From positions 10,040 to 74,039 of the forward strand of contig JAAZXP010000002.1 of the NCBI GenBank assembly GCA_014240055.1: a DNA stretch of 64,000 bases, written 5' to 3'. The translations under genes were made by a program, and so were the position numbers. Position 1 is the first letter of the stretch; the number at the start of each line of letters is the position of its first letter. The notes beneath the pieces were generated by a model, which was not told the origin of the DNA, ran no database searches, and saw only the letters and a list, made by a program, of their open reading frames with translations. This document shows, piece by piece, positions 1-64,000 of this stretch. The stretch is from Methanobacteriota archaeon (GTDB taxonomy: Archaea > Thermoplasmatota > Poseidoniia > MGIII > CG-Epi1).

Positions 1-73
1 TTTCATTAAATACTTGCTTAGCTACAATGCAATCTCCACAAGTAGGAGTCCCGTATACTTTTATTTTAGTCAT
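1..73 (-). CDS. glutaredoxin/NrdH-like small thiol-disulfide protein (N-terminal fragment; gene runs off the window start)
   Basis: Reverse complement of 1..73 reads ATG ACT AAA ATA AAA GTA TAC GGG ACT CCT ACT TGT GGA GAT TGC..., i.e. [24 protein letters not shown]. The bKVYG(T)xxCxxC N-terminus is typical of glutaredoxin-like proteins. Its ATG overlaps the gcvP stop (TAATG). It is absent from the ORF track because it is truncated. Confidence 0.5.
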   Translation of the reverse strand, partial: MTKIKVYGTPTCGDCIVAKQVFNE

Positions 74-2904
74 TAATTATCCTCCATGTATGTTTCTACA
101 TTAAGACATGAACATATCAAATTTCGGTCGCCCCAAGTATTATCGACTCTACCAACTGAAGGCCAGAATTTATGATTTTTTAAATAAGCTATAGGATATG
201 CAGCCAGCTCTCTTGAATAAGAATGTGACCATTCATCATTAGCAACCTCAATTGCAGTATGTGGAGCCCCTCTCAATGGATTATCATTAGAATCATCACT
301 CTCTCTAACTAAGTCTATTTCTGATCTTATTGAAATCATTGCATCACAAAATCGATCTAATTCTATCTTAGATTCCGATTCTGTAGGTTCTACCATTAAA
401 GTACTTGGAACTGGCCAAGACATCGTTGGAGCATGGTAACCATAATCCATTAATCTCTTAGCAATATCATCAATTACCAAACCTGCCTTAGACAATAATT
501 CACGAGTATCTAAAATGCATTCGTGAGCTACATTTCCAGACTTTCCTGTATATAATATTTTATAATGTTTCGACAACCGTTTAGCTATATAATTTGCATT
601 CAATATTGCAACTTTTGTCGCCTCTGTTAAGCCATCGGGCCCCATCATTGCAATATAAGCCCACGAAATTGGAAGTATACTAGAACTTCCCCAATTACTT
701 GCTGAAACTGGTCCTGTATATGAATTACTTTTGTAATCCTCTAAAGGATCTGAAGGTAAAAACTCTATTAAGTGTCTAGCAACCCCAATAGGCCCCATGC
801 CAGGCCCTCCGCCACCATGAGGTATGCAGAAGGTTTTATGTAAATTCAAGTGGCAAACGTCTGCCCCAATTTCACCAGGTTTACACAAACCTACCATCGC
901 ATTCATGTTTGCCCCATCCATGTAAACCTGCCCTCCATTAGAATGAATTATGTCGCAAACTTCACTAATAGTTTCCTCAAAAACTCCGTGTGTTGAAGGA
1001 TAAGTTATCATCATAGAAGCCAATTCAGAAGAATGTGCTTTCGCTTTGATTTTAACATCTTCTAAATCTATATTGCCTTGATCATCACATTGAATCCCTA
1101 CTACTTTCATACCAACCATTACTGCAGATGCTGGATTAGTACCGTGTGCTGATGTTGGAATTAAACAAACATTGCGATTAGTATCTCCTCTTGAATGATG
1201 ATACTCTCGAATAGCTAACATGCCTGCATATTCTCCTTGACTACCTGCATTTGGTTGTAGTGATATTGCTGCAAAACCAGTTATCTCACATAACCACTTT
1301 TCTAAATCTTCAAAGAGAGAAAGGTATCCCTTAACTTGATCAAGCGGTGCATAAGGATGTATATTGGAAAAATTAGGCCATGTTACAGCTTCCATTTCAG
1401 CTACAGCATTCAACTTCATAGTACAAGAACCCAATGGAATCATACTATTATTTAGTGATAAATCTTTTGATTCTAATCTATGAATATATCTTAACATTTC
1501 TGTTTCTGAATGATATGTATTAAAAACTGAGTTTTGGAGATATACCGTTTCACGCTTTAAAGAAGAAGGTATACTACTCTCCGAAGGTTCAATCCATTCT
1601 GAATTAAATAGATCTAAAATTATCTCAACATCTGAATTTGTAGTTTCTTCATCAATAGAAATCCCTATAGAATCCCCATAATCCCATAAATTCATATCAA
1701 AATCTAATGCTTTTTTCATAATATTAAAATCTTTTTTCTTAACTTTTATCGTATCAAAGAAGGCATCGGATTTTATCTGATAACCGCTTGATTTCAAACT
1801 GGACGATAAACCAGACGCGAGATAATTAACTCTTTCAGCAATTTTTCTTAATTTATTAGGGCCGTGATATACTGCATACATTGAAGCCATAATGGCTAAA
1901 AGAACCTGAGCAGTACAAATATTGCTTGTAGCTCTATCTCTACGTATGTGTTGCTCACGTGTTTGTAATGCCAAGCGTAGAGCATCGTTGCCATGCTTAT
2001 CTTTTGAAACCCCTATTAACCTTCCTGGCAAATAACGTTTGTACTTTTTCAATGTCGCCATAAAAGCAGCATGAGGACCTCCAAAACCCATTGGAACTCC
2101 GAAACGTTGAGAATTGCCTATTACTATGTCTGCACCCCACTCGCCAGGAGGCTTGAGGAGGCAAAGCGAAAGTAAATCAGTTGAAGTTATGGTTACTGCT
2201 CCGATATTTTTGGACTTACTAATGGTTTCTGAATAATCTTCAATGGAACCATCAATTGCAGGATATTGGAGTAAAATCCCAAAAACATCTTCAGTAAAAT
2301 CAAATTCCGAATGTGAAGAAACTAAAACTTTAATATTGAGAGGTTCAGCCCTAGTTTTTATTACATTAATTGTTTGAATATTAACTAAATCTGAGACGAG
2401 AAATGTAGAACGCTTACCTCTTAATAAATTACAAGCCATACTCATGGCTTCAGCTGCAGCAGTAGCTTCATCCAAAAGAGAAGCATTCGCAATTTCCATA
2501 CCAGTCAGATCAGACACCATCGTCTGGAAATTCAATAAAGCTTCTAGTCGACCTTGGGCAATCTCCGCTTGATAAGGCGTATACTGAGTATACCATCCTG
2601 GATTTTCTAAAATATTACGCTTAATTACAAGAGGTGTTTTTGTACCGAAATAACCATGGCCTAGAAAATTTTTATTAACTCTATTAATAGACGCAAGCGA
2701 ATTCAATTTGATAAGTGCTTCAGACTCTGAAATTGCCAGAGGTATATCCATATTATTTTGAGAAATTATAGTACTTGGAATTATCGAATTTGAAAAATCA
2801 GAAAGATTATTAAAACCAAGATAAGTCAACATTTCATTAATATCCACCGACGATGGACCTATGTGTCGATTAAGAAATCTGTCAGGATGAATTGATTCTT
2901 TCAT
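73..2904 (-). CDS. gcvP: glycine dehydrogenase (decarboxylating), single-chain P-protein of the glycine cleavage system
   Basis: The 943-aa ORF has full-length P-protein architecture (N- and C-terminal PLP-fold halves) and characteristic segments such as GMMGPDGL and HLNLHKTF. Confidence 0.9.
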
Positions 2905-3004
2905 GAATAAATATTAGGTTGTATAACGAATGGTGATTATGAGTGTTTGGTTAGTTTTTAGGCATCAGTTCTATTTATTTGCCCATTGCTAAGTAGTTAT
3001 TTCC

Positions 3005-3439
3005 ATGGTAATGGACGCCGTTAGGCTTTTCACCGTGGATGAGGCTAATAGTTTGTTAGGTTTGATAGCCCCTATGCTAAATGATCTTTCTGAATATTCT
3101 GTACGCCAAGAAATGTTGGAAGAACAACTTGAAGAAATTATGGAAGAAGTGCGTGATGATTATAGGGCTGCATTGAAACCAGGCTGGGAAGAACTCCAAC
3201 TAGAACTTGAAAATAATACCAATCTCGTAAATAATTTAACTATGGAATTAGGAAAATTAGGCATTGAAGTAGATGAACCAACACTAGGTATAGTCAATTT
3301 TAACTCTCTGAGAGGAATTGAAACTGTCTTTCTTTCATATAAATTAGGTGAAAACCATGTGAATCATTGGCATCATTTGGATGAACAATACGAATGTAGA
3401 AGAATTATGGAAAGAGAACTAGATATTATTACTCAATAA
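3005..3439 (+). CDS. hypothetical protein (acidic, helical, no signal peptide)
   Basis: 144-aa ORF with a clean intergenic gap upstream. No motif I can name with confidence. Confidence 0.35.
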   Translation: MVMDAVRLFTVDEANSLLGLIAPMLNDLSEYSVRQEMLEEQLEEIMEEVRDDYRAALKPGWEELQLELENNTNLVNNLTMELGKLGIEVDEPTLGIVNFNSLRGIETVFLSYKLGENHVNHWHHLDEQYECRRIMERELDIITQ

Positions 3440-3455
3440 AACCTTTTGAAGTGGG

Positions 3456-3767
3456 TTGAAATATGAAATTATGCTTAAAGCAAAAAAGATAACCGTTTTT
3501 ATGCCCGCTGAAGGTGAAACGGAAACATTTGATAATGTTGAATTTCAGTCTAATCCAGAAGTAAATATTCTTGCAATATTTACCAATAAAGGTAAAGAAT
3601 CCATAATGTTTTCAGGTTTAAGTTTTAAAGTGGAAATGGGTGAAAATGATGCCAAAGAATCTTATGACATCGCACAGAAAGCTCACTCTATGTCCAAAGA
3701 ACAAATGAAGATGATGTTAGAAAGAGAAAATGGCCCTAGTGACCGATTTACCTCTTCATTTGGATAA
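3456..3767 (+). CDS. hypothetical small protein
   Basis: 103-aa ORF with a TTG start at 3456 (alternative ATG at 3471). Its stop abuts the start of the next gene (TAAATG), suggesting co-transcription. Confidence 0.3.
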   Translation: MKYEIMLKAKKITVFMPAEGETETFDNVEFQSNPEVNILAIFTNKGKESIMFSGLSFKVEMGENDAKESYDIAQKAHSMSKEQMKMMLERENGPSDRFTSSFG

Positions 3768-4412
3768 ATGGCAAATATCAAACTAGTAGTTTTTGATATG
3801 GATGGTACATTATTACAGCCACGTTCCTGTTGGGCTTACATACATGACCACTTTGGTACTGATAATACTGAAATGCTAAATCTATATATCCAAAAAAAAA
3901 TAAGCGATCAGGAATTTGTAAAAGCTGATGTTAAACAATGGGAAGATAATAGCAAAAGAATAGTTAATGAAAAATACATAAATGAAATACTTGATGAAAT
4001 TAAGCCAATCAAAGGCGCTGAAGAACTAGTTTCTGAACTACACCAGAATAATATAGAAACTATTTTTTTGAGTGGTGGAATAACTTTCCTTGCTGAAAAA
4101 TGGGCTAAGAAATGGAATATGAAAAAACCTCTAGCCAATAATCTTATCGATGGTGAAGATGGACACTTAATAGTGGAAGTAAATGCAAGCGGACATGCAA
4201 AAGGAGCTGTTATGGATAAATTATTGAAGCAATCAAACTTGAGAAAAGAGCAGGTAGCTGCCATCGGAGATACAACCGTAGATTTGCCTATGTTTGAGAG
4301 GGCTGGATTATCCGTTGCTGTCAATACCGATGACAAACGCGTAATTGAAAAAGCAGATTACCATTTAAAAGGCGATATAAGAGAACTTCAAAATCTAATT
4401 ATAAACTGGTAA
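3768..4412 (+). CDS. HAD-superfamily hydrolase, phosphoserine phosphatase-like (HAD-IB)
   Basis: Motif I DMDGTLL (DxDGT), a conserved S/T and K, and motif IV GDTTVD followed by a C-terminal lid. Length of 214 aa fits SerB-type phosphatases. Confidence 0.65.
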   Translation: MANIKLVVFDMDGTLLQPRSCWAYIHDHFGTDNTEMLNLYIQKKISDQEFVKADVKQWEDNSKRIVNEKYINEILDEIKPIKGAEELVSELHQNNIETIFLSGGITFLAEKWAKKWNMKKPLANNLIDGEDGHLIVEVNASGHAKGAVMDKLLKQSNLRKEQVAAIGDTTVDLPMFERAGLSVAVNTDDKRVIEKADYHLKGDIRELQNLIINW

Positions 4413-4424
4413 TAAACTATAATT

Positions 4425-7400
4425 ATGTGTTGTTTATACATGCCTATGGTTATTCGACATCGTCTCGCATTTCTGGTTATTATTTTTATAACTTTTGCAA
4501 TTATTGGTCAAGTTAAAGCTGAAGACGCTGAAATCAATATCTCTTCAATAAAATATACCAATGACTTAGAAAATGGAGAACTGGTAACTCTTGTATCTAG
4601 CGGAAAAGATAATGCTACAAGTTATAAATATAAATTATATGATGACGATGACGATGATTGTGACACTCAATCATGCCTTCCAGTAAACTGGTATGCATCA
4701 GATTATGATGATTCTGATTGGAATATTAACGCCACTCCCTTTGGTAATGATGAACTTAATGGTCTAGAACCTAATACAATTTGGCAAACTGAAGATGGAT
4801 TAGGTGATTATTTAGTAATCCGCCATTATTTTACATATGAAAAACCTGAAGAAGTTCTAAGCGCAACACTTAGTATTGCTCATAATAATTATTACATGGC
4901 TTATCTTAATGGAAATTTAATCAGAGATTGCTCATGGTACCAAAATCATGATGGATGCTATGAAGGAGATGCTGATTATTGGAATAATGTGCTAACATAT
5001 GACGGAAATCAATACTCAGGACCTAATCCAGATTGGCTTATAGACGGTGAAAATGTTCTTGTTATTCTTGGAATAGACATAACCTGGGGAGGCGATACTG
5101 ATCAATGGTTAGATGTTGAACTGGCAATTAATGTACCTTCTTGGAAAAATACACCAATTATTCTTGGGGACGAATTAGTGTTGCGTATTGATTATTTTAA
5201 CTATGGCGAAAATAATGAAACTAATGTGACTATTAGTTTAGATATTGATGGAATCTTTTTTTCTAATAAAACAATAGATATAGAGAAAAACCAAACCTAT
5301 CAATGGCTAGTTGATTGGACACCTGAGAGATTAGGAGATATCAATGTAACTGCCAAAGTTCTTAACACAACGCTCACACGATCTATACATATCGGCTATT
5401 ATGCATATAGTATTGATTTTTTAAAAATACATAAAACATCAAATATTGATGAAACGGTAACATTTCAATTCAATATAACCAATGATGGTGATGTGAACGA
5501 TAATTTTACATTTTATTTGTATAATATTCCAAATGATTGGGATTACACGTTTTCACCAAATATTGCTTCTTTATCACCAAATGAATCAATGGATGTAAAA
5601 CTTAACATAACTACTAGCGATACTGCTCAGGCTGGAAATTACTCAATATTTCCAACTATAATATCACAATACTATTCTCAAACCATTAACACATTAATCC
5701 ATTCAGGGTCTAGTAATTCAACTGAATATCATTATGCAATATGGAATGGAAGTGATTTCCCAGATGATTTTTATGAAATAAACTATAATGATTCTATGTG
5801 GGAAGTCGGAGCTGCACCATTTGGGAACGATGAACTTAGAGGTATTGAACCTAATACATTATGGCAAACTGACGATACGAATTATACCTATATTACGGCT
5901 AGGCACTGGCTTAACTATACTGGAAGTTTAGATTTTAGTGAACTACGAATAAAAATTGCCCATGATGATTACTATAAAGTCTATCTTAATGAAAAATTGA
6001 TAAGGGATTGCTTCAGCGGATGGGGATGCGGAGGAGATGGACGTTATTGGGAAGATACAATTACTATCAACAGTTCTTGGTTAAATAATGGAAATAATTT
6101 AATTGCAATAGCTGCAAGAGACTCAACACAAGGTTGGGGTGGAAGCGGAGGTGGTGATGGACGACAATGGTTAGACATGGAACTTGAAACTTCCAATTTA
6201 AGATCTAAATTATGGGATTTTCAAGAAATATACAATGAGCTTACAGTATCTGTAAATGAAACATATAATATGGAATTATTAATTCCAATCTCAAATAAAG
6301 ACATTTCTGAAGAACAATATACTTTCACGATTTGGGCAATTAATACTGGAAATGTCAAAGATACTTACGATATCACAATTTCTTTAAATGATACGAGTAA
6401 TTTTACCATAATAAGCTATAATTCAGTATTGGAAATACCATACGGCCAAGATAGAGACATTGAACTAAAAATAGCCCTAAGTGATAGTATAAGTAAATTT
6501 TCAATCGGATCTTTTAACGTAAACATAGTCTCCCGAAATTCAACTGAAGAACTTTCGGATAGTGCAATTATTAGTGCAAAAATGTACGTTATTCCAGATA
6601 CCTTATCTCCCGGGACATATACCGAATCTCCTGAATTAGTTAATAATTCTTCTTTTGAAGTCAATTGGTATGTTCATGACTGGTACAAAACAAATGAAAT
6701 AATGGGGAATGATACAAAATATTTCCTAATAGAATACATGACAGATAATGGAACTAATGGTGAAGTTTGGGGAGATTGGATACTTTGGAATAACTTTTCT
6801 AAAGATATTGACTCCGCAATATTCCCATATGGGATTGACGGATATCAATACCGTTTTAGATCCATAGGTGGAGATAATGAAGGCCTTGTAGAAAATAAAG
6901 AAGATAAATATGATAGTCAAACATTAGTTGACTTGTCTGCCCCTTATGCTGACGTATCTCTAAGACTATCAACCAATATAACTAATTTAGACTATATCGA
7001 AATTGAGTGGAATGTAGAACATCCAAACATTACTGGCTATAATATAGAATATCGTTATGATTACGGCCCAATATGGATAAGTATAGAAGAAAATACTCTC
7101 GCAAAATGGGTAGGTTTCAATATACCTATTGATGGAATATACGAATTTAGAGTTTTGACGTATGATGAAGCAGGTAATGAAGGCATTTCAGATCTGACTG
7201 ATATTTTAACTATAGATACTATAGCTCCAAATACAAAACTCATAAATCTTCCAGAATTAATTAGCTCATACTCAATTATTATAGACATAGAAAATTTAGA
7301 AGATACTGTAAATTTAAGTTTATATTATGCATTATCTAAAGAAGGGGAAGAGATATTTCCATTGGAATGGACCCTATATGGAGAATATAAAACCAGTGAT

Positions 7401-8111
7401 TTACCTGTATCTATTAACACCGTTGATGGAAATCATTATTACTTTAAAATCGTAGCTTATGACTTAGTGGGAAATCACGTTCTTAACGAAAGTTATGAAG
7501 AATTTATTGTAGATCAACAAATACCTAAGAATATCAGAAATCTAGAAATAAAAGATACGAAAGAAATTGACAATGGCACTACGTCCATTTCAATTACATT
7601 TCAATCATCTCAATCCCAAGATTTGACTGGGTACCGAATTTATCGTTCAATAAACCAAAATGAAACTGGAGAAATAATCGGATATTTAGAAGCTGGAGAT
7701 ACTTATCTGTCTTACAGAGACCCAAATGTTAAGCTTGGATTTGAATACTATTATTCTGTAGTAGCCGTAGATCGAATGGAGTTTGAATCTGAACCTGAAA
7801 TGGAATCTATAAGTCTTAAAAGTGAAAATATCGAAACTGTAATTGAAAATGATGAAGACAATAATAGCTTTATCTATATTGGGGGTGGAATCGTAGGTTT
7901 AGCTGCCTTAGGTGCTGGATATTATGTATTTAGTAATAAAGGAATGAATGGGGAAATATTGTCTTCGGTTGCAGAAGTAGTCGATGAAGCTGATACTGGA
8001 ACTTCAAAATTTACTGAAATAGATGGCGAATTATTGTGTAGTGCCTGTGGATCTATGTTTGGAATTTCAGAAGAGAAGGTTTGTCCATCCTGTGGCGTAT
8101 TTGATGAATAG
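4425..8111 (+). CDS. giant cell-surface glycoprotein
   Basis: 1228-aa ORF with an N-terminal signal peptide (hydrophobic FLVIIFITFAIIGQVKA), a hydrophobic TM helix near the C-terminus (IYIGGGIVGLAALGAGYYVFS) and a C-terminal CxxC...CPxCG zinc ribbon. It carries dozens of N-x-S/T sequons and an acidic run DDDDDDCD. Two copies of a ~150-aa module are present (WxxxAxPFGNDELxGxEPNTxWQT...AHxxYYxxYLNxxLIRDC). The second half shows periodic beta-strand-like repeats. Confidence 0.7.
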   Translation: MCCLYMPMVIRHRLAFLVIIFITFAIIGQVKAEDAEINISSIKYTNDLENGELVTLVSSGKDNATSYKYKLYDDDDDDCDTQSCLPVNWYASDYDDSDWNINATPFGNDELNGLEPNTIWQTEDGLGDYLVIRHYFTYEKPEEVLSATLSIAHNNYYMAYLNGNLIRDCSWYQNHDGCYEGDADYWNNVLTYDGNQYSGPNPDWLIDGENVLVILGIDITWGGDTDQWLDVELAINVPSWKNTPIILGDELVLRIDYFNYGENNETNVTISLDIDGIFFSNKTIDIEKNQTYQWLVDWTPERLGDINVTAKVLNTTLTRSIHIGYYAYSIDFLKIHKTSNIDETVTFQFNITNDGDVNDNFTFYLYNIPNDWDYTFSPNIASLSPNESMDVKLNITTSDTAQAGNYSIFPTIISQYYSQTINTLIHSGSSNSTEYHYAIWNGSDFPDDFYEINYNDSMWEVGAAPFGNDELRGIEPNTLWQTDDTNYTYITARHWLNYTGSLDFSELRIKIAHDDYYKVYLNEKLIRDCFSGWGCGGDGRYWEDTITINSSWLNNGNNLIAIAARDSTQGWGGSGGGDGRQWLDMELETSNLRSKLWDFQEIYNELTVSVNETYNMELLIPISNKDISEEQYTFTIWAINTGNVKDTYDITISLNDTSNFTIISYNSVLEIPYGQDRDIELKIALSDSISKFSIGSFNVNIVSRNSTEELSDSAIISAKMYVIPDTLSPGTYTESPELVNNSSFEVNWYVHDWYKTNEIMGNDTKYFLIEYMTDNGTNGEVWGDWILWNNFSKDIDSAIFPYGIDGYQYRFRSIGGDNEGLVENKEDKYDSQTLVDLSAPYADVSLRLSTNITNLDYIEIEWNVEHPNITGYNIEYRYDYGPIWISIEENTLAKWVGFNIPIDGIYEFRVLTYDEAGNEGISDLTDILTIDTIAPNTKLINLPELISSYSIIIDIENLEDTVNLSLYYALSKEGEEIFPLEWTLYGEYKTSDLPVSINTVDGNHYYFKIVAYDLVGNHVLNESYEEFIVDQQIPKNIRNLEIKDTKEIDNGTTSISITFQSSQSQDLTGYRIYRSINQNETGEIIGYLEAGDTYLSYRDPNVKLGFEYYYSVVAVDRMEFESEPEMESISLKSENIETVIENDEDNNSFIYIGGGIVGLAALGAGYYVFSNKGMNGEILSSVAEVVDEADTGTSKFTEIDGELLCSACGSMFGISEEKVCPSCGVFDE
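4677..5130. repeat. intragenic duplicated module, copy 1 (beta-sandwich/lectin-like, contains the PFGNDEL...EPNT.WQT motif)
   Basis: DNA at 4741-4800 matches 5821-5880 at about 80% identity. The conserved P codons sit at 4737 and 5817, exactly 1080 nt (360 aa) apart. Confidence 0.55.
5757..6225. repeat. intragenic duplicated module, copy 2
   Basis: See copy 1. The protein segments WEVGAAPFGNDELRGIEPNTLWQTDD...IAHDDYYKVYLNEKLIRDCF align to copy 1. Confidence 0.55.
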
Positions 8112-8147
8112 AACAAAACTTCAATATAAGAGGCCTCATAGAATATT

Positions 8148-8921
8148 ATGACTAATGTCTTGATAGAAAGAAAAGACAACATTGGGATTGTTACCGTTAA
8201 TCGTCCTGAACAGATGAATAGCCTTAATTCAGTAACAAGAAAGGAAATGGCTGAAGCTTTCACCGAACTTGGAGATGATTCGGAAATTTTAGTTATTATC
8301 TTAACTGGGGCACCTGGAAAAGCTTTCATTGCTGGTGCAGACATTAAAGAATTCTTAAAGCTTAATCTAAAAACTGAAAAGGAACTCAAAAATGATTGGC
8401 TCGTAACCGAAGTAATTGAAAATCTAAAAAAACCAGTAATAGCAATGATAGATGGATTTTGCTTAGGTGGAGGATTGGAAATTGCTATGTCTTGTGATTT
8501 AAGGGTAGCTAGTGATCGGACAAAGTTAGGACAACCCGAAATAAATATTGGAATCATACCTGGGGCTGGTGGAACTCAAAGGCTTACCAGATTAGTTGGT
8601 GAAGGACGAGCAATGGAGATGATTCTAACTGGGAGAATGGTAAAAGCTGAAGAAGGATTACAATATGGAATTTTAAATTTTATCTTTACTCATGATGAAT
8701 TAGAAGAGAAAACAATGGAAATGGCAAAAAAAATTACTGAGAAATCACCTTATGCCATTGAAAGGGCAAAACAGAGTGTAAAATCAGTATCAAATATGAA
8801 TCTCAGAGAAGGTTTGAAATTTGAACGTGAAATGTTTCTAGAATGCTTTACCTCAGACGATGGAAAAGAAGGCATAACTGCATTTATAGAAAAAAGGAAA
8901 GCTAACTTTAAAGGGAAATAA
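8148..8921 (+). CDS. enoyl-CoA hydratase/isomerase (crotonase family)
   Basis: Crotonase signatures AGADIKEF and GFCLGGGLEIAMSCDLRVA in a 257-aa ORF. Confidence 0.8.
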   Translation: MTNVLIERKDNIGIVTVNRPEQMNSLNSVTRKEMAEAFTELGDDSEILVIILTGAPGKAFIAGADIKEFLKLNLKTEKELKNDWLVTEVIENLKKPVIAMIDGFCLGGGLEIAMSCDLRVASDRTKLGQPEINIGIIPGAGGTQRLTRLVGEGRAMEMILTGRMVKAEEGLQYGILNFIFTHDELEEKTMEMAKKITEKSPYAIERAKQSVKSVSNMNLREGLKFEREMFLECFTSDDGKEGITAFIEKRKANFKGK

Positions 8922-8932
8922 TAGGTGAAATA

Positions 8933-9553
8933 TTGAAGTTATCTGATAAAGTTGAGTTTGTAACTTCAACATTAGAAAAACTATATCCTAAAACCGATAT
9001 TCCTTTAAATCACGAAAATAATTTTACTTTTCTCGTAGCAGTTATGCTTAGTGCTCAAAGTACTGATAAAAAAGTAAATGAAATAACACCAAAATTATTT
9101 GAAATTGCCAATACAGCTAAAAAAATGAATCTTTTGAGTGCTGATAAAATTAAAGATTATATTAGAGAGATTGGACTTGCTCCAACTAAATCCAAAAATA
9201 TAAAAAAGATGTCCCAACAGTTATTATTGCTACATAACGGAGAAGTGCCTAAGAGTTTTGAAGAATTAGAAAATTTAGCAGGAGTAGGACATAAAACGGC
9301 ATCAGTAATTATGTCTCAAGCTTTCAACGAACCTGCATTTCCAGTAGATACGCACATTCACAGATTAGCATTTCGTTGGAAACTATCAAGTGGAAAGAAT
9401 GTAATTACAACTGAAAAAGATTTGAAACGAAAGTTTGATAGAAGCCTATGGAACAAACTACATTTACAAATGATATTTTACGGAAGAGAATGGTGTCAAG
9501 CACGAAAAAAAGAATGTGCATGCCAAATATGTCATAAAATTAAAACCTCGTAG
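8933..9553 (+). CDS. nth: endonuclease III (HhH-GPD DNA glycosylase/AP lyase with FeS cluster)
   Basis: HhH motif LAGVGHKTASVIM and a C-terminal Cys cluster CQARKKECACQICH. TTG start. Confidence 0.75.
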   Translation: MKLSDKVEFVTSTLEKLYPKTDIPLNHENNFTFLVAVMLSAQSTDKKVNEITPKLFEIANTAKKMNLLSADKIKDYIREIGLAPTKSKNIKKMSQQLLLLHNGEVPKSFEELENLAGVGHKTASVIMSQAFNEPAFPVDTHIHRLAFRWKLSSGKNVITTEKDLKRKFDRSLWNKLHLQMIFYGREWCQARKKECACQICHKIKTS

Positions 9554-9588
9554 ATAGCTATATTGGGACCCTTACTGAGTAATCATTA

Positions 9589-10023
9589 ATGGCTGATTGG
9601 AATGAACGTTTCTTAAATCTTGCAACTCATATTTCACAATGGAGTAAGGATCCTTCAACAAAGGTAGGGTGTGTTGTTGTAGGACCTGATCATGAAATCA
9701 GAAGTACTGGATTCAATGGATTGCCGAGAGGAATTGAAGATAAGGATGAAAGATTGAATAATCGGGAAATTAAATATCCAATGATTTGTCATGCTGAAGA
9801 AAATGCAATTATGCATGCTGCTCGAATTGGAATATCTTTGAAAGAATGTACAGCATATGTTACCTGGCCTCCATGTACAAGATGTGCAAGATCGTTGATT
9901 CAGGCCGGTATTCTAACAGTTATATATCCGAAAAATACAGAAATACCAGATAGATGGGCCTCAGATTTTGAATTATCTATGGATATGTTTAAAGAAGCTG
10001 GAATTGAACTAAAGACTGCTTAA
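9589..10023 (+). CDS. dCMP/cytidine deaminase family protein
   Basis: Zinc-binding motifs CHAEENAI and PCTRCA in a 144-aa ORF. Confidence 0.75.
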   Translation: MADWNERFLNLATHISQWSKDPSTKVGCVVVGPDHEIRSTGFNGLPRGIEDKDERLNNREIKYPMICHAEENAIMHAARIGISLKECTAYVTWPPCTRCARSLIQAGILTVIYPKNTEIPDRWASDFELSMDMFKEAGIELKTA

Positions 10024-10908
10024 TTAATCATCACTAGGTTCTTCTTGCTTACTTAATAAATTTTTAATATTCTTCAGATGTTCAACGCCCGTATCTGATT
10101 GTATATTCTCAGTTATCAAATCTCTGACTTTACTAGGTGAAGGAACACCAAAGAGACAATCATGCGGATTGTGTCTGATTCTTTTAGAAGAACTGCGTGA
10201 ACCACCTGCAAGACCAATGCTTCCTAATCCTTTTACTTCAGCCCCTGAACCTGCAATCATCATGGATTCATCAGTTCCAGTTCCAAGGCCCGAACCTGTG
10301 AGAGGTAAGACTGTACCGTAGCCAAAAATAGTACCAAACACTCCTTGTTCCATTTTTATATCTTCAATATGATTATAACGAACTTGGCGTTCACTATTAT
10401 TCATTAGAAAACTGCTTCTAAGAACTATTCTATTGTTAGTAAGATAATAAGTAAAAGAACGTCGATAGGCATTAACTGAAAACATTCCCAAGAATCCAAT
10501 CACTGCTGTTAAACTAGGTATAAACCAGCGCCCAAAATCCATTGTACCTCCCATTTTCCAAGCGTGATAAGACATAACTATTATTCCAAAGAATGCAACT
10601 CCACTATAGAGACGGAAAATACTCTGGCCACCTGAATCCAAGAAAAAATAGCGTGCCAAAAATCCAACAATAAATAAACCTAAAGACCAGATAACAGTAC
10701 CTGCTAAAACTTCACTATCTTTCAAAAATCCCTCGATAAGACTATACAAAGGAAATCCTGAGAATTTATCCATAGCAAAAAAATCATAAATTATGTAAGC
10801 CCACACCAATAATAAAAAGAAAACAATATACAAATAAAAGAATGAAAAAACATGAGGGCGCAATTGCATTTTCAATTCTTCATCACTCAATAATACTAAA
10901 TCAGACAT
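10024..10908 (-). CDS. membrane protein with bacterial-type PH (YdbS/YdbT-like) domain and Gly/Ser-rich C-terminal tail
   Basis: Several TM helices followed by LTNNRIVLRSSF...VRYNHIEDIKMEQGVFG, which resembles the bPH_2 fold. Confidence 0.45.
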   Translation of the reverse strand: MSDLVLLSDEELKMQLRPHVFSFFYLYIVFFLLLVWAYIIYDFFAMDKFSGFPLYSLIEGFLKDSEVLAGTVIWSLGLFIVGFLARYFFLDSGGQSIFRLYSGVAFFGIIVMSYHAWKMGGTMDFGRWFIPSLTAVIGFLGMFSVNAYRRSFTYYLTNNRIVLRSSFLMNNSERQVRYNHIEDIKMEQGVFGTIFGYGTVLPLTGSGLGTGTDESMMIAGSGAEVKGLGSIGLAGGSRSSSKRIRHNPHDCLFGVPSPSKVRDLITENIQSDTGVEHLKNIKNLLSKQEEPSDD

Positions 10909-10959
10909 ATGCTTCCAGAAGGTGGGGTGCTTAAAACATTTTCATATTACTCTAACATT

Positions 10960-11300
10960 TATTTATCGCTCTGTATCTGAAGAAACTAAGTCAATATCAT
11001 GCGAAGAAAGATTATAAAGAAAAAAAAAGATAATGAAGCTAGTGAAACACTTTCGAAACTAAAAGGTGGAAAAGAGCTTGAAATAGCTGAAGTTATTCTT
11101 AAAGAGTTAGCTCAAAGAAAAAAAAGGAAAACTGAAATTAGGAATAAAACAAATAATTTGGAAAATATTAAAAAAAAAGAAAAAAAAAATAAAATTACCA
11201 CTGAAAGATGAAGAATACGAAAAGAAGAAAAGAATAAAAGAACTTGAAAATCTAAAAAAAATAGGAATTATTAAGGCCAGTGAGTTTGAAAAATTAAAAA
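10960..11300. repeat. A-rich low-complexity tract with multiple poly(A) runs (A8-A10)
   Basis: Runs such as gaaaaaaaaagat, agaaaaaaaagg and aaaaaaaaagaaaaaaaaaat. Two short K/E-rich reading frames lie in different frames (10999..11211, and a continuation from ~11213 ending at the TAG near 11316). Confidence 0.5.
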
Positions 11301-11306
11301 AAGATC

Positions 11307-12197
11307 TTATGAACTAGAATTTGATTCAGATAATGCTACAGTATATACTCCATAAAGAACTATTAAACCTCCAAACAAAACTCCAAAACTTGGTATCTCA
11401 TCAAATATTAACCATGCTAAAAGACCAGAGCCAATGGGCTCAACAAGTAAGGTTATAGAAATTACATAAGCTGGTAAAAAGGCAAGTGCCCAATTTTGCA
11501 TAGTGTGGCCCAGTAAAGTTGGAACTAAAGCCATTAATAAAAATAATTGAAATTCAGAATTGGAAACTTGTTGATATTCCAATCCCTGCATGAAAACGAC
11601 AGCCCACATAGCTAATGCACTTGATAGGTAAACAATGAATGCATAAGTAGGTAGACTAATCTTCTTACGATGTTTACGCCCTCCAAGATAATACAAACCT
11701 GCAAGTATACCTGAAATAAATGCCAAAAGATTGCCTTTAAAATTACCAGGATCTTGAACTAGATCACCCCAGAAAAGAATAATAATTCCAGATATAGCAA
11801 ACAACGTCCCAAGTATTCCCTTTTGATTAAGCCTTTCACCAAAAACTAGCCAACCAATAATCGAAACATAAACAATATGGCAAGTCCCTAAAAGAACTGA
11901 GGCTGCAACTGATGTTGCTTTAACAGAAGAAATCCAAAATCCAAAATGTGCACCTAAAAGAAGACCAATTATTATTAGTTCTATAATTTCATTATATTTT
12001 AATGAAAAAATCTCTTTAAATTTGTCTTGAATTAAAAAAGGTAAGAATAATAGTGTCGCAAATGTTTGTCTGTAAGAACCAATAACCAAAGGTTCACTGC
12101 TACTCCACCTTATGAGAATTGCAGAAGTTGAAATCGCAAAAATGCCAATTATCAATGCAAAATATGCTCTTTTCTTATCATTTACTTCAATATTCAT
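11307..12197 (-). CDS. EamA/DMT-family transporter
   Basis: 296 aa with about 10 TM helices arranged as two EamA-like halves. Confidence 0.65.
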   Translation of the reverse strand: MNIEVNDKKRAYFALIIGIFAISTSAILIRWSSSEPLVIGSYRQTFATLLFLPFLIQDKFKEIFSLKYNEIIELIIIGLLLGAHFGFWISSVKATSVAASVLLGTCHIVYVSIIGWLVFGERLNQKGILGTLFAISGIIILFWGDLVQDPGNFKGNLLAFISGILAGLYYLGGRKHRKKISLPTYAFIVYLSSALAMWAVVFMQGLEYQQVSNSEFQLFLLMALVPTLLGHTMQNWALAFLPAYVISITLLVEPIGSGLLAWLIFDEIPSFGVLFGGLIVLYGVYTVALSESNSSS

Positions 12198-12200
12198 AAT

Positions 12201-13499
12201 TTAATAATTCATTAAAGATAGAGGTGTAGATAAATGTCTACGTGATGAAGCTGGAGGTTCATACCATTTTAATTCTAAGCCTGAACTTACTTCAACCATT
12301 TTAGGCCTATCATATTTATTACTACATGATTTACAACGATAGTATGAGTCTTTACCAGAAGAATGCGTTCTTTGTCCACAATCACAAATTGGATTTGCTG
12401 GTTTTGAAAATCTAGGGACTAATGTTAAAATCCTTAACTTTTCTAAATTTATTGTTCTGTTATTAACACTTCCACATATTATTAATGAATCTCCAATTTC
12501 TAATTTATCTACAATTTGCCTGAAGTTTTTAGTTGGTTCAAAGGCAGCACATTTGACAGTATGATTTGATCTATCCTTTACTTCAAAAAACCGATGTCCT
12601 CCTTTTATAATATCGACCTTTGTAGTTACTGAGACTTCTAAATTGACACTATCACCATCGTTAATATCATTGATTTCTTTATGTCTAAGATGATCATCAG
12701 TAGCTTGGTTTGTTTTGTACAATAACCATCTGGAAGGTGTTTCAGGACCCAATTTTTCAAAGTTTTCAATTAAATTGGTATCATTGGTGCCTCTGAACCC
12801 CCACAAAACCGGACATGGAGAGTGGGGGACCATCGCTATTTTACCATCTAAATCAGTACATGAAAATACGGTATCAATATCTGATACTCTTTGCACTGTT
12901 GATAACTCAATATTTCTTTTTTTCCCCCAATTATTTTGATTTCTATACCCTATCAACTCCCATGTATGGGAAATCCCATTAATCTTACTAAAATTACCGG
13001 ACCAAGCTAATGAACAAGCCGCTCCAAAAATACCTCGTGAGCCTCTTAATCCGGTTGATAATGTCCCTTCTGTTGATTCTAAAAGCATTTCTTTAGTAAC
13101 TATGCTACTTACTCCTTGCCAATACAAACCCTCAGGAAGAAAAGAATCTGAAATTACAATACCAGGTTCAGAATCGGGCATAGAATGCTTATTCATTAAA
13201 GTTAGAATTCTAGCCATAATTTGTTCTTTATCATATTTTTTTTCTTTTCCTTTTTCAAAAGTAAAAATTGAATTATTCTCAATACTACCTATCTGCTTTT
13301 TTCGCCCTATACCTTTGCCAAATACTAAAGCCACCGCACCATTTCCTCTTGTTTTCCACGGCACATTTGGATTTAATCGAACAAGACGGGGGTGGCCTAT
13401 CAAATCAAATTCTGGTAATTCTCTAATAATTTCAGTAGCTAACCATGTCGTACACCCTCCTTTTACAGAATCTGTATCATCAATACCTATGTGTAACAT
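12201..13499 (-). CDS. tiaS: tRNA(Ile2) 2-agmatinylcytidine synthetase
   Basis: N-terminal MLHIGIDDTDS motif characteristic of TiaS kinase domains, and a C-terminal zinc ribbon CDCG...CKSC. 432 aa. Confidence 0.8.
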   Translation of the reverse strand: MLHIGIDDTDSVKGGCTTWLATEIIRELPEFDLIGHPRLVRLNPNVPWKTRGNGAVALVFGKGIGRKKQIGSIENNSIFTFEKGKEKKYDKEQIMARILTLMNKHSMPDSEPGIVISDSFLPEGLYWQGVSSIVTKEMLLESTEGTLSTGLRGSRGIFGAACSLAWSGNFSKINGISHTWELIGYRNQNNWGKKRNIELSTVQRVSDIDTVFSCTDLDGKIAMVPHSPCPVLWGFRGTNDTNLIENFEKLGPETPSRWLLYKTNQATDDHLRHKEINDINDGDSVNLEVSVTTKVDIIKGGHRFFEVKDRSNHTVKCAAFEPTKNFRQIVDKLEIGDSLIICGSVNNRTINLEKLRILTLVPRFSKPANPICDCGQRTHSSGKDSYYRCKSCSNKYDRPKMVEVSSGLELKWYEPPASSRRHLSTPLSLMNY

Positions 13500-13504
13500 T
13501 TAGA

Positions 13505-14086
13505 TTATTCGAAAATGAATACTCCCTTAGCCCATTGTGGTTGAATTCGAGACTCGGTAAGATATGCTAGATTAATATTAAAATTAGCAGCCGTTCCTGC
13601 AGGAATGTAGGGTAATTCTCCAACTAAACTATAAATCAAAATATCAGTTTGTCCACGCTGATGAAGTAAATGGAGTAATTTTACAAGGTCGATTGAAAAA
13701 TCAGTACTTGATGATTTAACGGCATTAGACCAATCAATACCTATGGTAATATCTTCTGCATAAACTAAAGCTGCATCTAATTCATTAAAACCTTGTAAAT
13801 TTCTTAGAGGAAGAACCACCTGCCCTCTATCTAACATAAGTAAATCAATAATATCTTCACCCCATGTTAATCCAAAGTCCACATATATTTTATTCTCTGG
13901 ATTCAATTTTAAAGATGAAGGGTTGGGGCGATTTCTAAGTATTCCACCCATATCCCAAATTAGTATTGGTTCATCAGTCTCTGGAACTGAAATCTCTTGA
14001 CTAGAAGACATGAAATTAATAGTATCCAAGTCCCAAATTGGCTTAACCCTCTTACCTTGATTATAAGCCATTGCAGTCCAAACCAT
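13505..14086 (-). CDS. hypothetical protein conserved between tiaS and archease
   Basis: 193-aa ORF with no recognisable motif. Tightly packed between tiaS (5-nt gap) and archease. Confidence 0.35.
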   Translation of the reverse strand: MVWTAMAYNQGKRVKPIWDLDTINFMSSSQEISVPETDEPILIWDMGGILRNRPNPSSLKLNPENKIYVDFGLTWGEDIIDLLMLDRGQVVLPLRNLQGFNELDAALVYAEDITIGIDWSNAVKSSSTDFSIDLVKLLHLLHQRGQTDILIYSLVGELPYIPAGTAANFNINLAYLTESRIQPQWAKGVFIFE

Positions 14087-14120
14087 TTTTAGGCAGGAAC
14101 ATGTATCGATTTACCTCTTT

Positions 14121-14540
14121 CTAAAGATCTAATATTAATTTAATTTTAGAAGGTGGACCTTCTGAGACATTTAGCATGTGATAAGAAATAGCCTTTATTT
14201 CAACACCATACCCATGCTTCTTTTCGTTATATTTTTCCCCATGTATTTTTCCTTTTAATTTCTTATTCTTATCCATTATAATCTGAAGATTTGTAGAGCC
14301 AACTATAAAATTCTCCGTATCAAAAAGAAAAATTAGATGAGATATATAACGAATTAATAAATTATCTAAATCAATACCTTCCAAATCTATACTATGGAAA
14401 GACTTCAAGTTGGGTAAATTACCGCCAGTAATTATCTCAGTAAAGGCCAAACTAACTTCGTCAAAAGCTTCAGATAAATTTTCACCTTTAACCTCAATCC
14501 CAGCATCGGCAGTATGTTCAAAGATTTTTCTCAATATAGG
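14121..14540 (-). CDS. archease (RtcB tRNA-ligase activator)
   Basis: Contains IFEHTADAGIEVKG, the archease signature FEHTADxG. The tracked ORF (to 14591) runs 27 nt into the tRNA gene and has no ATG/GTG/TTG start after the tRNA, so the true start is unresolved. Confidence 0.7.
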   Translation of the reverse strand, partial: PILRKIFEHTADAGIEVKGENLSEAFDEVSLAFTEIITGGNLPNLKSFHSIDLEGIDLDNLLIRYISHLIFLFDTENFIVGSTNLQIIMDKNKKLKGKIHGEKYNEKKHGYGVEIKAISYHMLNVSEGPPSKIKLILDL

Positions 14541-14564
14541 GTTAAAACGCTTTCTTAATAAAAA

Positions 14565-14642
14565 TGGTAGCGGGGGATGGATTTGAACCATCGATCTCCG
14601 GGTTATGAGCCCGACGGGATTTCCTAGCTACCCCACCCCGCT
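14565..14642 (-). tRNA. initiator tRNA-Met (anticodon CAT), CCA encoded
   Basis: The reverse complement folds as a cloverleaf. Acceptor stem AGCGGGG/CCCCGCT has an A1:U72 pair. D-loop contains A14 and GG. Anticodon stem TCGGG/CCCGG carries three consecutive G:C pairs next to the loop CTCATAA. T-arm GATGG-TTCAAAT-CCATC, discriminator A, and a 3' CCA at 14565-14567. A1:U72 plus the triple G:C anticodon stem are archaeal/eukaryal initiator hallmarks. Confidence 0.85.
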
Positions 14643-14749
14643 ATGCTAAACTAGGACAAATCTGGCTCTGGAGTATCCCACTCTAGATGGCCTTGATATA
14701 AAAACTTGTCAGAGGTAACTAATAAATATATTACTATGATAAACTTAGT

Positions 14750-15268
14750 GTGGATAATGGAACGGCCTTAGAAGAAATTAAAAAACAAATAGAAAGTTTA
14801 GAGAGTAATCAGATTATTCTAATAGTAGTGGTTGCTGTAATATTACTCTATCTTGTTCTAACAAAAACACAAAGAGGTAGAGACGTGAGAAAAAAATTTA
14901 GAATTCTACCTAAGCTAATTCCATTAGAAGATGAATATGAAGCGGAAATTGAAGAACCAGAAAATCTTGATGGTAGTAACAGGCAACTCAAAGGAGAAAT
15001 TATTGAAAATGAACATGATATTCTGAATAGACTATTGGGAAATAACGAACCAGAAAAATTAGATGGATTTAATGAAGAAGATGCCGTAATTTTTAAAGAA
15101 CAAGAAGAAACAATACCACTTCCTAATCAAAATTTTGAAGATATGAAAGATCATAATAACTCTGCAAGTGAAAACCAAGAATACTGTGCCTCATGCAATA
15201 AACCGGTGAAAACTGAATGGAAAGCCTGCCCTTTTTGTGGTGAATTTCTCGAGATTTATGAAGACTAA
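14750..15268 (+). CDS. small membrane-anchored protein with cytoplasmic C-terminal zinc ribbon
   Basis: GTG start. One TM helix (IILIVVVAVILLYLVL), an acidic linker, and a C-terminal CASCNKPVKTEWKACPFCG. Its 3' end overlaps the convergent gene 15265..17451 by 4 nt. Confidence 0.45.
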   Translation: MDNGTALEEIKKQIESLESNQIILIVVVAVILLYLVLTKTQRGRDVRKKFRILPKLIPLEDEYEAEIEEPENLDGSNRQLKGEIIENEHDILNRLLGNNEPEKLDGFNEEDAVIFKEQEETIPLPNQNFEDMKDHNNSASENQEYCASCNKPVKTEWKACPFCGEFLEIYED

Positions 15269-17451
15269 TTATTATTTCTTCTGCGTTGCAGAATAGTAAC
15301 TAATGTTAATAACAATAATGTGGGCATGTACCCTAACGCTGGTAAGGATGAGTCATTATTATCTCCGCCATTCCCACTTGTGGTTTGCTCACTTACTGTT
15401 AAACGAATATCAAGAGAATTATCAGATAATGAATAAATTGATTCAGAAACTGCTTGCTCAAAGTCTACTTTAATTTTTAAAAGTGTAAAACCCGAAGATG
15501 GGTTTGACCAAGTTAATATTACTGGTTCATTACCAAAGCCACTGATGCCTTGTTCCAACTTATATTCATCTACCACTTTTTGACCTGCATACAACTTAAT
15601 ACCAAAAGGTACTGTACTTTTACCACCATTATTGTAAACTGTTAATCTTATTTGTACCGGTTCTGTAGAACTTAAATCGTCTTCTGTTAGAAGAGAGAAT
15701 GGCTTACCATTGATAGAAACGTCTTCAATATTAACTGCTAAATCTGAAATTCTATCAAGTGGAATATCTATTATTATTTCTGAAGACAGAGTTGCAGAGC
15801 CATCGCCCGGGGAAATTGAATCTGCTGTTAAAAGAAGACCTATCGGATCACCTAAACTATTTTCGTAATTTAACGGCCTTAATACCAAATCTATTTTTTG
15901 TGTTTGAGACTTGTCTATAGTTACTGCCGAAATCTCAGTCCCATCAATCTCTATGCGTATAGACCAATCACTACGAGCAGTTGTAGCATCTAACCGATAT
16001 GTGTCCTTATCGCTACCAGTATTTCTCAAATTAATACTGAAATAATAATAACCATCAATATCCAAAGCTTCTGGATCTACATTTATTTTATCAGGAGGTG
16101 AAAGAAATACTACGCCGTATGTTCTAACTGTAGCATCTAACTTAATGCTCTCAGAAACTGCAGAATTACTTGTTGAAGTCACAATTATGTTTACTGACTC
16201 TTTACTTCCTCCAGGTGCTGAAACTGGAGCTTCAATCTTAACTTGAACGTAATTGTACAAGTCCATTCCAATATCAAGGCTTGATTGTGAAGTTAATGTT
16301 GCTTCCCAATTTGAGGGTAACGAATTATCATCTAATTCTATAGTAAATATGTCTCGTGTATTGCCTCTATTGTATACTAAGAATTCAAAGTCGACCTTAC
16401 CTCCCTTTGGTAACTGTCCAGAAGGACTATAATTCTCACTGAACTCTATTTCTAATCCATATTCATCAACAATCAGCTCATAGTCTATAGTGGCACTCCA
16501 CATATTTCCATAAGCGTCCTCAATTGAAAACTCAATTTCATAAGTTCCAGTTACTATGTCTTGATCTTCTTGATAATACCAAGTTCCTTGGATATATTTA
16601 GCATAAGTATGCTTATCTTTAACTAAAATTGAATTTTGAAATTTCCCTCCGTTGGAAACTCCCTTAATTTCAATGTTAGCACTCTCTGAATCTAAATTAT
16701 CGGCACCTAAAGCATTTGAGACGTTTACCTTGATAAACAAACTGTCTGCACTCATTTCTTCGACACGGTCATTACTAAAATAACCTAAGTAATCATTCGC
16801 AATTTCCACATGTCTAACATTCATCATAAATGAAGAATCACATGCTACAGTCCCTGAATCATTGCCACAACCTCTACTTGAACCTGCCTTGACCCAAGCT
16901 GTTCGATTGTCTGTATCTGGAGCCCATGTAACGCTTGTTTCAAGCTTAAACCCAATCGTCGTGTAAGCTGGAACTCCATCAGGGAAATCACTAGTGTCTA
17001 TTGAAGAACTTTCTAATTCTAAAGTATAATTTCTACTTAAAAAGGCACCAAATCCAGAGGTTTTTGTGACTTCATCAACCGAAATATTTGACATGCCCTC
17101 AGATGTTGAAATAAATAATGTAGTGCGAAACCTAATTTCTTGAACATTTGTTGATTCAACCCATATAATATAACTCATGGAATCGCCCAAGTTAATAGGC
17201 CCTCCAAGATTCATTTCCCATGAAACTAATGGATAAAATGAATTTTCTTGGCCTGGCTCATCATAAGCTTTCCAATACTTTGGTTTTTCAGATGTAGGCT
17301 CTTCTGTAGTTAGCTCATAGGTATCTCCAAAACCGGCCTTATCAAAATAAATCTCAATGTCAGCATATTCATTACTCTCAGCTTGTGAAGGTCCTGCCAT
17401 AATCAAAAAAGCAAGAACACAAAGCGATAGGGTTTGCCAGAAATGTTGCAT
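15265..17451 (-). CDS. large secreted cell-surface protein with C-terminal membrane anchor
   Basis: 728 aa with an N-terminal signal peptide (CVLAFLIMAGPSQA). Many N-x-S/T sequons and beta-rich repeats. C-terminus is ...SSLPALGYMPTLLLLTLVTILQRRRNNN (TM helix plus basic tail). Confidence 0.55.
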   Translation of the reverse strand: MQHFWQTLSLCVLAFLIMAGPSQAESNEYADIEIYFDKAGFGDTYELTTEEPTSEKPKYWKAYDEPGQENSFYPLVSWEMNLGGPINLGDSMSYIIWVESTNVQEIRFRTTLFISTSEGMSNISVDEVTKTSGFGAFLSRNYTLELESSSIDTSDFPDGVPAYTTIGFKLETSVTWAPDTDNRTAWVKAGSSRGCGNDSGTVACDSSFMMNVRHVEIANDYLGYFSNDRVEEMSADSLFIKVNVSNALGADNLDSESANIEIKGVSNGGKFQNSILVKDKHTYAKYIQGTWYYQEDQDIVTGTYEIEFSIEDAYGNMWSATIDYELIVDEYGLEIEFSENYSPSGQLPKGGKVDFEFLVYNRGNTRDIFTIELDDNSLPSNWEATLTSQSSLDIGMDLYNYVQVKIEAPVSAPGGSKESVNIIVTSTSNSAVSESIKLDATVRTYGVVFLSPPDKINVDPEALDIDGYYYFSINLRNTGSDKDTYRLDATTARSDWSIRIEIDGTEISAVTIDKSQTQKIDLVLRPLNYENSLGDPIGLLLTADSISPGDGSATLSSEIIIDIPLDRISDLAVNIEDVSINGKPFSLLTEDDLSSTEPVQIRLTVYNNGGKSTVPFGIKLYAGQKVVDEYKLEQGISGFGNEPVILTWSNPSSGFTLLKIKVDFEQAVSESIYSLSDNSLDIRLTVSEQTTSGNGGDNNDSSLPALGYMPTLLLLTLVTILQRRRNNN

Positions 17452-17505
17452 TATTGTATAACCTTATTACACACGCTATTAAAGTTTCGTTAAAAAATGT
17501 ATGGA

Positions 17506-18723
17506 TTATCTAAAAAGATTATGTCCAGTACTTATATTGGTAACCTGACAATCTTCAGCAATAAGTTCTCCTCTTCTATAAACTTGTGAGGGAAATATGG
17601 CTGGCCAATCTTCAAATGGCGTCCAATTTGCATTGGAATGTAACTTGTCTAAATCTATTGGTTGGCTATTTTTCATATCAACTATCATAAAATCTGCAGT
17701 TAAACCTTGCGAAATACGACCTCTCTCTAAACTTAGACGTGATGCTGGAGCTTCAGACATTGCATTGATTAAACGAGACATTTCAAGACGTCCTTCTGAA
17801 ACCTCATTCAGCATTAGCGGTATCATAGTTTCGACGCCAGGTAGTCCCGAAGGTGGCGTATCTGACCGTTTTTCACTTATAGTGTGTGGTGCATGATCAC
17901 TAGCAAGAATCGGAATTTGTCCTTCTCGAAATGCATTATACAGTGTACTATTGTCATTACGTGTTCTTAATGGAGGGTCCACTTTACAATCCATTGATTG
18001 ACAATTCTCCAAATTCAGAAGTAAATGGTGTGGGCAAACTTCTGAACTAGCTAAGCTAGGCATATTATTCAATCCATCTTCAGTAGACAAATGTGCGACA
18101 TGCAAGTATGATGAAGAGGGCATTGAAGATAAACATTCAGATTCGGCATTATGACGGTTTTTGGTGTGATCTGCTAATTCTTTGAGAGGTTCATCATACA
18201 TGTGATCGGGATGCTCTCCATGTATCACTAAAGGTTTGTTAGTTTTTTCCAAAATTTCTCTAGCATTAGAAAAATACTGTTCAGATGTAATACCATAAGG
18301 ATATAATTTCCAGAATGCAGAAGGTATAGTATCAAACCACTCTTTATCGGCTAATCCTTCTTCTACATTAACTCCAAGACCAAAATCAACTACTGATTTA
18401 GAGGAAGCTATAGCTTCTTTTTCGTTAAAAGTAGTGACGTCTGAAGTAAAAGGATTCGTATTAGGCATATCTACAACTGCAGTAACACCACCACATGCAG
18501 CAGACTCAGAACCACTTTTCCAATCTTCCTTGTGCGGATAACCGGGATCTCTAAAATGTACATGCATATCTAATGCACTTGGTAACATAATTCCCTTAAA
18601 TTTGATTATTTTATCTCCTTTGAGACTAGATTTTACTATCTTTATTTTACCATTTTCAATACCAACACAGGTATCTGTCAATCCCTTGTTTGGAATCCAA
18701 ACTTTACCTTCAAAGACGTCCAT
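17506..18723 (-). CDS. pyrC: dihydroorotase (amidohydrolase superfamily)
   Basis: Metal-binding signature LDMHVHFRDPG, and later HVAHLS. 405 aa. Allantoinase/hydantoinase cannot be fully excluded. Confidence 0.6.
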   Translation of the reverse strand: MDVFEGKVWIPNKGLTDTCVGIENGKIKIVKSSLKGDKIIKFKGIMLPSALDMHVHFRDPGYPHKEDWKSGSESAACGGVTAVVDMPNTNPFTSDVTTFNEKEAIASSKSVVDFGLGVNVEEGLADKEWFDTIPSAFWKLYPYGITSEQYFSNAREILEKTNKPLVIHGEHPDHMYDEPLKELADHTKNRHNAESECLSSMPSSSYLHVAHLSTEDGLNNMPSLASSEVCPHHLLLNLENCQSMDCKVDPPLRTRNDNSTLYNAFREGQIPILASDHAPHTISEKRSDTPPSGLPGVETMIPLMLNEVSEGRLEMSRLINAMSEAPASRLSLERGRISQGLTADFMIVDMKNSQPIDLDKLHSNANWTPFEDWPAIFPSQVYRRGELIAEDCQVTNISTGHNLFR

Positions 18724-20303
18724 TATGTTTTTTCCTCTACAACTAAATCAAAGGTTCTCGTATAAACCTGTTCGGTTCTACTTATTGCTCTCAAATCAAA
18801 ACTAAATACACCTTCAGCAGGATCTTCGATTGGAGTTATTGACAAAGTCAAATTTGCATAAGAATTCGAGGTTAGATTCAAAGTCAAATTTTGACCTTCT
18901 GAATCCCACCAAACATAATTACCAAACTCGGGAGAAGAAGAATTTAACAAACTATCCCTCTCATTGACGAATATGTAATCTACTTCAAAAATAATAGTAT
19001 AATTAATTATCTGATCAATATTTATGGTAAGATTATCCCAACCTTCTGATTCTCCTATATTTTTTATTGTAAAATTAGTCATATTGGATTCTCCATAAAC
19101 TGGATTGAATTCATTTATATCTGATTCAATGCTTAAATCAAATTCAGATTCAACAGTGTAAATTGGCGATGGTGTGAAAGTTACAACCAAAATTAAAGCA
19201 GTCAGAATTCCAATAGCCCATCTCGATTTACCAAGAACTGAAAGTTCTTCTGATGGAGGTGGATGTGAGGTTCCTAAAAAATAAATCAAAACAGCATAGA
19301 CTGCCCAACCTGAATATTTAGGACCAAAACCAGGAATATCATAGAAAGCCATGAGTATCAAGAGTAATATGACACCAAAAGAAATACCATTTGCTTTAGG
19401 GCCTAACAAAGCTCTTGCAATATGACCACCATCTAATTGACCTGCTGGCATTAAATTAAGAGCAGTAACAAAGAACCCAGTCCAACCTGCTAAAACCACA
19501 GGATGTGAAAGATAATCTCCACTAGGTGTATAAAATGTACTTGTTAAAGAATATAATAGGTCAAAGAATATTGAAGTACCTAGATAGAGAGAGTCTCCAG
19601 AATCAACTGGAGCCAAAACAGCATTTTGCTCAGTTAACCAAAAACCAAAAATTGTAACTGGAATTGCAACCAATAAGCCAGCAATTGGGCCGCTAGCTCC
19701 AACATCTAACAAGGCTTTTCGATTTGGTATAGGTTCCCGAATTGAAATAAAAGCCCCCATTGTCCCAAATGGAAAAATCATGGGTGGCATCGGTAGAAAA
19801 AAAGGTAAGGATGCTTCAAGATTATGCTTTTTGGCATAGTAATAATGACCCATTTCATGAGCTCCCAAAATAGCCATTAAAGGCAATGAAAATGTCATAA
19901 AACCCATGAAAAATACGTCAGGAGTTATCAAAAGACGAAGCCAAAACCACTCCATACCCAATAATTCTGAACCTGAATAGGAGGCCCACCACATAGAACC
20001 GGCCCAAGTAGTTGTAAAAATTGTGGCCAATAGTAAATATAAATTCATTTTATTTTTAACATAATCGAAAGAAGGTTGTGGAATTACTACAAGAATTAAT
20101 TCATCACCAGCTCTTCTTAACATTGGAAAGGCTCTATCAGCTCCCAAGCTATTGACTTTCTTAAAAGCCAATCTTATTTCTTCAAATTTAAGTTCTAAAT
20201 CGTCTGGTTCTTTGACATAAAATAAATGAGCATTCCCGTCCCAAACATAATTTTCAATGTTCCAACCGAATCTTTCTAGGAATTTAGTTATTGTTTTAGA
20301 CAT
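18723..20303 (-). CDS. M50-family (site-2 protease-like) intramembrane metalloprotease with C-terminal extracytoplasmic domain
   Basis: HEMGHYYYAKKH (HExxH inside a TM helix) and a downstream LNLMPAGQLDGGHI (LDG motif). Multiple TM helices. The C-terminal ~150 aa carry N-glyc sequons. Confidence 0.7.
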   Translation of the reverse strand: MSKTITKFLERFGWNIENYVWDGNAHLFYVKEPDDLELKFEEIRLAFKKVNSLGADRAFPMLRRAGDELILVVIPQPSFDYVKNKMNLYLLLATIFTTTWAGSMWWASYSGSELLGMEWFWLRLLITPDVFFMGFMTFSLPLMAILGAHEMGHYYYAKKHNLEASLPFFLPMPPMIFPFGTMGAFISIREPIPNRKALLDVGASGPIAGLLVAIPVTIFGFWLTEQNAVLAPVDSGDSLYLGTSIFFDLLYSLTSTFYTPSGDYLSHPVVLAGWTGFFVTALNLMPAGQLDGGHIARALLGPKANGISFGVILLLILMAFYDIPGFGPKYSGWAVYAVLIYFLGTSHPPPSEELSVLGKSRWAIGILTALILVVTFTPSPIYTVESEFDLSIESDINEFNPVYGESNMTNFTIKNIGESEGWDNLTINIDQIINYTIIFEVDYIFVNERDSLLNSSSPEFGNYVWWDSEGQNLTLNLTSNSYANLTLSITPIEDPAEGVFSFDLRAISRTEQVYTRTFDLVVEEKT

Positions 20304-21452
20304 TCATACTCCAAGTACTGTTTTAGATATTGCCAATATTTCATCCCTTAATTCTGAGGGACCGTAAACTGAGCCTCTCCAGTGATCAAACTGGGCTTCA
20401 TAAAGACCTGAAACTAGTTTAGACTCGTTATGTGCAAGAGATATATTTCCATCATTCTTTAGTATTTTAGTTTTCAATCCAGGCATTACTGAAAAATTAG
20501 GAATATCTACATATATTTTCGAAGAATCTATTCCTAATTTTGAAGATATGGAATCTTCATAATCTTTTTTCTTAGATCTTTCCAAACCAGATAATTCAAT
20601 TTGCTCTTTGGTTATACTAACTGCTCTCTTCACTATTTTTCTATTTTCAAAGTTATTACAGATCTCACGGGATAAACCTCCAGCTTTATTTAATTCTGAA
20701 AGAAATTTATGATCGGTAAAAGTAGCAAAATCATCAGTTGAAAAATTGCCTGAATATATCGCAGAGGTTGCAGCCCTAGCTAACATTAATTGAGCACCTC
20801 TAGCAAATGGATGGAAATATACTGTTTGGTACATTGTGGATCTTGCTGTAAGGAGGGCCTCAACTGCAGGTAAGCCTTTTTCTTTAATTACTAAACTAGA
20901 ATCATGTAAGCTCATAGTTGCTATCAGACGCCCCATATCCACTCCAGTACTCACTCCGGTATAATGAGCATCACGAACTAAATAATCCAAGCGATCACCG
21001 TCTAAATCTCCCGAAACTAGAGAATCTAATTTATGATCTCCCATTATTATTTGATTGATTTCATCAGGATTTAATCCTTCATCAGAGATTATATCTGATA
21101 GCTCCGTATTCGAAATAATTTTAGTTGTTCGAATTACATGATCTTCAACGCCCTCTATTTCATCACCTAGATGGGAAAATGCTGTATGTCCCAAATCATG
21201 TAAAAGACCAGCAACAGAAACTAATTGTTTGTCTTCTGAATCTAGACCAATTGAATCTGCCATTTTTCTGACAACATGACAAGTGCCCATACAATGTTCA
21301 TGTCTTGTATGGTTTGCACCAGGATAAACCAAATTGATAGGACCTAATTGTTTTATCCAACGCAACCTTTGATATGAGGGAGTATCTATCAACTTACCTT
21401 CTAGAGAGGTTAAATCAATATAATCATGTATTGGATCTCTTATCCGAATCAT
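20304..21452 (-). CDS. HD-domain dNTP triphosphohydrolase-like protein (Dgt/SAMHD1 family)
   Basis: N-terminus IRDPIHDYIDLT...LIDTPSYQRLRWIKQLG...YPGANHTRHEHCMG, and LLHDLGH, match the dGTPase-family HD signature. Confidence 0.65.
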   Translation of the reverse strand: MIRIRDPIHDYIDLTSLEGKLIDTPSYQRLRWIKQLGPINLVYPGANHTRHEHCMGTCHVVRKMADSIGLDSEDKQLVSVAGLLHDLGHTAFSHLGDEIEGVEDHVIRTTKIISNTELSDIISDEGLNPDEINQIIMGDHKLDSLVSGDLDGDRLDYLVRDAHYTGVSTGVDMGRLIATMSLHDSSLVIKEKGLPAVEALLTARSTMYQTVYFHPFARGAQLMLARAATSAIYSGNFSTDDFATFTDHKFLSELNKAGGLSREICNNFENRKIVKRAVSITKEQIELSGLERSKKKDYEDSISSKLGIDSSKIYVDIPNFSVMPGLKTKILKNDGNISLAHNESKLVSGLYEAQFDHWRGSVYGPSELRDEILAISKTVLGV

Positions 21453-21550
21453 CTTCTATACTGACTGTGTAGGGATGATAAAATAACTTACTCATTGAAC
21501 TGTGTTCCACCTCTTCTTTATTTGGCTAATTTAAAGACTGCGGCCCAAAG

Positions 21551-21558
21551 CTTATAAT
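21551..21558 (+). promoter_or_regulatory. candidate archaeal TATA box (CTTATAAT) with purine-rich BRE-like upstream CCAAAG, for tfb
   Basis: It lies 28 nt upstream of the tfb ATG (21586), consistent with a leaderless or near-leaderless transcript. Confidence 0.35.
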
Positions 21559-21585
21559 GGCTAAATCGTATTGTTTTAAAGCCCT

Positions 21586-22530
21586 ATGAACAACTCCGGA
21601 AAAACAAAAGAAATAGAAGTAGAAGAGTTGACAGAATGTACTGAATGTAAATCTGAACATATCGTTCGAGATTACAAGCGTGGAGAGATAACTTGTAGTA
21701 ACTGCGGATTAGTTGTTGATGGACAAGTAATTGATCAAGGGCCTGAATGGAGAGCCTTCGACTCTGAGCAAAGTGAAAGAAGAGCAAGAGGGGGAGCACC
21801 CATGAGTGTTATGGTTCACGATAAAGGGCTTTCAACAGATATCGGCTGGGGTGGGCGAGACATATATGGAAACAATGTTCCAACCAGAAACCGATCTCAA
21901 GTTTATAGAATGAGGAAATGGCAAAGTCGAACTAGAGCCTCAAATTCAGCAGACAGGAACCTAGCTCAGGCGTTAACTGAGTTAAATCGATTAGCATCAA
22001 AGATAGGACTACACCGACAAGTTAGAGAAGAAGCTGCTATGCTTTACAGAAGGGCAGTTCAAGACAACTTAGTCAGAGGACGTTCTGTCGAAGGTGTAGC
22101 TGCTGCAGCATTGTATGGCGCTTGCAGAAGATGTGAAGTCCCAAGAACTTTAACCGAAATTACTGAAGCCTCACGAGCATCCAAGAAAGAAGTTGGAAGA
22201 ACTTACCGTTATATTTCAAGGGAATTAAGGCTAAACTTACAACCGGCTTCACCATCGGTTTATATTGTACGATTTTGTAGAGAATTAGAATTACCAGGTA
22301 ATGTAGAAAGTGCTGCAATAAACATACTAAACCAAGCTATCGAAGCTGAATTGACATCTGGAAGAGGTCCAACTGGTGTTGCAGCTGCTGCAATCTATAT
22401 CGCATCAGTAGTATACAATAAAAGAAAAACGCAAAAAACCATTGCAGATACAGTCGGAGTTACTGAAGTAACTATTAGAAATCGTTACAAGGAATTAGCC
22501 AAAAATCTAGACATTGTAGTATACAAGTGA
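21586..22530 (+). CDS. tfb: transcription initiation factor IIB (TFB)
   Basis: N-terminal zinc ribbon CTECKS...CSNCG followed by two cyclin-fold repeats. 314 aa. Confidence 0.9.
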
Positions 22531-22537
22531 GGCTTCT

Positions 22538-23560
22538 TTGAAAGTAAAAAAACGTGATAATAATATTTATCACATAAGATTGGAACATGAAGATGACCTT
22601 TATCATTTAAATTTATTATTAGATCAGGATGACATGGTTAGAGCTCTAACTGAAAGAAGAGAATCTAGTCAAACTGATAGATTGCGCTCTGAGCGTGGTA
22701 AAAAACAGAAAATGAGATTAACCATAAATGTTGAAAAAGTAGAATATCAATCATTTGGACAACGATTGAGATGTCATGGCGTTATTGCAATAGGAGAACG
22801 TGATCAAGGATCACACCATACCTTAATTCTTGAACCTGGCGATGATTTTGATATTGGAAAAAATAATTGGTTAAGCCACCATAAAAAAAGACTCAAAGAA
22901 GCAGCTCAACCTGCAGTAACAGCTCTAGCAATTTGCATAGAAAGTGATAGTATAGTTATAGCTGAATTGAGGACATATGGGCTCCGAGAACTGAAAACTC
23001 TTAATCGATCAGGAAGTGGTAAATCAATAGGAGGAGAAGAACTTAATGCATTTTATGTTAGAACTGTAAAACAAATTGTAGATGTCCACATTAAAAATTC
23101 AGTCATGGTTATTGTAGGACCTGGATTTCTCAAAGATGATTTTGTTATTGTTGCTAAGAAAGAAGCTCCCGGCATTTTTTCAGGATGCGTTGTTGAAAAT
23201 TCAGGCCAAGGAGGTATGGCTGGAATTAATGAGGCCATAAGTAGAGGTACACTTCCAAAAGCTGTAGCCCAGATTAAAATACAAGAGGAAATGAATGCAG
23301 TTGAATTATTGAAGGATGCTATTGCAAAAGATTTAGCAACATATGGAAAGATACATGTGAAGAATGCACTCGAAAGTGGCGCTGGTGAAAAATTACTGAT
23401 TTTATCTGAAAAAACGAGAACTGAAGAAGGTAGGCTATTACTTAAATTAGCTGAAGACAATCGAACGGAAATAGTAGAAATATCTTCACATCACCACGGC
23501 GGTGAAATGCTAAGCGGATTAGGCAATATTGCAGTTATTCTCCGATACCAGTTGACATAA
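22538..23560 (+). CDS. Pelota/Dom34 (mRNA surveillance, aRF1-related)
   Basis: 340 aa. The N-terminal domain (...IRLEHEDDLYHLNLLLDQDDMV) resembles Pelota, and the central and C-terminal eRF1-like domains are present. The NIKS/GGQ motifs of aRF1 are absent. TTG start. Confidence 0.75.
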   Translation: MKVKKRDNNIYHIRLEHEDDLYHLNLLLDQDDMVRALTERRESSQTDRLRSERGKKQKMRLTINVEKVEYQSFGQRLRCHGVIAIGERDQGSHHTLILEPGDDFDIGKNNWLSHHKKRLKEAAQPAVTALAICIESDSIVIAELRTYGLRELKTLNRSGSGKSIGGEELNAFYVRTVKQIVDVHIKNSVMVIVGPGFLKDDFVIVAKKEAPGIFSGCVVENSGQGGMAGINEAISRGTLPKAVAQIKIQEEMNAVELLKDAIAKDLATYGKIHVKNALESGAGEKLLILSEKTRTEEGRLLLKLAEDNRTEIVEISSHHHGGEMLSGLGNIAVILRYQLT

Positions 23561-23591
23561 ATTCTTTTAGAGGGGAGGGTGTAAGAGAGAT

Positions 23592-23951
23592 ATGATGCCA
23601 GGAATGGGGCGCATGAACCCCCGGATGATGAAAAAACTGCAAAAGCAGCTACAGAACTCAACTGAAGAGATTGATGCTACTGAAGTAATCATAAGAACAA
23701 AAGATAAGGAAATTTATTTTAGCAATCCAGCTGTAAGTGCTATGAACATGATGGGACAACAGTCATACCAGATTGTTGGTGAACCACAAGAAAGAGGATT
23801 GAGTGGTGAAGACAATGCTCCAAGCATACCAAATGAAGATATTGAATTAGTCGCATCTCAAGCTGGCGTTTCGCCAGATAAAGCAAGAAAGGCTCTAGAA
23901 GAATGCGGTGGAGAACCTGCTGAAGCTATTATTAAATTGATGGGAGGCTAA
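23592..23951 (+). CDS. nac: nascent polypeptide-associated complex alpha subunit
   Basis: NAC domain plus a C-terminal UBA-like segment (IELVASQAGVSPDKARKALEECGGEPAEAIIKLM). Confidence 0.8.
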   Translation: MMPGMGRMNPRMMKKLQKQLQNSTEEIDATEVIIRTKDKEIYFSNPAVSAMNMMGQQSYQIVGEPQERGLSGEDNAPSIPNEDIELVASQAGVSPDKARKALEECGGEPAEAIIKLMGG

Positions 23952-23952
23952 A

Positions 23953-25122
23953 ATGGATTTTTCCGAAACTGAGGACCAAACAATGATAAGAGACATGGTT
24001 CGAGATTTTGCTGAAACTGTAGCAGCTCCAACTTGCCGCCAGAGAGATAAAGAACAAGAACCACCCATAAAGGAATTCAAGCAATTCGCAGAATTAGGAG
24101 TAGCAGGCATGACAATTCCTGAAAAATACGGTGGACAAAAATTAGATGATATTTCTGAAGCAATAGTTATAGAAGAATTATCAAGAGTAGACCCTTCACT
24201 AGGAGTTATGGTTGCAGTGCATGTTGGCTTATGCTCTATGACTATAGCACTAAGCGGTAATGAAGAACAAAAAAATAAATATTTGCCAAAACTAGCATCT
24301 GGAGAATATTTAGGTGCATATTCACTAAGTGAAGCAGGTTCTGGAACTGATGCTGCTGCAATGGTTGCACGGGCAAGTGACGATGGAGATTGTTATACTC
24401 TTAACGGAGAAAAAATGTGGGTTACAAATGGAACAACTGCTGATCTCTTTGTTCTTTTTGCTAAAGTAACAGAACATCCCGATTATGGAGTAAAGAAGCA
24501 CGGTGGTGTCACCTGTTTTATTATCGAAAAAGGATTTGAAGGATTTAAAATAGGTAAAAAAGAAGATAAATTGGGTATTCGTTCTAGTGATACATGTACA
24601 TTAATCCTTGATAATTGTAAAGTCCCAAAAGAAAATGTTCTCGGAGAGGTGGGGAAAGGTTTTGCAATTGCAATGAATGCCTTAGACAATTCAAGAATTG
24701 GTATTGCTGCCCAAGGATTAGGGATAGCTCAAGGCGCATACGAAGCCGCTCTCAAATATTCTAAGGAAAGAGAAACATTCGGAAAACCAATCGCCGCACA
24801 TCAATCAATCAGTAACTATCTAGCAGATATGGCACTCCGAATCGATGCTGCCAGATTACAGGTTTACAAGGCTGCATGGGCAAAACAACAGCACTATGAG
24901 AACGGAGCTGCAAGGCACACTTTAGAAGCCTCATATGCAAAATTAAATGCAGGAGATACTGCAATGTGGGTATCTGAAAAAGCAGTTCAAGTTTTAGGTG
25001 GTTACGGATACACGACTGAATTCCCTGTTGAAAGATTCTTTAGGGATGCAAAAATAACGCAAATTTATGAAGGAACACAAGAAGTACAAAGATTAGTCAT
25101 AGCTCGTGAAATTGGAAAGTAA
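23953..25122 (+). CDS. acyl-CoA dehydrogenase
   Basis: 389 aa with ACAD family signatures (e.g. QIYEGT, and the pattern GGxGY...ERxxRDA near the C-terminus). Confidence 0.85.
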   Translation: MDFSETEDQTMIRDMVRDFAETVAAPTCRQRDKEQEPPIKEFKQFAELGVAGMTIPEKYGGQKLDDISEAIVIEELSRVDPSLGVMVAVHVGLCSMTIALSGNEEQKNKYLPKLASGEYLGAYSLSEAGSGTDAAAMVARASDDGDCYTLNGEKMWVTNGTTADLFVLFAKVTEHPDYGVKKHGGVTCFIIEKGFEGFKIGKKEDKLGIRSSDTCTLILDNCKVPKENVLGEVGKGFAIAMNALDNSRIGIAAQGLGIAQGAYEAALKYSKERETFGKPIAAHQSISNYLADMALRIDAARLQVYKAAWAKQQHYENGAARHTLEASYAKLNAGDTAMWVSEKAVQVLGGYGYTTEFPVERFFRDAKITQIYEGTQEVQRLVIAREIGK

Positions 25123-25200
25123 GAGCAATACTTTTATCAAACACTTTGTAAACTACATTGTAGGTCATTTTGACCTTTATAAAAATTGTTGGAGAAAACA

Positions 25201-26373
25201 ATGCGTATAGGAGTCCCAAAAGAAACTGCCAAGAATGAAACACGTGTAGCAATTGTACCGGTTTCAATACCTAAATTAAAAAAACTAGGATTTGAAGTTA
25301 TTATTCAAGAAGGTGCTGGCAAATTATCAGGGTATTCTGATTCAGAATATACTGAGAAAGGTGCTCATATCGGTAAATTAGATGAAGTAATGTCTACTGA
25401 ATTAATTGCATCTATTAATGTACCTGATTTCAAAATGATGAAAAAAGGACAAATGCTAACCTGCATGGCTGATCCTTTTAGGAATTTAGAACAAACAAAG
25501 CAAATAATTGATTCCGGAATTACACTTCTTTCGCTTGAAGTAATACCAAGGAGACTGTCTAAGGGCCAGTCTATGGATGTTAACTCAAGTCAGGACAATT
25601 TGTCAGGATATAAAGCAGCATTAATGGGTGCTGAAAATATTGCAAAAATGGTACCTATGATGATGACATCTGCAGGAACTGTTAAACCTTCTAAATTTGT
25701 TATTCAAGGTGCTGCTGTAGCTGGATTACAAGCCATTGCAACAGCAAAAAGATTAGGAGCTGCAGTTCAAGCTATTGATGTAAGATTGGCAGCTAAACAA
25801 GATACGGAAAGTCTCGGTGCTAAATTTATTGATGTACCGGGATGGAAAGATGCTGAAAGTTCAAGTGGTCATGCTTCTTTGTTTACAGATAAAGGACTTC
25901 AAGAATCATTTGATAAATCGTTAATGGAAGCAGTAAGAAATGCAGATGTTGTAATAACAACAGCTAGATTATTTGGAACAAACGCGCCTAAATTATTTTT
26001 TGGTAAGGAAATGAACGAGAATATGACAAACGAAATGAAAGAAGGATCAGTCATTGTAGATATGAACTGTGATACTGGAGGAAATATAGTAGGCAGTAAA
26101 GAGGATGAGATTATTCAAAAGAACGGTGTAACTATAGTTGGAATACCTCTTTTGTGCCGAACTGTACCTAATACTGCATCTATGCTATATTCTAATAACG
26201 TCACTAACTTTGTGACTGTACTAGTAGATGAAGGAAAATTGACAATAAATCAAGATGAACAAGTCTTAACTGGTGATGAAGGTGGTATTTCTGCAGGTTA
26301 TGGTGGAATCTTAATTGGTGAGAATGGTGAAATACATGCTAATCATACTAAATTAATGGAGGCAATGAAATAA
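25201..26373 (+). CDS. pntA: NAD(P) transhydrogenase alpha subunit, soluble part (PntAA)
   Basis: Start placed at the ATG encoding MRIGVPKETAKNETRVAIVP, the canonical PntA N-terminus. GGAG sits 7 nt upstream. The tracked ORF begins 15 nt earlier at a TTG. Confidence 0.8.
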   Translation: MRIGVPKETAKNETRVAIVPVSIPKLKKLGFEVIIQEGAGKLSGYSDSEYTEKGAHIGKLDEVMSTELIASINVPDFKMMKKGQMLTCMADPFRNLEQTKQIIDSGITLLSLEVIPRRLSKGQSMDVNSSQDNLSGYKAALMGAENIAKMVPMMMTSAGTVKPSKFVIQGAAVAGLQAIATAKRLGAAVQAIDVRLAAKQDTESLGAKFIDVPGWKDAESSSGHASLFTDKGLQESFDKSLMEAVRNADVVITTARLFGTNAPKLFFGKEMNENMTNEMKEGSVIVDMNCDTGGNIVGSKEDEIIQKNGVTIVGIPLLCRTVPNTASMLYSNNVTNFVTVLVDEGKLTINQDEQVLTGDEGGISAGYGGILIGENGEIHANHTKLMEAMK

Positions 26374-26681
26374 TGGAATTACTGAGTTTAATAGGTGCTA
26401 TTACTATTTTTATTTTGGCTATCTTTTTAGGGTTTGAACTTATAACAAAAGTTCCTGCAACACTACATACTCCTCTTATGTCTGGAGCGAATGCCATTTC
26501 AGGTATTACTGTAGTTGGAGCTCTAATTTTTTCTAATACTGCTTTTAATAACGGAAATCCAGGCTCTGCTGCTTGGTTAGCTTTTTTTGCATTGATTTTA
26601 GCTACCATAAATGTAGTTGGAGGATTTGCCGTGACTAACAGAATGTTGAATATGATTGCTGGAAAAAGGAGAGGGAAATAG
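26373..26681 (+). CDS. NAD(P) transhydrogenase alpha subunit, membrane part (PntAB)
   Basis: 102-aa protein with 3 TM helices. ATGA overlap with pntAA, immediately followed by pntB. Confidence 0.7.
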   Translation: MELLSLIGAITIFILAIFLGFELITKVPATLHTPLMSGANAISGITVVGALIFSNTAFNNGNPGSAAWLAFFALILATINVVGGFAVTNRMLNMIAGKRRGK

Positions 26682-28094
26682 ATGGATCCTGCAGTTTGGG
26701 ATATTGGATATTTAATTGCCTCTATTCTCTTTATTTTAGGATTAAAGAAACTAGGTCATCCACGAACCGCCCCAACTGGTAATCTCTATGGAGCTTTGGG
26801 AATGCTACTTGCCGTGGTAGTAACTATTGCACAAATGGATTTTGGAGTAATTGATAATTTCGTCCTAATTGCCGGAGGGCTGCTTATTGGAGGTTTAATT
26901 GGATATGTTATGGCAATTCGGGTTCAAATGACTGGAATGCCTGAAATGGTAGCGCTATTCAATGGATTTGGAGGTGCTGCGAGTGCATTGGTTGCAGCCT
27001 CTGAAGTATTTAGACGAATTGAAGAGAACACATTTCCTACAGATTTAGAATTATACGTAGCTTGGATTGCTATCGGACTTTCAGCTCTAGTTGGATGGAT
27101 GACATTAACTGGAAGTTTATTGGCTATGATGAAACTAAAGGGCGGTATCGAACTCTTTGGAACATGGTATCGAACTCCAACTTGGGGCCCTGGTTGGCTA
27201 AATTATGTGAAAGGGATTTTTCTAGTTGTAATTGTAGCTTTAATCTATATGAGTATTGAAGAACCTGGAAACCAAGATTACGTAATTGGAATTATTATAT
27301 TGTCTTGTATTCTAGGTATTCTATTTGTTCTTCCTATTGGCGGAGCTGATATGCCCGTAGTAGTAAGTCTTCTAAATTCTCTATCAGGAATTGCTGCTGC
27401 ATTTACTGGATTTATAATTAGTAATAATGTTTTAATTATTGCAGGTTCTATGGTTGGAGCTGCAGGGCTTATTCTAACAAATATTATGTGTAAAGCAATG
27501 AATCGACAACTCATTGATGTATTATTCAAATCTTTCGGAGGTTCCGATAAGGAACAAGTCACAAGGACAAAGGTAGGATCCGATCCTGAAGAAGTAGCAA
27601 TGATTTGTGATGGGATTTCAAAATGTGTGATTGTTCCAGGATATGGTATGGCTGTATCTCAATGCCAACATCAAGTTCGAGAATTTGCAGATCTCTTAGA
27701 AGCAAATGGATGTGAAGTTAAATACGGAATTCACCCAGTAGCTGGAAGAATGCCGGGACATATGAATGTATTATTGGCTGAAGCAAATGTGCCTTATGAA
27801 AAATTAATTGAAATGGATGATATCAATTCAGAAATGGGAGAATGTGATGTGGCCATAGTCGTTGGAGCAAATGATACTGTGAATCCTGCAGCCAGAAGCA
27901 ATGAAGGCCCATTAGCAGGCATGCCAATCATCAATGTCGATAAAGCAAGAGTCGTTGTGATGGTAAAGAGATCATTGTCTGTTGGTTATGCTGGCGTTGA
28001 TAATGATTTATTCTATGAAGACAATACTATGATGTTATTTGGTGATGGGAAAAAAATGATGACCGAACTAGTTTCTTCGATGAAAGATCTTTAG
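26682..28094 (+). CDS. pntB: NAD(P) transhydrogenase beta subunit
   Basis: N-terminal TM bundle plus C-terminal NADP(H)-binding domain (GYGMAVSQCQ...GANDTVNPAA). Confidence 0.85.
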   Translation: MDPAVWDIGYLIASILFILGLKKLGHPRTAPTGNLYGALGMLLAVVVTIAQMDFGVIDNFVLIAGGLLIGGLIGYVMAIRVQMTGMPEMVALFNGFGGAASALVAASEVFRRIEENTFPTDLELYVAWIAIGLSALVGWMTLTGSLLAMMKLKGGIELFGTWYRTPTWGPGWLNYVKGIFLVVIVALIYMSIEEPGNQDYVIGIIILSCILGILFVLPIGGADMPVVVSLLNSLSGIAAAFTGFIISNNVLIIAGSMVGAAGLILTNIMCKAMNRQLIDVLFKSFGGSDKEQVTRTKVGSDPEEVAMICDGISKCVIVPGYGMAVSQCQHQVREFADLLEANGCEVKYGIHPVAGRMPGHMNVLLAEANVPYEKLIEMDDINSEMGECDVAIVVGANDTVNPAARSNEGPLAGMPIINVDKARVVVMVKRSLSVGYAGVDNDLFYEDNTMMLFGDGKKMMTELVSSMKDL

Positions 28095-29209
28095 AACTTT
28101 TGTTGACCGCTATCTAATTTATCAGTCTCTGAAGATTCAACTAAACTAGTAATCTCTTCGATTTTATCAAGTGGTTTCTCAAGTTGCCTTCTTCGCGTAG
28201 AAACCATAGTATCATAATCTTTCTTAGCTGTATCCAAACTTCTTCCCATCTTATCCATAATTTCAACATATTTTTCCCATTGCATTTTAAAATTATTTAA
28301 TAAGTTCATAACTTCCGTTGCTTTCTTTTCCATTGCAAAATTGCTAATTGCTTGATTAATTAAAGAGAGAACAGCATACAGCGTAAGTGGTGAACAAAGT
28401 AAAACTTTATTCTCAAGAGCATAGTCAATAACATCACTGTCTTCCTTATTAATAAATGAAAAAATAGATTCATTAGGAACTAACATCAAAACATAATCTA
28501 CAGTACCTGACGAAGGATCAATGTAACTTCTTTTTGTTATATCTTTAACATGCTTCTTAACATCTTTAAGAAAACTATTTTTTTCACTTGAGCGTATTAA
28601 TTCGTCTTCTGTATCCACATATTTTTCATAATGGGCTAATGGAAATTTAACGTCCATATTAAGATGCTTTCCTTTAGGTAAATTAAATGTAAAATCTGGA
28701 CGTTCACCTGAATCAATAACTTCCTGTTTAGTGTAATTAATTCCTTCAATAAAACCGATTACATTCAAAATATCTTCAACGATTCTCTCACCCCATTGTC
28801 CTCTTTTCTGTGATGACGAGAGAATTTCTCGCAATTTTGATGTTGTTTCTCTTAAATCTTTTGTTTGAGAATTAGAATCTTCAAGACTTTGGTTAAGTTT
28901 AATTGAATGCTGCTCGATAGATTGTAATTTCTTTGACATTGTTTCTAAATTCCCATCAATTAACTTTTTCTTATTCTCCAGATCCTTATCAGCTTCCTTA
29001 GAAAGATTTTGAAATTTGTCATCAGCTATCTTAAGAAATTCTTCAGTGTTGGCCTTGTTTACATCAAATGCTACCGATTTGAAGGCCTTTTCCATTTCCT
29101 CCTTAATTCCCTCTAATTCTTCATCATTAGATTGATTTGTTTGATTAGCTAAATAATAACCTAGTCCAATTCCAATAATTAAACTAATTATAATGTAAAT
29201 CTCTACCAT
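28091..29209 (-). CDS. rmuC: RmuC-family DNA recombination protein
   Basis: N-terminal TM, a long coiled coil, then a RmuC nuclease-like domain (ERPDFTFNLPKGKHLNMDVKFPLAHY). Confidence 0.7.
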   Translation of the reverse strand: MVEIYIIISLIIGIGLGYYLANQTNQSNDEELEGIKEEMEKAFKSVAFDVNKANTEEFLKIADDKFQNLSKEADKDLENKKKLIDGNLETMSKKLQSIEQHSIKLNQSLEDSNSQTKDLRETTSKLREILSSSQKRGQWGERIVEDILNVIGFIEGINYTKQEVIDSGERPDFTFNLPKGKHLNMDVKFPLAHYEKYVDTEDELIRSSEKNSFLKDVKKHVKDITKRSYIDPSSGTVDYVLMLVPNESIFSFINKEDSDVIDYALENKVLLCSPLTLYAVLSLINQAISNFAMEKKATEVMNLLNNFKMQWEKYVEIMDKMGRSLDTAKKDYDTMVSTRRRQLEKPLDKIEEITSLVESSETDKLDSGQQKF

Positions 29210-29285
29210 TCTATATCTCTTAACGCGGGCTAATATTAATCATTTTATTACACAAAGCTATCTAAAAGTCATCCTTTAACATGTA

Positions 29286-29975
29286 TTGAGAATTGTACTA
29301 GTTGAACCACAACATCCCGGTAACGTAGGCGCTGTAGCTCGCGCTATGGCTAATTTTGGATTGACCGATTTAGCAATGGTAAATGGATGTGAACTAGCTG
29401 ATGAAAGTTATGCAAGATCTAAATCAGGGAGGCCGGTTTTAGAAAATTCAAAACGTTACAAAACTATTGAAGAAGCTATAGCAAATTGTGACATCGCTAT
29501 TGGAACTAGTGGAATAACGCCTGAAGGAGATAAAAGATGGTTTAGAGCTCCTGAAAACGTTGAGAAAATTAATGATATTATCACTGAAAGAGAAAATCCA
29601 GCATTGTTGTTTGGGCGAGAAAATTACGGACTTTACAGAGAGGAATTAGCTCTTTGTGAAACGACCATAACTATTCCTACAAATCCGGAATATCCAGTAC
29701 TTAATCTTTCTCATGCAGTTTCAATAGTTCTTTACGAAATAAAAAGAAAAGAGAAAGTAAAAGGTCCGAAAAAACGAAAAAATGTTTCTAACGACGAATT
29801 TGAAAGATTAGTTGAGAGAATTATGGATTTATTGGAAAATAGTAGCTATCCCAAGAGAAGACTAGATCGTTCTAAAACAACCCTAAGAAGATTAATCTCT
29901 AGAGGAAATCCTGATGAAGGCGAATATGAAAACTTAATGGGAATATTCAAGGCAATAAGAGAGGGAAAAAGATGA
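29286..29975 (+). CDS. SpoU/TrmH-class RNA 2'-O-methyltransferase (TrmJ-like)
   Basis: RIVLVEPQHPGNVGAVARAMANFGL matches the TrmJ N-terminus. TTG start. Confidence 0.7.
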   Translation: MRIVLVEPQHPGNVGAVARAMANFGLTDLAMVNGCELADESYARSKSGRPVLENSKRYKTIEEAIANCDIAIGTSGITPEGDKRWFRAPENVEKINDIITERENPALLFGRENYGLYREELALCETTITIPTNPEYPVLNLSHAVSIVLYEIKRKEKVKGPKKRKNVSNDEFERLVERIMDLLENSSYPKRRLDRSKTTLRRLISRGNPDEGEYENLMGIFKAIREGKR

Positions 29976-30439
29976 AATATATTATGGTTACTGGCCCAAT
30001 GGGAGCTGGGAAGTCAACATTTATGAGAAGTTTACCTAAACCTCAAGAAAACTTTGTTGTACCTAGCAATGTTCCTGACATGATGCTAGATTATTCATGT
30101 AAATTAAAAAAAATGATGTTTTACGAAATCGATGCACCGACCGCTACTGGAATAGCTTGGATAGATTGGATTAAAGCTGCAAACACACAGCTTATTGTTG
30201 GAAATGGAATAGAAGGACCTGATGAATATTTTATTGAATTATGGAACTACTTAGTTCAAAATACTCCCGAGACTCAAAGAGTTATTATACTAAATCGCAC
30301 AGATAAGATTACAGACGAATGGAAAACTTATGCAAATGAAAAAATAATGTGTATTGGAATCGGGAATACTATTGATGAAGAAACAGCAATAGCTGCCGAA
30401 AATGATATTTCAGCCATTATAGATTATCTAGAGGAATAA
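29972..30439 (+). CDS. small P-loop GTPase-like protein
   Basis: G1 motif GPMGAGKST and G4-like NRTD. 155 aa. ATGA overlap with the preceding methyltransferase gene. Confidence 0.5.
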   Translation: MKYIMVTGPMGAGKSTFMRSLPKPQENFVVPSNVPDMMLDYSCKLKKMMFYEIDAPTATGIAWIDWIKAANTQLIVGNGIEGPDEYFIELWNYLVQNTPETQRVIILNRTDKITDEWKTYANEKIMCIGIGNTIDEETAIAAENDISAIIDYLEE

Positions 30440-30440
30440 A

Positions 30441-30866
30441 ATGAATAATGATAAAAAAATTGAAAGCTTGAGATTTCTTTTAGCTGCAGCAAGTCAAATC
30501 TACGGTGAAAAGAAATTACTTCAAATGTTGAATACACAAGGTGCTCCTCAACATGAACATATAGAATTGCTCGTAAATGACCCTGGACTAAGATTTACAC
30601 ATTTAACAATGGCGCTAAAGGAATCTGATGACTTTATTTCCCAATTAGAAAATCGATTAACTGAATTATGCAATATCGCAGATAGCTTAGAAATTGGTAA
30701 ACCTGAAAATATTAGAAAATGGTTGAGTGATGACTGTAGGCCCTGTATAGTAGAACACATTATTCAAGGATATGAAGATGTATATCATATTATGATTGAA
30801 TTGGATAATAGGCTAATGTGGCCTGGTTGGCCCCTTATTGGGAAATTACATGACCCAATAGAATAA
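30441..30866 (+). CDS. hypothetical protein co-transcribed with the GTPase
   Basis: 141 aa, starting 2 nt after the GTPase stop with GAGGA 6 nt upstream. No known motif. Confidence 0.3.
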   Translation: MNNDKKIESLRFLLAAASQIYGEKKLLQMLNTQGAPQHEHIELLVNDPGLRFTHLTMALKESDDFISQLENRLTELCNIADSLEIGKPENIRKWLSDDCRPCIVEHIIQGYEDVYHIMIELDNRLMWPGWPLIGKLHDPIE

Positions 30867-30914
30867 AGAGGAAGAAGATTAATACTACATTCAATACACG
30901 ATTCTGAGGATACA

Positions 30915-33617
30915 ATGAGTAAAGCACATGTTTATCGATTTGGACCAGGCATGACTGATGGTGATGCTGAGATGAAAAACCTATTGGGTGGAAAAGGGGC
31001 AAACCTTGCTGAAATGGCTATTTTAGAAATTCCAGTACCTCCGGGATGCACAATAACTACTGAAATTTGTACATACTATAATGAAAATAATAAAAGCTAT
31101 CCTAAAGAATTAGAAGAACAATTAAAGAATTCCATTAAAGATATTGAAAATAGCGTAGGAACTGTATTTGGAGATCCAGATAATCCTCTGTTACTATCTG
31201 TGCGATCTGGGGCTAGAGCTTCAATGCCAGGTATGATGGAAACTGTTCTTAATGTAGGGCTAAACGATTTTACAAGAGAAGGATTAATTTCTAAAAGTGG
31301 CGATCCAAGATTTGTATATGATGCTCAAAGAAGATTAATTCAAATGTATTCTGATGTTGTTATGGAAAAAGCCTCTGGAATTGAACCTGAAGAAGGCATG
31401 GGAATTAGAAACCAATTAGAACATGAATTGGAAAAAATGAAAGAACAAGCTGGCGTGACTGAAGATACTGAATTGTCTGCTATGAATTTGAAAGATTTGG
31501 TTGAAATCTATAAAGGAAAAGTTATCGAAGTCCTAAAAAAACCATTCCCAGAAGATCCTTGGAAACAATTATGGGGCGCTATTTCAGCTGTTTTCCATTC
31601 ATGGGATGGAAAAAGAGCAAAGGCTTACAGAAAAATTGAAAATATACCTGAAGAATGGGGAACTGCTGTTAATGTACAAGCAATGGTATTTGGAAATCTA
31701 GGAGACGACAGTGCTACAGGCGTCGCATTTACTAGAAATCCAGCAACTGGTGAGAATAATTTCTACGGAGAATGGCTAGCAAAAGCTCAGGGGGAAGATG
31801 TTGTAGCCGGGATAAGAACACCTAATCCGCTCAATGAAGTCTGTAGAACTGAACACAGTGGAGATTTATCTAGCTTAGAACAAGAATATCCACACTTGTA
31901 TAACGAATTAAACGAAATTAGAATCAATCTTGAAAAACATTACAATGACATGTTAGACATTGAATTTACTATTCAGTCAGGAAAATTATGGATGCTACAA
32001 TGCAGAATAGGCAAGAGAAATGGACCTGCTGCAATTCGTATGGCATCTGAAATGGTTAATGAAAAAATGATTGATGAAAGAACAGCAGTAACTAGAGTGT
32101 CGCCATCACAATTAGATGAATTATTACATCCAATCGTTGATCCTGATATGGAAAAAGTAACTCCATTGCTTGCAAAAGGACTGCCTGCAGGACCTGGAGG
32201 TGCTACCGGAAAAGCTGTTTTCACAGCTCAAGATGCTGTTGATTGGGCTGAAAAAGGAGAAACTGTTGTATTAGTTCGTGAAGAAACAAATCCAGAAGAT
32301 GTTGAAGGGATGCGAGCTTCTGTGGCTATACTAACCTCGAGAGGGGGAATGACATCGCATGCAGCTTTGGTTGCAAGAGGTTGGGGAATGTGCTGTATAG
32401 TTGGTGCTGGTGAAATGAAAGTTGATTCTATTAAGAAGGAATTTGTAGTAGAAGGAAAGACCATAAAAGAAGGCGATTTGATAACTTTAAATGGAACTGC
32501 TGGAAAAGTTTATGAAGGTGAATTACCACTAATTGAGACTGACATTACTAGTGATTATCTAACTCATTTCCTAAGTATGTGTGATGGAATAAAGAGAATG
32601 AAAGTTAGGACAAATGCTGAAACTCCATCAGATGCTAAACGAGCCCTAAGCTTTGGAGCTGAAGGTATTGGACTCTTTAGAATAGAACACATGTTCTATG
32701 GAGAAGGTTCTGAAAAACCCTTATTTCATCTTCAAGAAATGATTATGGCTAACAGTCCCGAAGAACGTAAAACTGCTTTAGATCTGTTATTTCCATATAT
32801 GAAAAATGACATTAAAGATACATTGAAAACAATGGAAGGCCTTCCAGTTACAATCAGATTAATGGATCCTCCATTACATGAATTTATCCCACATGATGTT
32901 AATAGACAAACTGAGCTTGCAGAATCACTTGGAATTGATTCTACTGAATTAGCTAGAAGATCAGATGCATTAAAAGAATCGAATCCAATGATGGGACACA
33001 GAGGTGTGAGATTAGGAATCACCCATCCTGAAATTACCGAGATGCAAGCACGAGCCATCCTTGAAGCTGCAGCTGAATTAAACATTGAAAATGTAAAAAC
33101 TTTCCCTGAAATAATGATTCCATTGACTGGTATGGAAACTGAATACAATCATCAAGAAAAAATTGTCCGAGAAGTAGCTGAAAATACAGAAGGATTAGAC
33201 AATTATATGGTTGGAACAATGATGGAAATCCCAAGAGCAAGTTTTGTTGCAGACCGAATTGCAGAAACTGCTGAATTCTTTTCATTTGGTACTAACGATT
33301 TGACACAAATGGCATTTGGATTTAGCCGTGATGATACTGGAGGATTTATGCCAGCATATCTAGAATTAGGATTATTACCTGAAGATCCTTTTGCAAGTCT
33401 TGACGAAGGTGTTTGTGAATTAGTAAAAATGGGAATTGAAAAAGGAAGAAAAACAAAACCTAATCTAAAGATTGGAATTTGTGGTGAGCATGGTGGTGAA
33501 CCAAAATCAGTCCACTTCTGTCATAATGTAGGTATGGACTATGTTTCATGCTCTCCTTTTAGAGTACCTATCGCCAGACTTTCTGCTGCACAAGCAGTAT
33601 TGAACAATGAAAAATAA
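30915..33617 (+). CDS. ppdK: pyruvate, phosphate dikinase
   Basis: 900 aa. Phosphohistidine segment GGMTSHAALVARGWG, an N-terminal ATP-grasp domain and a C-terminal PEP-utilising TIM barrel. Confidence 0.9.
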   Translation: MSKAHVYRFGPGMTDGDAEMKNLLGGKGANLAEMAILEIPVPPGCTITTEICTYYNENNKSYPKELEEQLKNSIKDIENSVGTVFGDPDNPLLLSVRSGARASMPGMMETVLNVGLNDFTREGLISKSGDPRFVYDAQRRLIQMYSDVVMEKASGIEPEEGMGIRNQLEHELEKMKEQAGVTEDTELSAMNLKDLVEIYKGKVIEVLKKPFPEDPWKQLWGAISAVFHSWDGKRAKAYRKIENIPEEWGTAVNVQAMVFGNLGDDSATGVAFTRNPATGENNFYGEWLAKAQGEDVVAGIRTPNPLNEVCRTEHSGDLSSLEQEYPHLYNELNEIRINLEKHYNDMLDIEFTIQSGKLWMLQCRIGKRNGPAAIRMASEMVNEKMIDERTAVTRVSPSQLDELLHPIVDPDMEKVTPLLAKGLPAGPGGATGKAVFTAQDAVDWAEKGETVVLVREETNPEDVEGMRASVAILTSRGGMTSHAALVARGWGMCCIVGAGEMKVDSIKKEFVVEGKTIKEGDLITLNGTAGKVYEGELPLIETDITSDYLTHFLSMCDGIKRMKVRTNAETPSDAKRALSFGAEGIGLFRIEHMFYGEGSEKPLFHLQEMIMANSPEERKTALDLLFPYMKNDIKDTLKTMEGLPVTIRLMDPPLHEFIPHDVNRQTELAESLGIDSTELARRSDALKESNPMMGHRGVRLGITHPEITEMQARAILEAAAELNIENVKTFPEIMIPLTGMETEYNHQEKIVREVAENTEGLDNYMVGTMMEIPRASFVADRIAETAEFFSFGTNDLTQMAFGFSRDDTGGFMPAYLELGLLPEDPFASLDEGVCELVKMGIEKGRKTKPNLKIGICGEHGGEPKSVHFCHNVGMDYVSCSPFRVPIARLSAAQAVLNNEK

Positions 33618-34311
33618 CCAAAATAGCGCTCAAAGATTACTTGAAATTAGTGTGTTTTTAGGAATAGGGACCTTAATCATTACATATATTGTTTCAACAA
33701 CTAGTGGAAGAGTTGCACCATTTATTCCAATTATCTCCGAAATGCCATTCAATGACCCTGAAGGATCAATATTTGGCATTGGACTTGGAATCAGCATGTT
33801 CAGTTTTCTAATTTTAGCTCAGGTGTTTCACAAAATCTTCAAACCGTTATCAAAAGAAATTGATAGTAATTATGAAAACATGAATGATTTAATTAGAATA
33901 ATAGCAACACTGGGAGCTATTTGCGGAATTATAACTGTTAATTTTAATTGGGATACTTATCCTATTTTACATGGAATTACTGCATTTATATTATTTACTT
34001 CATTTTTAATTTGGAATACTTTTGCCTATCTTGTCTTAGAAAAATCTGGAAAGGGAAATAGCCTTCGGAAATATGCAGTTTATGCAGGATGGATGTTCTA
34101 TGTGTTTATGGCTATCTTTAGTGTACTTGATAACCAAGAATTACAAAAAGAAGAAGGTGATTTTTTCTATAGGATGAATAATCCTCCAACTGTAGATACT
34201 GAAAGATCAATGTATCTAAATATCACGGCATTTTGTGAATGGGCCATGGTATTTTCGTTCTATACTAGTGCTCTTACTCATAAAAAGGAACTGGAAGGAA
34301 TTTCTATCTAA
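33607..34311 (+). CDS. polytopic membrane protein, unknown function
   Basis: 234 aa with about 6 TM helices. Lacks the Asp/GxGD motifs of A24 prepilin peptidases. Confidence 0.35.
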   Translation: MKNNQNSAQRLLEISVFLGIGTLIITYIVSTTSGRVAPFIPIISEMPFNDPEGSIFGIGLGISMFSFLILAQVFHKIFKPLSKEIDSNYENMNDLIRIIATLGAICGIITVNFNWDTYPILHGITAFILFTSFLIWNTFAYLVLEKSGKGNSLRKYAVYAGWMFYVFMAIFSVLDNQELQKEEGDFFYRMNNPPTVDTERSMYLNITAFCEWAMVFSFYTSALTHKKELEGISI

Positions 34312-34357
34312 TTTTTGAAAGTTAAAAGTTTATAGTGGCTCTGCATTCGCAGTATAC

Positions 34358-34933
34358 TTGGCCACTGTCGAACAGGAATTATTATACGCCATTCGTGCTA
34401 TTGAAGTTCTTCTGGAATCTGGCGTTGGTATTGCTGAAGCAATGAAGCATATTGCCGATGAAGATTATGGTGAGCTGAGCACAATTTTTAAACAAATATT
34501 TTCAGACACAGATGGAGGTCGGAACTTTAGTGATGCAATACGTACTCAAATGAGAAGTACTGATTCATCCGGTCTAAGAAAAGTTCTATCTACTTTGATT
34601 ATGTCAATTGAAGAAGATACGAATGTTATTGACCGCTTAAGATCTATTGCAGACAAAGAAGCAAGAGAACGACGTGTAAGTTTAGATACATTCATTGAAG
34701 GATTGACTGCGACATCTGAACAGTTTCTAATTGTATCGATTCTAATTCCAATTATTGTAGTAATTGGGGCAGTTGTAAACGGAATAATAGAATCTGCAAA
34801 AGCTGCAGGCGGTGGATTTCTTGGTAATACACCTGAAATGCCAACTGTATGTGTACCAATTTTATTTGGTATAGCTAGTATAATTATTGTTGGAATGGTA
34901 TTTCAAACTAAAGCAAGGGAGCCTGGAGTATGA
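34358..34933 (+). CDS. T2SSF-domain (TadB/FlaJ half-like) membrane protein
   Basis: Cytoplasmic helical N-domain followed by 2 TM helices. TTG start. Confidence 0.55.
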   Translation: MATVEQELLYAIRAIEVLLESGVGIAEAMKHIADEDYGELSTIFKQIFSDTDGGRNFSDAIRTQMRSTDSSGLRKVLSTLIMSIEEDTNVIDRLRSIADKEARERRVSLDTFIEGLTATSEQFLIVSILIPIIVVIGAVVNGIIESAKAAGGGFLGNTPEMPTVCVPILFGIASIIIVGMVFQTKAREPGV

Positions 34934-35694
34934 GCATACTAGACGATTTGTTCAGTGGAGATGGAATGGGCGATATCTATGGCCTCATATGGATTGGATT
35001 AGGAATATGGGCTGCTGTTGGACTTTTCTTTTACATTCCTGCCAAAAGAAAATTAGACCGAATTAATGAATTGGAAATGGTATGGCCTGATGTTCTAGCT
35101 GATTTAGCTGAAGAATTAAGAGCTGGAATGGGTGTAGAATCTGCATTAGATGCAATTTCACGTTCGAGGAGCGATCGTATGGGTGTTATGCTTAAAGCTG
35201 CAGTTGAAAGAATGAGAGACGATGGTTTTGGAATGGCAATGAAAGACTTTGCTAAGAAAACTGAATCTCCTATGATTTCAAGAATTGTTAGTATCCTGAA
35301 TGTCGCATTAGGTTCATCTGGAAGCTTTGCTACTACTCTCGAAAATATATCTGAAGAATTCTGGGAAATATATATGCTACGTAAAGAAAGAATTACCAAA
35401 ACACAAAGTACTGCAAACTTTATTCTATGGGGAGGATCAATTATCTGTCCTGTCCTCTTAGGAATAATTGTCGCAGTATTTGGAAGTGGAAAAGCTGGAT
35501 CTATTACATTAGATGTAAAATTAGATGTATTGAACCAAGCTATGTTTTTCTACATGATGGTTTTAGGCGCTGGAGGTGTGTGGATGCAATCTGTAATTTT
35601 ACAAACTACTAAAACGGCAATATGGAGAATGCCAATGTATATGTTCTTAGCAACAACTGTACTTCTATTATCTCTAAAAATATCTATAGTATAA
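34930..35694 (+). CDS. T2SSF-domain (TadC/FlaJ half-like) membrane protein
   Basis: TM helix, then a cytoplasmic helical T2SSF-like domain (LADLAEELRAGMGVESALDAI...), then 3 TM helices. Confidence 0.6.
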   Translation: MSILDDLFSGDGMGDIYGLIWIGLGIWAAVGLFFYIPAKRKLDRINELEMVWPDVLADLAEELRAGMGVESALDAISRSRSDRMGVMLKAAVERMRDDGFGMAMKDFAKKTESPMISRIVSILNVALGSSGSFATTLENISEEFWEIYMLRKERITKTQSTANFILWGGSIICPVLLGIIVAVFGSGKAGSITLDVKLDVLNQAMFFYMMVLGAGGVWMQSVILQTTKTAIWRMPMYMFLATTVLLLSLKISIV

Positions 35695-35696
35695 AC

Positions 35697-36929
35697 ATGG
35701 AACAAGGACGAATTATTGAAAAATATGATACCGCAAATATAGTCGAGAGACCTGGTTCTCAACGGCCTCTTTATCAAGTTACAAAAGCAACCAGTTCTCC
35801 TCAATATGGAGCATTGAAACCTCTTTTGGACGACGATAATTTAGAAGAAATAATGTACAATCATCCTGAAAGGGCAATTATGGTGGCTCATAGAAAGCAC
35901 GGAATGTGCGTGACTAACGTTAAAATGACTGGAGATGAAGCTACAGCCATAATCAAAAGAGTGGCTAAATATGTTGGAAGAAATATAGGTCCTGGAAATT
36001 TATTATTAGATGGAAGATTACCTGATGGAAGTCGTGTAAATGCAACAATCCCGCCTGTTTCTCCAAATGGTCCAACAATGACCATTAGAAAACAAATGAG
36101 CGACCCGTTAACTGTAGTGGACTTGATGAAATTTGGAACAATGTCTCCTCGTTTAGCTTCACTATTATGGATGTTTACGGATGGAATGGGAGCAGCACCC
36201 TCTAATATCCTAGTAGCTGGAGGAACTGGTTCTGGAAAAACTACAACTCTAAATGTTTTAGGATTATTTATCCCTGCTAAAGACAGATTAATTACAATTG
36301 AAGATGTTACTGAAGTTCAATTAAAACATGAACACCATGTACAACTTGAAACCTTCAACTCTACAAAACCTGAAGAGCCTGAAGTTAATATGGACTCATT
36401 ATTGAAGAATACCTTGCGAATGAGGCCTGATCGCATTATTGTTGGTGAAGTTAGAGGGCCTGAAGCTAAAACTCTGTTTACTGCAATGAATACTGGTCAC
36501 GAAGGTTGTTTTGGAACAGTACATGCTAATACTGCTCAAGAAACAGTTTCAAGATTAATTAATCCACCTATGGAAGTTCCACCAATAATGATGAATGCCT
36601 TACATTTGATCATTATGCAAAGTCGTATTGCTGTAGGAGGAAAACAAATACGAACTATAACTGAAGTTTCTGAATTAGCTGGACTAGAGGGCTCAAAGCC
36701 TAGATTGAATACGCTGTTCAAATGGAATGGTCAAACTAATAAATTAGAAGAAACTGGAGTTCCTAGTAAATTAAGAGAACGGATTTCTAAAGCTGCAGGA
36801 ATTGCACCAAGGCAATTTGATGAGATGGCACAAAATAGACAGAAAATTCTTGAATCTTTAGTTCAAAGAGGCTACAACGATATTAAGCAAGTCAGTACTG
36901 TCGTTCAAAATTATTACGCTAAGATGTAA
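35697..36929 (+). CDS. type IV filament/secretion ATPase (CpaF/TadA/VirB11 family)
   Basis: Walker A GGTGSGKTTTLN, Asp box, Walker B and His box (RPDRIIVGEVRG...TGHEGCFGTVHANT). Start re-assigned to the ATG 2 nt after the upstream stop; the tracked start at 35622 would overlap by 73 nt. Confidence 0.8.
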   Translation: MEQGRIIEKYDTANIVERPGSQRPLYQVTKATSSPQYGALKPLLDDDNLEEIMYNHPERAIMVAHRKHGMCVTNVKMTGDEATAIIKRVAKYVGRNIGPGNLLLDGRLPDGSRVNATIPPVSPNGPTMTIRKQMSDPLTVVDLMKFGTMSPRLASLLWMFTDGMGAAPSNILVAGGTGSGKTTTLNVLGLFIPAKDRLITIEDVTEVQLKHEHHVQLETFNSTKPEEPEVNMDSLLKNTLRMRPDRIIVGEVRGPEAKTLFTAMNTGHEGCFGTVHANTAQETVSRLINPPMEVPPIMMNALHLIIMQSRIAVGGKQIRTITEVSELAGLEGSKPRLNTLFKWNGQTNKLEETGVPSKLRERISKAAGIAPRQFDEMAQNRQKILESLVQRGYNDIKQVSTVVQNYYAKM

Positions 36930-36933
36930 GCAT

Positions 36934-37911
36934 ATGGTAAGCACTTATTCTGAAGCTGGAGTAGATATCGATGCAAGTGAAAGAGCTACTGAAGCTCTCA
37001 TTGCACAAATTAAAAGCGTTAACAGAAAGGGTGACGGTGAAGCCATAAAATTAGATAATGGATTTGCAGGACTAGTCAAACTTGGAGATGGTGCATTGGC
37101 AATGTGTACAGATGGTGTTGGTAGCAAATTATTACTAGCTGAAGAAATGGATTCGATACACACAGTTGGAATAGATTGTGTTGCAATGAATACAAATGAT
37201 CTAATTTGTGTTGGAGCTGAACCACTAAGTTTTGTAGATTATATCGCACTTGATAAGCCAGATGAAAAATTGATGGCTAAAATTGGAATGGGGCTAGCTG
37301 AAGGCTGTAAACAGTCTAATTGTACCCTTTCAGGAGGAGAAACTGCAATTCTACCTGAATTAGTTCACGGTTTTGACATTGCAGGAACTTCTGTTGGTTA
37401 TGTAAAACAAGACAAAATTATTGATGGAACTAAAATTTCTGAAGGTGATATCTTAATTGGATTAAAATCAAGTGGACCTCATTCAAATGGGTATACTTTG
37501 ATTCGTAAATTATTTGACGGGGATAAAGACATTGGAAAACAGCTTGTTGAACCTACTAGAATTTATGTCAAAGAAGTAATGAACTTGATTAAACAAGTAG
37601 AAGTCCATGGAATTGCTCACATTACAGGAGGTGGATTAGACAATATTAATCGAATAAATGACAATTTTCAATATTTAATCGATAATCCTTTACCTGTACC
37701 TTCTGTATTTGATTGGTTACAAGAAAAAGGAAGTATTGAAGACAAGGAAATGTATCGAACATTCAATATGGGAATGGGGATGATAATTATTGTTAACAAA
37801 AATGATGCCGAGAAATCAGTATCAATTCTTGGAGAGCATGCGCAAATTATTGGTTCTGTTAGAAATGGAAAAGGTGTTGAACATAGCCAAGTAACAACTG
37901 ATCTCGCTTAG
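36934..37911 (+). CDS. purM: phosphoribosylformylglycinamidine cyclo-ligase (AIR synthetase)
   Basis: YSEAGVDIDA N-terminal motif and PurM-like N/C domains. 325 aa. Confidence 0.8.
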   Translation: MVSTYSEAGVDIDASERATEALIAQIKSVNRKGDGEAIKLDNGFAGLVKLGDGALAMCTDGVGSKLLLAEEMDSIHTVGIDCVAMNTNDLICVGAEPLSFVDYIALDKPDEKLMAKIGMGLAEGCKQSNCTLSGGETAILPELVHGFDIAGTSVGYVKQDKIIDGTKISEGDILIGLKSSGPHSNGYTLIRKLFDGDKDIGKQLVEPTRIYVKEVMNLIKQVEVHGIAHITGGGLDNINRINDNFQYLIDNPLPVPSVFDWLQEKGSIEDKEMYRTFNMGMGMIIIVNKNDAEKSVSILGEHAQIIGSVRNGKGVEHSQVTTDLA

Positions 37912-37922
37912 TTCAATACGGA

Positions 37923-40169
37923 TTAATTCTTGGATCTCAAGTAATTCAAGGCTGAGCCTGATTTGAACCATTCTACTTGTAAATCATCCATACTGTGATT
38001 GCAAACAAAAGTGTCCATAGTTCCATCACTGTGTTTTGCTTCCACTATAACCTCAGAATTAGGACCTAGTTCATCAGTTCCCTTGATTGTTAATCTGTCA
38101 TCTACTCTCAATAAATTCCAAGAAGATTCGTCTGCAAAAGTAAGAGGCAAAACTCCCTGTTTCTTCAAATTAGTCTCTGCAATACGAGCCATGCTTCTTG
38201 CAATTACTACTTTACAACCTAAAAATCTTGGAGACATCGCAGCGTGCTCTCTACTACTTCCTTCTCCGTAATTTACATCTGCAACTACAGCCCAACCTTG
38301 TCCATTCTCATAGTATTTTCGTGCAACCTTAGGCAGTTTACCTTTACTTCCATCAAGTTGATTGATTGCTGTACCTTGCTCTTCTGTGAAAGAATTATGA
38401 GCTCCAATGTAACAATTATCTGAAATATTATCTAGATGACCTCTAAATTGTAACCAAATACCTGCTGGAGAAATATGATCTGTAGTGCATTTACCTTTAA
38501 CTTTAACAAGAAGAGGAATATCTGTCAAATCTTCTTTAGTTATTGCTTCAAAAGGTTCTAGTAACTGTAAACGGCGACTTGTTGGAGAAACATCAAGGTC
38601 AATATTACCTTCTAAGGGTGGAACAAAACCAACCAAACTAGATTCAAAACCGTTAGCCGGTAATTCAGAACCAGTAGGTGGTTTCAAAGAGAATTCCGTC
38701 CCATCAGCTGCAACCAATTTATCTTTTTGAGGATTGAAATCAAGGCTACCTGCAAGAGCCATGGCCGTTACAATCTCTGGACTTGTGAGGAATGATAAGG
38801 TTTGGTGATTACCATCATTTCTCCCACTGAAATTACGATTGTAAGATGATACAATTGAATTTACATCTCCTTTGGAGACATCCTCGCGTTTCCATTGCCC
38901 TATACAAGGGCCGCAAGCATTTGCTAATACAGTTCCTCCAATATCATCAAGAAGTTGCATTTGACCGTCTCTACGAATTGTTTGGTCGATTGTATCTGAA
39001 CCTGGTGTAACCATGAATTGAACTTTTGATTTTATTCCTGCTTCTTTGGCTTGTCTTGCAACCGAAGCTGCCCTTTCCATGTCTTCATATGATGAATTTG
39101 TACAAGAGCCAATTAATGCAGCTTGAATGTCTGTAGGCCAGCCTTTATTCTTAGCTTCCTGACCTAAATCTGAAACGGAACGTGCTAAATCGGGAGTGTG
39201 AGGACCAACAATCATTGGCTCTAGTTCTGAAAGATTAATCTCAATTATTCTATCATAGAAATTTTCAGGATTTTCTAAAACTTCTGGATCGGCAACTAAA
39301 AGTGATGAATGCTCATTCGCTAATTCAGAAACTCCTGACCTACCTGTAGCGTCGAGATATCTTGCCATACTATCATCATATGGAAATAACGAAGTTGTCG
39401 CTCCAACCTCAGCCCCCATGTTGCAAATAGTTCCTTTACCAGTACAAGAAATCGAAGAGGCTCCAGGGCCAAAATATTCTACAATGTGGCTTGTTCCTCC
39501 CTTAACTGTCAATTCTTCACAAACTTTCAATATTACATCTTTAGGAGATGACCATCCTGATAATTTACCTGTAAGATGAACTCCAATAACTCCAGGCCAA
39601 CGAATCGTAAATGGCAAACCAGCCATAACTTCCATTGCATCAGCTCCACCGACACCGATTGCAACCATTCCCAAACCTCCTGCATTTGGTGTATGTGAAT
39701 CAGTACCAATCATCAGGCCTCCTGGAAATGCATAATTTTCAAGAACTACTTGATGAATAATTCCAGCTCCAGGTTCCCAAAATCCAGCTCCATACTTTGC
39801 AGATGCTGATTTCAAAAATGAAAATACTTCGGAACTTTCCTTGTTTGCATCTGCCAAATCACTATCTCTACCTACTCTAGCTTGGATAAGATGATCACAG
39901 TGAACAGTAGAAGGAACAGCTACCTCTGAGCGACCTGTTAACGCAAACTGAAGAAGTGCCATCTGTGCTGTTGCATCCTGCATAGCCACTCTATCTGGCT
40001 GAAGTTCAACATATGATTTACCACGTTTTGGTACTTTATCTAAATTTAATAAATGTCCGAAAAGAATTTTCTCAGATAAAGTTAATGATCTACCCAAATT
40101 CTGTCTAGCCAAATCATGCTTTTTTGACATTTCTGCATATAGGTTTTCTATTTGAGATAAATCTAACAT
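37923..40169 (-). CDS. acn: aconitate hydratase (mitochondrial-type/AcnA-family, 748 aa)
   Basis: IGTDSHTPNAGGLG, GSCTNSSYEDM and SPAGIWL signatures. Confidence 0.85.
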   Translation of the reverse strand: MLDLSQIENLYAEMSKKHDLARQNLGRSLTLSEKILFGHLLNLDKVPKRGKSYVELQPDRVAMQDATAQMALLQFALTGRSEVAVPSTVHCDHLIQARVGRDSDLADANKESSEVFSFLKSASAKYGAGFWEPGAGIIHQVVLENYAFPGGLMIGTDSHTPNAGGLGMVAIGVGGADAMEVMAGLPFTIRWPGVIGVHLTGKLSGWSSPKDVILKVCEELTVKGGTSHIVEYFGPGASSISCTGKGTICNMGAEVGATTSLFPYDDSMARYLDATGRSGVSELANEHSSLLVADPEVLENPENFYDRIIEINLSELEPMIVGPHTPDLARSVSDLGQEAKNKGWPTDIQAALIGSCTNSSYEDMERAASVARQAKEAGIKSKVQFMVTPGSDTIDQTIRRDGQMQLLDDIGGTVLANACGPCIGQWKREDVSKGDVNSIVSSYNRNFSGRNDGNHQTLSFLTSPEIVTAMALAGSLDFNPQKDKLVAADGTEFSLKPPTGSELPANGFESSLVGFVPPLEGNIDLDVSPTSRRLQLLEPFEAITKEDLTDIPLLVKVKGKCTTDHISPAGIWLQFRGHLDNISDNCYIGAHNSFTEEQGTAINQLDGSKGKLPKVARKYYENGQGWAVVADVNYGEGSSREHAAMSPRFLGCKVVIARSMARIAETNLKKQGVLPLTFADESSWNLLRVDDRLTIKGTDELGPNSEVIVEAKHSDGTMDTFVCNHSMDDLQVEWFKSGSALNYLRSKN

Positions 40170-40194
40170 TATTTTCTTACCTAAGAACGATTAA

Positions 40195-40398
40195 TTATAG
40201 GTTTTCTTCATCATCTTCTATTACTACTGCCATCGCCCAAAAAACAACTGCTAAAACCCAAAAAAGAAATGAACATGGAAGGCGTAAAGAACGACCTGAA
40301 GCTGGAACAATATAATCCTCATTACCCCATAAAATCATTCCACCAGCAACTACACAAGTTAATGCTAGAAAATAAGATAATACTTCACTAAAATCCAT
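40195..40398 (-). CDS. small membrane protein (2 TM)
   Basis: Start re-assigned to the internal Met (MDFSEV...), giving an ATGA overlap with the upstream gene's stop. Weak support. Confidence 0.25.
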   Translation of the reverse strand: MDFSEVLSYFLALTCVVAGGMILWGNEDYIVPASGRSLRLPCSFLFWVLAVVFWAMAVVIEDDEENL

Positions 40399-41522
40399 TA
40401 CCAAGAATCCCAAACTGTCTTTTTCGCCATTTCCATTGAGTAAAAGGTATTGTAGATAAGTGATTTTTTCCAACCACTTGGATTAATTTCTTCCCAATCT
40501 ACTTCATCGCCTTCCTTAACTTTTCTCATTCCATATTCAAAAGCTTTATTCCCTAATAATGCAAAAATTCCTCTACGTGCAATATCTGCTTTTTTCCTTT
40601 CTCGAAATTGTTCTTTCCACAATTTGTCATAATCTAAAGAATTAGAAAGTGCTCTCTGAGCCAATACTCCTGATTCTACCGCATAATTCATTCCAAAGCC
40701 TCTCCACGGGTCTTGAAAACCTGCAGCTTCTCCTGTATAATACACTCCATCTTTTACTGCAGTTTTAGGAAAGTGAACTCCACCTTGTCCTCCCACAGTT
40801 CCAGTTGGTTTAGCGCCATCTATTATATTTTTCAGAACTGGCCTTTCCTCAACGGCTTTATACATCAATTTTTTTACTTGTTTAGCATAAGGTTTCGAAC
40901 AACAATTCATGACTTTTATAGTATCTTTATCCATTGGAATTATGTATAGATACCAGCCTCGTGGCGAATACTTTTCATCATGCATATACAAAAATTGATC
41001 TCTAGGAAAATCTGAATTTTCATAATAGGCACCAAATGCAGCCATGTCTGTTCGATAAGACCCTGAAGACATTATGTCTCCTGATTTTGGTTTAGGTCTA
41101 GATTTAAAATTAAATTCGACACCTAAATCTTTAGCCTCATCTGCTAAACCTCTTTCCAACGAATTTTCTCCACCTCGAAGTATTAGTGGTAAAGGTTCTT
41201 TGAGAGATATTGTAAAATCTCTTTTCTGTGTACAACAAACAAACTTTTTAGCATCCTTAAATGTAAATTTAGGATTTAATCCCCATTTATTCAAATATGA
41301 TGTTGCATCAGCCTCTGAAGAAGGTGTGTTGGGACTTTCTTTCAATAAAACTTGATAATTTGGATGGAATTGCATCCCTATATCCTCTCTAGCTTCATGA
41401 ATTTCTACTTTTTCATCATTCTTTGCAAAATTAATAGCTGCAGCTAATCCTGAAAGGCCTCCACCTATTATTTTACGTTTATTTCCCATGATTTTTCTCT
41501 TTATGGATATCTTAAATTTCAA
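40398..41522 (-). CDS. FAD-dependent oxidoreductase, geranylgeranyl-reductase-like
   Basis: N-terminal Rossmann motif KIIGGGLSGLAAA. 374 aa. Confidence 0.55.
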   Translation of the reverse strand: MKFKISIKRKIMGNKRKIIGGGLSGLAAAINFAKNDEKVEIHEAREDIGMQFHPNYQVLLKESPNTPSSEADATSYLNKWGLNPKFTFKDAKKFVCCTQKRDFTISLKEPLPLILRGGENSLERGLADEAKDLGVEFNFKSRPKPKSGDIMSSGSYRTDMAAFGAYYENSDFPRDQFLYMHDEKYSPRGWYLYIIPMDKDTIKVMNCCSKPYAKQVKKLMYKAVEERPVLKNIIDGAKPTGTVGGQGGVHFPKTAVKDGVYYTGEAAGFQDPWRGFGMNYAVESGVLAQRALSNSLDYDKLWKEQFRERKKADIARRGIFALLGNKAFEYGMRKVKEGDEVDWEEINPSGWKKSLIYNTFYSMEMAKKTVWDSW

Positions 41523-41610
41523 TCAGAAGTTTTTGAAGTTTCATGATGCTATACAATGTCATCTAAGTGCAAATAGAATAGGTCTTAAAGTTCTATTGTT
41601 AAAATAATAT

Positions 41611-42435
41611 TTATTTTTTTGAAGCTGCTTCAACTACATTAGACATTAACATAACTACAGTCATAGGCCCTACACCACCAGGGACTGGCGTCAAAGCTCC
41701 AGCAACCTCTCTAACATCAAAAGAAGTGTCACCAACAAGACCTTGATCTGTACGATTTACTCCTACGTCTATTATGACTGCTCCAGACTTAACCATCTCT
41801 TTGGTAACTGTATTAGGGTAACCAACAGCTACAATCAAAATATCCGCTTCCTTACAAAATTTTTGGATATTAGGTGTTCGACTATGGCAAACCGTAACTG
41901 TTGCATCCATACCTTTCTGAAGTAGTAGTAGAGAAATCGGTTTTCCAACAATAGTACTACGGCCAACGACCACTACATTCTTTCCACTAGGATTATTGCC
42001 TGTACGAGATAATAACTCGATGATTCCTGCAGGAGTACATGGTTTCATTCCTGGATTTTCTTGTACTATTTTACCTAAATTAGTAGGATGAAAACCATCA
42101 ACATCATTTTCAGGTTCTATCAAATCTAATACACTTTCAAATCCAGCTGGCAAAGGTAGCTGAACAATTATACCGTCTTCAGTTCTATTCAAATCCTTAA
42201 CTAAATTTTCCAACTCTTTTTTAGATATATCTGACGAAAGATGATGGTGGGTTAGATTAATTCCAATACGCTCAGCTGCATTAGATTTAGCACGAATATA
42301 AGAGGTAGAAGCAGGATCTTCACCGACCTGAACTACTGATAATTTAGGCGGTATTTTCATTTGTGCTACTCTAACTTGTAACTCATCCTCTATCTCTTTT
42401 GCAATTTTCTTTCCATCAATTAACTTAGCAGTCAA
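41611..42435 (-). CDS. folD: bifunctional methylenetetrahydrofolate dehydrogenase/methenyl-THF cyclohydrolase
   Basis: YxxK and GRSxIVGxP signatures (VVVGRSTIVGKPIS). Confidence 0.85.
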   Translation of the reverse strand: MTAKLIDGKKIAKEIEDELQVRVAQMKIPPKLSVVQVGEDPASTSYIRAKSNAAERIGINLTHHHLSSDISKKELENLVKDLNRTEDGIIVQLPLPAGFESVLDLIEPENDVDGFHPTNLGKIVQENPGMKPCTPAGIIELLSRTGNNPSGKNVVVVGRSTIVGKPISLLLLQKGMDATVTVCHSRTPNIQKFCKEADILIVAVGYPNTVTKEMVKSGAVIIDVGVNRTDQGLVGDTSFDVREVAGALTPVPGGVGPMTVVMLMSNVVEAASKK

Positions 42436-42869
42436 TGTAAATCCTCTAACTGATAAAGTTCAACTTCAATACGAGGCCCATCGCCTTGTGCTGCAATTCT
42501 CTTTCGGACTATTAATTCTGATATTTGACCATCATCATGATACAAGACTCCACTAAGGCCATCCTTGATAGATTTAGCAATATTATCTGCATCTGGTCTC
42601 TTTGAATGGTACTCTTCTTTTCTTGGTTCTTTTACCCGCCATTTGCTCTTAGGACATGGAAAATATGCAAATATTTCAATTCCCAAAGGCCCCTCAAAAA
42701 GACCTTCAAGTCCAGCTTCAGTTCGAGCTTTCTGACCAATATAGGCAATATCTGCCTTGTAGACCTTACTGGGTTTTGGATCTGTAGCAACAACAAAATT
42801 ACCCTTTCGATAAAATCTAGGTCGGCCTTGAGCAACGGGCTTTCCTGGCAATGTAAATTTAATACGCAC
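42432..42869 (-). CDS. RusA-family Holliday junction resolvase-like endonuclease
   Basis: 145-aa protein aligns with E. coli RusA across FTLPGKP (ITLPWPP), the catalytic region RPDADNIAKSIKDGLSGVLYHDDGQI ([27 protein letters not shown]) and the C-terminal GPRIEVEL. ATGA overlap with folD. Confidence 0.6.
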   Translation of the reverse strand: MRIKFTLPGKPVAQGRPRFYRKGNFVVATDPKPSKVYKADIAYIGQKARTEAGLEGLFEGPLGIEIFAYFPCPKSKWRVKEPRKEEYHSKRPDADNIAKSIKDGLSGVLYHDDGQISELIVRKRIAAQGDGPRIEVELYQLEDLH

Positions 42870-42910
42870 ACCAACCCATACGGGGGGGACAAAAAACGTG
42901 TTCGTCCAAC

Positions 42911-42924
42911 ATATTATTTTAATT
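42911..42924 (+). promoter_or_regulatory. candidate TATA-like element (ATATTATTTTAATT) for the ABCE1 gene
   Basis: AT-rich box centred ~30 nt upstream of the ATG at 42947, suggesting a leaderless transcript. Confidence 0.3.
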
Positions 42925-42946
42925 AGGTGCTCACAAGCAGGATATT

Positions 42947-44707
42947 ATGCGTGTTGCTGTCCTCCATGAAGACAGATGCCAACCAAAGAAGTGTCAGAAT
43001 GAATGCTATAATTTCTGTCCACCTGTTAGAAATGGGGTTGAAGTTATTACCTGGAGAAGAGACAATAAACCCATTGTTTCCGAACCTCTGTGCATTGGTT
43101 GTGGAATATGCGTACACAAGTGCCCACATGACGCATTAACTATAGTTAATTTACCTGATGAACAAGAAAAAGATACAGTCCACAGGTATGGAATGAATGA
43201 ATTTAGATTATTTGGCCTCCCAGCTCCTGAAAAAGGAAAGGTTATTGGAATACTAGGTGCAAATGGAACCGGAAAAACCACGGCAATTTCACTTTTAGCT
43301 GGAGAAATAATTCCTAACCTCGGAGATTGGGAAGTTGAAGGTTCGTGGGATGATGTAAAAGATTTCTATTCAGGTACTGAAATTCAGAAACATTTCAATA
43401 AATTATCTGATGGGAATATCAGTATTGCTCTAAAACCACAATATGTTGATAGAATACCTCAGATGTTTGATGGCACTTTAAGAGAACTCTTGGAAAGAGT
43501 AGCATCGCCAGAGAAAGTTGAAGAATTCGCCACTAAAATTAATTTAACTAGTTTAGACAAAAAATTGAGTAAAGTCTCAGGTGGAGAATTACAAAAAGGA
43601 GCAATTGCAGCTACAATCCTAAAAGAAGCTGATCTCTATTTCTTTGATGAACCTTCATCCTATCTTGATATTGAACAACGAATTTTTATTGCTAGAATGA
43701 TTTCTGAATTAGGGGAGACAAAAAGTGTTATAGTAATTGAGCATGACTTAGCTATTCTGGATTATGTAACTGACAATATACACATTATGTATGGAAGTCC
43801 AAATGCATATGGTATTGTTTCACAAAAGTTGGCAGTAAGAAATGCAATTAATTCTTATTTGGATGGATATGTTCAAGAATCAAATGTAAGAATTCGAGAT
43901 AATACAATCAAATTTCTGAAGCACCCTCCGAGAACTGGATGGGATGGTCAAGTATTAGTGAAATGGCCAGATCTCTCAAAACAATTAGGAGATTTCAAAT
44001 TGGAAGCTTCAGCCGGTGAAATACTTGGAGGTCAAGTATTGGGAGTTGTTGGTGGCAATGCTACAGGAAAAACAACATTTGTAAAAATGCTAGCTAATGA
44101 ATTAGAGCCAGATGCAGGTGAAATTGAAAGCGATATTACCGTTTCCTATAAACCTCAATACATCAATGCACCTGAAGGCATTATTGTAGGTGATTTATTA
44201 CAATCTGTAAAAGGTTTTGACGAGCATATGCTTGCTACAGAACTCAATGTACCTCTTAATCTGGAACCATTAATGGAACGCGAATTGCAGACACTGTCAG
44301 GTGGAGAATTGCAACGCGTAGCTATTGCTGAATGCTTACTGAAGGAAGCTGATCTTTATCTGCTAGATGAACCTTCAGCCTATCTTGATGCAAACCAAAG
44401 AATGATTACTGCAAAGACAATCAGACGTTCAATGGAACAAAGAGGCAAATCAGCCTTAGTGGTTGATCACGACGTCTATTTTATTGATTATATTGCAGAT
44501 GGTTTATTGTGTTTTGGAGGAATACCTAGTAAAGAAGGAAAGGCAGAAGGACCTTATAATATGCGTCAGGGAATGAATACCTTCTTAGGTAAAGTAGGAA
44601 TTACATTTAGAAGAGATAAAAATACATACAGACCAAGAATAAATAAGCCAGGTTCAAGGCTTGATAGAGAGCAAAAAAGCAAGAAAGAATTTTACTATTC
44701 AAATTGA
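42947..44707 (+). CDS. ABCE1/RNase L inhibitor (ribosome recycling factor)
   Basis: N-terminal double 4Fe-4S ferredoxin-like domain (CQPKKCQNECYNFCP...CIGCGICVHKCP) followed by two ABC ATPase domains. 586 aa. Confidence 0.9.
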   Translation: MRVAVLHEDRCQPKKCQNECYNFCPPVRNGVEVITWRRDNKPIVSEPLCIGCGICVHKCPHDALTIVNLPDEQEKDTVHRYGMNEFRLFGLPAPEKGKVIGILGANGTGKTTAISLLAGEIIPNLGDWEVEGSWDDVKDFYSGTEIQKHFNKLSDGNISIALKPQYVDRIPQMFDGTLRELLERVASPEKVEEFATKINLTSLDKKLSKVSGGELQKGAIAATILKEADLYFFDEPSSYLDIEQRIFIARMISELGETKSVIVIEHDLAILDYVTDNIHIMYGSPNAYGIVSQKLAVRNAINSYLDGYVQESNVRIRDNTIKFLKHPPRTGWDGQVLVKWPDLSKQLGDFKLEASAGEILGGQVLGVVGGNATGKTTFVKMLANELEPDAGEIESDITVSYKPQYINAPEGIIVGDLLQSVKGFDEHMLATELNVPLNLEPLMERELQTLSGGELQRVAIAECLLKEADLYLLDEPSAYLDANQRMITAKTIRRSMEQRGKSALVVDHDVYFIDYIADGLLCFGGIPSKEGKAEGPYNMRQGMNTFLGKVGITFRRDKNTYRPRINKPGSRLDREQKSKKEFYYSN

Positions 44708-44793
44708 TGATTAAATTTATTGCAGGGCCTCGATAGGCTTCCGTGTTACAAAGGCCCTTAGAGTACATTGTTCGAGGATACACGAACATAATT

Positions 44794-47364
44794 ATGAATT
44801 ATGCAATCCTCACAGTTAGCGTTCTAAGTCTGATTACTGTATTACTATTGCAATCTGCAATGACCTTTGAGCAGAACATGACACGAGATATTGAGGTTTA
44901 TCTTCCTGAAGGTGAAGAATCAACCAAAATATTAATTGAAGTTAGAGAAGATTGGGCTACTGATTTAATTATAGTTTATTTGCAAACTCCAAATGCTAAG
45001 GATCCTGGATTCTATAAAGATGCAACTATCGATAATATAACTCATGTTCCAACATTAAAAGAAATATCACTTTTAGAACAAACTATTGATCCTTATGGCC
45101 AAACTACTGATTTAGAAAAATATCAAGCAGATAGAGGCGAAAATGATGATATCATTTTTACTCTAAGTATTTCCACACTAATCAAAGAATTTAATTCGAC
45201 TAATGCAAGATTTATCGAAGCCTCCGAAGGGAAAATATTCGGCGGTCTCAGTATAGAAGAAAATGACGATGATACTGTTAACCAAACTGGAACCTATGCA
45301 ATCCCTAGTGATCAAGACAGAGTAGATCAAATATTCGACAGTACTGCTTCGGCATTGCAAAATTTTGCTATAGATACAAACGATGATGGAATTATTGATA
45401 CGGCAGTCATACTTTTTGCATTAAAGGCTTCAGATGAAAATAATGATGATATTCAAAAAGCAAAGATTGACCAAATACAAGAATTCATTGATTTAAGAGA
45501 AAACCCAAAAACTGAAATGACACAAACTGGATTGGTAGTAGTACTCCATGAAGTTACAGAACGTTTGTACGATGATTTACTCACTATGCTGCCCATGTCA
45601 TTAGGAATAGTACTATCGCTAATGATTCTTTTTCATAGAAATTGGCTAGCAATACCTGTTGTACTAGTTCCAATCTTTTGTTCTTTAATATGGACTTTAG
45701 GAATTGTGAATCTGTCAGGCGTTGTTCTAACTCCTATGATTGTCGCTGCGGGACCTATCTTAGTTGGAATCGGAGTTGATTATGGACTCCATATTGCAAA
45801 TCGAATAGTCGAATTTAAGGATGAAGGAAACAAAATGCCCAAAGCAACCTATTTGGCATTACTAAGTACTGGAAAAGCAACTCTTCTCTGTGCCTTAACG
45901 GATTCAATTGGCTTTTCAGCTTTATTCATTTCACCGATTGTTCCAATGAGGACTGTTGGTTTTACTATGATTATTGGAGTTATCTGTTCATTCTTTTTGA
46001 CAGTCAGTATGACGCCCGCGATGATGAGGTTAACAAACTATTCAAGGCATAAAAGTGGAGGTTGGAAAAAAATTGCTATTTTCTCAACAAAACAATGGAA
46101 AGCAATTCTAGTCGTAGTTCTACTAACTACTGCTTATTCTATTGCAAGAATATCTGTAATGGATCAAGATATTAAAGGCAATGAATCTGCCCCAGAAGAT
46201 GTAGATTCTATTCAAAAATTAAAAGAATACTCCGAAGAATTCGAAGCTGGACAAACCGGGATTTTACTCATCAATAATCAAACTGAAAGAGAAAAACCCG
46301 CGGCTAAAGATTTAGATGTACTTGATGTAATGAATTGGACTCAAGGAGAAATCAATAATTTATCCGTTGAAAATAGGAATACAAATGAAATAATCAATGT
46401 ATCTGCTTTCTCTATAGTTGATTTTTTCAAATCAGCTCACTTCACAATAGTAATCGAAGACTTGGACGGAGAGGCTCTATTCGCATTTGATGGTAGCTTC
46501 TGGGACTTTCTTCACAGTGATTTTTTCGGAGATGATTATGCAATAGTTGATCTAAATCCAGTATACAACCGTGAAGAATTACGTTCAGATATGATTGATG
46601 TATTCTATGAATCTTTTACTGATGAGATGAGAGCCATGCTTCTAACTGATGAATACGATAAAGCTCTAATCTATGTTAGTATGCCATATATCAATATAGA
46701 TGATACTGCAATTTTGGTAAAAGAAATTGATAGAATTTCTGAAATAAGAAATAGGCAAATGTCGTTCTATGATGCTCAAATGTCTACCCTTACAGGAGGG
46801 CCTCCTGTAACAATTGCCATCAATGAAGGAATACAAGAAACCCAATTTGATACTATCAAACTCAGCTTACTATTAGTTTTAATATGTATGATAATGATCT
46901 TTTGGTCTCCCAAGTATGGTTTTGTAACATTTTTGCCTATTTTACTTGTAATTCTATGGTATCCTGCAACAGTAGATGCAGGAGGTACGAATCTAAATAT
47001 CTTCACTGCAATGGTTGGTACCATAATCATAGGAATAGGAATTGATAACTCTATTCAAATAACGGAAAGGGTTAGAGAAGAAGGGGCAACTCCAGAAGGT
47101 ATCGAAAAAGCAGTTGAAAATACAGGACAATCAGTTGTAGAAGCAACGTTTACCACAATGGGTGGTGTATTTTCAGGAGTTATAATTTCATTTTATAGAA
47201 CTCAGTTTGTAGGCTTAAGAAATTTCTTTGCTTTGATTATTACATTAGTTCTATTTTCTTTATTAATGGCTGTGTTTGCATTACCTAGTTTTTATCATGC
47301 TTTACATTATATTCAAAATAAGTATGCTAAAAGAAATTGGAGAATAAAAACTAAATTCAATTAG
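44794..47364 (+). CDS. MMPL/RND-superfamily exporter
   Basis: Two TM clusters, each followed by a large extracytoplasmic domain. Start moved to the ATG encoding MNYAILTVSVL. Confidence 0.65.
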   Translation: MNYAILTVSVLSLITVLLLQSAMTFEQNMTRDIEVYLPEGEESTKILIEVREDWATDLIIVYLQTPNAKDPGFYKDATIDNITHVPTLKEISLLEQTIDPYGQTTDLEKYQADRGENDDIIFTLSISTLIKEFNSTNARFIEASEGKIFGGLSIEENDDDTVNQTGTYAIPSDQDRVDQIFDSTASALQNFAIDTNDDGIIDTAVILFALKASDENNDDIQKAKIDQIQEFIDLRENPKTEMTQTGLVVVLHEVTERLYDDLLTMLPMSLGIVLSLMILFHRNWLAIPVVLVPIFCSLIWTLGIVNLSGVVLTPMIVAAGPILVGIGVDYGLHIANRIVEFKDEGNKMPKATYLALLSTGKATLLCALTDSIGFSALFISPIVPMRTVGFTMIIGVICSFFLTVSMTPAMMRLTNYSRHKSGGWKKIAIFSTKQWKAILVVVLLTTAYSIARISVMDQDIKGNESAPEDVDSIQKLKEYSEEFEAGQTGILLINNQTEREKPAAKDLDVLDVMNWTQGEINNLSVENRNTNEIINVSAFSIVDFFKSAHFTIVIEDLDGEALFAFDGSFWDFLHSDFFGDDYAIVDLNPVYNREELRSDMIDVFYESFTDEMRAMLLTDEYDKALIYVSMPYINIDDTAILVKEIDRISEIRNRQMSFYDAQMSTLTGGPPVTIAINEGIQETQFDTIKLSLLLVLICMIMIFWSPKYGFVTFLPILLVILWYPATVDAGGTNLNIFTAMVGTIIIGIGIDNSIQITERVREEGATPEGIEKAVENTGQSVVEATFTTMGGVFSGVIISFYRTQFVGLRNFFALIITLVLFSLLMAVFALPSFYHALHYIQNKYAKRNWRIKTKFN

Positions 47365-47761
47365 ACAACATCTCATTTACTGCCAATACTGAATTTTTAG
47401 CGTAAGGCAATAATCTATCTTCAATATGTTCAGGTTTAGCCCCAGGCCCTATTATTCCAAAACCAATTGGTTTCATAGAAGCAAGTTGTAAATCTATTAA
47501 GGACTTAATTACTGATTGACCCATTATTGAACCATGTTCAGTTTCTCCTTTTTCAATTATACCTAAAACAACCGCACCATCTATTGATTCTCTAAGAAAC
47601 AAGCGTTTGATTTGTAATGGCATTTCCATGGAACCAGGTACCCATACTACTTCTTCAACTATTATACCATTATCTAAAGCCACTGAACGAGCTTCATCAA
47701 CCATCTTCTCAATATGGCTTTTATGATAACTACCTGCAACAATTGCTATAGACTTAACCAT
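47357..47761 (-). CDS. ribH: 6,7-dimethyl-8-ribityllumazine synthase (archaeal short form)
   Basis: 134 aa. Flavodoxin-like core IAIVAGSYH...GAVVLGII. Confidence 0.75.
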   Translation of the reverse strand: MVKSIAIVAGSYHKSHIEKMVDEARSVALDNGIIVEEVVWVPGSMEMPLQIKRLFLRESIDGAVVLGIIEKGETEHGSIMGQSVIKSLIDLQLASMKPIGFGIIGPGAKPEHIEDRLLPYAKNSVLAVNEMLSN

Positions 47762-48377
47762 GGATAGACTCCTTATTCATTTCAAGAATAGTATCTACTG
47801 TATTTCTAGTCTGTGTTTCAATTTCAATATTAATTGAATCTCCTACTACTTTATGTATTATATTCGTCAATCTTAATGTTTCAGGAATTAAATAAACTGT
47901 AAATGTATTATTTATTTTATCTACTTCGCCAATTGTCAAACTTATTCCGTTTAAAGAAATATACCCTTTGGAAAAAATATATTTTTGTAAACGTGAATTA
48001 CATTTTAATGTTAAAATATAATTGTTTTTAGGTTCCTTTATGTCTGTAATAGTTACAGTATCAAAAACATGGCCTGAAATCATGTGACCTCCGATTTCAT
48101 CCCCTAATTTCATTGACCTTTCAATATTTACAACTGAATTTGTCTTAATATCTCCAAAAGTAGTGACCTTCAAAGTTTCAATTATTACATCAAATTCTAA
48201 ACTATCTAAATTTATATTAGTTACAGTTAAACAAACGCCATCAACGCAAACACTTGCCCCCACTTGAATCCCTTTATTGAATTCAGAGGAAGTTTGAATG
48301 ATTATTGATGATAAATTTTCTTTTCGGATTATTTTAGAAACAATTCCCGTACCTTCTACTATTCCTGTAAAAACCAT
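47754..48377 (-). CDS. ribE: riboflavin synthase (bacterial/eukaryotic two-barrel type)
   Basis: MVFTGIVEGTG N-terminus, the internal repeat DGVCLTV / NGISLTI, and a length of 207 aa. Confidence 0.8.
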   Translation of the reverse strand: MVFTGIVEGTGIVSKIIRKENLSSIIIQTSSEFNKGIQVGASVCVDGVCLTVTNINLDSLEFDVIIETLKVTTFGDIKTNSVVNIERSMKLGDEIGGHMISGHVFDTVTITDIKEPKNNYILTLKCNSRLQKYIFSKGYISLNGISLTIGEVDKINNTFTVYLIPETLRLTNIIHKVVGDSINIEIETQTRNTVDTILEMNKESIHG

Positions 48378-48383
48378 TATACC

Positions 48384-48824
48384 TCATTCTGAATCATATT
48401 TATTCCTGTATATTTTTAATATTTTTGATATTATCTTACGAGAACCTGCTAAATCTTGCTCCATTTCTGGTAATCTAACTACTTTTACTTTGATACCTCG
48501 TTCTAGTAATTTTTCTTCTAATTCATGGCGCGTAAATAATCGTTGATCATAACCAAGGGCAATCACATCTGGCTTAATTTCATCCACAATTATATCCAAC
48601 ATATCTCCAGTTCGTCCAATTACAACTCCATCAACCGGTTTAATGTGAGAAACTACTTCTGCACGCATATCATCAGATAAGATAGGTTCGCCCTTCATCT
48701 TACGTACTGTATCATCATTTGCAATTATTACTACTAATTCATCCCCGTGTTCCTTAGCTGCATTCAAAAAATGAGCATGTCCGGAATGGATTATATCAAA
48801 AACACCAGTTGCTACAACTTTCAT
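48384..48824 (-). CDS. ribL: FAD synthetase, archaeal RibL-type cytidylyltransferase-fold
   Basis: GVFDIIHSGH (HxGH nucleotidyltransferase motif). 146 aa. Operon context with ribB/ribE/ribH. Glycerol-3-P cytidylyltransferase is the alternative. Confidence 0.6.
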   Translation of the reverse strand: MKVVATGVFDIIHSGHAHFLNAAKEHGDELVVIIANDDTVRKMKGEPILSDDMRAEVVSHIKPVDGVVIGRTGDMLDIIVDEIKPDVIALGYDQRLFTRHELEEKLLERGIKVKVVRLPEMEQDLAGSRKIISKILKIYRNKYDSE

Positions 48825-49516
48825 TTACACTCATCCATTATTTGTTGACCCTCTAAAAACAGATATCCCTCTTTTTGAGCCCATAATTTCGCATCACCAG
48901 GCGATAAAGATAAACCATCGTTCCCAACCATCTCACATCCTAAAGCTATCGGGTTCATTTCTATTAAGTTAAATAATGCAACGATTAATTCAGTATGCCC
49001 TCGGCGAGATTTAAGAAGATCAGAATCTGCAATACAGACTGGGACATGGCCGGGAATACGGAAATTTTGCGCAAGATGAGTTTTACCGTCTGTTATTTTA
49101 GAACTCACAGTATCTTCAAATATTTGTGCAAATACTCGTGCAGTTAGAGCTCTATCATTATCACTAATTCCTGTAAATGTGTCCTTGTGATTCAAAAAAA
49201 CTGAAAAAGATGAACGTTTATCATATGGAAGCTTATGACTAAGCATGGTTTTCAATATCTCAAATTTATTTCTATTCTTAATTGCTTCTTCATATATCTC
49301 TTCTGCAAAGGGTAATCCTAAATCACTGGAAGCTCTATTTTCAGCCGCTAAGAAAATCATACCCCCTCCGTTTTTTCTGAGGAAATTAACGCTAGACTGA
49401 GTAACATATTTAGCTGAAAAAAAGATGTCTGTTTCACCTTCTCTATTAGCTTCATCAAAAACTAAGATTGGTTCGCCTCTTCTCAAAATTTTAGTAATAT
49501 TTTTTACGTCTATCAT
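48821..49516 (-). CDS. ribB: 3,4-dihydroxy-2-butanone 4-phosphate synthase
   Basis: DEANREGETD acidic motif and RIPGHVP. 231 aa. Confidence 0.8.
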   Translation of the reverse strand: MIDVKNITKILRRGEPILVFDEANREGETDIFFSAKYVTQSSVNFLRKNGGGMIFLAAENRASSDLGLPFAEEIYEEAIKNRNKFEILKTMLSHKLPYDKRSSFSVFLNHKDTFTGISDNDRALTARVFAQIFEDTVSSKITDGKTHLAQNFRIPGHVPVCIADSDLLKSRRGHTELIVALFNLIEMNPIALGCEMVGNDGLSLSPGDAKLWAQKEGYLFLEGQQIMDECK

Positions 49517-49606
49517 TTATTGACCTTCGAATTTTAGTTCTTAATATGTTTAATTTTAACTGTGCCATTAAATAATTGCGTAGATACTCGAAAATGAGTA
49601 AGCATC

Positions 49607-50158
49607 TTATAAATCATAAGTTATACAATCTATATTTGCACTGTATTGAGCCTTCAAACTAACATACCTCGTACAAGATAAATCTCCTGAATTGAGCTTG
49701 ACAATCATGAGAGAACCAAAATCTCTATTACAAACTAAAGGATCCTTATCTGGTGAAGTATATAGATCATATCCACCCCATTCATGTTTCCATTCTTTTG
49801 TAAGATCATAGACTACTAACAATCTGTTAGTTTCAGATTCATCCATGTGCAATAATGAATAATCTCCCGGAGAATAAGATATATGATTTGATTTTCTAAA
49901 CTTTGGTTTAAGGCCTGTTGCTTTAGATAAAAAAACCCTAAAATCAGAGGATTTCCAAAAATTATCTAGTAATGCATTTCCAATTTTACGATTATAATAA
50001 CCTATCTTTTCTTCGAAATTCAATTCAGGCTCAATAATATCTGGTGATTCATTGAGGAATTTAGACAACCGAATGAAAGGAATATCTGCTGAATTAAAAA
50101 TTCGATTCAAATTAGAGATAGTTGCGTCTTCTAGATAATAAAAATTTATATCAACCAT
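49607..50158 (-). CDS. hypothetical protein, possible degenerate double-stranded beta-helix partner of the upstream 2OG oxygenase
   Basis: 183 aa. 8-nt overlap with the upstream oxygenase ORF. No metal-ligand triad is evident. Confidence 0.35.
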   Translation of the reverse strand: MVDINFYYLEDATISNLNRIFNSADIPFIRLSKFLNESPDIIEPELNFEEKIGYYNRKIGNALLDNFWKSSDFRVFLSKATGLKPKFRKSNHISYSPGDYSLLHMDESETNRLLVVYDLTKEWKHEWGGYDLYTSPDKDPLVCNRDFGSLMIVKLNSGDLSCTRYVSLKAQYSANIDCITYDL

Positions 50159-50726
50159 GGTACCACCCAGTAACTGTTAATCTCTGAATATCTTGTAGTA
50201 TTTCTCCAACCTGGTGCCATGAGTGTTTAGAAACTTCAAACATAATCAAGGAGTTATATTCTGGAATAACACTATCTACTAATTGTGAAGAATTATTTTC
50301 CTCTATATCAAAAATCTGTAAAGAGCCACCCATCTCTTCCGTTATTTCAGGGGTGAGATGAAGACTGTAAGCAATAATTCTTTCCTCAACTTGATCATCA
50401 TGAGGTAATAAAAAATCTCCCAAACCATAAACATATGCAGCCATGTCAATACTAGAAAGTGGTTTTGAACTAAAAGCTTCAGCTACCTTTTTCCGCCATA
50501 TCTCATCTCCTAAATCATCACGAAGAATATTAATCGCAGGGTGATCTATATCTGTTAATTCCACACTGGCCCAATAGCTAAATAAATCTGATTCTTTGAA
50601 GTCATATTCTAGGCCAGCGAGAGCATCAATTACGAGATCTAATGTACTTTCATCAAGAAAATCTTTTACTACTACATGAGGATATGGGAACTCTTTGACT
50701 ACCGATATTTTTTCAGCCTTTCGCAT
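50151..50726 (-). CDS. 2OG-Fe(II) oxygenase, prolyl 4-hydroxylase-like
   Basis: HxD...H triad candidates LPHDD and SWHQV, with a basic RLTV downstream. N-terminal VVKDFLDES resembles P4H-like oxygenases. Confidence 0.55.
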   Translation of the reverse strand: MRKAEKISVVKEFPYPHVVVKDFLDESTLDLVIDALAGLEYDFKESDLFSYWASVELTDIDHPAINILRDDLGDEIWRKKVAEAFSSKPLSSIDMAAYVYGLGDFLLPHDDQVEERIIAYSLHLTPEITEEMGGSLQIFDIEENNSSQLVDSVIPEYNSLIMFEVSKHSWHQVGEILQDIQRLTVTGWYHG

Positions 50727-51522
50727 ATTCTCTCCTAATCCAGTTTAACATACCTTCAACTGTGCCTAAATGAGTTTCCGTCTGATGAGGGCCATGGGAT
50801 GAATGAGTTTCTTGAAGACCTGGTCTTATTTCTAATAATTCATTTAGGATCGTCTTAGAAGATTTATCTTCACTATAACCCTGTTTAACAATTTCCATCC
50901 ATAACTCGAATTCTCTTTTAGTTTCTCTAAAAACTCCATCTGCAGGCCTCGGACCAAAATGAGTATAATGAAGATACTCTAAATTCAATTTCTCCATTTT
51001 TTCTATACTTTCTAAAGCTAAATCATGCCTATAGTATCCTGGCGTAACCGGGAAAGAACGATCAATATCTGAATACCAAAGTCCTGCTGAATCTCCGACA
51101 AAAGCTTCCATTTCATAAATCCAAGTTATATGATGAGGCGCGTGCCCAGGTGTATGAAGGGCCTTAATTTTGTGATGACCTAAGGATAATTCAAATCCAT
51201 TTTCTGCTGAAATTAATCGTTCTTTGGATATTGGCTTAGGTTTTCCATAAAGATCAGCTATACTCCCTAGAAATTCGCGACTGCCTGACCACCAAGAATC
51301 TATACTAGAAACATGCTTGTATGCATTAGGATGTACTATAGATTTAGCATTTTCACATATCTCCATTAGATGGCCCCCTCCACCAAAATGATCTAAATGT
51401 ATGTGTGTTGGAATGATATAGTCTACATCTTCTGGATTCAATCCCATTTGCTTTATCCCAGCTAAAAGATTATTGTGAGAACTGGCTGGCCCTGTTTCAA
51501 TTATTGATATCTTTTTATCCAT
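50713..51522 (-). CDS. metallo-beta-lactamase-fold hydrolase
   Basis: HIHLDHFGGGG (HxHxDH) motif. Start moved to the internal Met (MDKKISIIETG) typical of the family; the tracked ORF extends 31 codons further upstream. Confidence 0.65.
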   Translation of the reverse strand: MDKKISIIETGPASSHNNLLAGIKQMGLNPEDVDYIIPTHIHLDHFGGGGHLMEICENAKSIVHPNAYKHVSSIDSWWSGSREFLGSIADLYGKPKPISKERLISAENGFELSLGHHKIKALHTPGHAPHHITWIYEMEAFVGDSAGLWYSDIDRSFPVTPGYYRHDLALESIEKMEKLNLEYLHYTHFGPRPADGVFRETKREFELWMEIVKQGYSEDKSSKTILNELLEIRPGLQETHSSHGPHQTETHLGTVEGMLNWIRREYAKG

Positions 51523-51693
51523 AATTACATACACTGATATGAAATTTGATTCATTATTAGGACATATGTCAAACCAAAATATATTGTTGCTATGTTTGTT
51601 AATTATTGGAGCCACACAATTGCATAAGATAGGGGTTTAAGTGAACCGACGGCCTTATAGCGGGTTGTTGGCATGTATATGTCCGTTGAGTTA

Positions 51694-53292
51694 ATGAAAT
51701 ATATAATTGTAACCGGCGGTGTCCTTTCCGGATTAGGTAAAGGAATAACCTCATCTTCTGCAGGACTATTACTACAATGCGCAGGCTACAAAGTAACTGC
51801 CGTAAAAATGGATCCATATTTGAATGTTGATGCAGGCACAATGAATCCATATGAACACGGTGAAGTCTTTGTTATGAAGGATGGAGCTGAAGTTGATTTA
51901 GACCTTGGAAATTATGAACGATTTTTACACTGCAACTTAACAAGTGAACACAATATTACTACTGGAAAAGTTTACAAAAGAGTCATAGAAAAGGAGAGAC
52001 ATGGAGATTATCTCGGTCAAACAGTTCAAATAATTCCTCACGTAGTCAGAGAAATTGTTGATGGAATGAGAAAGGCTGCTGAAGATTCAAAGGCAGATGT
52101 TTGTATGGTGGAATTTGGAGGAACTGTAGGCGATATTGAATCAATGCCGTTTATGGAAGCTGGCCGTCTTTTGAGTAGGGAAGAAGGGAAAGAGAATGTA
52201 ATGTACATCCATACTACTCTTGTCCCAGTTGTAGGTTCTGTTGGAGAACAAAAGACTAAGCCAACACAACATTCAATTAAAGAATTACAAGGACTTGGAA
52301 TAAGGCCCGACATTATCGTTGGAAGAAGTAATGATATGTTAGACGAAGATATTGCTACAAAAATTGCTTTCTTCGCAGATATACCACGAGAAGCAGTTAT
52401 TTCAGCTCCAGATGCACAATCTATCTATGATGTACCTTTAATGTTCTTAGAACAGGGATTACATGAATTGATAGAAAAAAGACTTGGACTAAAGACAAAA
52501 AAACCAGATGTTACAAAGTGGAAAGATTTTGCAAAACGCGTATCTAATGGGGGAGAAGAAATCGAAATTGCTTTAATTGGAAAATATACAGCTCTAAAAG
52601 ATTCATATATCTCGCATAAAGAATCTCTTAGATATGCTGGAGCAGTTCTAGGCTGTAGAGTGAAAATTAGATGGATAGAAGCACCAGATTTAGAAGATAG
52701 TGGATCTACCAAGGACCTTGAAGGTGTAAATGGCATTCTTGTTCCCGGAGGATTTGGAAATAGAGGTGCTGAAGGTAAAATTATGAGTGCTAAATGGGCC
52801 AGGGAACAGAATATCCCATACCTTGGAGTTTGTTTTGGTTTTCAATTAGCTACAATTGAATTTGCACGTAATGTTTTAGGCCTCAAGGGTGCTAATTCTG
52901 CTGAACTCGATCCAAAAAGTCCACATCCCGTTGTCAATATACTCCCTGAACAAGAAGGTGTAGATGATATGGGGGCTACTATGAGATTAGGAGATCATGA
53001 TGTAAATCTTAGTAAAGGAAAAGCTAGGGCGCTTTATGGTAAAAATACAATCTCTGAAAGGCATAGACATCGTTATGAAATAAATCCTGAATACATCGAG
53101 CAAATTGAAGCGAAAGGGCTAAAATATACTGGAAGAGACATCAGTGGAAGAAGAATGGAAATACTAGAACTTGAAGGCCATCCCTATTTTGTAGCATCCC
53201 AATTTCATCCTGAATTCAAATCTAGACCTGATGACCCATCTCCTTTACATCTCGGTTTGGTAAAGGCTGCTCTAGCCCATAAAAAAGGATAA
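51694..53292 (+). CDS. pyrG: CTP synthase
   Basis: MKYIIVTGGVLSGLGKG N-terminus and C-terminal glutaminase domain (GVCFGFQ). The tracked start is 7 codons upstream. Confidence 0.9.
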   Translation: MKYIIVTGGVLSGLGKGITSSSAGLLLQCAGYKVTAVKMDPYLNVDAGTMNPYEHGEVFVMKDGAEVDLDLGNYERFLHCNLTSEHNITTGKVYKRVIEKERHGDYLGQTVQIIPHVVREIVDGMRKAAEDSKADVCMVEFGGTVGDIESMPFMEAGRLLSREEGKENVMYIHTTLVPVVGSVGEQKTKPTQHSIKELQGLGIRPDIIVGRSNDMLDEDIATKIAFFADIPREAVISAPDAQSIYDVPLMFLEQGLHELIEKRLGLKTKKPDVTKWKDFAKRVSNGGEEIEIALIGKYTALKDSYISHKESLRYAGAVLGCRVKIRWIEAPDLEDSGSTKDLEGVNGILVPGGFGNRGAEGKIMSAKWAREQNIPYLGVCFGFQLATIEFARNVLGLKGANSAELDPKSPHPVVNILPEQEGVDDMGATMRLGDHDVNLSKGKARALYGKNTISERHRHRYEINPEYIEQIEAKGLKYTGRDISGRRMEILELEGHPYFVASQFHPEFKSRPDDPSPLHLGLVKAALAHKKG

Positions 53293-53335
53293 AAAGCAAG
53301 GGCAAGCTTATTAAGCTGTAATTTCTGGCTATATT

Positions 53336-53650
53336 ATGTCAGACGATAATGATAATAATGATGAATTCACCGATTTCAAAGGTAGAGCCGATTCTCCTGA
53401 AGATGGTTTCACAACTTCTGAAATGATTACTGGATTCGGAATGCTCCTTATTTTTGTAGGATTCATATTTGGTTTAATCAGACTTTTAGGCCTAAAAAAC
53501 GGAGAGATTCCTGCTGATTATGACAACCACCTTGATCAATTGTACCTAAGTTATCTTATAATGTTTGTAGGAATATTGATAACCAGTCTATTAGGATTCG
53601 GTGGAATGTTCAAAAGAACTATGTCTTCTTTCCTCGGTTCTAACGATTAA
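53336..53650 (+). CDS. small 2-TM membrane protein with acidic N-terminus
   Basis: 104-aa ORF. Its 3' end converges on the pilin-like genes. Confidence 0.3.
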   Translation: MSDDNDNNDEFTDFKGRADSPEDGFTTSEMITGFGMLLIFVGFIFGLIRLLGLKNGEIPADYDNHLDQLYLSYLIMFVGILITSLLGFGGMFKRTMSSFLGSND

Positions 53651-54036
53651 AAAGTTAATAATTTATCGAAACTTACGGACATTGTATTGTCATTGAGCTC
53701 ATAAGTATAAACGAAGGTGTGAGTTCCATTGCTTTCTGTTGCTGATGTTAAAGTATAGAGTAAAGAGTATCCGCGTGAGGCAAGGATTGACTCAAATTCT
53801 TCTGTGGCAGTATCAAAAGACATGGATAATTCTACACCATCTGCAGCATTCAAAACTTCATACTCTAAGGCTAATGAAAAACTATTCTCTAATGAAGTAA
53901 TTATTGGAGTTATATCGTGTCTTTCTCCTTGATGATTACCCAAATTTACTGAATGTGTGATTGTACTAGTAACTGCAATTAGAGTAATTGACATTAAAAG
54001 TCCAGAAACTAGAAGTAATTGTGCTTGATCTCTCAT
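53647..54036 (-). CDS. pilin-like secreted protein (putative class III signal peptide)
   Basis: N-terminus MRDQA|QLLLVSGLLMSITLIAV: short charged leader, small residue, then a ~20-aa hydrophobic helix. Confidence 0.35.
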   Translation of the reverse strand: MRDQAQLLLVSGLLMSITLIAVTSTITHSVNLGNHQGERHDITPIITSLENSFSLALEYEVLNAADGVELSMSFDTATEEFESILASRGYSLLYTLTSATESNGTHTFVYTYELNDNTMSVSFDKLLTF

Positions 54037-54488
54037 TAATCCTCCCTATATCCATACCAAAGCTGCAAATTTAATTCCCAGAGTTCGTCGTCGGCCCAAA
54101 CGACTCTGAAAGTTTGAGTAACTGGTCCGGTGTGGACCGTTCTATCAACAAGAGTCTCTGTTTGACCTTCATGCGTCCCTTCCAACCTATATGACAAGGA
54201 AGAAGAAAGACCTGAATCCAAATATTGCTTTATTGCCGTATTATTGTCTGTAGCTAACCACCAGGATAGTGTAGAATTATGATGTGTTGCAGCAATCGTT
54301 GAGTCTGTTGGAACCCATTCATCTAGTATCTCCAGAATTTCTAATCCTGTAAAATAAAGATCATTTTCCTCAAAATTATTAGCATCACTTGTGGGAAGAA
54401 CACTAACTGCAACATTGATTGTGGAAGTGAATAAAGTAGCTACTAACAAAACTTCCAAAACATGCATTTGACCTTTAGTATTTTTCAT
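54036..54488 (-). CDS. pilin-like secreted protein (putative class III signal peptide)
   Basis: N-terminus MKNTKG|QMHVLEVLLVATLF: KG followed by a hydrophobic helix with Glu near +5/+6. Confidence 0.4.
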   Translation of the reverse strand: MKNTKGQMHVLEVLLVATLFTSTINVAVSVLPTSDANNFEENDLYFTGLEILEILDEWVPTDSTIAATHHNSTLSWWLATDNNTAIKQYLDSGLSSSLSYRLEGTHEGQTETLVDRTVHTGPVTQTFRVVWADDELWELNLQLWYGYRED

Positions 54489-54504
54489 AATTATTAAACT
54501 CCAA

Positions 54505-55740
54505 TTAAATCTGTGGAGTGTTTACTGAGGTTGCAATACCTATTATTTCGAAAATAAACCAACCCAAGAAGAGAAGGAAAGATGCTCGACTAAATGCAGA
54601 ATATAGCTTACCTGTAGACATGAAGCCTGCTGCAAGTCCGTTACCTATTCCTTGAACCATAAGACTGTAAAGGAACATACTTGAAATCCAAACTTCATTC
54701 ATCTCCCTAATTGTTAGATTACCTATAGACATACTACCGCCGCCTGTGGCTGCTGAAGAATCTACAATTGCAGGAATAAAAGTACTAGCAAGAACTAAAA
54801 TAATACCTAAGTAAACAAAGAAAGAAGCGTAAATAACAGTCACATAACTGCCTACTTCTTGTCTTCTTTCATTCTCTAAAGCCTTTATTTCTCTAGCATC
54901 AAAAGAGGCTGCCAAAAGAATATCCGAAATTCGACCTCCGGCCCTATTTGCTTCATCAACCATTCTTACAGCTCTTGTTACAATTGGAGAGGTTACTCTT
55001 TCAGTAAACATTTCTAAAACTTCACCGAAAGAAACTCCCCACGAAATTTGTGAAGCCATTTTGTTTACCTCATCATTAAGATTACCATATTCTCCTTTAG
55101 CTAAAGTTTGGATAGCTACAGTCATACTAAGTCCTCCTTTCCAGTATTCAGCAAGATCTCTTAAAAAATCGGGAAACTTTTCCTCAACACGTGCTCTAAT
55201 TGCATCTTGCCTTTTTCCATACCATCCATAAGGATACATCAAGGCAATTAAACCAAAAACAATGTAATCTATAGCTGAAATTTCAGGATAACTACGAAGC
55301 CATATATCTGCAGTCATCTCTTCATCAATGCCATTTACAAAAGGATCTTTATCTTTAGTTTCATTATTTGTAATTGCAAAAGGTGACCCTAAACCAGTAA
55401 TTAATTCATATCTTTCTCCATTCTGTGGTTCAGCATATGTATTTCCTAAAGTAAAAGTAAATCGACCATCATTCAAATTCCAAGGATTATCAAATTGTTT
55501 ATCATTATCTCTATCTTCCATTGGGGTGAGAGCATCAGTTCTTATGTCTTCATTGGCAATTGCAAAAAATAAGAGTGCTAATACTATTGAAAAAGCTGCA
55601 ACTAGGGCTGGGCCCCAATCTGCATCTTTATTTTTGACACTTAACCAACGATTGACTTTCCAATACTCCATCCAACGTCTTTTGACACCAGTACGGCGAT
55701 CTGCGTAGACTTTATTCTGAAGGTTCCCTTTTATTGACAT
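54505..55740 (-). CDS. T2SSF-domain membrane protein (FlaJ/TadB-like half)
   Basis: TM helices plus a cytoplasmic helical domain (WGVSFGEVLEMFTERVTSPIVTRAVRMVDEANRAGGRISDIL). Confidence 0.6.
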   Translation of the reverse strand: MSIKGNLQNKVYADRRTGVKRRWMEYWKVNRWLSVKNKDADWGPALVAAFSIVLALLFFAIANEDIRTDALTPMEDRDNDKQFDNPWNLNDGRFTFTLGNTYAEPQNGERYELITGLGSPFAITNNETKDKDPFVNGIDEEMTADIWLRSYPEISAIDYIVFGLIALMYPYGWYGKRQDAIRARVEEKFPDFLRDLAEYWKGGLSMTVAIQTLAKGEYGNLNDEVNKMASQISWGVSFGEVLEMFTERVTSPIVTRAVRMVDEANRAGGRISDILLAASFDAREIKALENERRQEVGSYVTVIYASFFVYLGIILVLASTFIPAIVDSSAATGGGSMSIGNLTIREMNEVWISSMFLYSLMVQGIGNGLAAGFMSTGKLYSAFSRASFLLFLGWFIFEIIGIATSVNTPQI

Positions 55741-56711
55741 TAGTCAGTTGAAACCTCCTGACTTAGTGAATAAAATAAACCTGAAAATACTATTTGGATA
55801 ACTGGAAATCCTCCAAAAACTAGAAGGTACATGTGTATCTGTTCAAGCTGCATTCCAGCTCCAGAAACCCAGAATGTAATAACTGCAATAATCATTGCGA
55901 AAATAGGCAGTGCGACAGCTACAACCACATAAGCTTCGGAAAATAAGGCCATTTGCTGTAAAACATCTTTAACATGGCTTCTATTTTGTTGACCATAATA
56001 TTCTGCTCTGTTTAAGAAATAAAGCTTTAGATTTCCTCCTGCTGTTACAGTCCCAATAATTCCCTGAACAAATTCAGCGAATCTTTCAGAGGGTGTTCTG
56101 TCTACAGCTTCCTTTAATGTTGTTACTAAATCCCGACCCATAAACTCCATACTATGATAGATCCAAGCCGCCTCATGCGCAATTTCCCCATATATATCTT
56201 TATTTCGAGCAAGAGATTTGAAAGTCATAGAAGGCGTCGCATTAGCTGCTGCCATTGCTGATACATAACTAGCTGCGAAAGGAATTTGTTTGTCCATATC
56301 TGAAGCTCTACTACTCTCCAACAAAGCTGGAGTTAACCACTGAACCAATGCCACTAAACCAGGTAATGCCAGCAACAATACTGCAGCTATAACTATTTCA
56401 ACAAAGAGGGAAATTGAATAAGTTGGTATTATCGTTTCTCCAGTTTGGCTATTGATAGTAGGTGCTGCATTCGGATCTTCCATAGACTCTATTTGAGGAA
56501 TTACTACGCCAAGAAGGAGCAATGTAACGCCCAGACCAACTAAAAAAGTTAAAACTACTTGCATTACTGTAGTAGCCACATAATCTTCTGCTAAAAGTGG
56601 AATACGGGCTTTAACTAATTGATTTTTGAAAGATAATGAATCTTTTGTTAGCATGCGGCCTAACCAACCGAATAAAACTCTGCTGAATGTTTCAAAACCC
56701 GTCAGAGCCAT
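55740..56711 (-). CDS. T2SSF-domain membrane protein (FlaJ/TadC-like half)
   Basis: TM helices plus cytoplasmic FKSLARNKDIYGEIAHEAAWIYHSMEFMGRDLVTTLKEAV. Confidence 0.55.
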   Translation of the reverse strand: MALTGFETFSRVLFGWLGRMLTKDSLSFKNQLVKARIPLLAEDYVATTVMQVVLTFLVGLGVTLLLLGVVIPQIESMEDPNAAPTINSQTGETIIPTYSISLFVEIVIAAVLLLALPGLVALVQWLTPALLESSRASDMDKQIPFAASYVSAMAAANATPSMTFKSLARNKDIYGEIAHEAAWIYHSMEFMGRDLVTTLKEAVDRTPSERFAEFVQGIIGTVTAGGNLKLYFLNRAEYYGQQNRSHVKDVLQQMALFSEAYVVVAVALPIFAMIIAVITFWVSGAGMQLEQIHMYLLVFGGFPVIQIVFSGLFYSLSQEVSTD

Positions 56712-58954
56712 TTATGCCACCAACGTGGATTGGCAGAGCGTTGTACTCTACTAGCTAAATTAGTTTTCAAACTTATCAACGCCTTAGACTGACGTGTTTC
56801 TTCTTTTTCAACTGCTGAGGATTTCTGACCTTCAGCACTTTTATCAATAATCATTGCTGCTTTGGATCTAGCGTTCATTTCAGACAATACTGCTTTCAGA
56901 ATTCTACGGCCTTCAACCTCATTAAGGGAGGAAACATCACCAATATCGACTTCTTTGGTTAATGGAACTAATTGTTTCAATGGCACATAATATGCCTGGT
57001 CTTTCAATAGATCATTTTGTAATTTTACTTCTATATTTTCACGCCTAGATTCTTCATTGGCAATTAACTTAGCTCTCTTAGTTGGATCATCAGTTTGAGA
57101 GATTTTAGCATCATTTTTTGCTCGAGTGGCTTGTTCTTTAGCTTCACGAGTTTGATACTTCTGCCTGATCTTAGGTGGGAAATCCCCAACATCTACTTCT
57201 TCATCATCTCTAGACAAGTCCATCTCTCTTTCTTCAACTTTGCGACGACGTTTCTTACCGCCTACTTGCATATCTTCGTAAACTTGACGCATAACATCTT
57301 CTGGATGAACATAATACTCAGCCACAACACGTGCAAAATCTTTGTAATCTCTAATACTTTTCTTTAAACACCATTCAATAACCAATTGACGTCTCTTAGT
57401 TTCATCCATTATCTCAACGCGGTTGAGATTTGCCTTCATCATAATTTTCTCAAAAATATATGATTTACCTGTGAAAACATATTCGTCAATAGTATTGTCC
57501 CATCTGAAAGCTTCATTGGTTAATAATTCATGTGAATGAGGATCTATTCCTATAATTTCAACAATTGCTTTATTTCTTCGGACACGCTTACCACCAACAC
57601 GAGTCTGAATCTGAATTGAAATTCCATCTAGTGCCGGAATTAACACTCTAGGAATCTCAATAGGTTTGTTTTCAAGACGATGTACTAAACTCTGAATAGA
57701 ATCTGCGTGGAAAGTGGAATAAGTTGTGTGTCCTGTAGCCATAGCCTGGAATAGAACATAAGCTTCAGCACCTCTAATCTCACCTACAATAATGTATTCT
57801 GGACGTTCACGAAGTGCTGCCCTTAACAAATCATACATGTCAACTTCTCCGGCTGCTTTTTCACCAGAACCTCCAGATTCTCCTCCAAAACCTTGCCTAG
57901 TACAACCTGGAATCCAGTTTGGATGAGGTAAATTCAATTCTCTTGTTTCTTCAATACTCACAATTTTGTGTTGCCATGGAAGGAAAAGAGAACAAGCATT
58001 CAAAGATGTCGTCTTTCCCGAAGCCGTTCCACCTACGAAAAGCATCGACATACCATATTGCATTGCCAACCAAAAGAATGCAATTTGCATCGATGAAAAT
58101 GTTTTAAATTCGAGTAAATCTACTGGAGTGAAGGGTTCATCTCTAAAGCGCCGTATCGTAAATGTTGAACCTTTTGTTGAAACTTCACGTCCAAGTGTCA
58201 TAACAATACGTGACCCATCCATCAAAGTTGCATCCAATAATGGTTCTGCAATGGAAATATGCTTTCCACAGCGTTGAGCCATACGAATAATGTACTGTTC
58301 TAATACTAATTCATCTTCCCACATTACATTTGTTCGTAAAGATTCAAATCTTCTGTGGTAAACGAATATTTCAACACCAGGCCCATCACAAGAAACATCC
58401 TCAATATTCGGATCTTTCATCATGGTATCTATTTTTCCGTAACCAATCAAATCTCTTTCAATGTAATAATGTATTTTTTCTCGATTACTTTTACGTGATT
58501 TTAATCTATAACTATCTAAAATATCGTCTACTGCTTGTTTCAAAAAATCTTCTTGCGTCTCGTCGAGCGTCTCGCGATCAATATTGAGAGCCCTCTGGAG
58601 AACTAATTTAATTGTATCTAAATCTTCTGTCTCTTGCTTTGAAGCTTTTGGTTCGACTACATAATAAAAACGAGAATAATCTCTTTTATCAAACAAAACT
58701 CTAACATAAGAATAAGGTGGATAAACTGGATAAGTATCTAACTCTTCAAAATCTTCACCTATCTCAATATCATCCATGACCAAGTCATGAATTACACCAT
58801 CTTTTTCGGCAGCTTTACGCTTCCTTTCTTCCGCTTTACGCTGTTTGTTAAGTTTACGACGCTGAAGCCAAGAAAGTTTAGACTCATCAATCTCTTCCTC
58901 TTGCTCACCGAGTAAACTCGAAGCATTCTCCATTGTTTCTTTGGCTGCGCTCAT
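56702..58954 (-). CDS. type IV filament assembly ATPase (FlaI/TadA/GspE-VirB11 family) with long charged N- and C-terminal extensions
   Basis: Walker A GGTASGKTTSLN, Walker B/His box RPEYIIVGEIRGAEA...TGHTTYSTFHADS. About 60 aa of K/R/E-rich N-terminus and about 230 aa of K/E/R-rich C-terminal tail. 750 aa in total. Confidence 0.8.
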   Translation of the reverse strand: MSAAKETMENASSLLGEQEEEIDESKLSWLQRRKLNKQRKAEERKRKAAEKDGVIHDLVMDDIEIGEDFEELDTYPVYPPYSYVRVLFDKRDYSRFYYVVEPKASKQETEDLDTIKLVLQRALNIDRETLDETQEDFLKQAVDDILDSYRLKSRKSNREKIHYYIERDLIGYGKIDTMMKDPNIEDVSCDGPGVEIFVYHRRFESLRTNVMWEDELVLEQYIIRMAQRCGKHISIAEPLLDATLMDGSRIVMTLGREVSTKGSTFTIRRFRDEPFTPVDLLEFKTFSSMQIAFFWLAMQYGMSMLFVGGTASGKTTSLNACSLFLPWQHKIVSIEETRELNLPHPNWIPGCTRQGFGGESGGSGEKAAGEVDMYDLLRAALRERPEYIIVGEIRGAEAYVLFQAMATGHTTYSTFHADSIQSLVHRLENKPIEIPRVLIPALDGISIQIQTRVGGKRVRRNKAIVEIIGIDPHSHELLTNEAFRWDNTIDEYVFTGKSYIFEKIMMKANLNRVEIMDETKRRQLVIEWCLKKSIRDYKDFARVVAEYYVHPEDVMRQVYEDMQVGGKKRRRKVEEREMDLSRDDEEVDVGDFPPKIRQKYQTREAKEQATRAKNDAKISQTDDPTKRAKLIANEESRRENIEVKLQNDLLKDQAYYVPLKQLVPLTKEVDIGDVSSLNEVEGRRILKAVLSEMNARSKAAMIIDKSAEGQKSSAVEKEETRQSKALISLKTNLASRVQRSANPRWWHKWL

Positions 58955-58958
58955 TTTA

Positions 58959-59435
58959 TCATCCAGTGGTTAACTTGACAACCTTTAGATTATCATCATA
59001 GTATATGACTATATAAGAAGACGTCGATATCAATGGTGAACCGCTAGCAGTCTCTATTGCAGTAGCTGGAAATAGAGGGAATGTGACCTCGAATTCCCCA
59101 CCTCTAGGCTGCATTGTAGTAACCTTGAGACCCTCGGCGGTGCCTGCCAACTTGTACTTTATTCCATGATTTATTGATTCGATACCTGTATTCAATTTGA
59201 TAACTGGTGAAGAATCAGGATATTCTCTTACAGTAGTTAATAAATCTTCAACTGACAATTGAAAATAAAGTGCCAACTGTTCAGCCTCTTCCTGTGCAGT
59301 ATTTGCCATGTTTCCATTGAGCATTGTAGTGGAAGTAAGCATTATTGATGATAAAATTAAAATCGAAACGGCGATTGTGTAAACATAACCAATTAATTCT
59401 GATGCTGCTGAATCATCGTAAGCTAAATTTGACAT
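58959..59435 (-). CDS. pilin-like protein (putative class III signal peptide)
   Basis: N-terminus MSNLAYDDSAA|SELIGYVYTIAVSILIL. Confidence 0.35.
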   Translation of the reverse strand: MSNLAYDDSAASELIGYVYTIAVSILILSSIMLTSTTMLNGNMANTAQEEAEQLALYFQLSVEDLLTTVREYPDSSPVIKLNTGIESINHGIKYKLAGTAEGLKVTTMQPRGGEFEVTFPLFPATAIETASGSPLISTSSYIVIYYDDNLKVVKLTTG

Positions 59436-60483
59436 GTATTGTCCTCTCTAATAATCTAAAATCAAATGGCGTGGATTGTGAGTATAATATATCTTGTTCA
59501 ATACCTTCACTTTGAAATGCCGAATGAGCTACCAATGAGTCCGATCTTTCAAATTGATAATCTGCTGCGTCAAAACTATTGTAAGCCATGTAATGCCTTT
59601 GGAATGCTGATGAACTCTCCCCGTCAAAAGCGATTCGTAAACTGTAAATGTTAAGAGAAACATCGTTTCCTCCCTGGTTGCGAATATCAAAATTAAAGTT
59701 ACCAGCCATTAATGATTTAATAGACGAAGAAAGATTGTAGTCCGTTTGATAAAATGTTAATGAATCATAAGTGTCTTCCTTCCCAACTTCTTCATTTATA
59801 ACTGATCTAGTAAGAGGTTGTGAACTAACATAAAATTGACCACCTGGTTCTTTAGAAACAACACCGCCGTTTAGCATCCTCATCTTGAAAACACCTGAAA
59901 CTGAAGCATATTTGTAAGATAGTGAATCGGTACCATAAATGAAAAAACCTCCTACTTGTGTTGTGTTTTTAGTACTAGTATATGTTCCTTGAACACCGTA
60001 ATCAAGAGGTGGGAAATCTGAAATATACGAATCTAAAGAATCTCCAGTCCACTGCGTCCCATCTGGATAAATTAAAGTAACTCTATATTCCTCTACGATA
60101 TCTAAATCATCCTTTATTGCAAGAGATTCTGAACCCATTTTTACTCCTACTATTTTTGGAGATGACCAAGGAACTGCAGTATAATAATATCTTATTTCAT
60201 CTAAGTTTTCACGTTGAACAAAAGTACCTGAACTAAAGGAGATTGTTGAAGTGCGAGATGCACCCTCTCCTTGTGCAAGAACGTGATCTAAATCGGTATC
60301 AAAATTCAAAAGGTTATTTTGAGCTGAAGTATATATTGCGTAAGCCTCATTTTGCTGTATTTGAGGAATGCCCCAAGCTAGCATAGTTCCGGTGACTGTA
60401 AGCATAATTGCCAATATTAAAATGGTACCAATTACGGGACTCACTCCTTCATCGGATTTTGTTAAGGATAGCTGACGCTGCAC
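59413..60483 (-). CDS. archaeal type IV pilin-like protein (DUF1628/PF07790-type N-terminus)
   Basis: N-terminus ...SDEGVSPVIGTILILAIMLTVTG matches the G-VSPVIG-hydrophobic signature of archaeal class-III-signal pilins. 356 aa with Ser/Thr/Asn-rich ectodomain. Confidence 0.5.
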   Translation of the reverse strand: MQRQLSLTKSDEGVSPVIGTILILAIMLTVTGTMLAWGIPQIQQNEAYAIYTSAQNNLLNFDTDLDHVLAQGEGASRTSTISFSSGTFVQRENLDEIRYYYTAVPWSSPKIVGVKMGSESLAIKDDLDIVEEYRVTLIYPDGTQWTGDSLDSYISDFPPLDYGVQGTYTSTKNTTQVGGFFIYGTDSLSYKYASVSGVFKMRMLNGGVVSKEPGGQFYVSSQPLTRSVINEEVGKEDTYDSLTFYQTDYNLSSSIKSLMAGNFNFDIRNQGGNDVSLNIYSLRIAFDGESSSAFQRHYMAYNSFDAADYQFERSDSLVAHSAFQSEGIEQDILYSQSTPFDFRLLERTIHVKFSLR

Positions 60484-60524
60484 ACGAGCTCATCTAATAG
60501 GGGTTCAAAAAGTATTATGTTAAA

Positions 60525-61454
60525 CTAATGGCTATTATTTTCTAGCCATTTCTCGACATCTATAGCTGCCATACAACCCATACCTGCTGCAGTTATAGCC
60601 TGACGATATCTAGTGTCTACTACGTCGCCACCTGCAAATACTCCCGGTATGCTAGTCATTGTATTTTCTTTCCAAAGAAGATATCCACTCTCATCAGTTT
60701 CTAATTGATCATTCAAAAAGGAAGTCATCGGTTTGTGTCCAATTGCGATAAAGGCGCCGTCGCACTCTAACTTTTCCTCTGAACCTGTTTTTGTATTTAC
60801 TAAAAGAGCTCCTTCAAAATTCCCTTCAGAACCCAACCATTCTTTTATGCTGTAATTTAGTTTCCAATCAATCTTTGAATTTGCTTTAGCTCTGTCTGCC
60901 ATTATTTGTGATGCACGTAATCCCTCTCTTCTATGCACTATAGTTACTTTACTGCAGAATTTTGTTAAAAATGTTGCTTCTTCCATAGCAGAATCTCCAC
61001 CTCCAATAACAATTACTTCTTTATCTCTAAAAAAAGCACCATCGCAGGTTGCGCACGTTGAAATCCCACGGCCTTTATGAACGTCTTCATTTATTGCATC
61101 TAACCAAATTGCCTCAGCTCCTGTAGTAATTATTATTGAGTTAGCCAAATGGACCTCCTTTCCAACATTTAATTTAAAAGGTCTCTGAGAGAAATCAACC
61201 GAATCTACATTTTTATCAATTATTTCACAACCAAACCTAGAAGCTTGCGACCTCAGTTCAAGCATCATCTCAGGTCCACCAATACCTTCAGGATATCCTG
61301 GGAAATTTTCAATATCACTTGTTAACATCAGCTGGCCACCACTTGCAAATCCTGCAAACAAAGTAGGATTAAGCATCGCTCTTCCTGCATACAACCCGGC
61401 AGTATACCCTGCTGGACCTGAACCAATAATTATCAAATCTTTAACTTCAGTCAT
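60525..61454 (-). CDS. trxB: thioredoxin reductase
   Basis: GSGPAGYTAG FAD motif and redox-active CATCDG. 309 aa. Confidence 0.85.
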   Translation of the reverse strand: MTEVKDLIIIGSGPAGYTAGLYAGRAMLNPTLFAGFASGGQLMLTSDIENFPGYPEGIGGPEMMLELRSQASRFGCEIIDKNVDSVDFSQRPFKLNVGKEVHLANSIIITTGAEAIWLDAINEDVHKGRGISTCATCDGAFFRDKEVIVIGGGDSAMEEATFLTKFCSKVTIVHRREGLRASQIMADRAKANSKIDWKLNYSIKEWLGSEGNFEGALLVNTKTGSEEKLECDGAFIAIGHKPMTSFLNDQLETDESGYLLWKENTMTSIPGVFAGGDVVDTRYRQAITAAGMGCMAAIDVEKWLENNSH

Positions 61455-61494
61455 TACCCTTCATTAGAAAGCCTTCTAAATTATTGTGTATGTC

Positions 61495-62235
61495 TTAACC
61501 ATTCCATCTAGAAGATATAATAAAGCCAGTATGTCCAATACCATTATTATCGGGTCGTAAAGCACTGGAACGCGATTGCCAACCTCTCTGAATTATTTCT
61601 ATAACTTCTATTTCTTTCCAACCATCTAAGGAATCCATGAGAGCTTTAATTTGATTTACTGTTGGAATATAACATATTAGGAAGCCCCCGATCTGTAATG
61701 ATTTCATTGACCAATTTACTAATTCCCAAGGATTAGGAAGATCTAATATTATTGAAGAGGCTCGTATAGGTGGTGTAGAGTCCATTAATTCTTCATTACG
61801 GAGATCTATCAAATTACTCCAAGGGCTCATTTTTATATTTTTCTGAGCTATCTTAAGATGTCTTCTGTTACTCTCAAAAGTAATAACTTTTCCATTTGGA
61901 GCTATAGTTTGAGCAAGTGCTAAAGTTAATGCCCCAGAACCGCTACCTGCCTCAACCACTGTTTGACCTGTTGAAAGGCCAGATCTATATAGGATCCAAG
62001 CAATATCTTTAGGAGATATGATTTGTGGGCCTCGTTTAAGGTTTAATTGTAGATCAGATAAGACATAATCTACAAGAATACACTTTTCGTCTAATAAATC
62101 AAATTCCTTACCTAATTCCTTATTAAGTAAAACTTTAGTTGGAAAACGACCAAAATTCTTTATTTCTAAAACATCTAAATCCAAATCAACTAAATGGGCT
62201 GAACCACCAATTATTAGAAGATTGAAATTGCTCAT
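61495..62235 (-). CDS. trmI: tRNA (adenine-N1)-methyltransferase TrmI/Gcd14-like
   Basis: SAM-binding VVEAGSGSGALTLALAQTIAPNGKVITFE closely resembles the TrmI catalytic core. An N-terminal beta-domain is present. Confidence 0.65.
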   Translation of the reverse strand: MSNFNLLIIGGSAHLVDLDLDVLEIKNFGRFPTKVLLNKELGKEFDLLDEKCILVDYVLSDLQLNLKRGPQIISPKDIAWILYRSGLSTGQTVVEAGSGSGALTLALAQTIAPNGKVITFESNRRHLKIAQKNIKMSPWSNLIDLRNEELMDSTPPIRASSIILDLPNPWELVNWSMKSLQIGGFLICYIPTVNQIKALMDSLDGWKEIEVIEIIQRGWQSRSSALRPDNNGIGHTGFIISSRWNG

Positions 62236-62252
62236 ATGAGCAAACTATTAGA

Positions 62253-62705
62253 CTAGCCTACCAAAAGCTTAGCGTTACTTAATGAATATTTCCAATCTGC
62301 AGGAATAACATTATTTGAACGGTAATACTTTGCTAGACGAAGTATCTTAGCTTCTGTTAAACGTAAGGAGCGTGTATTATGTATATCTTTCTTATTAATC
62401 TTTAAATGTTCACCCAACCGAACTGCTTTCCGCATAAGATTAGTTAAATCTTCAGGTAAAGAAGGTGATAAATCTTTTTCAGCTAATACTTTAGAAATTG
62501 ATTTACCTGTTGCTAATTTTGTACTTGGTACTGCATGAGTGTCTCTTAGAGCAATACCAATTTGTGAAGTAGAATGACCTTCAGATGCTAACTCAATAAT
62601 CGTCTTTTCAACATCTTTAGATTTAGGTGACCATTTAGGATTATTTTCTCTAGTCTGTGGGCTAGAGCCTGAGCGGCCTTTACGTCGTGCATGAATTCTT
62701 GCCAT
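62253..62705 (-). CDS. rps15: 30S ribosomal protein uS15 (S13e)
   Basis: MARIHARRKGRSGS N-terminus and a C-terminal S15 fold. Confidence 0.85.
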   Translation of the reverse strand: MARIHARRKGRSGSSPQTRENNPKWSPKSKDVEKTIIELASEGHSTSQIGIALRDTHAVPSTKLATGKSISKVLAEKDLSPSLPEDLTNLMRKAVRLGEHLKINKKDIHNTRSLRLTEAKILRLAKYYRSNNVIPADWKYSLSNAKLLVG

Positions 62706-62771
62706 TTATTATTTGTCTCCTATTGAGGTTATGGCGCCAGTCAGACCGGTATAAAAACATTAGCACATTTA

Positions 62772-64000
62772 TCAATAGTCTAAAGTCCAATATGCTGCTA
62801 ATTCATCATTAGAATAGATCCTATAAGTAAAATCAGGCATAGATTCATAGTAAGGATTAGTGATTATTGAAAGAGTTGAAGACTTGCCACTAGAATCTGG
62901 CATTCCCAAATTAACAATAGATATTGAAACATTTTTCTGAATATCATATGATAATGATGAACTGTTATTCCAACCCCATAGATGATCTTGAGATTTCCAA
63001 TACAGGTCTTTTAATGATATTCTTTTAATTTCCATATCATCTAAAGATATTAGTCCTGAAGACAATTCCTTAGAATCTTGAATAGCGACCATATTCGAAT
63101 AAGCAGCTAATCTTCGTTCCCTCTTTTGATCATTAGATTCCAGTATGGAATCCTCTAAATTGGATTCCATCCATTGAGATGTTGAAATACTGCTCTCGCG
63201 AACATAATAAGTGTAGTACACTTCCTCACGTTCATGCGCATTAACTCTATAATCGAGATCGTAATATGAGAATGAACTAACTAATATCGTAAATACAGCT
63301 AATAAAACTGCCAACCTATTTGGACTATCTTCTAAGTTATCTATAAAAAAATCAATTCCAGGTACAATCAGCAGCAGAATGCCGAATGTTACCAAATATG
63401 GAATGTAAATTAGATCAGATATAACAAAAAAAGAAAGAGCTAAATAAGACATTGAAAAGAAATATCCTTGAGAAACGCGGCCCTTCTGAACCCAAAATAC
63501 TATTCCGAGGATAGATATAAAAAGAAAAGGACCAACATTTATCATATAATACATTATTAAATTGAACATGGCTGAAAATATCCCAATACCGCTAAAAAAG
63601 TAGACTCCAATAATTTCGTCGTCCGGACTGTAAGGCGAAAAATCTAAATACTGGAGATAAAAAAGATACCCGGATAAAAATAATAGAAAACCCAAAACTT
63701 GTCTACCTGCTCTTTCTCTATTTGTAGCATTTTCTTGCCAATAATAACATAAAACAGACATAACAAATGCTAATAATATTCCTGGAAATAATAGAGCCAT
63801 TCTGTGTAGAGAGGGTAACATTATTCCTAATAATAATATTAATGAAATAATCCGAAAAGGATGGCGACCATACTTTGTATGAGATAGTCTAAGAAGTAAC
63901 CAAATAAAAAAGGGCAGTAAAGCAATAAAACTAAATCTAAGAGAAATACTCCACAATGAAAATGTTATAAATCTCGGAGCGAATGAAAAACACAAAGTTG
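62772..64000 (-). CDS. polytopic membrane protein with C-terminal extracytoplasmic domain, probably N-terminally truncated by the window edge (possible glycosyltransferase-C-fold)
   Basis: At least 11 TM helices followed by a Ser/Asn-rich soluble domain. The tracked start is an internal TTG 5 nt from the window end. Confidence 0.4.
   Translation of the reverse strand, partial: TLCFSFAPRFITFSLWSISLRFSFIALLPFFIWLLLRLSHTKYGRHPFRIISLILLLGIMLPSLHRMALLFPGILLAFVMSVLCYYWQENATNRERAGRQVLGFLLFLSGYLFYLQYLDFSPYSPDDEIIGVYFFSGIGIFSAMFNLIMYYMINVGPFLFISILGIVFWVQKGRVSQGYFFSMSYLALSFFVISDLIYIPYLVTFGILLLIVPGIDFFIDNLEDSPNRLAVLLAVFTILVSSFSYYDLDYRVNAHEREEVYYTYYVRESSISTSQWMESNLEDSILESNDQKRERRLAAYSNMVAIQDSKELSSGLISLDDMEIKRISLKDLYWKSQDHLWGWNNSSSLSYDIQKNVSISIVNLGMPDSSGKSSTLSIITNPYYESMPDFTYRIYSNDELAAYWTLDY

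Follow-up and report, generated by a model that had tools for sequence, protein, structure and literature searches.

A 1228-aa protein encoded in the 64,000-nucleotide window analysed here (the whole stretch taken from contig JAAZXP010000002.1 of an MGIII archaeon) is a type-I membrane protein and a Poseidoniia-specific surface glycoprotein. Outside the cell it consists of two jelly-roll (carbohydrate-binding-module-like) domains and an Ig/FN3 stalk, it is anchored by a single Gly-rich transmembrane (TM) helix, and it ends in a zinc ribbon that is predicted to lie in the cytoplasm. None of the 57 full-length homologues has lost the TM segment or the ribbon, and this holds even for paralogues of 25-32% identity. 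Tentatively, the ribbon may be read as a tethered cytoplasmic protein-docking knob. The features of this protein, and of a 172-aa membrane protein encoded further downstream, are given in Table 1.

Table 1. Coordinates in the window of the large surface protein, the 172-aa membrane protein, and their parts.
Feature	Position	Strand	Evidence and remarks
ORF of large surface protein	4425..8111	+	ORF present; 1228 aa as listed
Predicted signal peptide, ~aa 6-32	4440..4520	+	MPMVIRHR, hydrophobic core, VKA/ED; same n-h-c layout in orthologues
Small N-terminal beta domain, then acidic DDDDDD/Cys loop, aa 33-85	4521..4679	+	AF2 model ma3e04c281ecc; conservation 0.67
Jelly-roll module A, aa ~86-245	4680..5159	+	Duplication and Foldseek; GH2-type sugar-binding-domain-like fold
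Two Ig-like domains (CARDB-like, NPCBM_assoc/NEW3-like), aa ~246-430	5160..5714	+	Pfam, AF2
Jelly-roll module B, aa ~431-600	5715..6224	+	Duplicate of module A; AF2
Stalk of ~five Ig/FN3-like beta-sandwich domains, aa ~601-1128	6225..7808	+	AF2 model mfe62096ebb10; Foldseek
Acidic variable membrane-proximal segment, aa 1129-1148	7809..7868	+	Conservation 0.44
Gly-rich TM segment FIYIGGGIVGLAALGAGYYVF, aa 1149-1169	7869..7931	+	Hydropathy, orthologue alignment
Acidic variable cytoplasmic linker (predicted), aa 1170-1192	7932..8000	+	Conservation 0.42; pLDDT ~30
C-terminal C4 zinc ribbon, aa 1193-1228	8001..8108	+	Invariant residues; conservation 0.67; AF2
172-aa single-pass membrane protein (N-out/C-in) with C-terminal C4 zinc ribbon	14750..15268	+	ORF present
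TM of 172-aa protein, aa 22-39	14813..14866	+	Followed by TKTQRGRDVRKKFR, an acidic stretch and CASCNKPVKTEWKACPFCG
Ribbon of 172-aa protein, aa 146-163	15185..15238	+	Cys C146/149/160/163

The first-pass annotation had described the large protein as a signal peptide, a duplicated module, a sequon-rich repeat region, a TM helix and a ribbon tail, and all of these were found. Because orthologues begin with MPMV or MLMV, the ATG at 4440 (M6) is probably the true start, which would give a protein of 1223 aa. Its N-terminus carries R/H/R residues ahead of the hydrophobic core and the VKA/ED site. Residues 81-245 and 426-600 are 42% identical over 159 aa (E 1e-32) and thus represent an internal duplication; the region of module A is also the most conserved of the protein (0.71). 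In Foldseek searches, the jelly-roll module matched the N-terminal domains of GH2 beta-glucuronidase and beta-galactosidase as well as a sialidase CBM; the multi-domain nature of the query kept TM-scores low, and the matches were used for domain-level fold assignment only. At this level of fold alone, the N-terminal sugar-binding jelly-roll plus Ig unit of GH2 glycosidases corresponds to the duplicated module and its following Ig domain. However, GH2 glycosidases possess a catalytic (beta/alpha)8 (TIM) barrel, which the large protein lacks: no GH2 match was detected in Pfam, and both AF2 halves consist entirely of all-beta sandwich domains. In total, about eight Ig-like (Ig/FN3-like) domains were recognised. 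NPCBM_assoc scored 24.4 bits, at its Pfam cut-off, and CARDB scored 20.6 bits, under its cut-off; the NCBIfam choice-of-anchor T model (NF041740) reached 29.9 bits, under its threshold of 70 bits. The stalk was modelled with pLDDT values mostly of at least 90 and matched the FN3 tandems of fibronectin, contactin and cytokine receptors. N-x-S/T sequons number 36 in the ectodomain, where shuffles predict 16.2 +/- 3.5 (z 5.6); this is the highest sequon density in the window.

Only one C-terminal hydrophobic segment was detected; it is Gly-rich, and its mean Kyte-Doolittle value is low, at about 1.46. The 15 residues preceding it include no K/R and six D/E. Among the orthologues, the mean Gly fraction of the TM segment was 0.23, GxxxG occurred in 33 of 57, and many segments were more hydrophobic (up to 2.49) and directly followed by R/K, with the ribbon still kept; the window protein has one K at this place. 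AF2 confidence was low for the TM segment. The tail of 59 aa (3 K/R vs 12 D/E) terminates in CSACGSMFGISEEKVCPSCGVFDE and places its four ribbon Cys at 1205, 1208, 1220 and 1223, within the pattern F-x4-G-x3-C-x2-CG-x2-F-x7-11-CPxCG followed by five residues, the last of them acidic. In the MGIII orthologues the distance from the last Cys to the acidic final residue was invariably exactly 5 residues. Nine tail residues were invariant (F1196, C1205, C1208, G1209, F1212, C1220, P1221, C1223, and G1224), and the two Cys pairs, C1205/C1208 and C1220/C1223, were so across 41 aligned sequences. With a conservation of 0.67, compared with 0.46 for the flanking TM and 0.42 for the linker, the ribbon forms a conserved island; the acidic tether that carries it is variable and some 25-40 residues long.

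Both CxxC knuckles and, in the predicted structure, the beta-hairpin of a two-knuckle C4 zinc ribbon were present. In the AF2 model the tether has low confidence, and the ribbon folds into a beta-hairpin whose short strands span model residues 556-559, 562-565, and 571-573 (pLDDT 68-81, moderate confidence), in agreement with the earlier reading of the tail as a zinc ribbon. Pfam zinc-ribbon models stayed below threshold (11.8 bits, cut-off 27; 11.1 bits, cut-off 27.3). The motif CxxC-x(5-25)-CxxC was observed in three proteins among the 61 open reading frames of the window, where within-protein shuffles gave 0.006; at the C-terminus it was observed in two proteins (0.002 in shuffles). Across orthologues, the ribbon and its ten preceding residues are acidic (1-2 K/R vs 5-8 D/E), and nucleic-acid binding is therefore unlikely.

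In total, 58 homologues of the large protein were found, 57 of them full-length, at 25-98% identity and all from Poseidoniia/MGIII. Most genomes sampled encode one conserved orthologue of constant length; in a few there is a divergent paralogue in addition. Searching 1.84 billion representatives with the tail profile returned, as full-length single matches, almost only members of the same family or their fragments. The other matches were mostly multi-ribbon proteins that scored via their repeated knuckles; two of the matches, P0182 and P0190, appear to be artefacts of chimeric sequences or of short contigs. A PDB sequence search with the same profile gave weak knuckle matches only (GATA, L32, L37e, rubredoxin, and HVO_2753-like). 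No conserved neighbouring gene pointed to a partner of the ribbon; the neighbours are housekeeping genes that the loci of distant homologues do not share. A link to the M50 site-2 protease gene at 18723..20303 was considered and rejected (3.5 kb off, wrong orientation preference, intervening genes).

The 172-aa protein, for which 262 homologues with full-length conservation were found, had been proposed to carry the same tail motif. This was borne out at the level of the fold. The specific motif did not stand: hhalign gave a probability of 57% with only the generic Cys/Pro/Gly knuckles aligned, and each family has its own conserved ribbon residues, so that specific homology of the two tails was rejected. 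The knuckle spacer of the large protein is 11 residues long; that of the 172-aa protein has 10. PF13248, PF13240 and PF12773 all scored below their cut-offs (18.8 bits, cut-off 25; 18.8 bits, cut-off 27.3; 17.1 bits, cut-off 27). With six K/R after its TM helix and two before, strong positive-inside evidence, its ribbon is predicted to be cytoplasmic. Judged from its sequence, the protein is an independent case of the design of TM helix, tether and cytoplasmic ribbon, and no homologue of the large-protein tail. Its gene is syntenic about 6.6 kb downstream of the large-protein gene in eight MGIII loci; an operon of the two was rejected, as the constant gap in MGIII reflects general synteny.

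The motif also extends beyond these two proteins, as the full-length homologues and analogous tails on unrelated surface proteins indicate. TM helix and C-terminal ribbon(s) were detected on a Poseidoniia WD40/PQQ-PKD surface protein (L038, 15251..18727) and on beta-helix, He_PIG and CARDB proteins (P0229, P0225, P0252), of which P0252 is WP_455392287.1 of the Firmicute [Eubacterium] cellulosolvens. These proteins share with the large protein the layout of signal peptide, large ectodomain, TM helix, tether, and C-terminal C4 ribbon(s), but their ectodomains and ribbon sequences are unrelated to its own. They often bear three to four tandem ribbons above Pfam thresholds on basic or P/Q-rich tethers, and tethers in other ribbon-tailed families are long, of low complexity and up to about 100 residues. 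Across families, ribbon sequences are unrelated beyond the knuckles. Of 120 WD40/PKD superfamily proteins, whose C-termini take several alternative forms, 15 have the ribbon tail and 71 a TM helix with a short tail (<=25 residues). The neighbouring 728-aa CARDB surface protein likewise ends in a TM helix and a short basic tail (RRR only), with no ribbon. Ribbons placed N-terminally of a TM helix were absent among 640 open reading frames of Poseidoniia loci.

The tail had been called unusual, which was overstated, since membrane-tethered zinc ribbons recur in PF13240 (Zn_Ribbon_1), PF13248 (Zn_ribbon_3) and PF12773 (DZR) (PMC3355149). Examples are B. subtilis YdjG (PMC11237479) and the Firmicute proteins with an N-terminal ribbon pair, a TM helix and a YARHG domain, and ribbon-TM proteins have been hypothesised to be membrane-tethered transcription factors (PMC3355149). 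YARHG-type proteins and the large protein are alike in that a single TM helix separates a cytoplasmic C4 ribbon (a predicted topology in the latter) from an extracellular domain. They differ in that the former have an N-terminal ribbon pair and no signal peptide, whereas the archaeal protein begins with a signal peptide, has an ectodomain of 1100 aa and bears its single ribbon at the C-terminus. Compared with the Pfam membrane-tethered ribbons, its ribbon is strongly acidic, carries its own F-x4-G-x3-C extension, and scores below threshold. A further likeness is to the PySLP family of Pyrobaculum, membrane-anchored S-layer proteins with tandem Ig-like domains and a C-terminal TM helix (bioRxiv 10.64898/2026.08.21.746120). 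Signal peptide, Ig-like stalk, C-terminal TM anchor, predicted N-glycosylation and lineage-wide conservation are shared; the PySLP-type tail, in contrast, is short and highly basic. A PGF-CTERM/archaeosortase or other sortase-type signal was absent from the large protein (no PGF motif; 59 residues past the TM helix). Also absent was the HxxxCxxC motif of ZAS anti-sigma factors, the ribbon here being a C-terminal C4; to our knowledge, archaea have no sigma factors. The tail is a variant of known but uncharacterised membrane-tethered zinc ribbons; a literature search on C-terminal zinc ribbons of archaeal surface proteins returned nothing specific, and this form on giant archaeal surface proteins was not described in the literature searched.

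The cytoplasmic position proposed in the first-pass annotation held for both ribbons, for the large protein as a prediction from signal peptide and single TM helix, sequons, charge and the K/R of orthologues. It is highly improbable that the Cys are extracellular and form disulfides, or that the tail is an artefact of annotation. With one K after the TM helix, the window protein itself has a weak positive-inside signal, but signal peptide and single TM helix force its C-terminus to lie inside, both the CxxC...CPxCG geometry and the hairpins of the model are of the zinc-ribbon type, the tail contains no sequon (KFT stands where some orthologues have NFT), and its reading frame is preserved in 57 proteins and at 39 genomic loci. 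In the docking reading, the ribbon would fold around zinc in the cytoplasm and serve as a small protein-protein docking knob, by which the surface protein, probably an oligomer via small-xxx-small TM contacts, would be coupled to a cytoplasmic or membrane-proximal partner; this could aid positioning, retention or assembly. The universal tail of full-length homologues with its nine invariant residues, the conserved island, the predicted topology and structure, the acidic ribbon, the recurrence on unrelated ectodomains and the Gly-rich TM helix speak for such docking; the neighbourhood, which yields no partner, and the Pfam ribbon scores below cut-offs speak against it. The invariant non-Cys residues (two Phe, Gly, and Pro) could be purely structural in a mini-domain, and conservation alone is therefore no proof of a binding surface. 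A passive stopper or anchor, a partnerless zinc knob that locks the topology and resists extraction of the long force-bearing ectodomain, would explain these residues as fold determinants. It would also suit the low hydropathy of the window TM helix with its single K and net acidic tail, and the alternation of ribbon tails with TM plus short tails in WD40/PKD proteins, as if these were interchangeable anchors. We nevertheless regard this as doubtful, because the many orthologues with more hydrophobic TM helices and R/K after them retain the ribbon, and because a plug at the membrane needs no flexible tether of the length seen here, let alone in other families.

Transmembrane signalling, in which CBM-like modules would sense a polysaccharide or particle and the ribbon would sequester a cytoplasmic regulator or be released by intramembrane proteolysis, appears unlikely. 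The same logic has been proposed for the N-terminal zinc-ribbon-TM-YARHG proteins (PMC3355149) and is used by RsgI/ZAS anti-sigma factors. The jelly-roll modules look like sugar-binding domains, and the window contains the M50 site-2 protease gene. Substrates of intramembrane proteases typically have Gly-rich TM helices, as the large protein does; S2P enzymes, however, cleave N-in substrates, and the large protein is C-in. Moreover, the acidic ribbon makes DNA binding unlikely, no regulator is consistently adjacent to the gene, and one orthologue of constant length in most genomes sampled is more in keeping with a structural role than with sensing. A tag for sorting, assembly or quality control, recognised by insertion, glycosylation or surface-assembly machinery, is improbable, even though the ribbon sits at the extreme C-terminus, ends at a fixed distance from the last Cys with an acidic residue in MGIII orthologues, and recurs on several large surface proteins. 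The 728-aa neighbour and most WD40/PKD relatives lack it, which makes the tag suggested in the first-pass annotation unlikely as a general mechanism; the ribbons of the various families have nothing but the knuckles in common, which speaks against a single shared receptor, and known archaeal sorting signals (PGF-CTERM) are differently built.

The archaea of Marine Groups II and III are abundant in the ocean, heterotrophic and uncultured, and little is known of their cell envelope. The large protein, conserved across the Poseidoniia genomes sampled, is a plausible main component of the envelope or of adhesion, and its invariant zinc knob, predicted to be cytoplasmic, implies a physical or functional link between the surface and the cell interior. 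The coupling of the surface layer to a cytoplasmic partner, raised in the first-pass annotation, is a hypothesis for which the gene neighbourhood offered no candidate partner. A broader and rather unlikely reading holds that zinc ribbons tethered to the membrane, at the C- or the N-terminus, would constitute an overlooked device with which prokaryotes in general couple across the envelope. In Poseidoniia, several giant surface proteins would in this way be connected to one shared cytoplasmic machinery, for instance a cytoskeletal, ESCRT/PspA-like or transcriptional partner; if true, it would amount to integrin-like outside-in coupling or to a proteolytically released signal. As the design recurs on unrelated surface proteins of archaea and of a Firmicute, a partner of the ribbon, once known, could lead to the annotation of the large class of membrane proteins labelled 'zinc ribbon domain-containing'.

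The reading frames of the 1228-aa surface glycoprotein (large protein) and the 172-aa membrane protein (small protein) were both present as first described. Since orthologues of the large protein start with MPMV or MLMV, its true start is probably ATG 4440. The DNA of the window is archaeal. Its G+C content is 35.5%, its genes include those for TFB, TiaS and archease, and all homologues bearing a lineage name belong to MAGs of Marine Group III or 'Candidatus Poseidoniia', with a single exception labelled Marinimicrobia. The motif CxxC-x(5-25)-CxxC was found in three of the window's 61 non-overlapping ORFs, i.e. the large protein, the small protein and TFB (as its N-terminal ribbon), versus 0.006 such proteins expected from within-protein shuffles. 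At the extreme C-terminus, two cases were observed versus 0.002 expected.

The tail of the large protein comprises 59 residues (12 D/E versus 3 K/R) and ends in the ribbon. The feature is real and strongly conserved. TM, tail and ribbon were kept in 57 of 57 full-length homologues (25-98% identity), including two groups of divergent paralogues found together in some genomes. Nine tail residues were invariant (F1196, C1205, C1208, G1209, F1212, C1220, P1221, C1223, and G1224). Regional conservation, scored as majority fraction, was 0.67 for the ribbon, on par with the best-scoring domains of the ectodomain, versus 0.46 for the TM, 0.42 for the linker and 0.44 for the pre-TM segment, the most variable regions after the signal peptide. 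The structure prediction proposed earlier (AlphaFold2) yielded a ribbon with short hairpin strands and pLDDT of 68-81, versus approximately 30 in TM and linker. Such a pattern marks a mini-domain that folds independently, is under selection and is carried on a flexible tether. MGIII orthologues always carry exactly five residues beyond the last Cys, with an acidic C-terminal residue. Both tails end in a hydrophobic/aromatic pair and two acidic residues (VFDE in the large protein, window 8094-8108; IYED in the small protein, 15251-15265), which may constitute a terminal peptide motif.

The architecture and topology first read for the large protein (signal peptide, duplicated module, sequons, TM, ribbon tail) were upheld. 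A basic n-region, hydrophobic core and VKA|ED form a predicted Sec-type signal peptide, and the internal duplication (aa 81-245 versus 426-600) showed 42% identity across 159 aa (E = 1e-32). AlphaFold2 models of the two halves were all-beta (mean pLDDT 81.4 and 81.6). From the N-terminus, they comprise a small sandwich, then jelly-roll A followed by two Ig-like domains, and jelly-roll B followed by about five Ig/FN3 domains. In Foldseek searches against PDB, the N-terminal half matched the sugar-binding jelly-roll and Ig part of GH2 beta-glucuronidases/beta-galactosidases as well as a sialidase CBM, and the C-terminal half matched FN3 tandems of fibronectin, contactin and cytokine receptors. 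Pfam returned only marginal NPCBM_assoc/CARDB matches. The large protein has no catalytic domain; it is neither a GH2 enzyme nor a PGF-CTERM substrate or ZAS anti-sigma factor. The TM (aa 1149-1169) is Gly-rich; Gly makes up 23% of orthologue TMs on average and GxxxG occurs in 33 of 57, suggesting helix-helix packing and hence oligomers.

The signal peptide and single further TM place the C-terminus inside. Sequon enrichment, limited to the ectodomain (36 versus 16.2 +/- 3.5 in shuffled sequences, the densest in the window) with none in the tail, is further topology evidence. Most orthologues have acidic residues before the TM and one or two K/R directly after it; in the small protein, the 15 residues after the TM hold 6 K/R, with 2 K/R and 5 D/E before it. 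On these sequence features, a cytoplasmic location of both ribbons is very likely, and an extracellular disulfide motif very unlikely.

The first-pass annotation had linked the two tails by a shared motif. In profile-profile comparison, the probability was 57% and only the Cys/Pro/Gly knuckles aligned; the shared motif is therefore a generic zinc-ribbon signature, and a specific relation was not borne out. The 262 small-protein homologues, nearly all of 166-187 aa, are conserved over their full length, beyond the ribbon alone (conserved stretches include TKTQRGRxVRKKFRILP; NLDGSNRQLKGEII-NEH-ILN; NQNF; QE[YF]CxxCxKPVxxEWKACPFCGEFLE). In eight MGIII loci, the small gene is found downstream of the large one at a distance of about 6.6 kb; the genes between the two have housekeeping roles, which indicates synteny and rules out an operon.

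The stop of the small gene overlaps the opposite-strand gene of a 728-aa surface protein by 4 nt. The end of the latter, a short motif, TM and basic cluster, resembles a sortase/archaeosortase-type tripartite signal, not PGF. No evidence was found for a functional link between the nearby M50 homologue and the small gene. Given the tRNA overlap, archease probably starts at an internal ATG. The cluster at 53647-60483 is probably archaellum or type IV pilus-like, since the syntenic locus L002 has Pilin_N and T2SSF matches (8618-9118 and 14040-15281).

Features of the window and of two Poseidoniia comparison loci (L001, L038)
Feature	Position	Strand	Remark
Glycine dehydrogenase GcvP, 943 aa	73-2904	-	TIGR00461, 1409 bits; fused, full-length, not split GcvPA/GcvPB
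Large protein	4425-8111	+	
Listed start of large protein	ATG 4425 (4425-4446)	+	MCCLY...; likely 5 codons too far upstream
Archease ORF as listed	14121-14591	-	
tRNA-Met (CAT)	14565-14642	-	Overlaps first 27 nt of listed archease ORF
Small protein	14750-15268	+	
CARDB/choice-of-anchor-T-like surface protein, 728 aa	15265-17451	-	C-terminus ...SSLPALGYMPTLLLLTLVTILQRRRNNN
M50 (site-2 protease) homologue, 526 aa	18723-20303	-	3.5 kb from small-protein gene
TFB (whole gene; ribbon N-terminal)	21586-22530		
Series of small proteins bearing TM helices at the N-terminus, two multi-TM proteins, 750-aa protein	53647-60483	-	
Third family, TM + C-terminal ribbon	L001 16950-19651; L038 15251-18727	-	WD40/PQQ beta-propellers and PKD outside

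Searched against 1.84 billion representatives, the tail profile gave full-length single-stretch matches only within its own family. Two of the proteins retrieved, P0182 (88 aa) and P0190 (170 aa, with a TM-like segment), lie on short contigs and join an unrelated N-terminus to the exact tail of the family; both are probably chimeras created by assembly or gene calling, not new architectures. Weaker matches included many proteins with signal peptide, ectodomain (beta-helix, He_PIG or CARDB), TM and C-terminal ribbon arrays, e.g. P0252 (WP_455392287.1), P0225 and P0229 with 3-4 tandem ribbons. One such protein is assigned to [Eubacterium] cellulosolvens by its annotation, which extends the design to Firmicutes. 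The architecture, flagged as unusual at first, is less so than claimed.

The suggested search for further cases revealed a third family, which brought the families with TM and C-terminal ribbon to three across the Poseidoniia loci examined (666 kb; 640 ORFs), where no N-terminal ribbon-TM protein was found. Inside, the third family has a basic tether followed by CPACG...CDNCG. When the C-termini of its 120 best relatives were sorted, 71 had a TM and short tail (<=25 residues), 28 lacked a C-terminal TM, 15 had TM and ribbon, often on very long, P/Q-rich tethers and with ribbon sequences of no fewer than five unrelated types, and 6 had other long tails. Ribbon tails are thus modules, acquired repeatedly, that provide an alternative to a plain anchor.

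Among known systems, membrane-tethered zinc ribbons (Pfam PF13240, PF13248, and PF12773) come closest; they are functionally uncharacterised and usually N-terminal in Firmicutes, whereas that of the large protein is C-terminal. Both window proteins fall below the Pfam gathering thresholds and are therefore assigned at fold level only. The large protein also resembles TM-anchored tandem-Ig archaeal S-layer proteins, which, in contrast, have a short basic tail. Its ribbon tail is a new variant of this uncharacterised membrane-tethered kind; in the limited literature searched, no paper was found that describes archaeal surface proteins with a cytoplasmic ribbon at the C-terminus.

The large protein, a conserved giant glycoprotein of the cell surface, carries a conserved, folded C4 mini-domain on a variable tether at its predicted cytoplasmic side. 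The ribbon would bind zinc and could act as a knob on which a protein partner docks; its acidity argues against nucleic-acid binding, and no partner emerges from gene neighbourhoods. Alternatively, it may be a topological stopper or anchor that needs no partner, or, in a sensor, the part that sequesters, or becomes, a regulator, as already hypothesized for N-terminal ribbon-TM-YARHG proteins (PMC3355149). It might also be a sorting or assembly tag, although the 728-aa surface protein, ending in TM and QRRRNNN, speaks against a universal sorting role. The feature would gain in interest if a shared cytoplasmic partner came to light.

Follow-up and report, generated by a model that had tools for sequence, protein, structure and literature searches.

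A probable Tad/Epd-type type IV pilus motor encoded by a compact three-gene unit in a Marine Group III archaeon

The systems closest to the locus described here are archaeal type IV pili of the Epd kind and the bacterial Tad pili. In M. maripaludis, whose Epd core comprises EpdJ and EpdK (MMP0038/0039) and EpdL (MMP0040) (PMC4187195), the genes for the ATPase and for two platform proteins sit together in a small cluster, apart from those for the pilins and EppA, and piliation requires all of these (PMC4187195, PMC4371748). Non-adjacency of pilins is normal in archaeal systems, and ATPase/TadC modules that have no pilins of their own and work on pilins in trans have been described (PMC4858521). 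The two single-domain platform proteins TadB and TadC have been read as the outcome of a gene fission (PMC6668835). We analysed a 64-kb stretch of DNA (the window) from Marine Group III (MGIII; Poseidoniia, Thermoplasmatota), for which an initial annotation had proposed a minimal Tad-like module. The features of the module and its surroundings are:

29972-30439: small P-loop gene, separated from the module by ppdK
30915-33617: ppdK, upstream flank
33607-34311: gene for a Frag1-family protein with 6 TM helices, upstream flank
34329-34334, plus strand: TATA-like box TTTATA, read directly from the sequence
34358-34933, plus strand: platform gene P1, TTG start, 191 aa
34930-35694, plus strand: platform gene P2, 254 aa, 4-nt overlap with P1
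35697-36929, plus strand: ATPase gene, 410 aa, ATG 2 nt past the P2 stop codon TAA
36934-37911: purM, downstream flank, after a 4-nt gap

The layout put forward in the initial annotation, with two T2SSF platform genes and then an ATPase gene on the plus strand, ppdK and a polytopic membrane protein (here assigned to the Frag1 family) upstream and purM downstream, was recovered with the open reading frames as claimed, and the 26-kb span given for this module and a second filament system (locus 2) is correct. An alternative in-frame ATG at 35622 would extend the ATPase to 435 aa; most close homologues have 410-414 aa. The TTTATA box lies in the 46 nt that separate the Frag1-family gene from P1, with its 3' end 23 nt before the TTG start, and is a possible promoter of a leaderless P1-P2-ATPase(-purM) transcript. 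No TadZ/FlaH/MinD-like partner ATPase adjoins the module. The small P-loop gene shows no linkage to the module in Marine Group II (MGII).

The ATPase matches Pfam T2SSE (PF00437; 5.7e-43) and consists of an NTD, a CTD and an archaeal-type C-terminal region of ~65 residues, without the extra N-terminal domain of its relatives, whose ATPases (480-630 aa) align to it from its residue ~37. All the motifs attributed to it from the outset are intact, namely Walker A (GGTGSGKTT, 175-183), the Asp box (E202, D203), Walker B (R243-R253) and the His box (M264-H276), and the catalytic motif positions are invariant in 11 homologues (51-71% identity). Its matches in the PDB include AfGspE (232 bits), CpaF (219), FlaI (148) and VirB11 (95). 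It falls below every NCBIfam equivalog cut-off, scoring 253 with FlaI (NF058587; cut-off 550), 181 with TrbB (305), 175 with VirB11 (250) and 131 with BasE (1000); FlaI is the top-scoring model because the archaeal C-terminal region is common to both. The FlaI/TadA score pair (253/210) is like those of Methanobacterium, Thermococcus and the archaeal locus L020, compared with 406/141 for the locus-2 ATPase and 219/339 for Caulobacter CpaF. The HMM classification that had been suggested, taken with the PDB matches and the phylogeny, places the ATPase as CpaF/Epd-like and not as FlaI, PilB3/AfGspE-like or VirB11/TrbB.

A neighbour-joining tree of the ATPases (NJ; 349 columns, 300 bootstrap replicates, support by split counting) separated the locus-2 ATPase, AfGspE and FlaI from the remainder with 100% bootstrap, which answers the proposal to compare the two loci by phylogeny: the module ATPase stands apart from that of locus 2, and groups with bacterial CpaF and the ATPases of Methanobacterium, Thermococcus and Hydrothermarchaeota. 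The Poseidoniia ATPases and bacterial CpaF each formed a clade with 100% support, which means that the archaeal genes do not fall inside the bacterial ones; alternative branchings among Poseidoniia, Epd-clade taxa and bacterial CpaF received 21-27% support each. Among the matches listed, from a contig scan keyed on two exact motifs in which Poseidoniales are under-sampled, the closest non-Poseidoniia ATPases were those of Hydrothermarchaeota (50% identity), Thermococcus (52%) and Methanobacterium (51%), with bacterial CpaF next (~40%). Hydrothermarchaeota, Thermococcus and Methanobacterium are taxa of Makarova clade 1 and of the Epd-like group of Denise et al. 2019 (PMC4858521, PMC6668835). 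On this evidence the ATPase belongs to the Epd/Tad-like clade, with clade-1 membership assigned by taxa, EpdL itself being absent from the tree.

P1 and P2 each contain a single Pfam T2SSF domain (PF00482; cut-off 25.2), P1 at residues 12-136 (E=1e-14, 55 bits) and P2 at residues 57-179 (E=7.4e-12, 45.8 bits), so that both small membrane proteins score as T2SSF, as had been supposed. Hydropathy indicates two C-terminal TM helices in P1 (122-140, 164-182), and one N-terminal and two to three C-terminal TM helices in P2. In an AF2 model of P1 the cytoplasmic domain has a pLDDT of ~84 and best matches GspF/EpsF/PilC cytoplasmic domains, among them those of OutF, EpsF, PilC and TcpE, with a probability of 1.0 and TM-scores, normalised to the target, of 0.60-0.67. 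Profile comparison showed that the halves correspond one-to-one with those of Epd-like archaeal loci. The P1 profile scored 82-99 bits against the first platform genes of these loci (P2 profile, 40-61 bits), aligning solely to their C-terminal ~180 aa, and the P2 profile scored 104-117 bits against the second platform genes of two of them, L015 and L020 (P1 profile, 53-67 bits). In NCBIfam, P2 aligns to positions 281-454 of 484 in UpsF and 224-383 of 465 in FlaJ, both C-terminal halves. The first (N-half type) platform gene has its orthologue in P1 and the second (C-half type) in P2, with P1 lacking the N-terminal ~120-150 residues and TM hairpin of the Epd-like first platform proteins. In L015 and L020, Flp/Epd-type pilins of 59-69 aa (KGQ|xxxE) lie directly 3' of the platform genes, which ties the clade to pilus assembly.

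The platform-first, ATPase-last order, described at the outset as reversed, was found together with the short lengths and housekeeping neighbours in all 17 Thermoplasmatota loci examined (Poseidoniia and others). P1 homologues have 188-198 aa throughout, and the lengths of the proteins are equal across MGIII, MGII and other Thermoplasmatota at 51-57% ATPase identity.

No pilin or prepilin peptidase was found within 17 kb of the module. Two six-frame scans of the window for class-III signal peptides placed its pilin-like ORFs in locus 2 only (53647-60483), as expected from the claim that no pilin lies nearby, and the Flp/Epd-type motif (a major pilin of this type being ~60-70 aa with Gln at +1 and an acidic residue at +5) had zero matches across the 64-kb window. 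The polytopic membrane proteins checked in the window included no evident candidate for an A24-type peptidase; locus 2 shows that the genome makes class-III-signal proteins, and a prepilin peptidase must therefore be encoded in it. A profile search with the pilins of the relatives, which are short, divergent proteins, returned only Hydrothermarchaeales-type matches and nothing named Poseidoniia among the best 120 hits. The ATPase clade, the T2SSF scores and these scans together uphold the view of the module as minimal, Tad-like, distinct from locus 2 and without pilins or a peptidase of its own.

Two observations concern the surroundings of the module in MGII. Loci of MGIIa carry a stand-alone Pilin_N pilin of 163-172 aa some 5-6 kb downstream, which may be linked to the module or may reflect plain synteny, and this pilin is not present in the window or in L004-L006. 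The 556-, 310- and 114-aa genes upstream of the module in MGII relatives were considered as pilus parts and rejected, since they resemble an RPA-type OB-fold/zinc-finger trio and not pilins.

A secretion-superfamily ATPase with all its motifs and T2SSF platform proteins make up the core motor of a type IV filament, and both are present here. Given the domain identities, the clade, the orthology of the halves, the truncations, the conserved order and context and the absence of local pilins, we consider it probable that this unit specifies a Tad/Epd-type type IV pilus motor, located in the cytoplasmic membrane and acting on pilins in trans. P1 and P2 would form one platform, presumably as a heterodimer, being the halves of a PilC/FlaJ-like protein split by gene fission, and a hexamer of the 410-aa ATPase would dock on their cytoplasmic T2SSF bundles. 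ATP hydrolysis would then drive the extraction from the membrane of pilins that the signal peptidase has processed, and their addition to a growing filament on the cell surface, for which the pilins and the prepilin peptidase would be encoded elsewhere in the genome, as for M. maripaludis EpdJ/K/L and H. volcanii PilB3C3, and adhesion to particles or cells is a likely role. The unit may be transcribed from its own promoter as a leaderless P1-P2-ATPase message. Within Thermoplasmatota it appears to be ancestral and vertically inherited, in a streamlined form with P1, P2 and the ATPase truncated and the operon cyclically permuted from ATPase-P1-P2 to P1-P2-ATPase. As the N-terminal parts of P1 and the ATPase found in piliating relatives are missing, some interactions may differ. 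Precedents exist for lone ATPase/TadC modules that rely on pilins in trans (PMC4858521, PMC4187195), so this architecture is less surprising than the initial annotation implied.

An unlikely alternative is that the module serves as an auxiliary motor for the filament of locus 2, driving, for example, an alternative assembly under other conditions or the retraction/disassembly of the pilins encoded at 53647-60483. The pilin-like genes of locus 2 are the only ones in the window, and CpaF-type motors reportedly work both ways according to the structural work behind PDB 8RKD/9E24, which favours such a role; we know of no PilT in archaea that would serve for retraction. Makarova et al. have also argued that ATPase/TadC modules can share pilin sets (PMC4858521). 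However, locus 2 already has its own ATPase, which is PilB3/AfGspE-like (PilB3_C domain, 420 bits to AfGspE), and its own split platform, and the two ATPases share only 35% identity and belong to separate clades. Nor is the linkage conserved, as in the MGII relatives (L004-L014) the 8-10 kb around the module contain no second ATPase, and the pilin-like proteins of locus 2 (129-356 aa) contrast with the short Flp/Epd pilins used by relatives in the clade of the module.

Improbable, in our judgement, is a pilin-independent or non-filament role such as bindosome-like export or display of class-III-signal substrate-binding proteins, secretion or DNA uptake. None of the 17 Thermoplasmatota loci has an adjacent pilin, the unit sits among housekeeping genes and may share a transcript with purM, the N-terminal parts of P1 and the ATPase are missing, and elsewhere in the type IV filament superfamily there are members that work in secretion, in sugar uptake and in DNA uptake (PMC6668835). 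Against this, the nearest relatives have pilins, and the score with the BasE model is far below its cut-off (131 against 1000). To our knowledge, all characterised members of the superfamily use pilin-like subunits, which also counts against a non-filament role. The lack of adjacent pilins is in any case normal for archaeal systems (PMC4858521).

That the unit is a decaying, non-functional leftover of an ancestral Epd-like system is very doubtful; all three proteins fall short of the lengths seen in relatives and partner genes are lacking nearby, but the ORFs are intact, and the lengths kept across MGIII, MGII and other Thermoplasmatota, with invariant catalytic motifs at 51-57% ATPase identity, indicate purifying selection and not decay. 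We regard as barely credible a conjugative or integrated-element VirB11/TrbB remnant, the outcome named beforehand as fatal to the proposal: the TrbB and VirB11 models are significant though sub-threshold, as expected for any member of the ATPase superfamily, but the PDB match to VirB11 (95 bits) trails those to CpaF and AfGspE (219-232), no VirB4, VirD4, integrase or nearby tRNA was found around the module (the sole tRNA found in the window is at 14565), the GC content of the unit is that of its flanks, and relatives keep it in a chromosomal housekeeping context and not in a conjugation locus.

What the archaea of Marine Groups II and III, uncultured and very abundant, carry on their surface is important for particle attachment and carbon turnover. 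Surveys of MGII and MGIII genomes have discussed only a 'flagella-like' operon (PMC6461757, PMC6864105), and our search of the literature for the module in these groups found no specific description. With the pilus motor reading, MGII, MGIII and other Thermoplasmatota would also carry a conserved, streamlined Tad/Epd-type motor, and the range of the Epd-like clade, earlier described from class I methanogens and Thermococci, would be extended. With 445 platform residues and a 410-aa ATPase, the unit is a natural 'minimal' motor that could help structural work. A more far-reaching interpretation is a long shot: that the unit is a constitutive reduced type IV filament motor without adjacent partners and perhaps without classical pilins, used for instance in surface-protein display or export in the ocean's most abundant planktonic Euryarchaeota, and/or that it marks the archaeal lineage closest to the donor of bacterial Tad.

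Among known systems, the module resembles the Epd core of M. maripaludis in having one CpaF-like ATPase and two single-T2SSF platform genes with pilins and peptidase distant, and Epd-like loci more generally in the one-to-one orthology of their platform halves with P1 and P2. It differs in that the clade-1-type loci examined have the order ATPase-P1-P2 and larger proteins (ATPase 480-630 aa, platform 300-390 aa), whereas the module is ordered P1-P2-ATPase and lacks the P1 N-terminal region and TM hairpin and the ATPase N-terminal domain; short pilins are adjacent in L015 and L020, while no Epd-type pilin, EppA or FlaH/MinD-like ATPase was found with the module. The hallmark of the Epd-like clade, an ATPase before the platform with a TadZ/FlaH/MinD-like ATPase nearby, is thus not seen here. 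With bacterial Tad/Flp systems (CpaF/TadA, TadB, TadC) the module shares the ATPase group, CpaF structures matching at 219 bits, and the pair of single-domain platform proteins; in contrast, bacterial Tad loci are uniformly ordered ATPase-TadB-TadC, their CpaF proteins make up a separate clade (100%) whose alignment leaves out the archaeal-type C-terminal ~65 residues, and the module is without secretin, TadZ, Flp and TadV. H. volcanii PilB3-PilC3 and Halobacterium OE2215R likewise consist of an ATPase and platform only, with pilins elsewhere (PMC4858521, PMC4371748), but they represent Makarova clade 2 and another ATPase clade, and the PilB3/AfGspE-like ATPase of the window is that of locus 2. 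The archaellum motor FlaI/FlaJ (ArlI/ArlJ) belongs to the same superfamily and was rejected as an identity for the module, given the FlaI scores (253 against 550; 148 bits in the PDB), a platform that is split and much smaller, and no archaellin or FlaF/G/H genes nearby. The module agrees with what is established for archaeal type IV pili, a modular design with pilins in trans, and is best read as a known kind of system with a compact, lineage-specific architecture.

Locus 1, the module at 34358-36929 on the plus strand, encodes two platform halves, P1 and P2, and an ATPase:

34358-34933, plus strand: P1, TTG start, 191 aa
34930-35694, plus strand: P2, 254 aa, overlapping P1 by 4 nt
35697-36929, plus strand: ATPase, 410 aa, its ATG 2 nt 3' of the P2 stop codon

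The initial annotation described this unit as a second, minimal Tad-like module without adjacent pilin or peptidase, and its reading of both small membrane proteins as T2SSF is borne out, each carrying one such domain (P1 55 bits, P2 45.8 bits; Pfam cut-off 25.2). In P1, two TM helices come after a cytoplasmic helical domain; in P2, the T2SSF domain lies between a single N-terminal TM helix and two to three C-terminal ones. As modelled by AlphaFold2 (mean pLDDT 72; ~84 in the cytoplasmic domain), P1 best matched the cytoplasmic domains of OutF, EpsF, PilC and TcpE. The ATPase contains a T2SSE domain (Pfam, E=5.7e-43), and no residue of its Walker A, Asp box, Walker B or His box varies when homologues as distant as 51% identity are aligned. 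An alternative in-frame ATG at 35622 (+), used by some database entries (e.g. P0002), would give 435 aa and a 73-nt overlap with P2; most close homologues are 410-414 aa.

The other pilus system of the window, locus 2, is self-contained, with an ATPase, two FlaJ halves and four class-III-like proteins:

59413-60483, minus strand: Pilin_N/DUF7289 protein, 356 aa
58959-59435, minus strand: class-III-like protein, 158 aa
56702-58954, minus strand: ATPase, 750 aa, PilB3_C domain, long charged N- and C-terminal extensions
55740-56711 and 54505-55740, minus strand: two FlaJ halves
54036-54488 and 53647-54036, minus strand: two small class-III-like proteins

Because neither archaellin nor FlaH is present in locus 2, it is an AfGspE/PilB3-type type IV pilus locus and not an archaellum. 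Its platform halves follow the N-half/C-half logic of locus 1, a shared pattern in line with the gene fission proposed in PMC6668835.

Against solved structures, the locus-1 ATPase scored 232 bits with A. fulgidus GspE (AfGspE), 219 with CpaF, 148 with FlaI and 95 with VirB11, whereas the locus-2 ATPase, 35% identical to it, scored 420 with AfGspE, 130 with CpaF and 277 with FlaI. The locus-1 ATPase fell below every NCBIfam equivalog cut-off (FlaI 253/550, TadA-type 210/373, TrbB 181/305, VirB11 175/250), and VirB11/TrbB identity was rejected on the last two values and the VirB11 structure score. Its ratio of FlaI-model to TadA-model score resembles those of Methanobacterium, Thermococcus and Hydrothermarchaeota, unlike locus 2 or Caulobacter CpaF. 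Among named relatives of this ATPase, a Marine Group III euryarchaeote is closest (89% identity), and numerous sequences from Poseidoniia and Thermoplasmatota come next; among the matches listed in a scan with one genome per species, Poseidoniia (52-55%) preceded Hydrothermarchaeota (50%), Thermococcus (52%) and Methanobacterium (51%), and bacterial CpaF (~40%) came after the archaeal groups. A neighbour-joining tree (349 columns, 300 bootstraps), built without a genuine EpdL reference, separated the locus-2 ATPase, AfGspE and FlaI from all others with 100% bootstrap; Poseidoniia and bacterial CpaF were each monophyletic (100%), with no supported order among Poseidoniia, the Methanobacterium/Thermococcus/Hydrothermarchaeota group and bacteria. 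The initial annotation had proposed HMM classification and a phylogeny against the locus-2 ATPase: in the first, the ATPase stays below the VirB11 and TrbB cut-offs, and the second sets the two window ATPases on opposite sides of the 100% split. ATPase clade 1 of Makarova et al. (PMC4858521), comprising methanococci, methanobacteria and thermococci, corresponds to the M. maripaludis Epd system, and Denise et al. (PMC6668835) grouped Epd-like systems with bacterial Tad, both having two single-T2SSF platform genes and short pilins. Judged by these clade definitions, the scores and the tree, the module belongs to the Tad/Epd-like group; it originated in archaea and is no recent bacterial import.

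In 17/17 Thermoplasmatota loci compared (MGIII-like L001-L003, MGII L004-L014, non-marine L087-L089), P1 (180-198 aa), P2 (220-261 aa) and the ATPase (411-462 aa) occur in that order, so the platform-first, ATPase-last arrangement initially described for locus 1 holds across these relatives. In Epd-clade archaea (L015, L017, L019, L020, L022) and every bacterial locus the order is the opposite, ATPase followed by two platform genes, whose products are 300-390 aa. Profile comparisons show that P1 and P2 are one-to-one orthologues of the first (82-99 bits vs 40-61 with the P2 profile) and second (104-117 bits vs 53-67) platform genes of Epd-clade archaea. P1 corresponds to just the last ~180 residues of its orthologues, which have an additional N-terminal ~120-150 residues and TM hairpin, and the ATPase aligns from its residue ~37 to relatives whose N-terminus is 95-230 residues longer. 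Given the changed order, the one-to-one halves and the missing N-terminal parts, the Thermoplasmatota unit is a reduced, cyclically permuted version (ATPase-P1-P2 to P1-P2-ATPase). The compact permuted order also occurs at 8729-11140 of L024, a MAG labelled Thaumarchaeota (P1 181 aa, P2 308 aa, ATPase 397 aa, 42% identity); therefore, unless this MAG carries a wrong label, the architecture extends beyond Thermoplasmatota. In the Hydrothermarchaeota locus (L015, 26-3592) the ATPase-containing ORF is 1188 aa, homologous from residue ~776; it either carries a large fusion at its N-terminus or is an artefact of ORF calling, the contig being incomplete.

Neighbours of the module in the 17 loci are housekeeping genes that vary by lineage, among them ppdK/Frag1/purM, exosome/PIN genes, and an RPA-like trio accompanied by a SAP-domain protein. 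The MGII trio, on the same strand 5' of the module (~556-626, 310-317 and 114-131 aa; L004 3667-6674, L009 5433-8659), is suggested to be RPA-like and single-stranded-DNA-binding by OB-fold and zinc-finger features of its largest member (Ssb-like_OB E=0.005, weak Pfam support). Locus 1 itself is flanked by ppdK, a Frag1-family membrane protein, purM and aconitase, with 4 nt between the ATPase and purM. GC content is even across it, the only tRNA of the window lies at 14565, and TFB, Pelota and NAC mark the window as archaeal. A TTTATA element ending 23 nt 5' of the P1 start codon could serve as the module's own promoter, for a transcript without a leader.

The polytopic Frag1-family protein (33607-34311 (+), 234 aa; Frag1/DRAM/Sfk1 PF10277, E=4e-22, 79 bits, cut-off 30) belongs to a largely eukaryotic family; its gene overlaps the ppdK 3' end by 11 nt, and the pair recurs in L001-L003. 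Also kept 5' of ppdK in those loci are two genes (29972-30866 (+)) for a 155-aa P-loop protein (GPMGAGKST) and, after 1 nt, a 141-aa protein without a family match; the former is perhaps a small GTPase, given a possible NRTD G4 motif, and the latter could be its partner. A RusA-family Holliday-junction resolvase gene (42432-42869 (-), 4.8e-27) overlaps the folD start by 4 nt; RusA in bacteria is usually prophage-associated, and no further phage genes were seen near this one. Candidates for adhesins or S-layer-like proteins are two very large secreted or surface proteins (1228 aa, 4425-8111 (+); 728 aa, 15265-17451 (-)), each of which combines a Sec-type signal peptide with Asn/Thr-rich repeats and a TM anchor at its C-terminus.

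We inspected the 64-kb window and 8-10-kb flanks in relatives. Two six-frame scans of the window for class-III signal peptides placed pilin-like ORFs in locus 2 only (53647-60483 (-)), upholding the claim that no pilin lies near locus 1, and no prepilin peptidase was evident among the checked polytopic membrane proteins of the window. In L015 and L020, pilins of 59-69 aa with an EppA-type signature (KGQ, acidic at +5) lie directly 3' of the platform genes, and homologues of these pilins carry the annotation Flp pilin or class III signal peptide. No Flp/Epd-type pilin gene was found in the window or adjoining the module in any Thermoplasmatota locus examined, and a profile search with these relatives' pilins returned no match named Poseidoniia among the best 120. 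Seven MGII loci, two of them labelled Poseidoniaceae, contain a stand-alone pilin of 163-172 aa (Pilin_N 9.5e-9; N-terminus D-E/Q-AVSPVIATVLLLAITV) 5-6 kb 3' of the module, past the genes for polyprenyl synthase and geranylgeranyl reductase:

L007, 16022-16516: stand-alone pilin
L008, 17045-17551: stand-alone pilin
L009, 17214-17711: stand-alone pilin
L011, 9842-10354: stand-alone pilin
L012, 17080-17592: stand-alone pilin
L013, 16454-16945: stand-alone pilin
L014, 16426-16944: stand-alone pilin

This pilin, absent from the window and L004-L006, may be a substrate of the module or simply reflect synteny.

Locus 1 is probably a functional Tad/Epd-type pilus motor with pilins and peptidase encoded in trans, in which the ATPase and P1/P2 would power assembly of pili from components supplied from elsewhere in the genome; this layout has direct experimental precedent in M. 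maripaludis and H. volcanii. That locus 1 instead assists the locus-2 filament as an auxiliary motor is unlikely, and a pilin-independent role in export or uptake is quite improbable. Conserved lengths and motifs contradict a decaying remnant, which we regard as very improbable, and a conjugative remnant, raised in the initial annotation, is hardly credible given the sub-cut-off VirB11/TrbB scores and the housekeeping neighbours in all 17 Thermoplasmatota loci.

The novelty of the trans-supplied pilus motor proposed for locus 1 is modest. It lies in Poseidoniia and Thermoplasmatota as members of the Tad/Epd-like group and in the compact permuted architecture common to the 17 loci; surveys of MGII surface structures discuss the 'flagella' operon alone. 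This kind of system, and the layout with the motor in one place and the pilins in another, are already known, and ATPase/TadC operons without pilins have been described as common (PMC4858521). As in locus 1, the ATPase (MMP0040) and two platform genes (MMP0038/0039) of M. maripaludis form a small cluster apart from the pilins and EppA, and piliation requires all of these (PMC4187195; PMC4371748). The PilB3C3 system of H. volcanii likewise has motor genes separate from pilin genes, as proposed for locus 1, and assembles PilA pilins encoded elsewhere (PMC4858521).

Follow-up and report, generated by a model that had tools for sequence, protein, structure and literature searches.

Euryarchaeal type IV pili of clade 2, which come with their own pilin sets, have already been catalogued by Makarova, Koonin & Albers 2016 (PMC4858521), with the PilB4-C4-type locus of Haloferax volcanii as an example (Fig. 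4B therein). These authors also noted that many clade-2 loci carry two, i.e., split, tadC genes. Pairs of single-T2SSF platform genes are found as well in the Epd pilus of Methanococcus maripaludis and in bacterial Tad/Flp (T4cP) systems, where they arose by gene fission (PMC6668835). As haloarchaeal comparison loci we used those on Haloferax mediterranei pHM500 and on a Halobaculum halophilum plasmid, in which DUF7289, DUF7266, DUF7288 and DUF7261 genes follow a PilB(PilB3_C)-PilC pair. The large all-beta signature pilin of clade-2 systems, arCOG02911, is what we take to be Pfam DUF7289.

The archaea of Marine Group III (MGIII) have not been cultured, and little has been learnt about the biology of their surface. 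We analyzed a 64-kb stretch of DNA, in the following the window, whose host is an MGIII euryarchaeote (Poseidoniia). With a probability of about 0.78, we read seven of its genes as a chromosomal operon that encodes a type IV pilus-like surface filament belonging to clade 2, with a pilin set of its own.

Results

Locus layout and conservation

Seven ORFs occupy positions 53647-60483 on the minus strand of the window, with exactly the sizes and coordinates that an earlier note on this DNA had given. In transcription order, they encode pilin-like proteins of 356 aa (59413..60483, GTG start) and 158 aa (58959..59435), a T2SSE ATPase of 750 aa (56702..58954), T2SSF platform proteins of 323 aa (55740..56711) and 411 aa (54505..55740), and two further pilin-like proteins of 150 aa (54036..54488) and 129 aa (53647..54036). 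According to the ORF listing, neighbours either overlap by 1–23 nt or are 4–16 nt apart, i.e., the packing is operon-like. The locus is flanked by pyrG (51673-53292, plus strand) on one side and by trxB (60525-61454, minus strand) on the other, and trxB is followed by trmI and then rps15. Between trxB and the first pilin gene, the 41-nt intergenic region (60484..60524, minus strand) contains an A/T-rich, TATA-like stretch, TTTAACATAATAC, a possible candidate for the operon promoter; alternatively, the operon may be transcribed by read-through from trxB.

We compared 39 MGIII loci. In every one of them that was long enough, the gene order of operon and flanks (rps15-trmI-trxB / pyrG) was the same, which bears out the earlier note's view that the locus, placed between core genes, is a fixed part of the chromosome. 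Even the most divergent MGIII clade has the seven ORFs intact and in order on a 170-kb contig, and the operon is kept from deep-sea to epipelagic MGIII. Identity across the loci was 74–97% for the ATPase and 36–92% for the pilin-like genes, whose faster evolution is expected for surface-exposed subunits. We rejected a decayed locus or pseudogene, as nearly all loci have intact ORFs; only the locus from the Cayman92 MAG differs, with a frameshift in its 323-aa platform gene. The seven-gene operon is real and strongly conserved, and chance is ruled out.

Assembly ATPase and platform proteins

Assignment of the third gene to the FlaI/TadA family of ATPases, as proposed in the earlier note, agrees with its T2SSE match (PF00437, 1.6e-29, 103 bits vs cutoff 24.9). 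PilB3_C scored 34.3 bits (cutoff 27), and PF23989 and PF23990 are precomputed on all ATPase orthologs listed. Walker A (GTASGKT), Walker B (YIIVGE) and His box (HTTYSTFH) are invariant across MGIII ATPases. The best solved relative was Archaeoglobus fulgidus GspE (afGspE, PDB 2OAP/2OAQ), with 420 bits for 2OAP (2e-124, query residues 60–560), ahead of FlaI (277 bits) and CpaF (130 bits). In NCBIfam, the FlaI model NF058587 was the best match (3e-121), with a score of 405.7 bits that missed the equivalog cutoff of 550, and TIGR03819 reached 141 bits, under its cutoff of 373.

The N-terminal region of the ATPase is charged, and a basic C-terminal extension of 189 residues with 40 K+R (about residues 562–750) ends in NPRWWHKWL. 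This extension is conserved across MGIII, with 93% identity over the last 15 residues; afGspE, a euryarchaeal secretion-superfamily ATPase of 511 aa, lacks such a stretch of about 190 aa. We found no similarity between the basic MGIII tail and the acidic C-terminal extension of the haloarchaeal homologs. A tblastn match in Hfx. mediterranei that seemingly covered the tail was not upheld. As the Halobaculum ATPase aligns significantly only to residue 561 and the C-terminal tail of the Hfx. mediterranei ATPase is likewise acidic, we treat the tail as MGIII-specific.

Both platform proteins contain one T2SSF domain (PF00482, cutoff 25.2), with 6.8e-13 for the 323-aa and 6.2e-12 for the 411-aa protein and bit scores of 49.1 and 46.0, respectively. 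In NCBIfam, the 323-aa protein corresponds to the N-terminal half (positions 37–223 of 555 in the FlaJ model, 39–223 of 484 in UpsF) and the 411-aa protein to the C-terminal half (positions 218–454 of 465 in FlaJ, 286–417 of 484 in UpsF). The platform is hence truly split, as had been claimed. The platform proteins, too, missed the FlaJ equivalog cutoff. The start codon of the 411-aa gene overlaps the stop codon of the 323-aa gene, and the 411-aa protein carries an extra TM segment at its N-terminus as well as a ~95-aa loop. In the MGIII loci the 323-aa half is a separate ORF.

Pilin-like proteins

Class III signal peptides were judged by manual motif and conservation analysis of orthologs, i.e., by a short charged leader, G/A/S at −1, a charged residue at −2 and cleavage before a hydrophobic helix of ~20 aa (PMC4371748). 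Archaeal prepilin peptidases reportedly require the charged −2 residue, and both acidic −2 residues and +1 Gln occur at archaeal prepilin cleavage sites (PMC4371748). The earlier note had described four pilin-like genes. By these criteria, we see class III signal peptides in the 356-, 150- and 129-aa proteins; in the 158-aa protein, no charged residue stands at −2, and here the note was confirmed only in part.

In the 356-aa protein, the class III signal peptide is of the PibD type, MQRQLSLTKSDEG|VSPVIGT, with an E-G|V-S site. The AF2 model of this protein shows a long helix at the N-terminus plus an all-beta, Ig-like ectodomain with tandem Ig-like domains, for which a Foldseek search against the PDB returned nothing significant. 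The window protein scored 23.3 bits against DUF7289, under the cutoff of 27. PF23960 (DUF7289) is precomputed on many of its MGIII orthologs, and in hhalign the family aligned over 143 columns with haloarchaeal DUF7289 (E 1.2e-4).

The 158-aa protein starts with a hydrophobic helix. At its putative cleavage site, DDSA|ASELIGY (S-A|A-S), there is no charge at −2, and class III signal peptide and processing are therefore uncertain. DUF7266 matched the window protein at 0.07 and 11 of 14 MGIII orthologs, at best at 4.8e-5, all sub-threshold. The N-terminus aligns with haloarchaeal DUF7266 (RAAATTLGYALNL vs SAASELIGYVYTI); hhalign on this family was weak and did not separate DUF7266 and DUF7289.

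In the 150-aa protein, the class III site is MKNTKG|QMHVLEVLL (K-G|Q-M) with Gln at +1. The AF2 model has a long N-terminal helix and a globular alpha/beta ectodomain, which in structure comparison was nearer to PAS/Cache sensor domains than to any solved pilin. DUF7288 matched the window protein at 0.018, and relatives found with phmmer reach 27.7 bits vs a cutoff of 27. Distant DUF7288-like proteins lie mostly on contigs of <2 kb, and their context was informative only in a non-MGIII contig, L120, where the genes T2SSF-T2SSF-DUF7288-like stand in the same sub-order.

The 129-aa protein has a very short leader, and its site in the window copy is MRDQA|QLLLVSGLL (Q-A|Q, Gln at +1), with K/R-[AG]|Q (K-A|Q, K-G|Q, R-G|Q) in most orthologs. 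It is tentatively DUF7261-like: 6 of 13 orthologs match this family, at best at 0.04 and at the N-terminus only, and hhalign of the family with DUF7261 gave 17% over the N-terminal 20 residues. Its gene directly follows the DUF7288-like gene, in the same order as in haloarchaea.

DUF7287 matched none of the seven proteins in Pfam, nor the adjacent 104-aa ORF, and hhalign probabilities were ≤0.3%. HMMs built from MGIII orthologs gave weak matches to the ORFs of the haloarchaeal loci, and so did hhalign against 2-sequence haloarchaeal alignments; since the matches lie mostly in the N-termini, neither method alone supports family assignment. The four pilin-like proteins appear to correspond to DUF7289, DUF7266, DUF7288 and, weakly, DUF7261, in three of the four cases by way of sub-threshold or indirect HMM matches.

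Peptidase, major pilin and a second module

An A24 prepilin peptidase was not found in the 64-kb window: none of its membrane ORFs has a GxGDxK motif, and all ORFs with at least three predicted TM segments belong to other families. We found no gene for a small PilA-type pilin in the operon and no further ORF with a class III signal peptide in the window, where the 129-aa protein is the smallest pilin-like product.

About 20 kb away from the operon, at 34358-36929, the window contains a second module that the earlier note had missed. It consists of an ATPase and two platform genes, without pilin genes. Its ATPase scored 219 bits against CpaF vs 232 bits against afGspE, and by this comparison it is the more Epd/Tad-like of the two modules.

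Comparison with described filament systems

The MGIII and haloarchaeal clade-2 ATPases both combine T2SSE with PilB3_C, and their cores are 43% identical. Common to both systems are also a T2SSF platform, an operon-encoded set of dissimilar pilin-like proteins with matching N-terminal motifs, and a DUF7288-like gene directly before a DUF7261-like gene. The platform is encoded by two genes in MGIII, whereas it is fused (674–679 aa) in the haloarchaeal loci. The DUF7289/DUF7266-like pair of MGIII lies upstream of the ATPase and in reversed internal order, whereas in haloarchaea the pilin genes are all downstream of it. Haloarchaeal operons include DUF7287 as a fifth member; MGIII has neither this gene nor a small Pilin_N gene nearby. 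The DUF7289-like protein has 356 aa in MGIII vs 243–265 aa in haloarchaea. The long N-terminal extension of the haloarchaeal ATPases is absent from the MGIII ATPase, whose C-terminal tail is basic, in contrast to the acidic tail in haloarchaea. Finally, the MGIII locus is chromosomal among housekeeping genes, whereas the haloarchaeal comparison loci reside on megaplasmids. As a further comparator, we discarded a locus of Methanoculleus palmolei in which the ATPase stands beside a PstS-like class III protein and the other neighbours are unrelated.

With Epd and Tad/Flp systems, the MGIII operon shares the two single-T2SSF platform genes and a presumed role in adhesion. The sites of the 150- and 129-aa proteins also resemble EppA-type cleavage sites with +1 Gln (PMC4371748). 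Unlike in Epd/Tad, however, the ATPase is far nearer to afGspE than to CpaF (420 vs 130 bits), the pilin set appears to be that of the haloarchaeal DUF72xx families, and the operon lacks a TadZ/FlaH-like second ATPase, a short Flp/EpdE-type major pilin and EppA. On these sequence grounds we assign the operon to the described euryarchaeal clade-2 type IV pilus class (PilB3/PilB4-type, own pilin set), because of its afGspE-like ATPase with PilB3_C and because the DUF72xx pilin set follows PilB-PilC in haloarchaea. The earlier description as a Tad-like pilus was thus right in proposing a type IV filament other than an archaellum, but its label was imprecise, since the system is of the clade-2 PilB3/PilB4 type.

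Discussion

In the mechanism that we propose, the four pilin-like preproteins would enter the membrane by way of their hydrophobic N-terminal helices. A PibD/EppA-type peptidase encoded elsewhere would then cut the short charged leaders at EG|VS, KG|QM and QA|QL; the 158-aa protein may stay uncleaved. A hexameric PilB-type ATPase would dock on the platform of two half-size T2SSF proteins, and ATP hydrolysis would drive extraction of the subunits from the membrane and their stacking via the conserved N-terminal helices into a filament. This order of assembly is presumed. Minor pilins and pseudopilins of bacteria offer an analogy, according to which the four subunits encoded in the operon most likely form a priming/tip complex and decorate the filament; this would leave the tandem Ig-like ectodomain of the 356-aa protein exposed. 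The bulk of the filament would probably consist of a small PilA-type pilin whose gene lies elsewhere.

By analogy with haloarchaea and methanogens, the filament most likely serves for attachment, to particles or to cells, rather than for swimming. Adhesion phenotypes have been described for haloarchaeal mutants in pilB-pilC genes of other loci (PMC6491452, PMC4292770), though the genetically tested loci are not orthologs of the MGIII pilin-set type. Given this work on haloarchaeal pilB-pilC systems, to call the system wholly uncharacterised, one of the options in the earlier note, goes too far.

Swimming has been read into these genes before. JGI names the ATPase 'flagellar protein FlaI', FlaI is its best NCBIfam match (3e-121), and Li et al. 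2015 (PMC4660358) list orthologous genes as 'flagellar proteins' and call MG-III motile. An archaellum has a homologous ATPase and platform and class III signal peptides in common with the MGIII operon. That the operon is one for an archaellum is nevertheless extremely improbable, since the ATPase stays below the FlaI equivalog cutoff (405.7 vs 550 bits), resembles afGspE more than FlaI and contains PilB3_C. Moreover, the platform is split, and the pilin-like genes appear to be members of DUF72xx pilin-set families rather than archaellin genes. We found no gene for FlaH, FlaF, FlaG, FlaC/D/E, FlaX or an archaellin in the operon or elsewhere in the 64-kb window, and the ±10 kb searched in 39 MGIII loci and in locus L047 had none either, which extends to the orthologous loci what had been claimed for this one. 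Suppl. Table 11 of PMC4660358 gives FlaH, FlaG, FlaF and FlaB for MG-II bins and none of them for MG-III bins. According to the same table, plume samples contained transcripts of the MG-III Cayman92 genes annotated CpaF, FlaJ, TadC, TadC, and separate, highly transcribed 'flagellin-like' genes are present in every MG-III bin. The gene order of the locus from the Cayman92 MAG matches that of the table, and the orthologous deep-sea MGIII operon has already been reported as transcribed 'flagellar genes' (PMC4660358). From its gene content, the operon is predicted to build a type IV pilus-like surface filament and not a swimming archaellum.

A short pseudopilus or surface-anchored assembly, be it bindosome-like, T2SS-like or a structure for substrate capture or sensing, would be made of the four operon subunits only; we consider it unlikely. 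Quite improbable is also a self-sufficient surface assembly for binding or sensing, in which the PAS/Cache-like ectodomain of the 150-aa protein and the tandem Ig-like domains of the 356-aa protein would be combined with the Trp-tipped basic ATPase tail as a lineage-specific control or anchoring module, and the true PilA-type pilus would be the product of the Epd/Tad-like module ~20 kb away. If this were true, MGIII would possess two type IV machines with distinct functions, among them a device of a new kind for substrate capture or sensing. The basic tail bears on DNA as well: strongly basic and conserved (189 residues, 40 K+R), it could bind nucleic acid, and type IV filaments import DNA in many lineages (PMC6668835). 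The tail, however, lies in the cytoplasm, whereas a pilus would bind DNA outside the cell. Genes for DNA translocation (Ced, ComEC-like, helicases) were not found in the operon or its flanks, and homology lends no support. A filament for DNA uptake or cell-cell DNA exchange (Ups/Ced-like or competence-pilus-like) instead of particle adhesion is therefore very improbable.

With a clade-2 type IV pilus-like filament as the reading that we prefer, genes that were earlier counted as 'flagellar' and taken as evidence for MG-III motility would form a type IV pilus operon without nearby archaellum partners. As the operon falls into an already described class, it is useful mainly to correct 'flagella/motility' annotations of MGIII. 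Its fixation between ribosomal, tRNA-modification, redox and nucleotide genes, together with its conservation from the deep sea to the epipelagic, makes a pilus-type filament look like a core trait of the order, which fits a lifestyle dependent on attachment to particles or cells. The understanding of type IV filaments remains unchanged by this placement, which adds no new kind. It would show the DUF7289/7266/7288(/7261) pilin set of haloarchaea in a distant lineage of planktonic archaea as well, and with the 356- and 150-aa proteins, confident structure models are now at hand for two DUF72xx families of unknown function.

A conserved seven-gene operon in MGIII

The ORF listing placed seven genes on the minus strand (53647–60483) at exactly the coordinates proposed in the earlier note. 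In transcription order they encode a pilin-like protein of 356 aa with a GTG start (59413–60483), a pilin-like protein of 158 aa (58959–59435), a 750-aa ATPase (56702–58954), two platform halves of 323 aa (55740–56711) and 411 aa (54505–55740), and two more pilin-like proteins of 150 aa (54036–54488) and 129 aa (53647–54036). Adjacent genes overlap by 1–23 nt or are separated by gaps of 4–16 nt, a spacing commonly seen in operons with translational coupling. One end of the operon faces pyrG across a 104-aa membrane ORF; trxB, trmI and rps15 lie at the other end. G+C content is uniform across the window (about 0.33–0.40) and its profile gave no sign of a foreign island.

We scanned one genome per species for the ATPase and obtained 39 loci, all from Marine Group III (MGIII) euryarchaeotes (Poseidoniia), including CG-Epi1, single-cell genomes and the deep-sea Cayman, Guaymas and ALOHA bins. 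In all loci that extended far enough, the order was rps15-trmI-trxB-[356-158-ATPase-323-411-150-129]-orf104-pyrG-MBL. ATPase identity was 74–97%, compared with 36–92% for the pilin-like genes. The homologs of the 356-aa protein with the lowest identity (36–38%) lie on a 170-kb contig that carries the identical seven genes and flanks. We conclude that the operon dates back to the ancestor of the order and is kept by purifying selection, which bears out the chromosomal fixation suggested earlier from the neighboring core genes.

The 104-aa ORF (53336–53650, plus strand) has an acidic N-terminus and two transmembrane helices. It is convergent with the last pilin gene, which it overlaps by 4 nt, and keeps its position in MGIII loci at 29–94% identity; its sole match was a weak one to DUF7550 (1.3e-3).

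The platform is split between two genes

The 323-aa and 411-aa proteins contain one T2SSF domain each and align to the N-terminal and C-terminal halves, respectively, of the FlaJ/UpsF models. The division of the platform into two genes, described from the sequence beforehand, was kept across MGIII loci. We therefore regard it as a true fission, and this conservation rules out a sequencing error as its cause. Many clade-2 loci have two tadC genes (PMC4858521), and such pairs have been shown to arise when a two-domain platform undergoes fission (Denise et al. 2019, PMC6668835). A metagenomic contig from outside MGIII showed the identical sub-order T2SSF-T2SSF-DUF7288-like, hence MGIII is not alone in combining a split platform with this pilin set. 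In the Cayman_92 MAG only (locus L027, 4792–5731), the 323-aa ortholog is broken into ORFs of 215 and 130 aa, through a frameshift introduced in assembly or through genuine disruption of the gene.

N-termini of the pilin-like proteins

The N-termini are the most conserved parts of the four pilin-like proteins. Their motifs, with the arrow marking the predicted cleavage position, read SE[DE][AG]↓[VIM]SP[VI]IGT (356 aa), K[GA]↓QMHVLEVLL (150 aa), [KRQN][AG]↓QLLLVSGLL (129 aa) and DDS[AG]A↓S[EQ]LIGYVYT (158 aa). Archaeal prepilin cleavage criteria are Gly, Ala or Ser at −1 and a charged residue at −2 (PMC4371748). The acidic −2 residue of the 356-aa protein is normal, given that the Haloferax volcanii PilA1 and PilA3 sites are D-A↓V-S (PMC4371748). 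The 150-aa and 129-aa proteins share a +1 Gln with EppA substrates, for which this residue is characteristic (PMC4371748). Motif reading hence agrees with class III signals in three of the four proteins proposed as pilin-like; processing of the 158-aa protein is uncertain because its −2 residue is uncharged. No further ORFs with class III signal peptides were found in the window.

Relation to haloarchaeal pilin families

Searching plasmids with tblastn, we found relatives of the 750-aa ATPase in haloarchaea. Two of these loci, on Haloferax mediterranei pHM500 and on a Halobaculum plasmid, share one arrangement, i.e., an ATPase (T2SSE plus PilB3_C), a fused T2SSF platform (674–679 aa) and then, in this order, the genes for DUF7287, DUF7288, DUF7261, DUF7266 and DUF7289, with a small Pilin_N gene standing separate. 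On pHM500, the intact 931-aa PilB-type ATPase ORF (locus L042, 5852–8647) is missing from the PLSDB gene table, probably through an omission in the table and not because it is a pseudogene.

The four pilin-like proteins of the window gave weak matches to exactly four of the five DUF families, and the MGIII locus has no DUF7287 counterpart. Their N-terminal motifs line up with those of the haloarchaeal families, with RAQAHTLEGL in haloarchaea versus KGQMHVLEVL in MGIII for DUF7288, RAQLLLVGAF versus QAQLLLVSGL for DUF7261, RAAATTLGYALNL versus SAASELIGYVYTI for DUF7266, and DRAVSDTLSF...GIGSLQE versus DEGVSPVIGT...GIPQIQQ for DUF7289. The 356-aa protein is a good candidate for DUF7289, with precomputed PF23960 matches on many MGIII orthologs and an hhalign alignment over 143 columns. 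The 150-aa protein is a fair candidate for a DUF7288-like protein: phmmer, run exhaustively against 1.84 billion representative proteins, returned only 26 clusters, of which the distant ones match DUF7288 and one reaches the gathering score. For the 158-aa protein we have moderate confidence in a DUF7266-like identity (matches in 11 of 14 orthologs, best 4.8e-5), and the 129-aa protein might, on a weak N-terminal match in 6 of 13 orthologs (best 0.04), be DUF7261-like.

An AlphaFold2 model of the 356-aa protein, built with 29 MGIII sequences (pLDDT 86.5, pTM 0.81), predicts a 56-residue N-terminal helix followed by an all-β ectodomain. A Foldseek search of the PDB with this model returned nothing significant. 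The predicted fold agrees with the large signature pilin of clade-2 systems, described by Makarova et al. as all-β and Ig-like.

The ATPase and its basic C-terminal extension

In domain profile searches the 750-aa ATPase matched T2SSE (1.6e-29) and PilB3_C, the latter with 34.3 bits against a cutoff of 27. Its Walker A, Walker B and His-box motifs do not vary within MGIII. The best NCBIfam match was the FlaI equivalog, at 405.7 bits below the cutoff of 550, and of the solved structures Archaeoglobus fulgidus GspE (420 bits) scored higher than Sulfolobus FlaI (277) and Caulobacter CpaF (130). A C-terminal extension (residues ~562–750, window 56702–57270) is conserved within MGIII and strongly basic, with 40 Lys and Arg in 189 residues. 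Its motifs include QVGGKKRRRKV and DLLKDQAYYVPLKQL, and its end, NPRWWHKWL, is near-invariant; over the final 15 residues (...RVQRSANPRWWHKWL) identity is 93%. The acidic tails of haloarchaeal homologs showed no detectable similarity to it. As a guess at its function, the tail might anchor the ATPase to the membrane or the platform.

A homolog 44% identical to this ATPase is encoded on the Methanoculleus palmolei chromosome (locus L040), together with Pst-permease-like genes. Upstream of them lies a gene for a 338-aa protein (5904–6920, plus strand) that carries a class III signal peptide of the archaeal kind, NENAVSPIVATLVL, and, after it, a region that on sequence alone resembles a phosphate-binding domain of the PstS type. 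This methanogen would then have an arrangement resembling a bindosome.

A second assembly module

The check for a prepilin peptidase revealed a second assembly module on the plus strand (34358–36929), consisting of a 191-aa T2SSF protein (34358–34933), a 254-aa platform C-terminal half, also T2SSF (34930–35694), and a 435-aa T2SSE ATPase (35622–36929). The latter is 34% identical to the 750-aa ATPase and scores nearly equally against A. fulgidus GspE (232 bits) and CpaF (219 bits). No pilin genes adjoin the module, which sits between ppdk with a Frag1-family gene and purM with aconitase, a synteny kept in about 25 MGIII metagenome contigs. It is nearer to Epd/Tad systems than the seven-gene operon is, and its substrates may be stand-alone pilins of the PilA type or the pilin set of that operon. 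The 64-kb window contains no A24 prepilin peptidase: the GxGDxK motif occurs in none of its membrane ORFs, and all ORFs with at least three predicted transmembrane segments were assigned to other families.

Place among archaeal pili and earlier flagella reports

Archaeal type IV pilus ATPases split into clades, of which clade 2, termed 'euryarchaeal', usually occurs in two copies per genome (Makarova, Koonin and Albers 2016, PMC4858521). One clade-2 type is PilA-based without pilins in the locus (PilB3-C3), the other, typified by PilB4, has its own pilin set, and a large all-β pilin is common to both (PMC4858521). The MGIII operon fits the PilB4 type, from which it differs in its split platform, two upstream pilin genes, lack of DUF7287 and of a local Pilin_N gene, and its ATPase tail. 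The type IV filament previously read as adhesive, Tad-like or uncharacterised is hence upheld and refined: the locus is a euryarchaeal clade-2 type IV pilus with its own pilin set, an already known class. Counting the second module, MGIII matches the picture given by Makarova et al. of two systems in euryarchaea. Type IV pilus loci often include TFIIB homologs (PMC4858521); the TFIIB (TFB) gene of the window (21586–22530, plus strand), about 30 kb from the operon, is probably the general factor.

Deep-sea MG-II and MG-III have been reported to carry 'flagellar genes' in operons and were called motile (Li et al. 2015, PMC4660358). Supplementary Table 11 of that study lists four consecutive genes for the MG-III bin Cayman92, i.e., CpaF ATPase, FlaJ, TadC and TadC, all with plume transcripts. 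In every MG-III bin, 'archaeal flagellin-like' genes with very high transcription are listed separately, and rows for FlaH, FlaG, FlaF and FlaB, present for MG-II bins, are absent for MG-III (Suppl. Table 11, PMC4660358). Locus L027, from the same MAG, agrees with this table: its ATPase, the fifth gene, precedes three platform ORFs owing to the frameshift in the 323-aa gene, and this break explains the three 'FlaJ/TadC' rows. L027 is probably the tabulated locus, with the contig number off by one from the locus tag. From this match, the operon had already been seen and was transcribed, but was filed under flagella. Our analysis thereby corrects the motility inference for MGIII and indicates that a pilus-type filament is a core trait of the whole order. 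The major pilin may be supplied in trans, and the separate 'flagellin-like' genes are good candidates for it.

Haloarchaeal pilB-pilC deletions reduced adhesion (PMC6491452, PMC4292770); the deleted loci were H. volcanii pilB1-C1 (clade 4C) and Halobacterium salinarum pil-1 (PilB3-type), the PilB4-type system not being among them. We infer that the MGIII filament could have an adhesive role. The window also encodes two large predicted secreted or surface proteins of 1228 aa (4425–8111, plus strand) and 728 aa (15265–17451, minus strand). Both have N-terminal hydrophobic segments and CARDB/NPCBM-associated domains and may be cell-surface or adhesion proteins.
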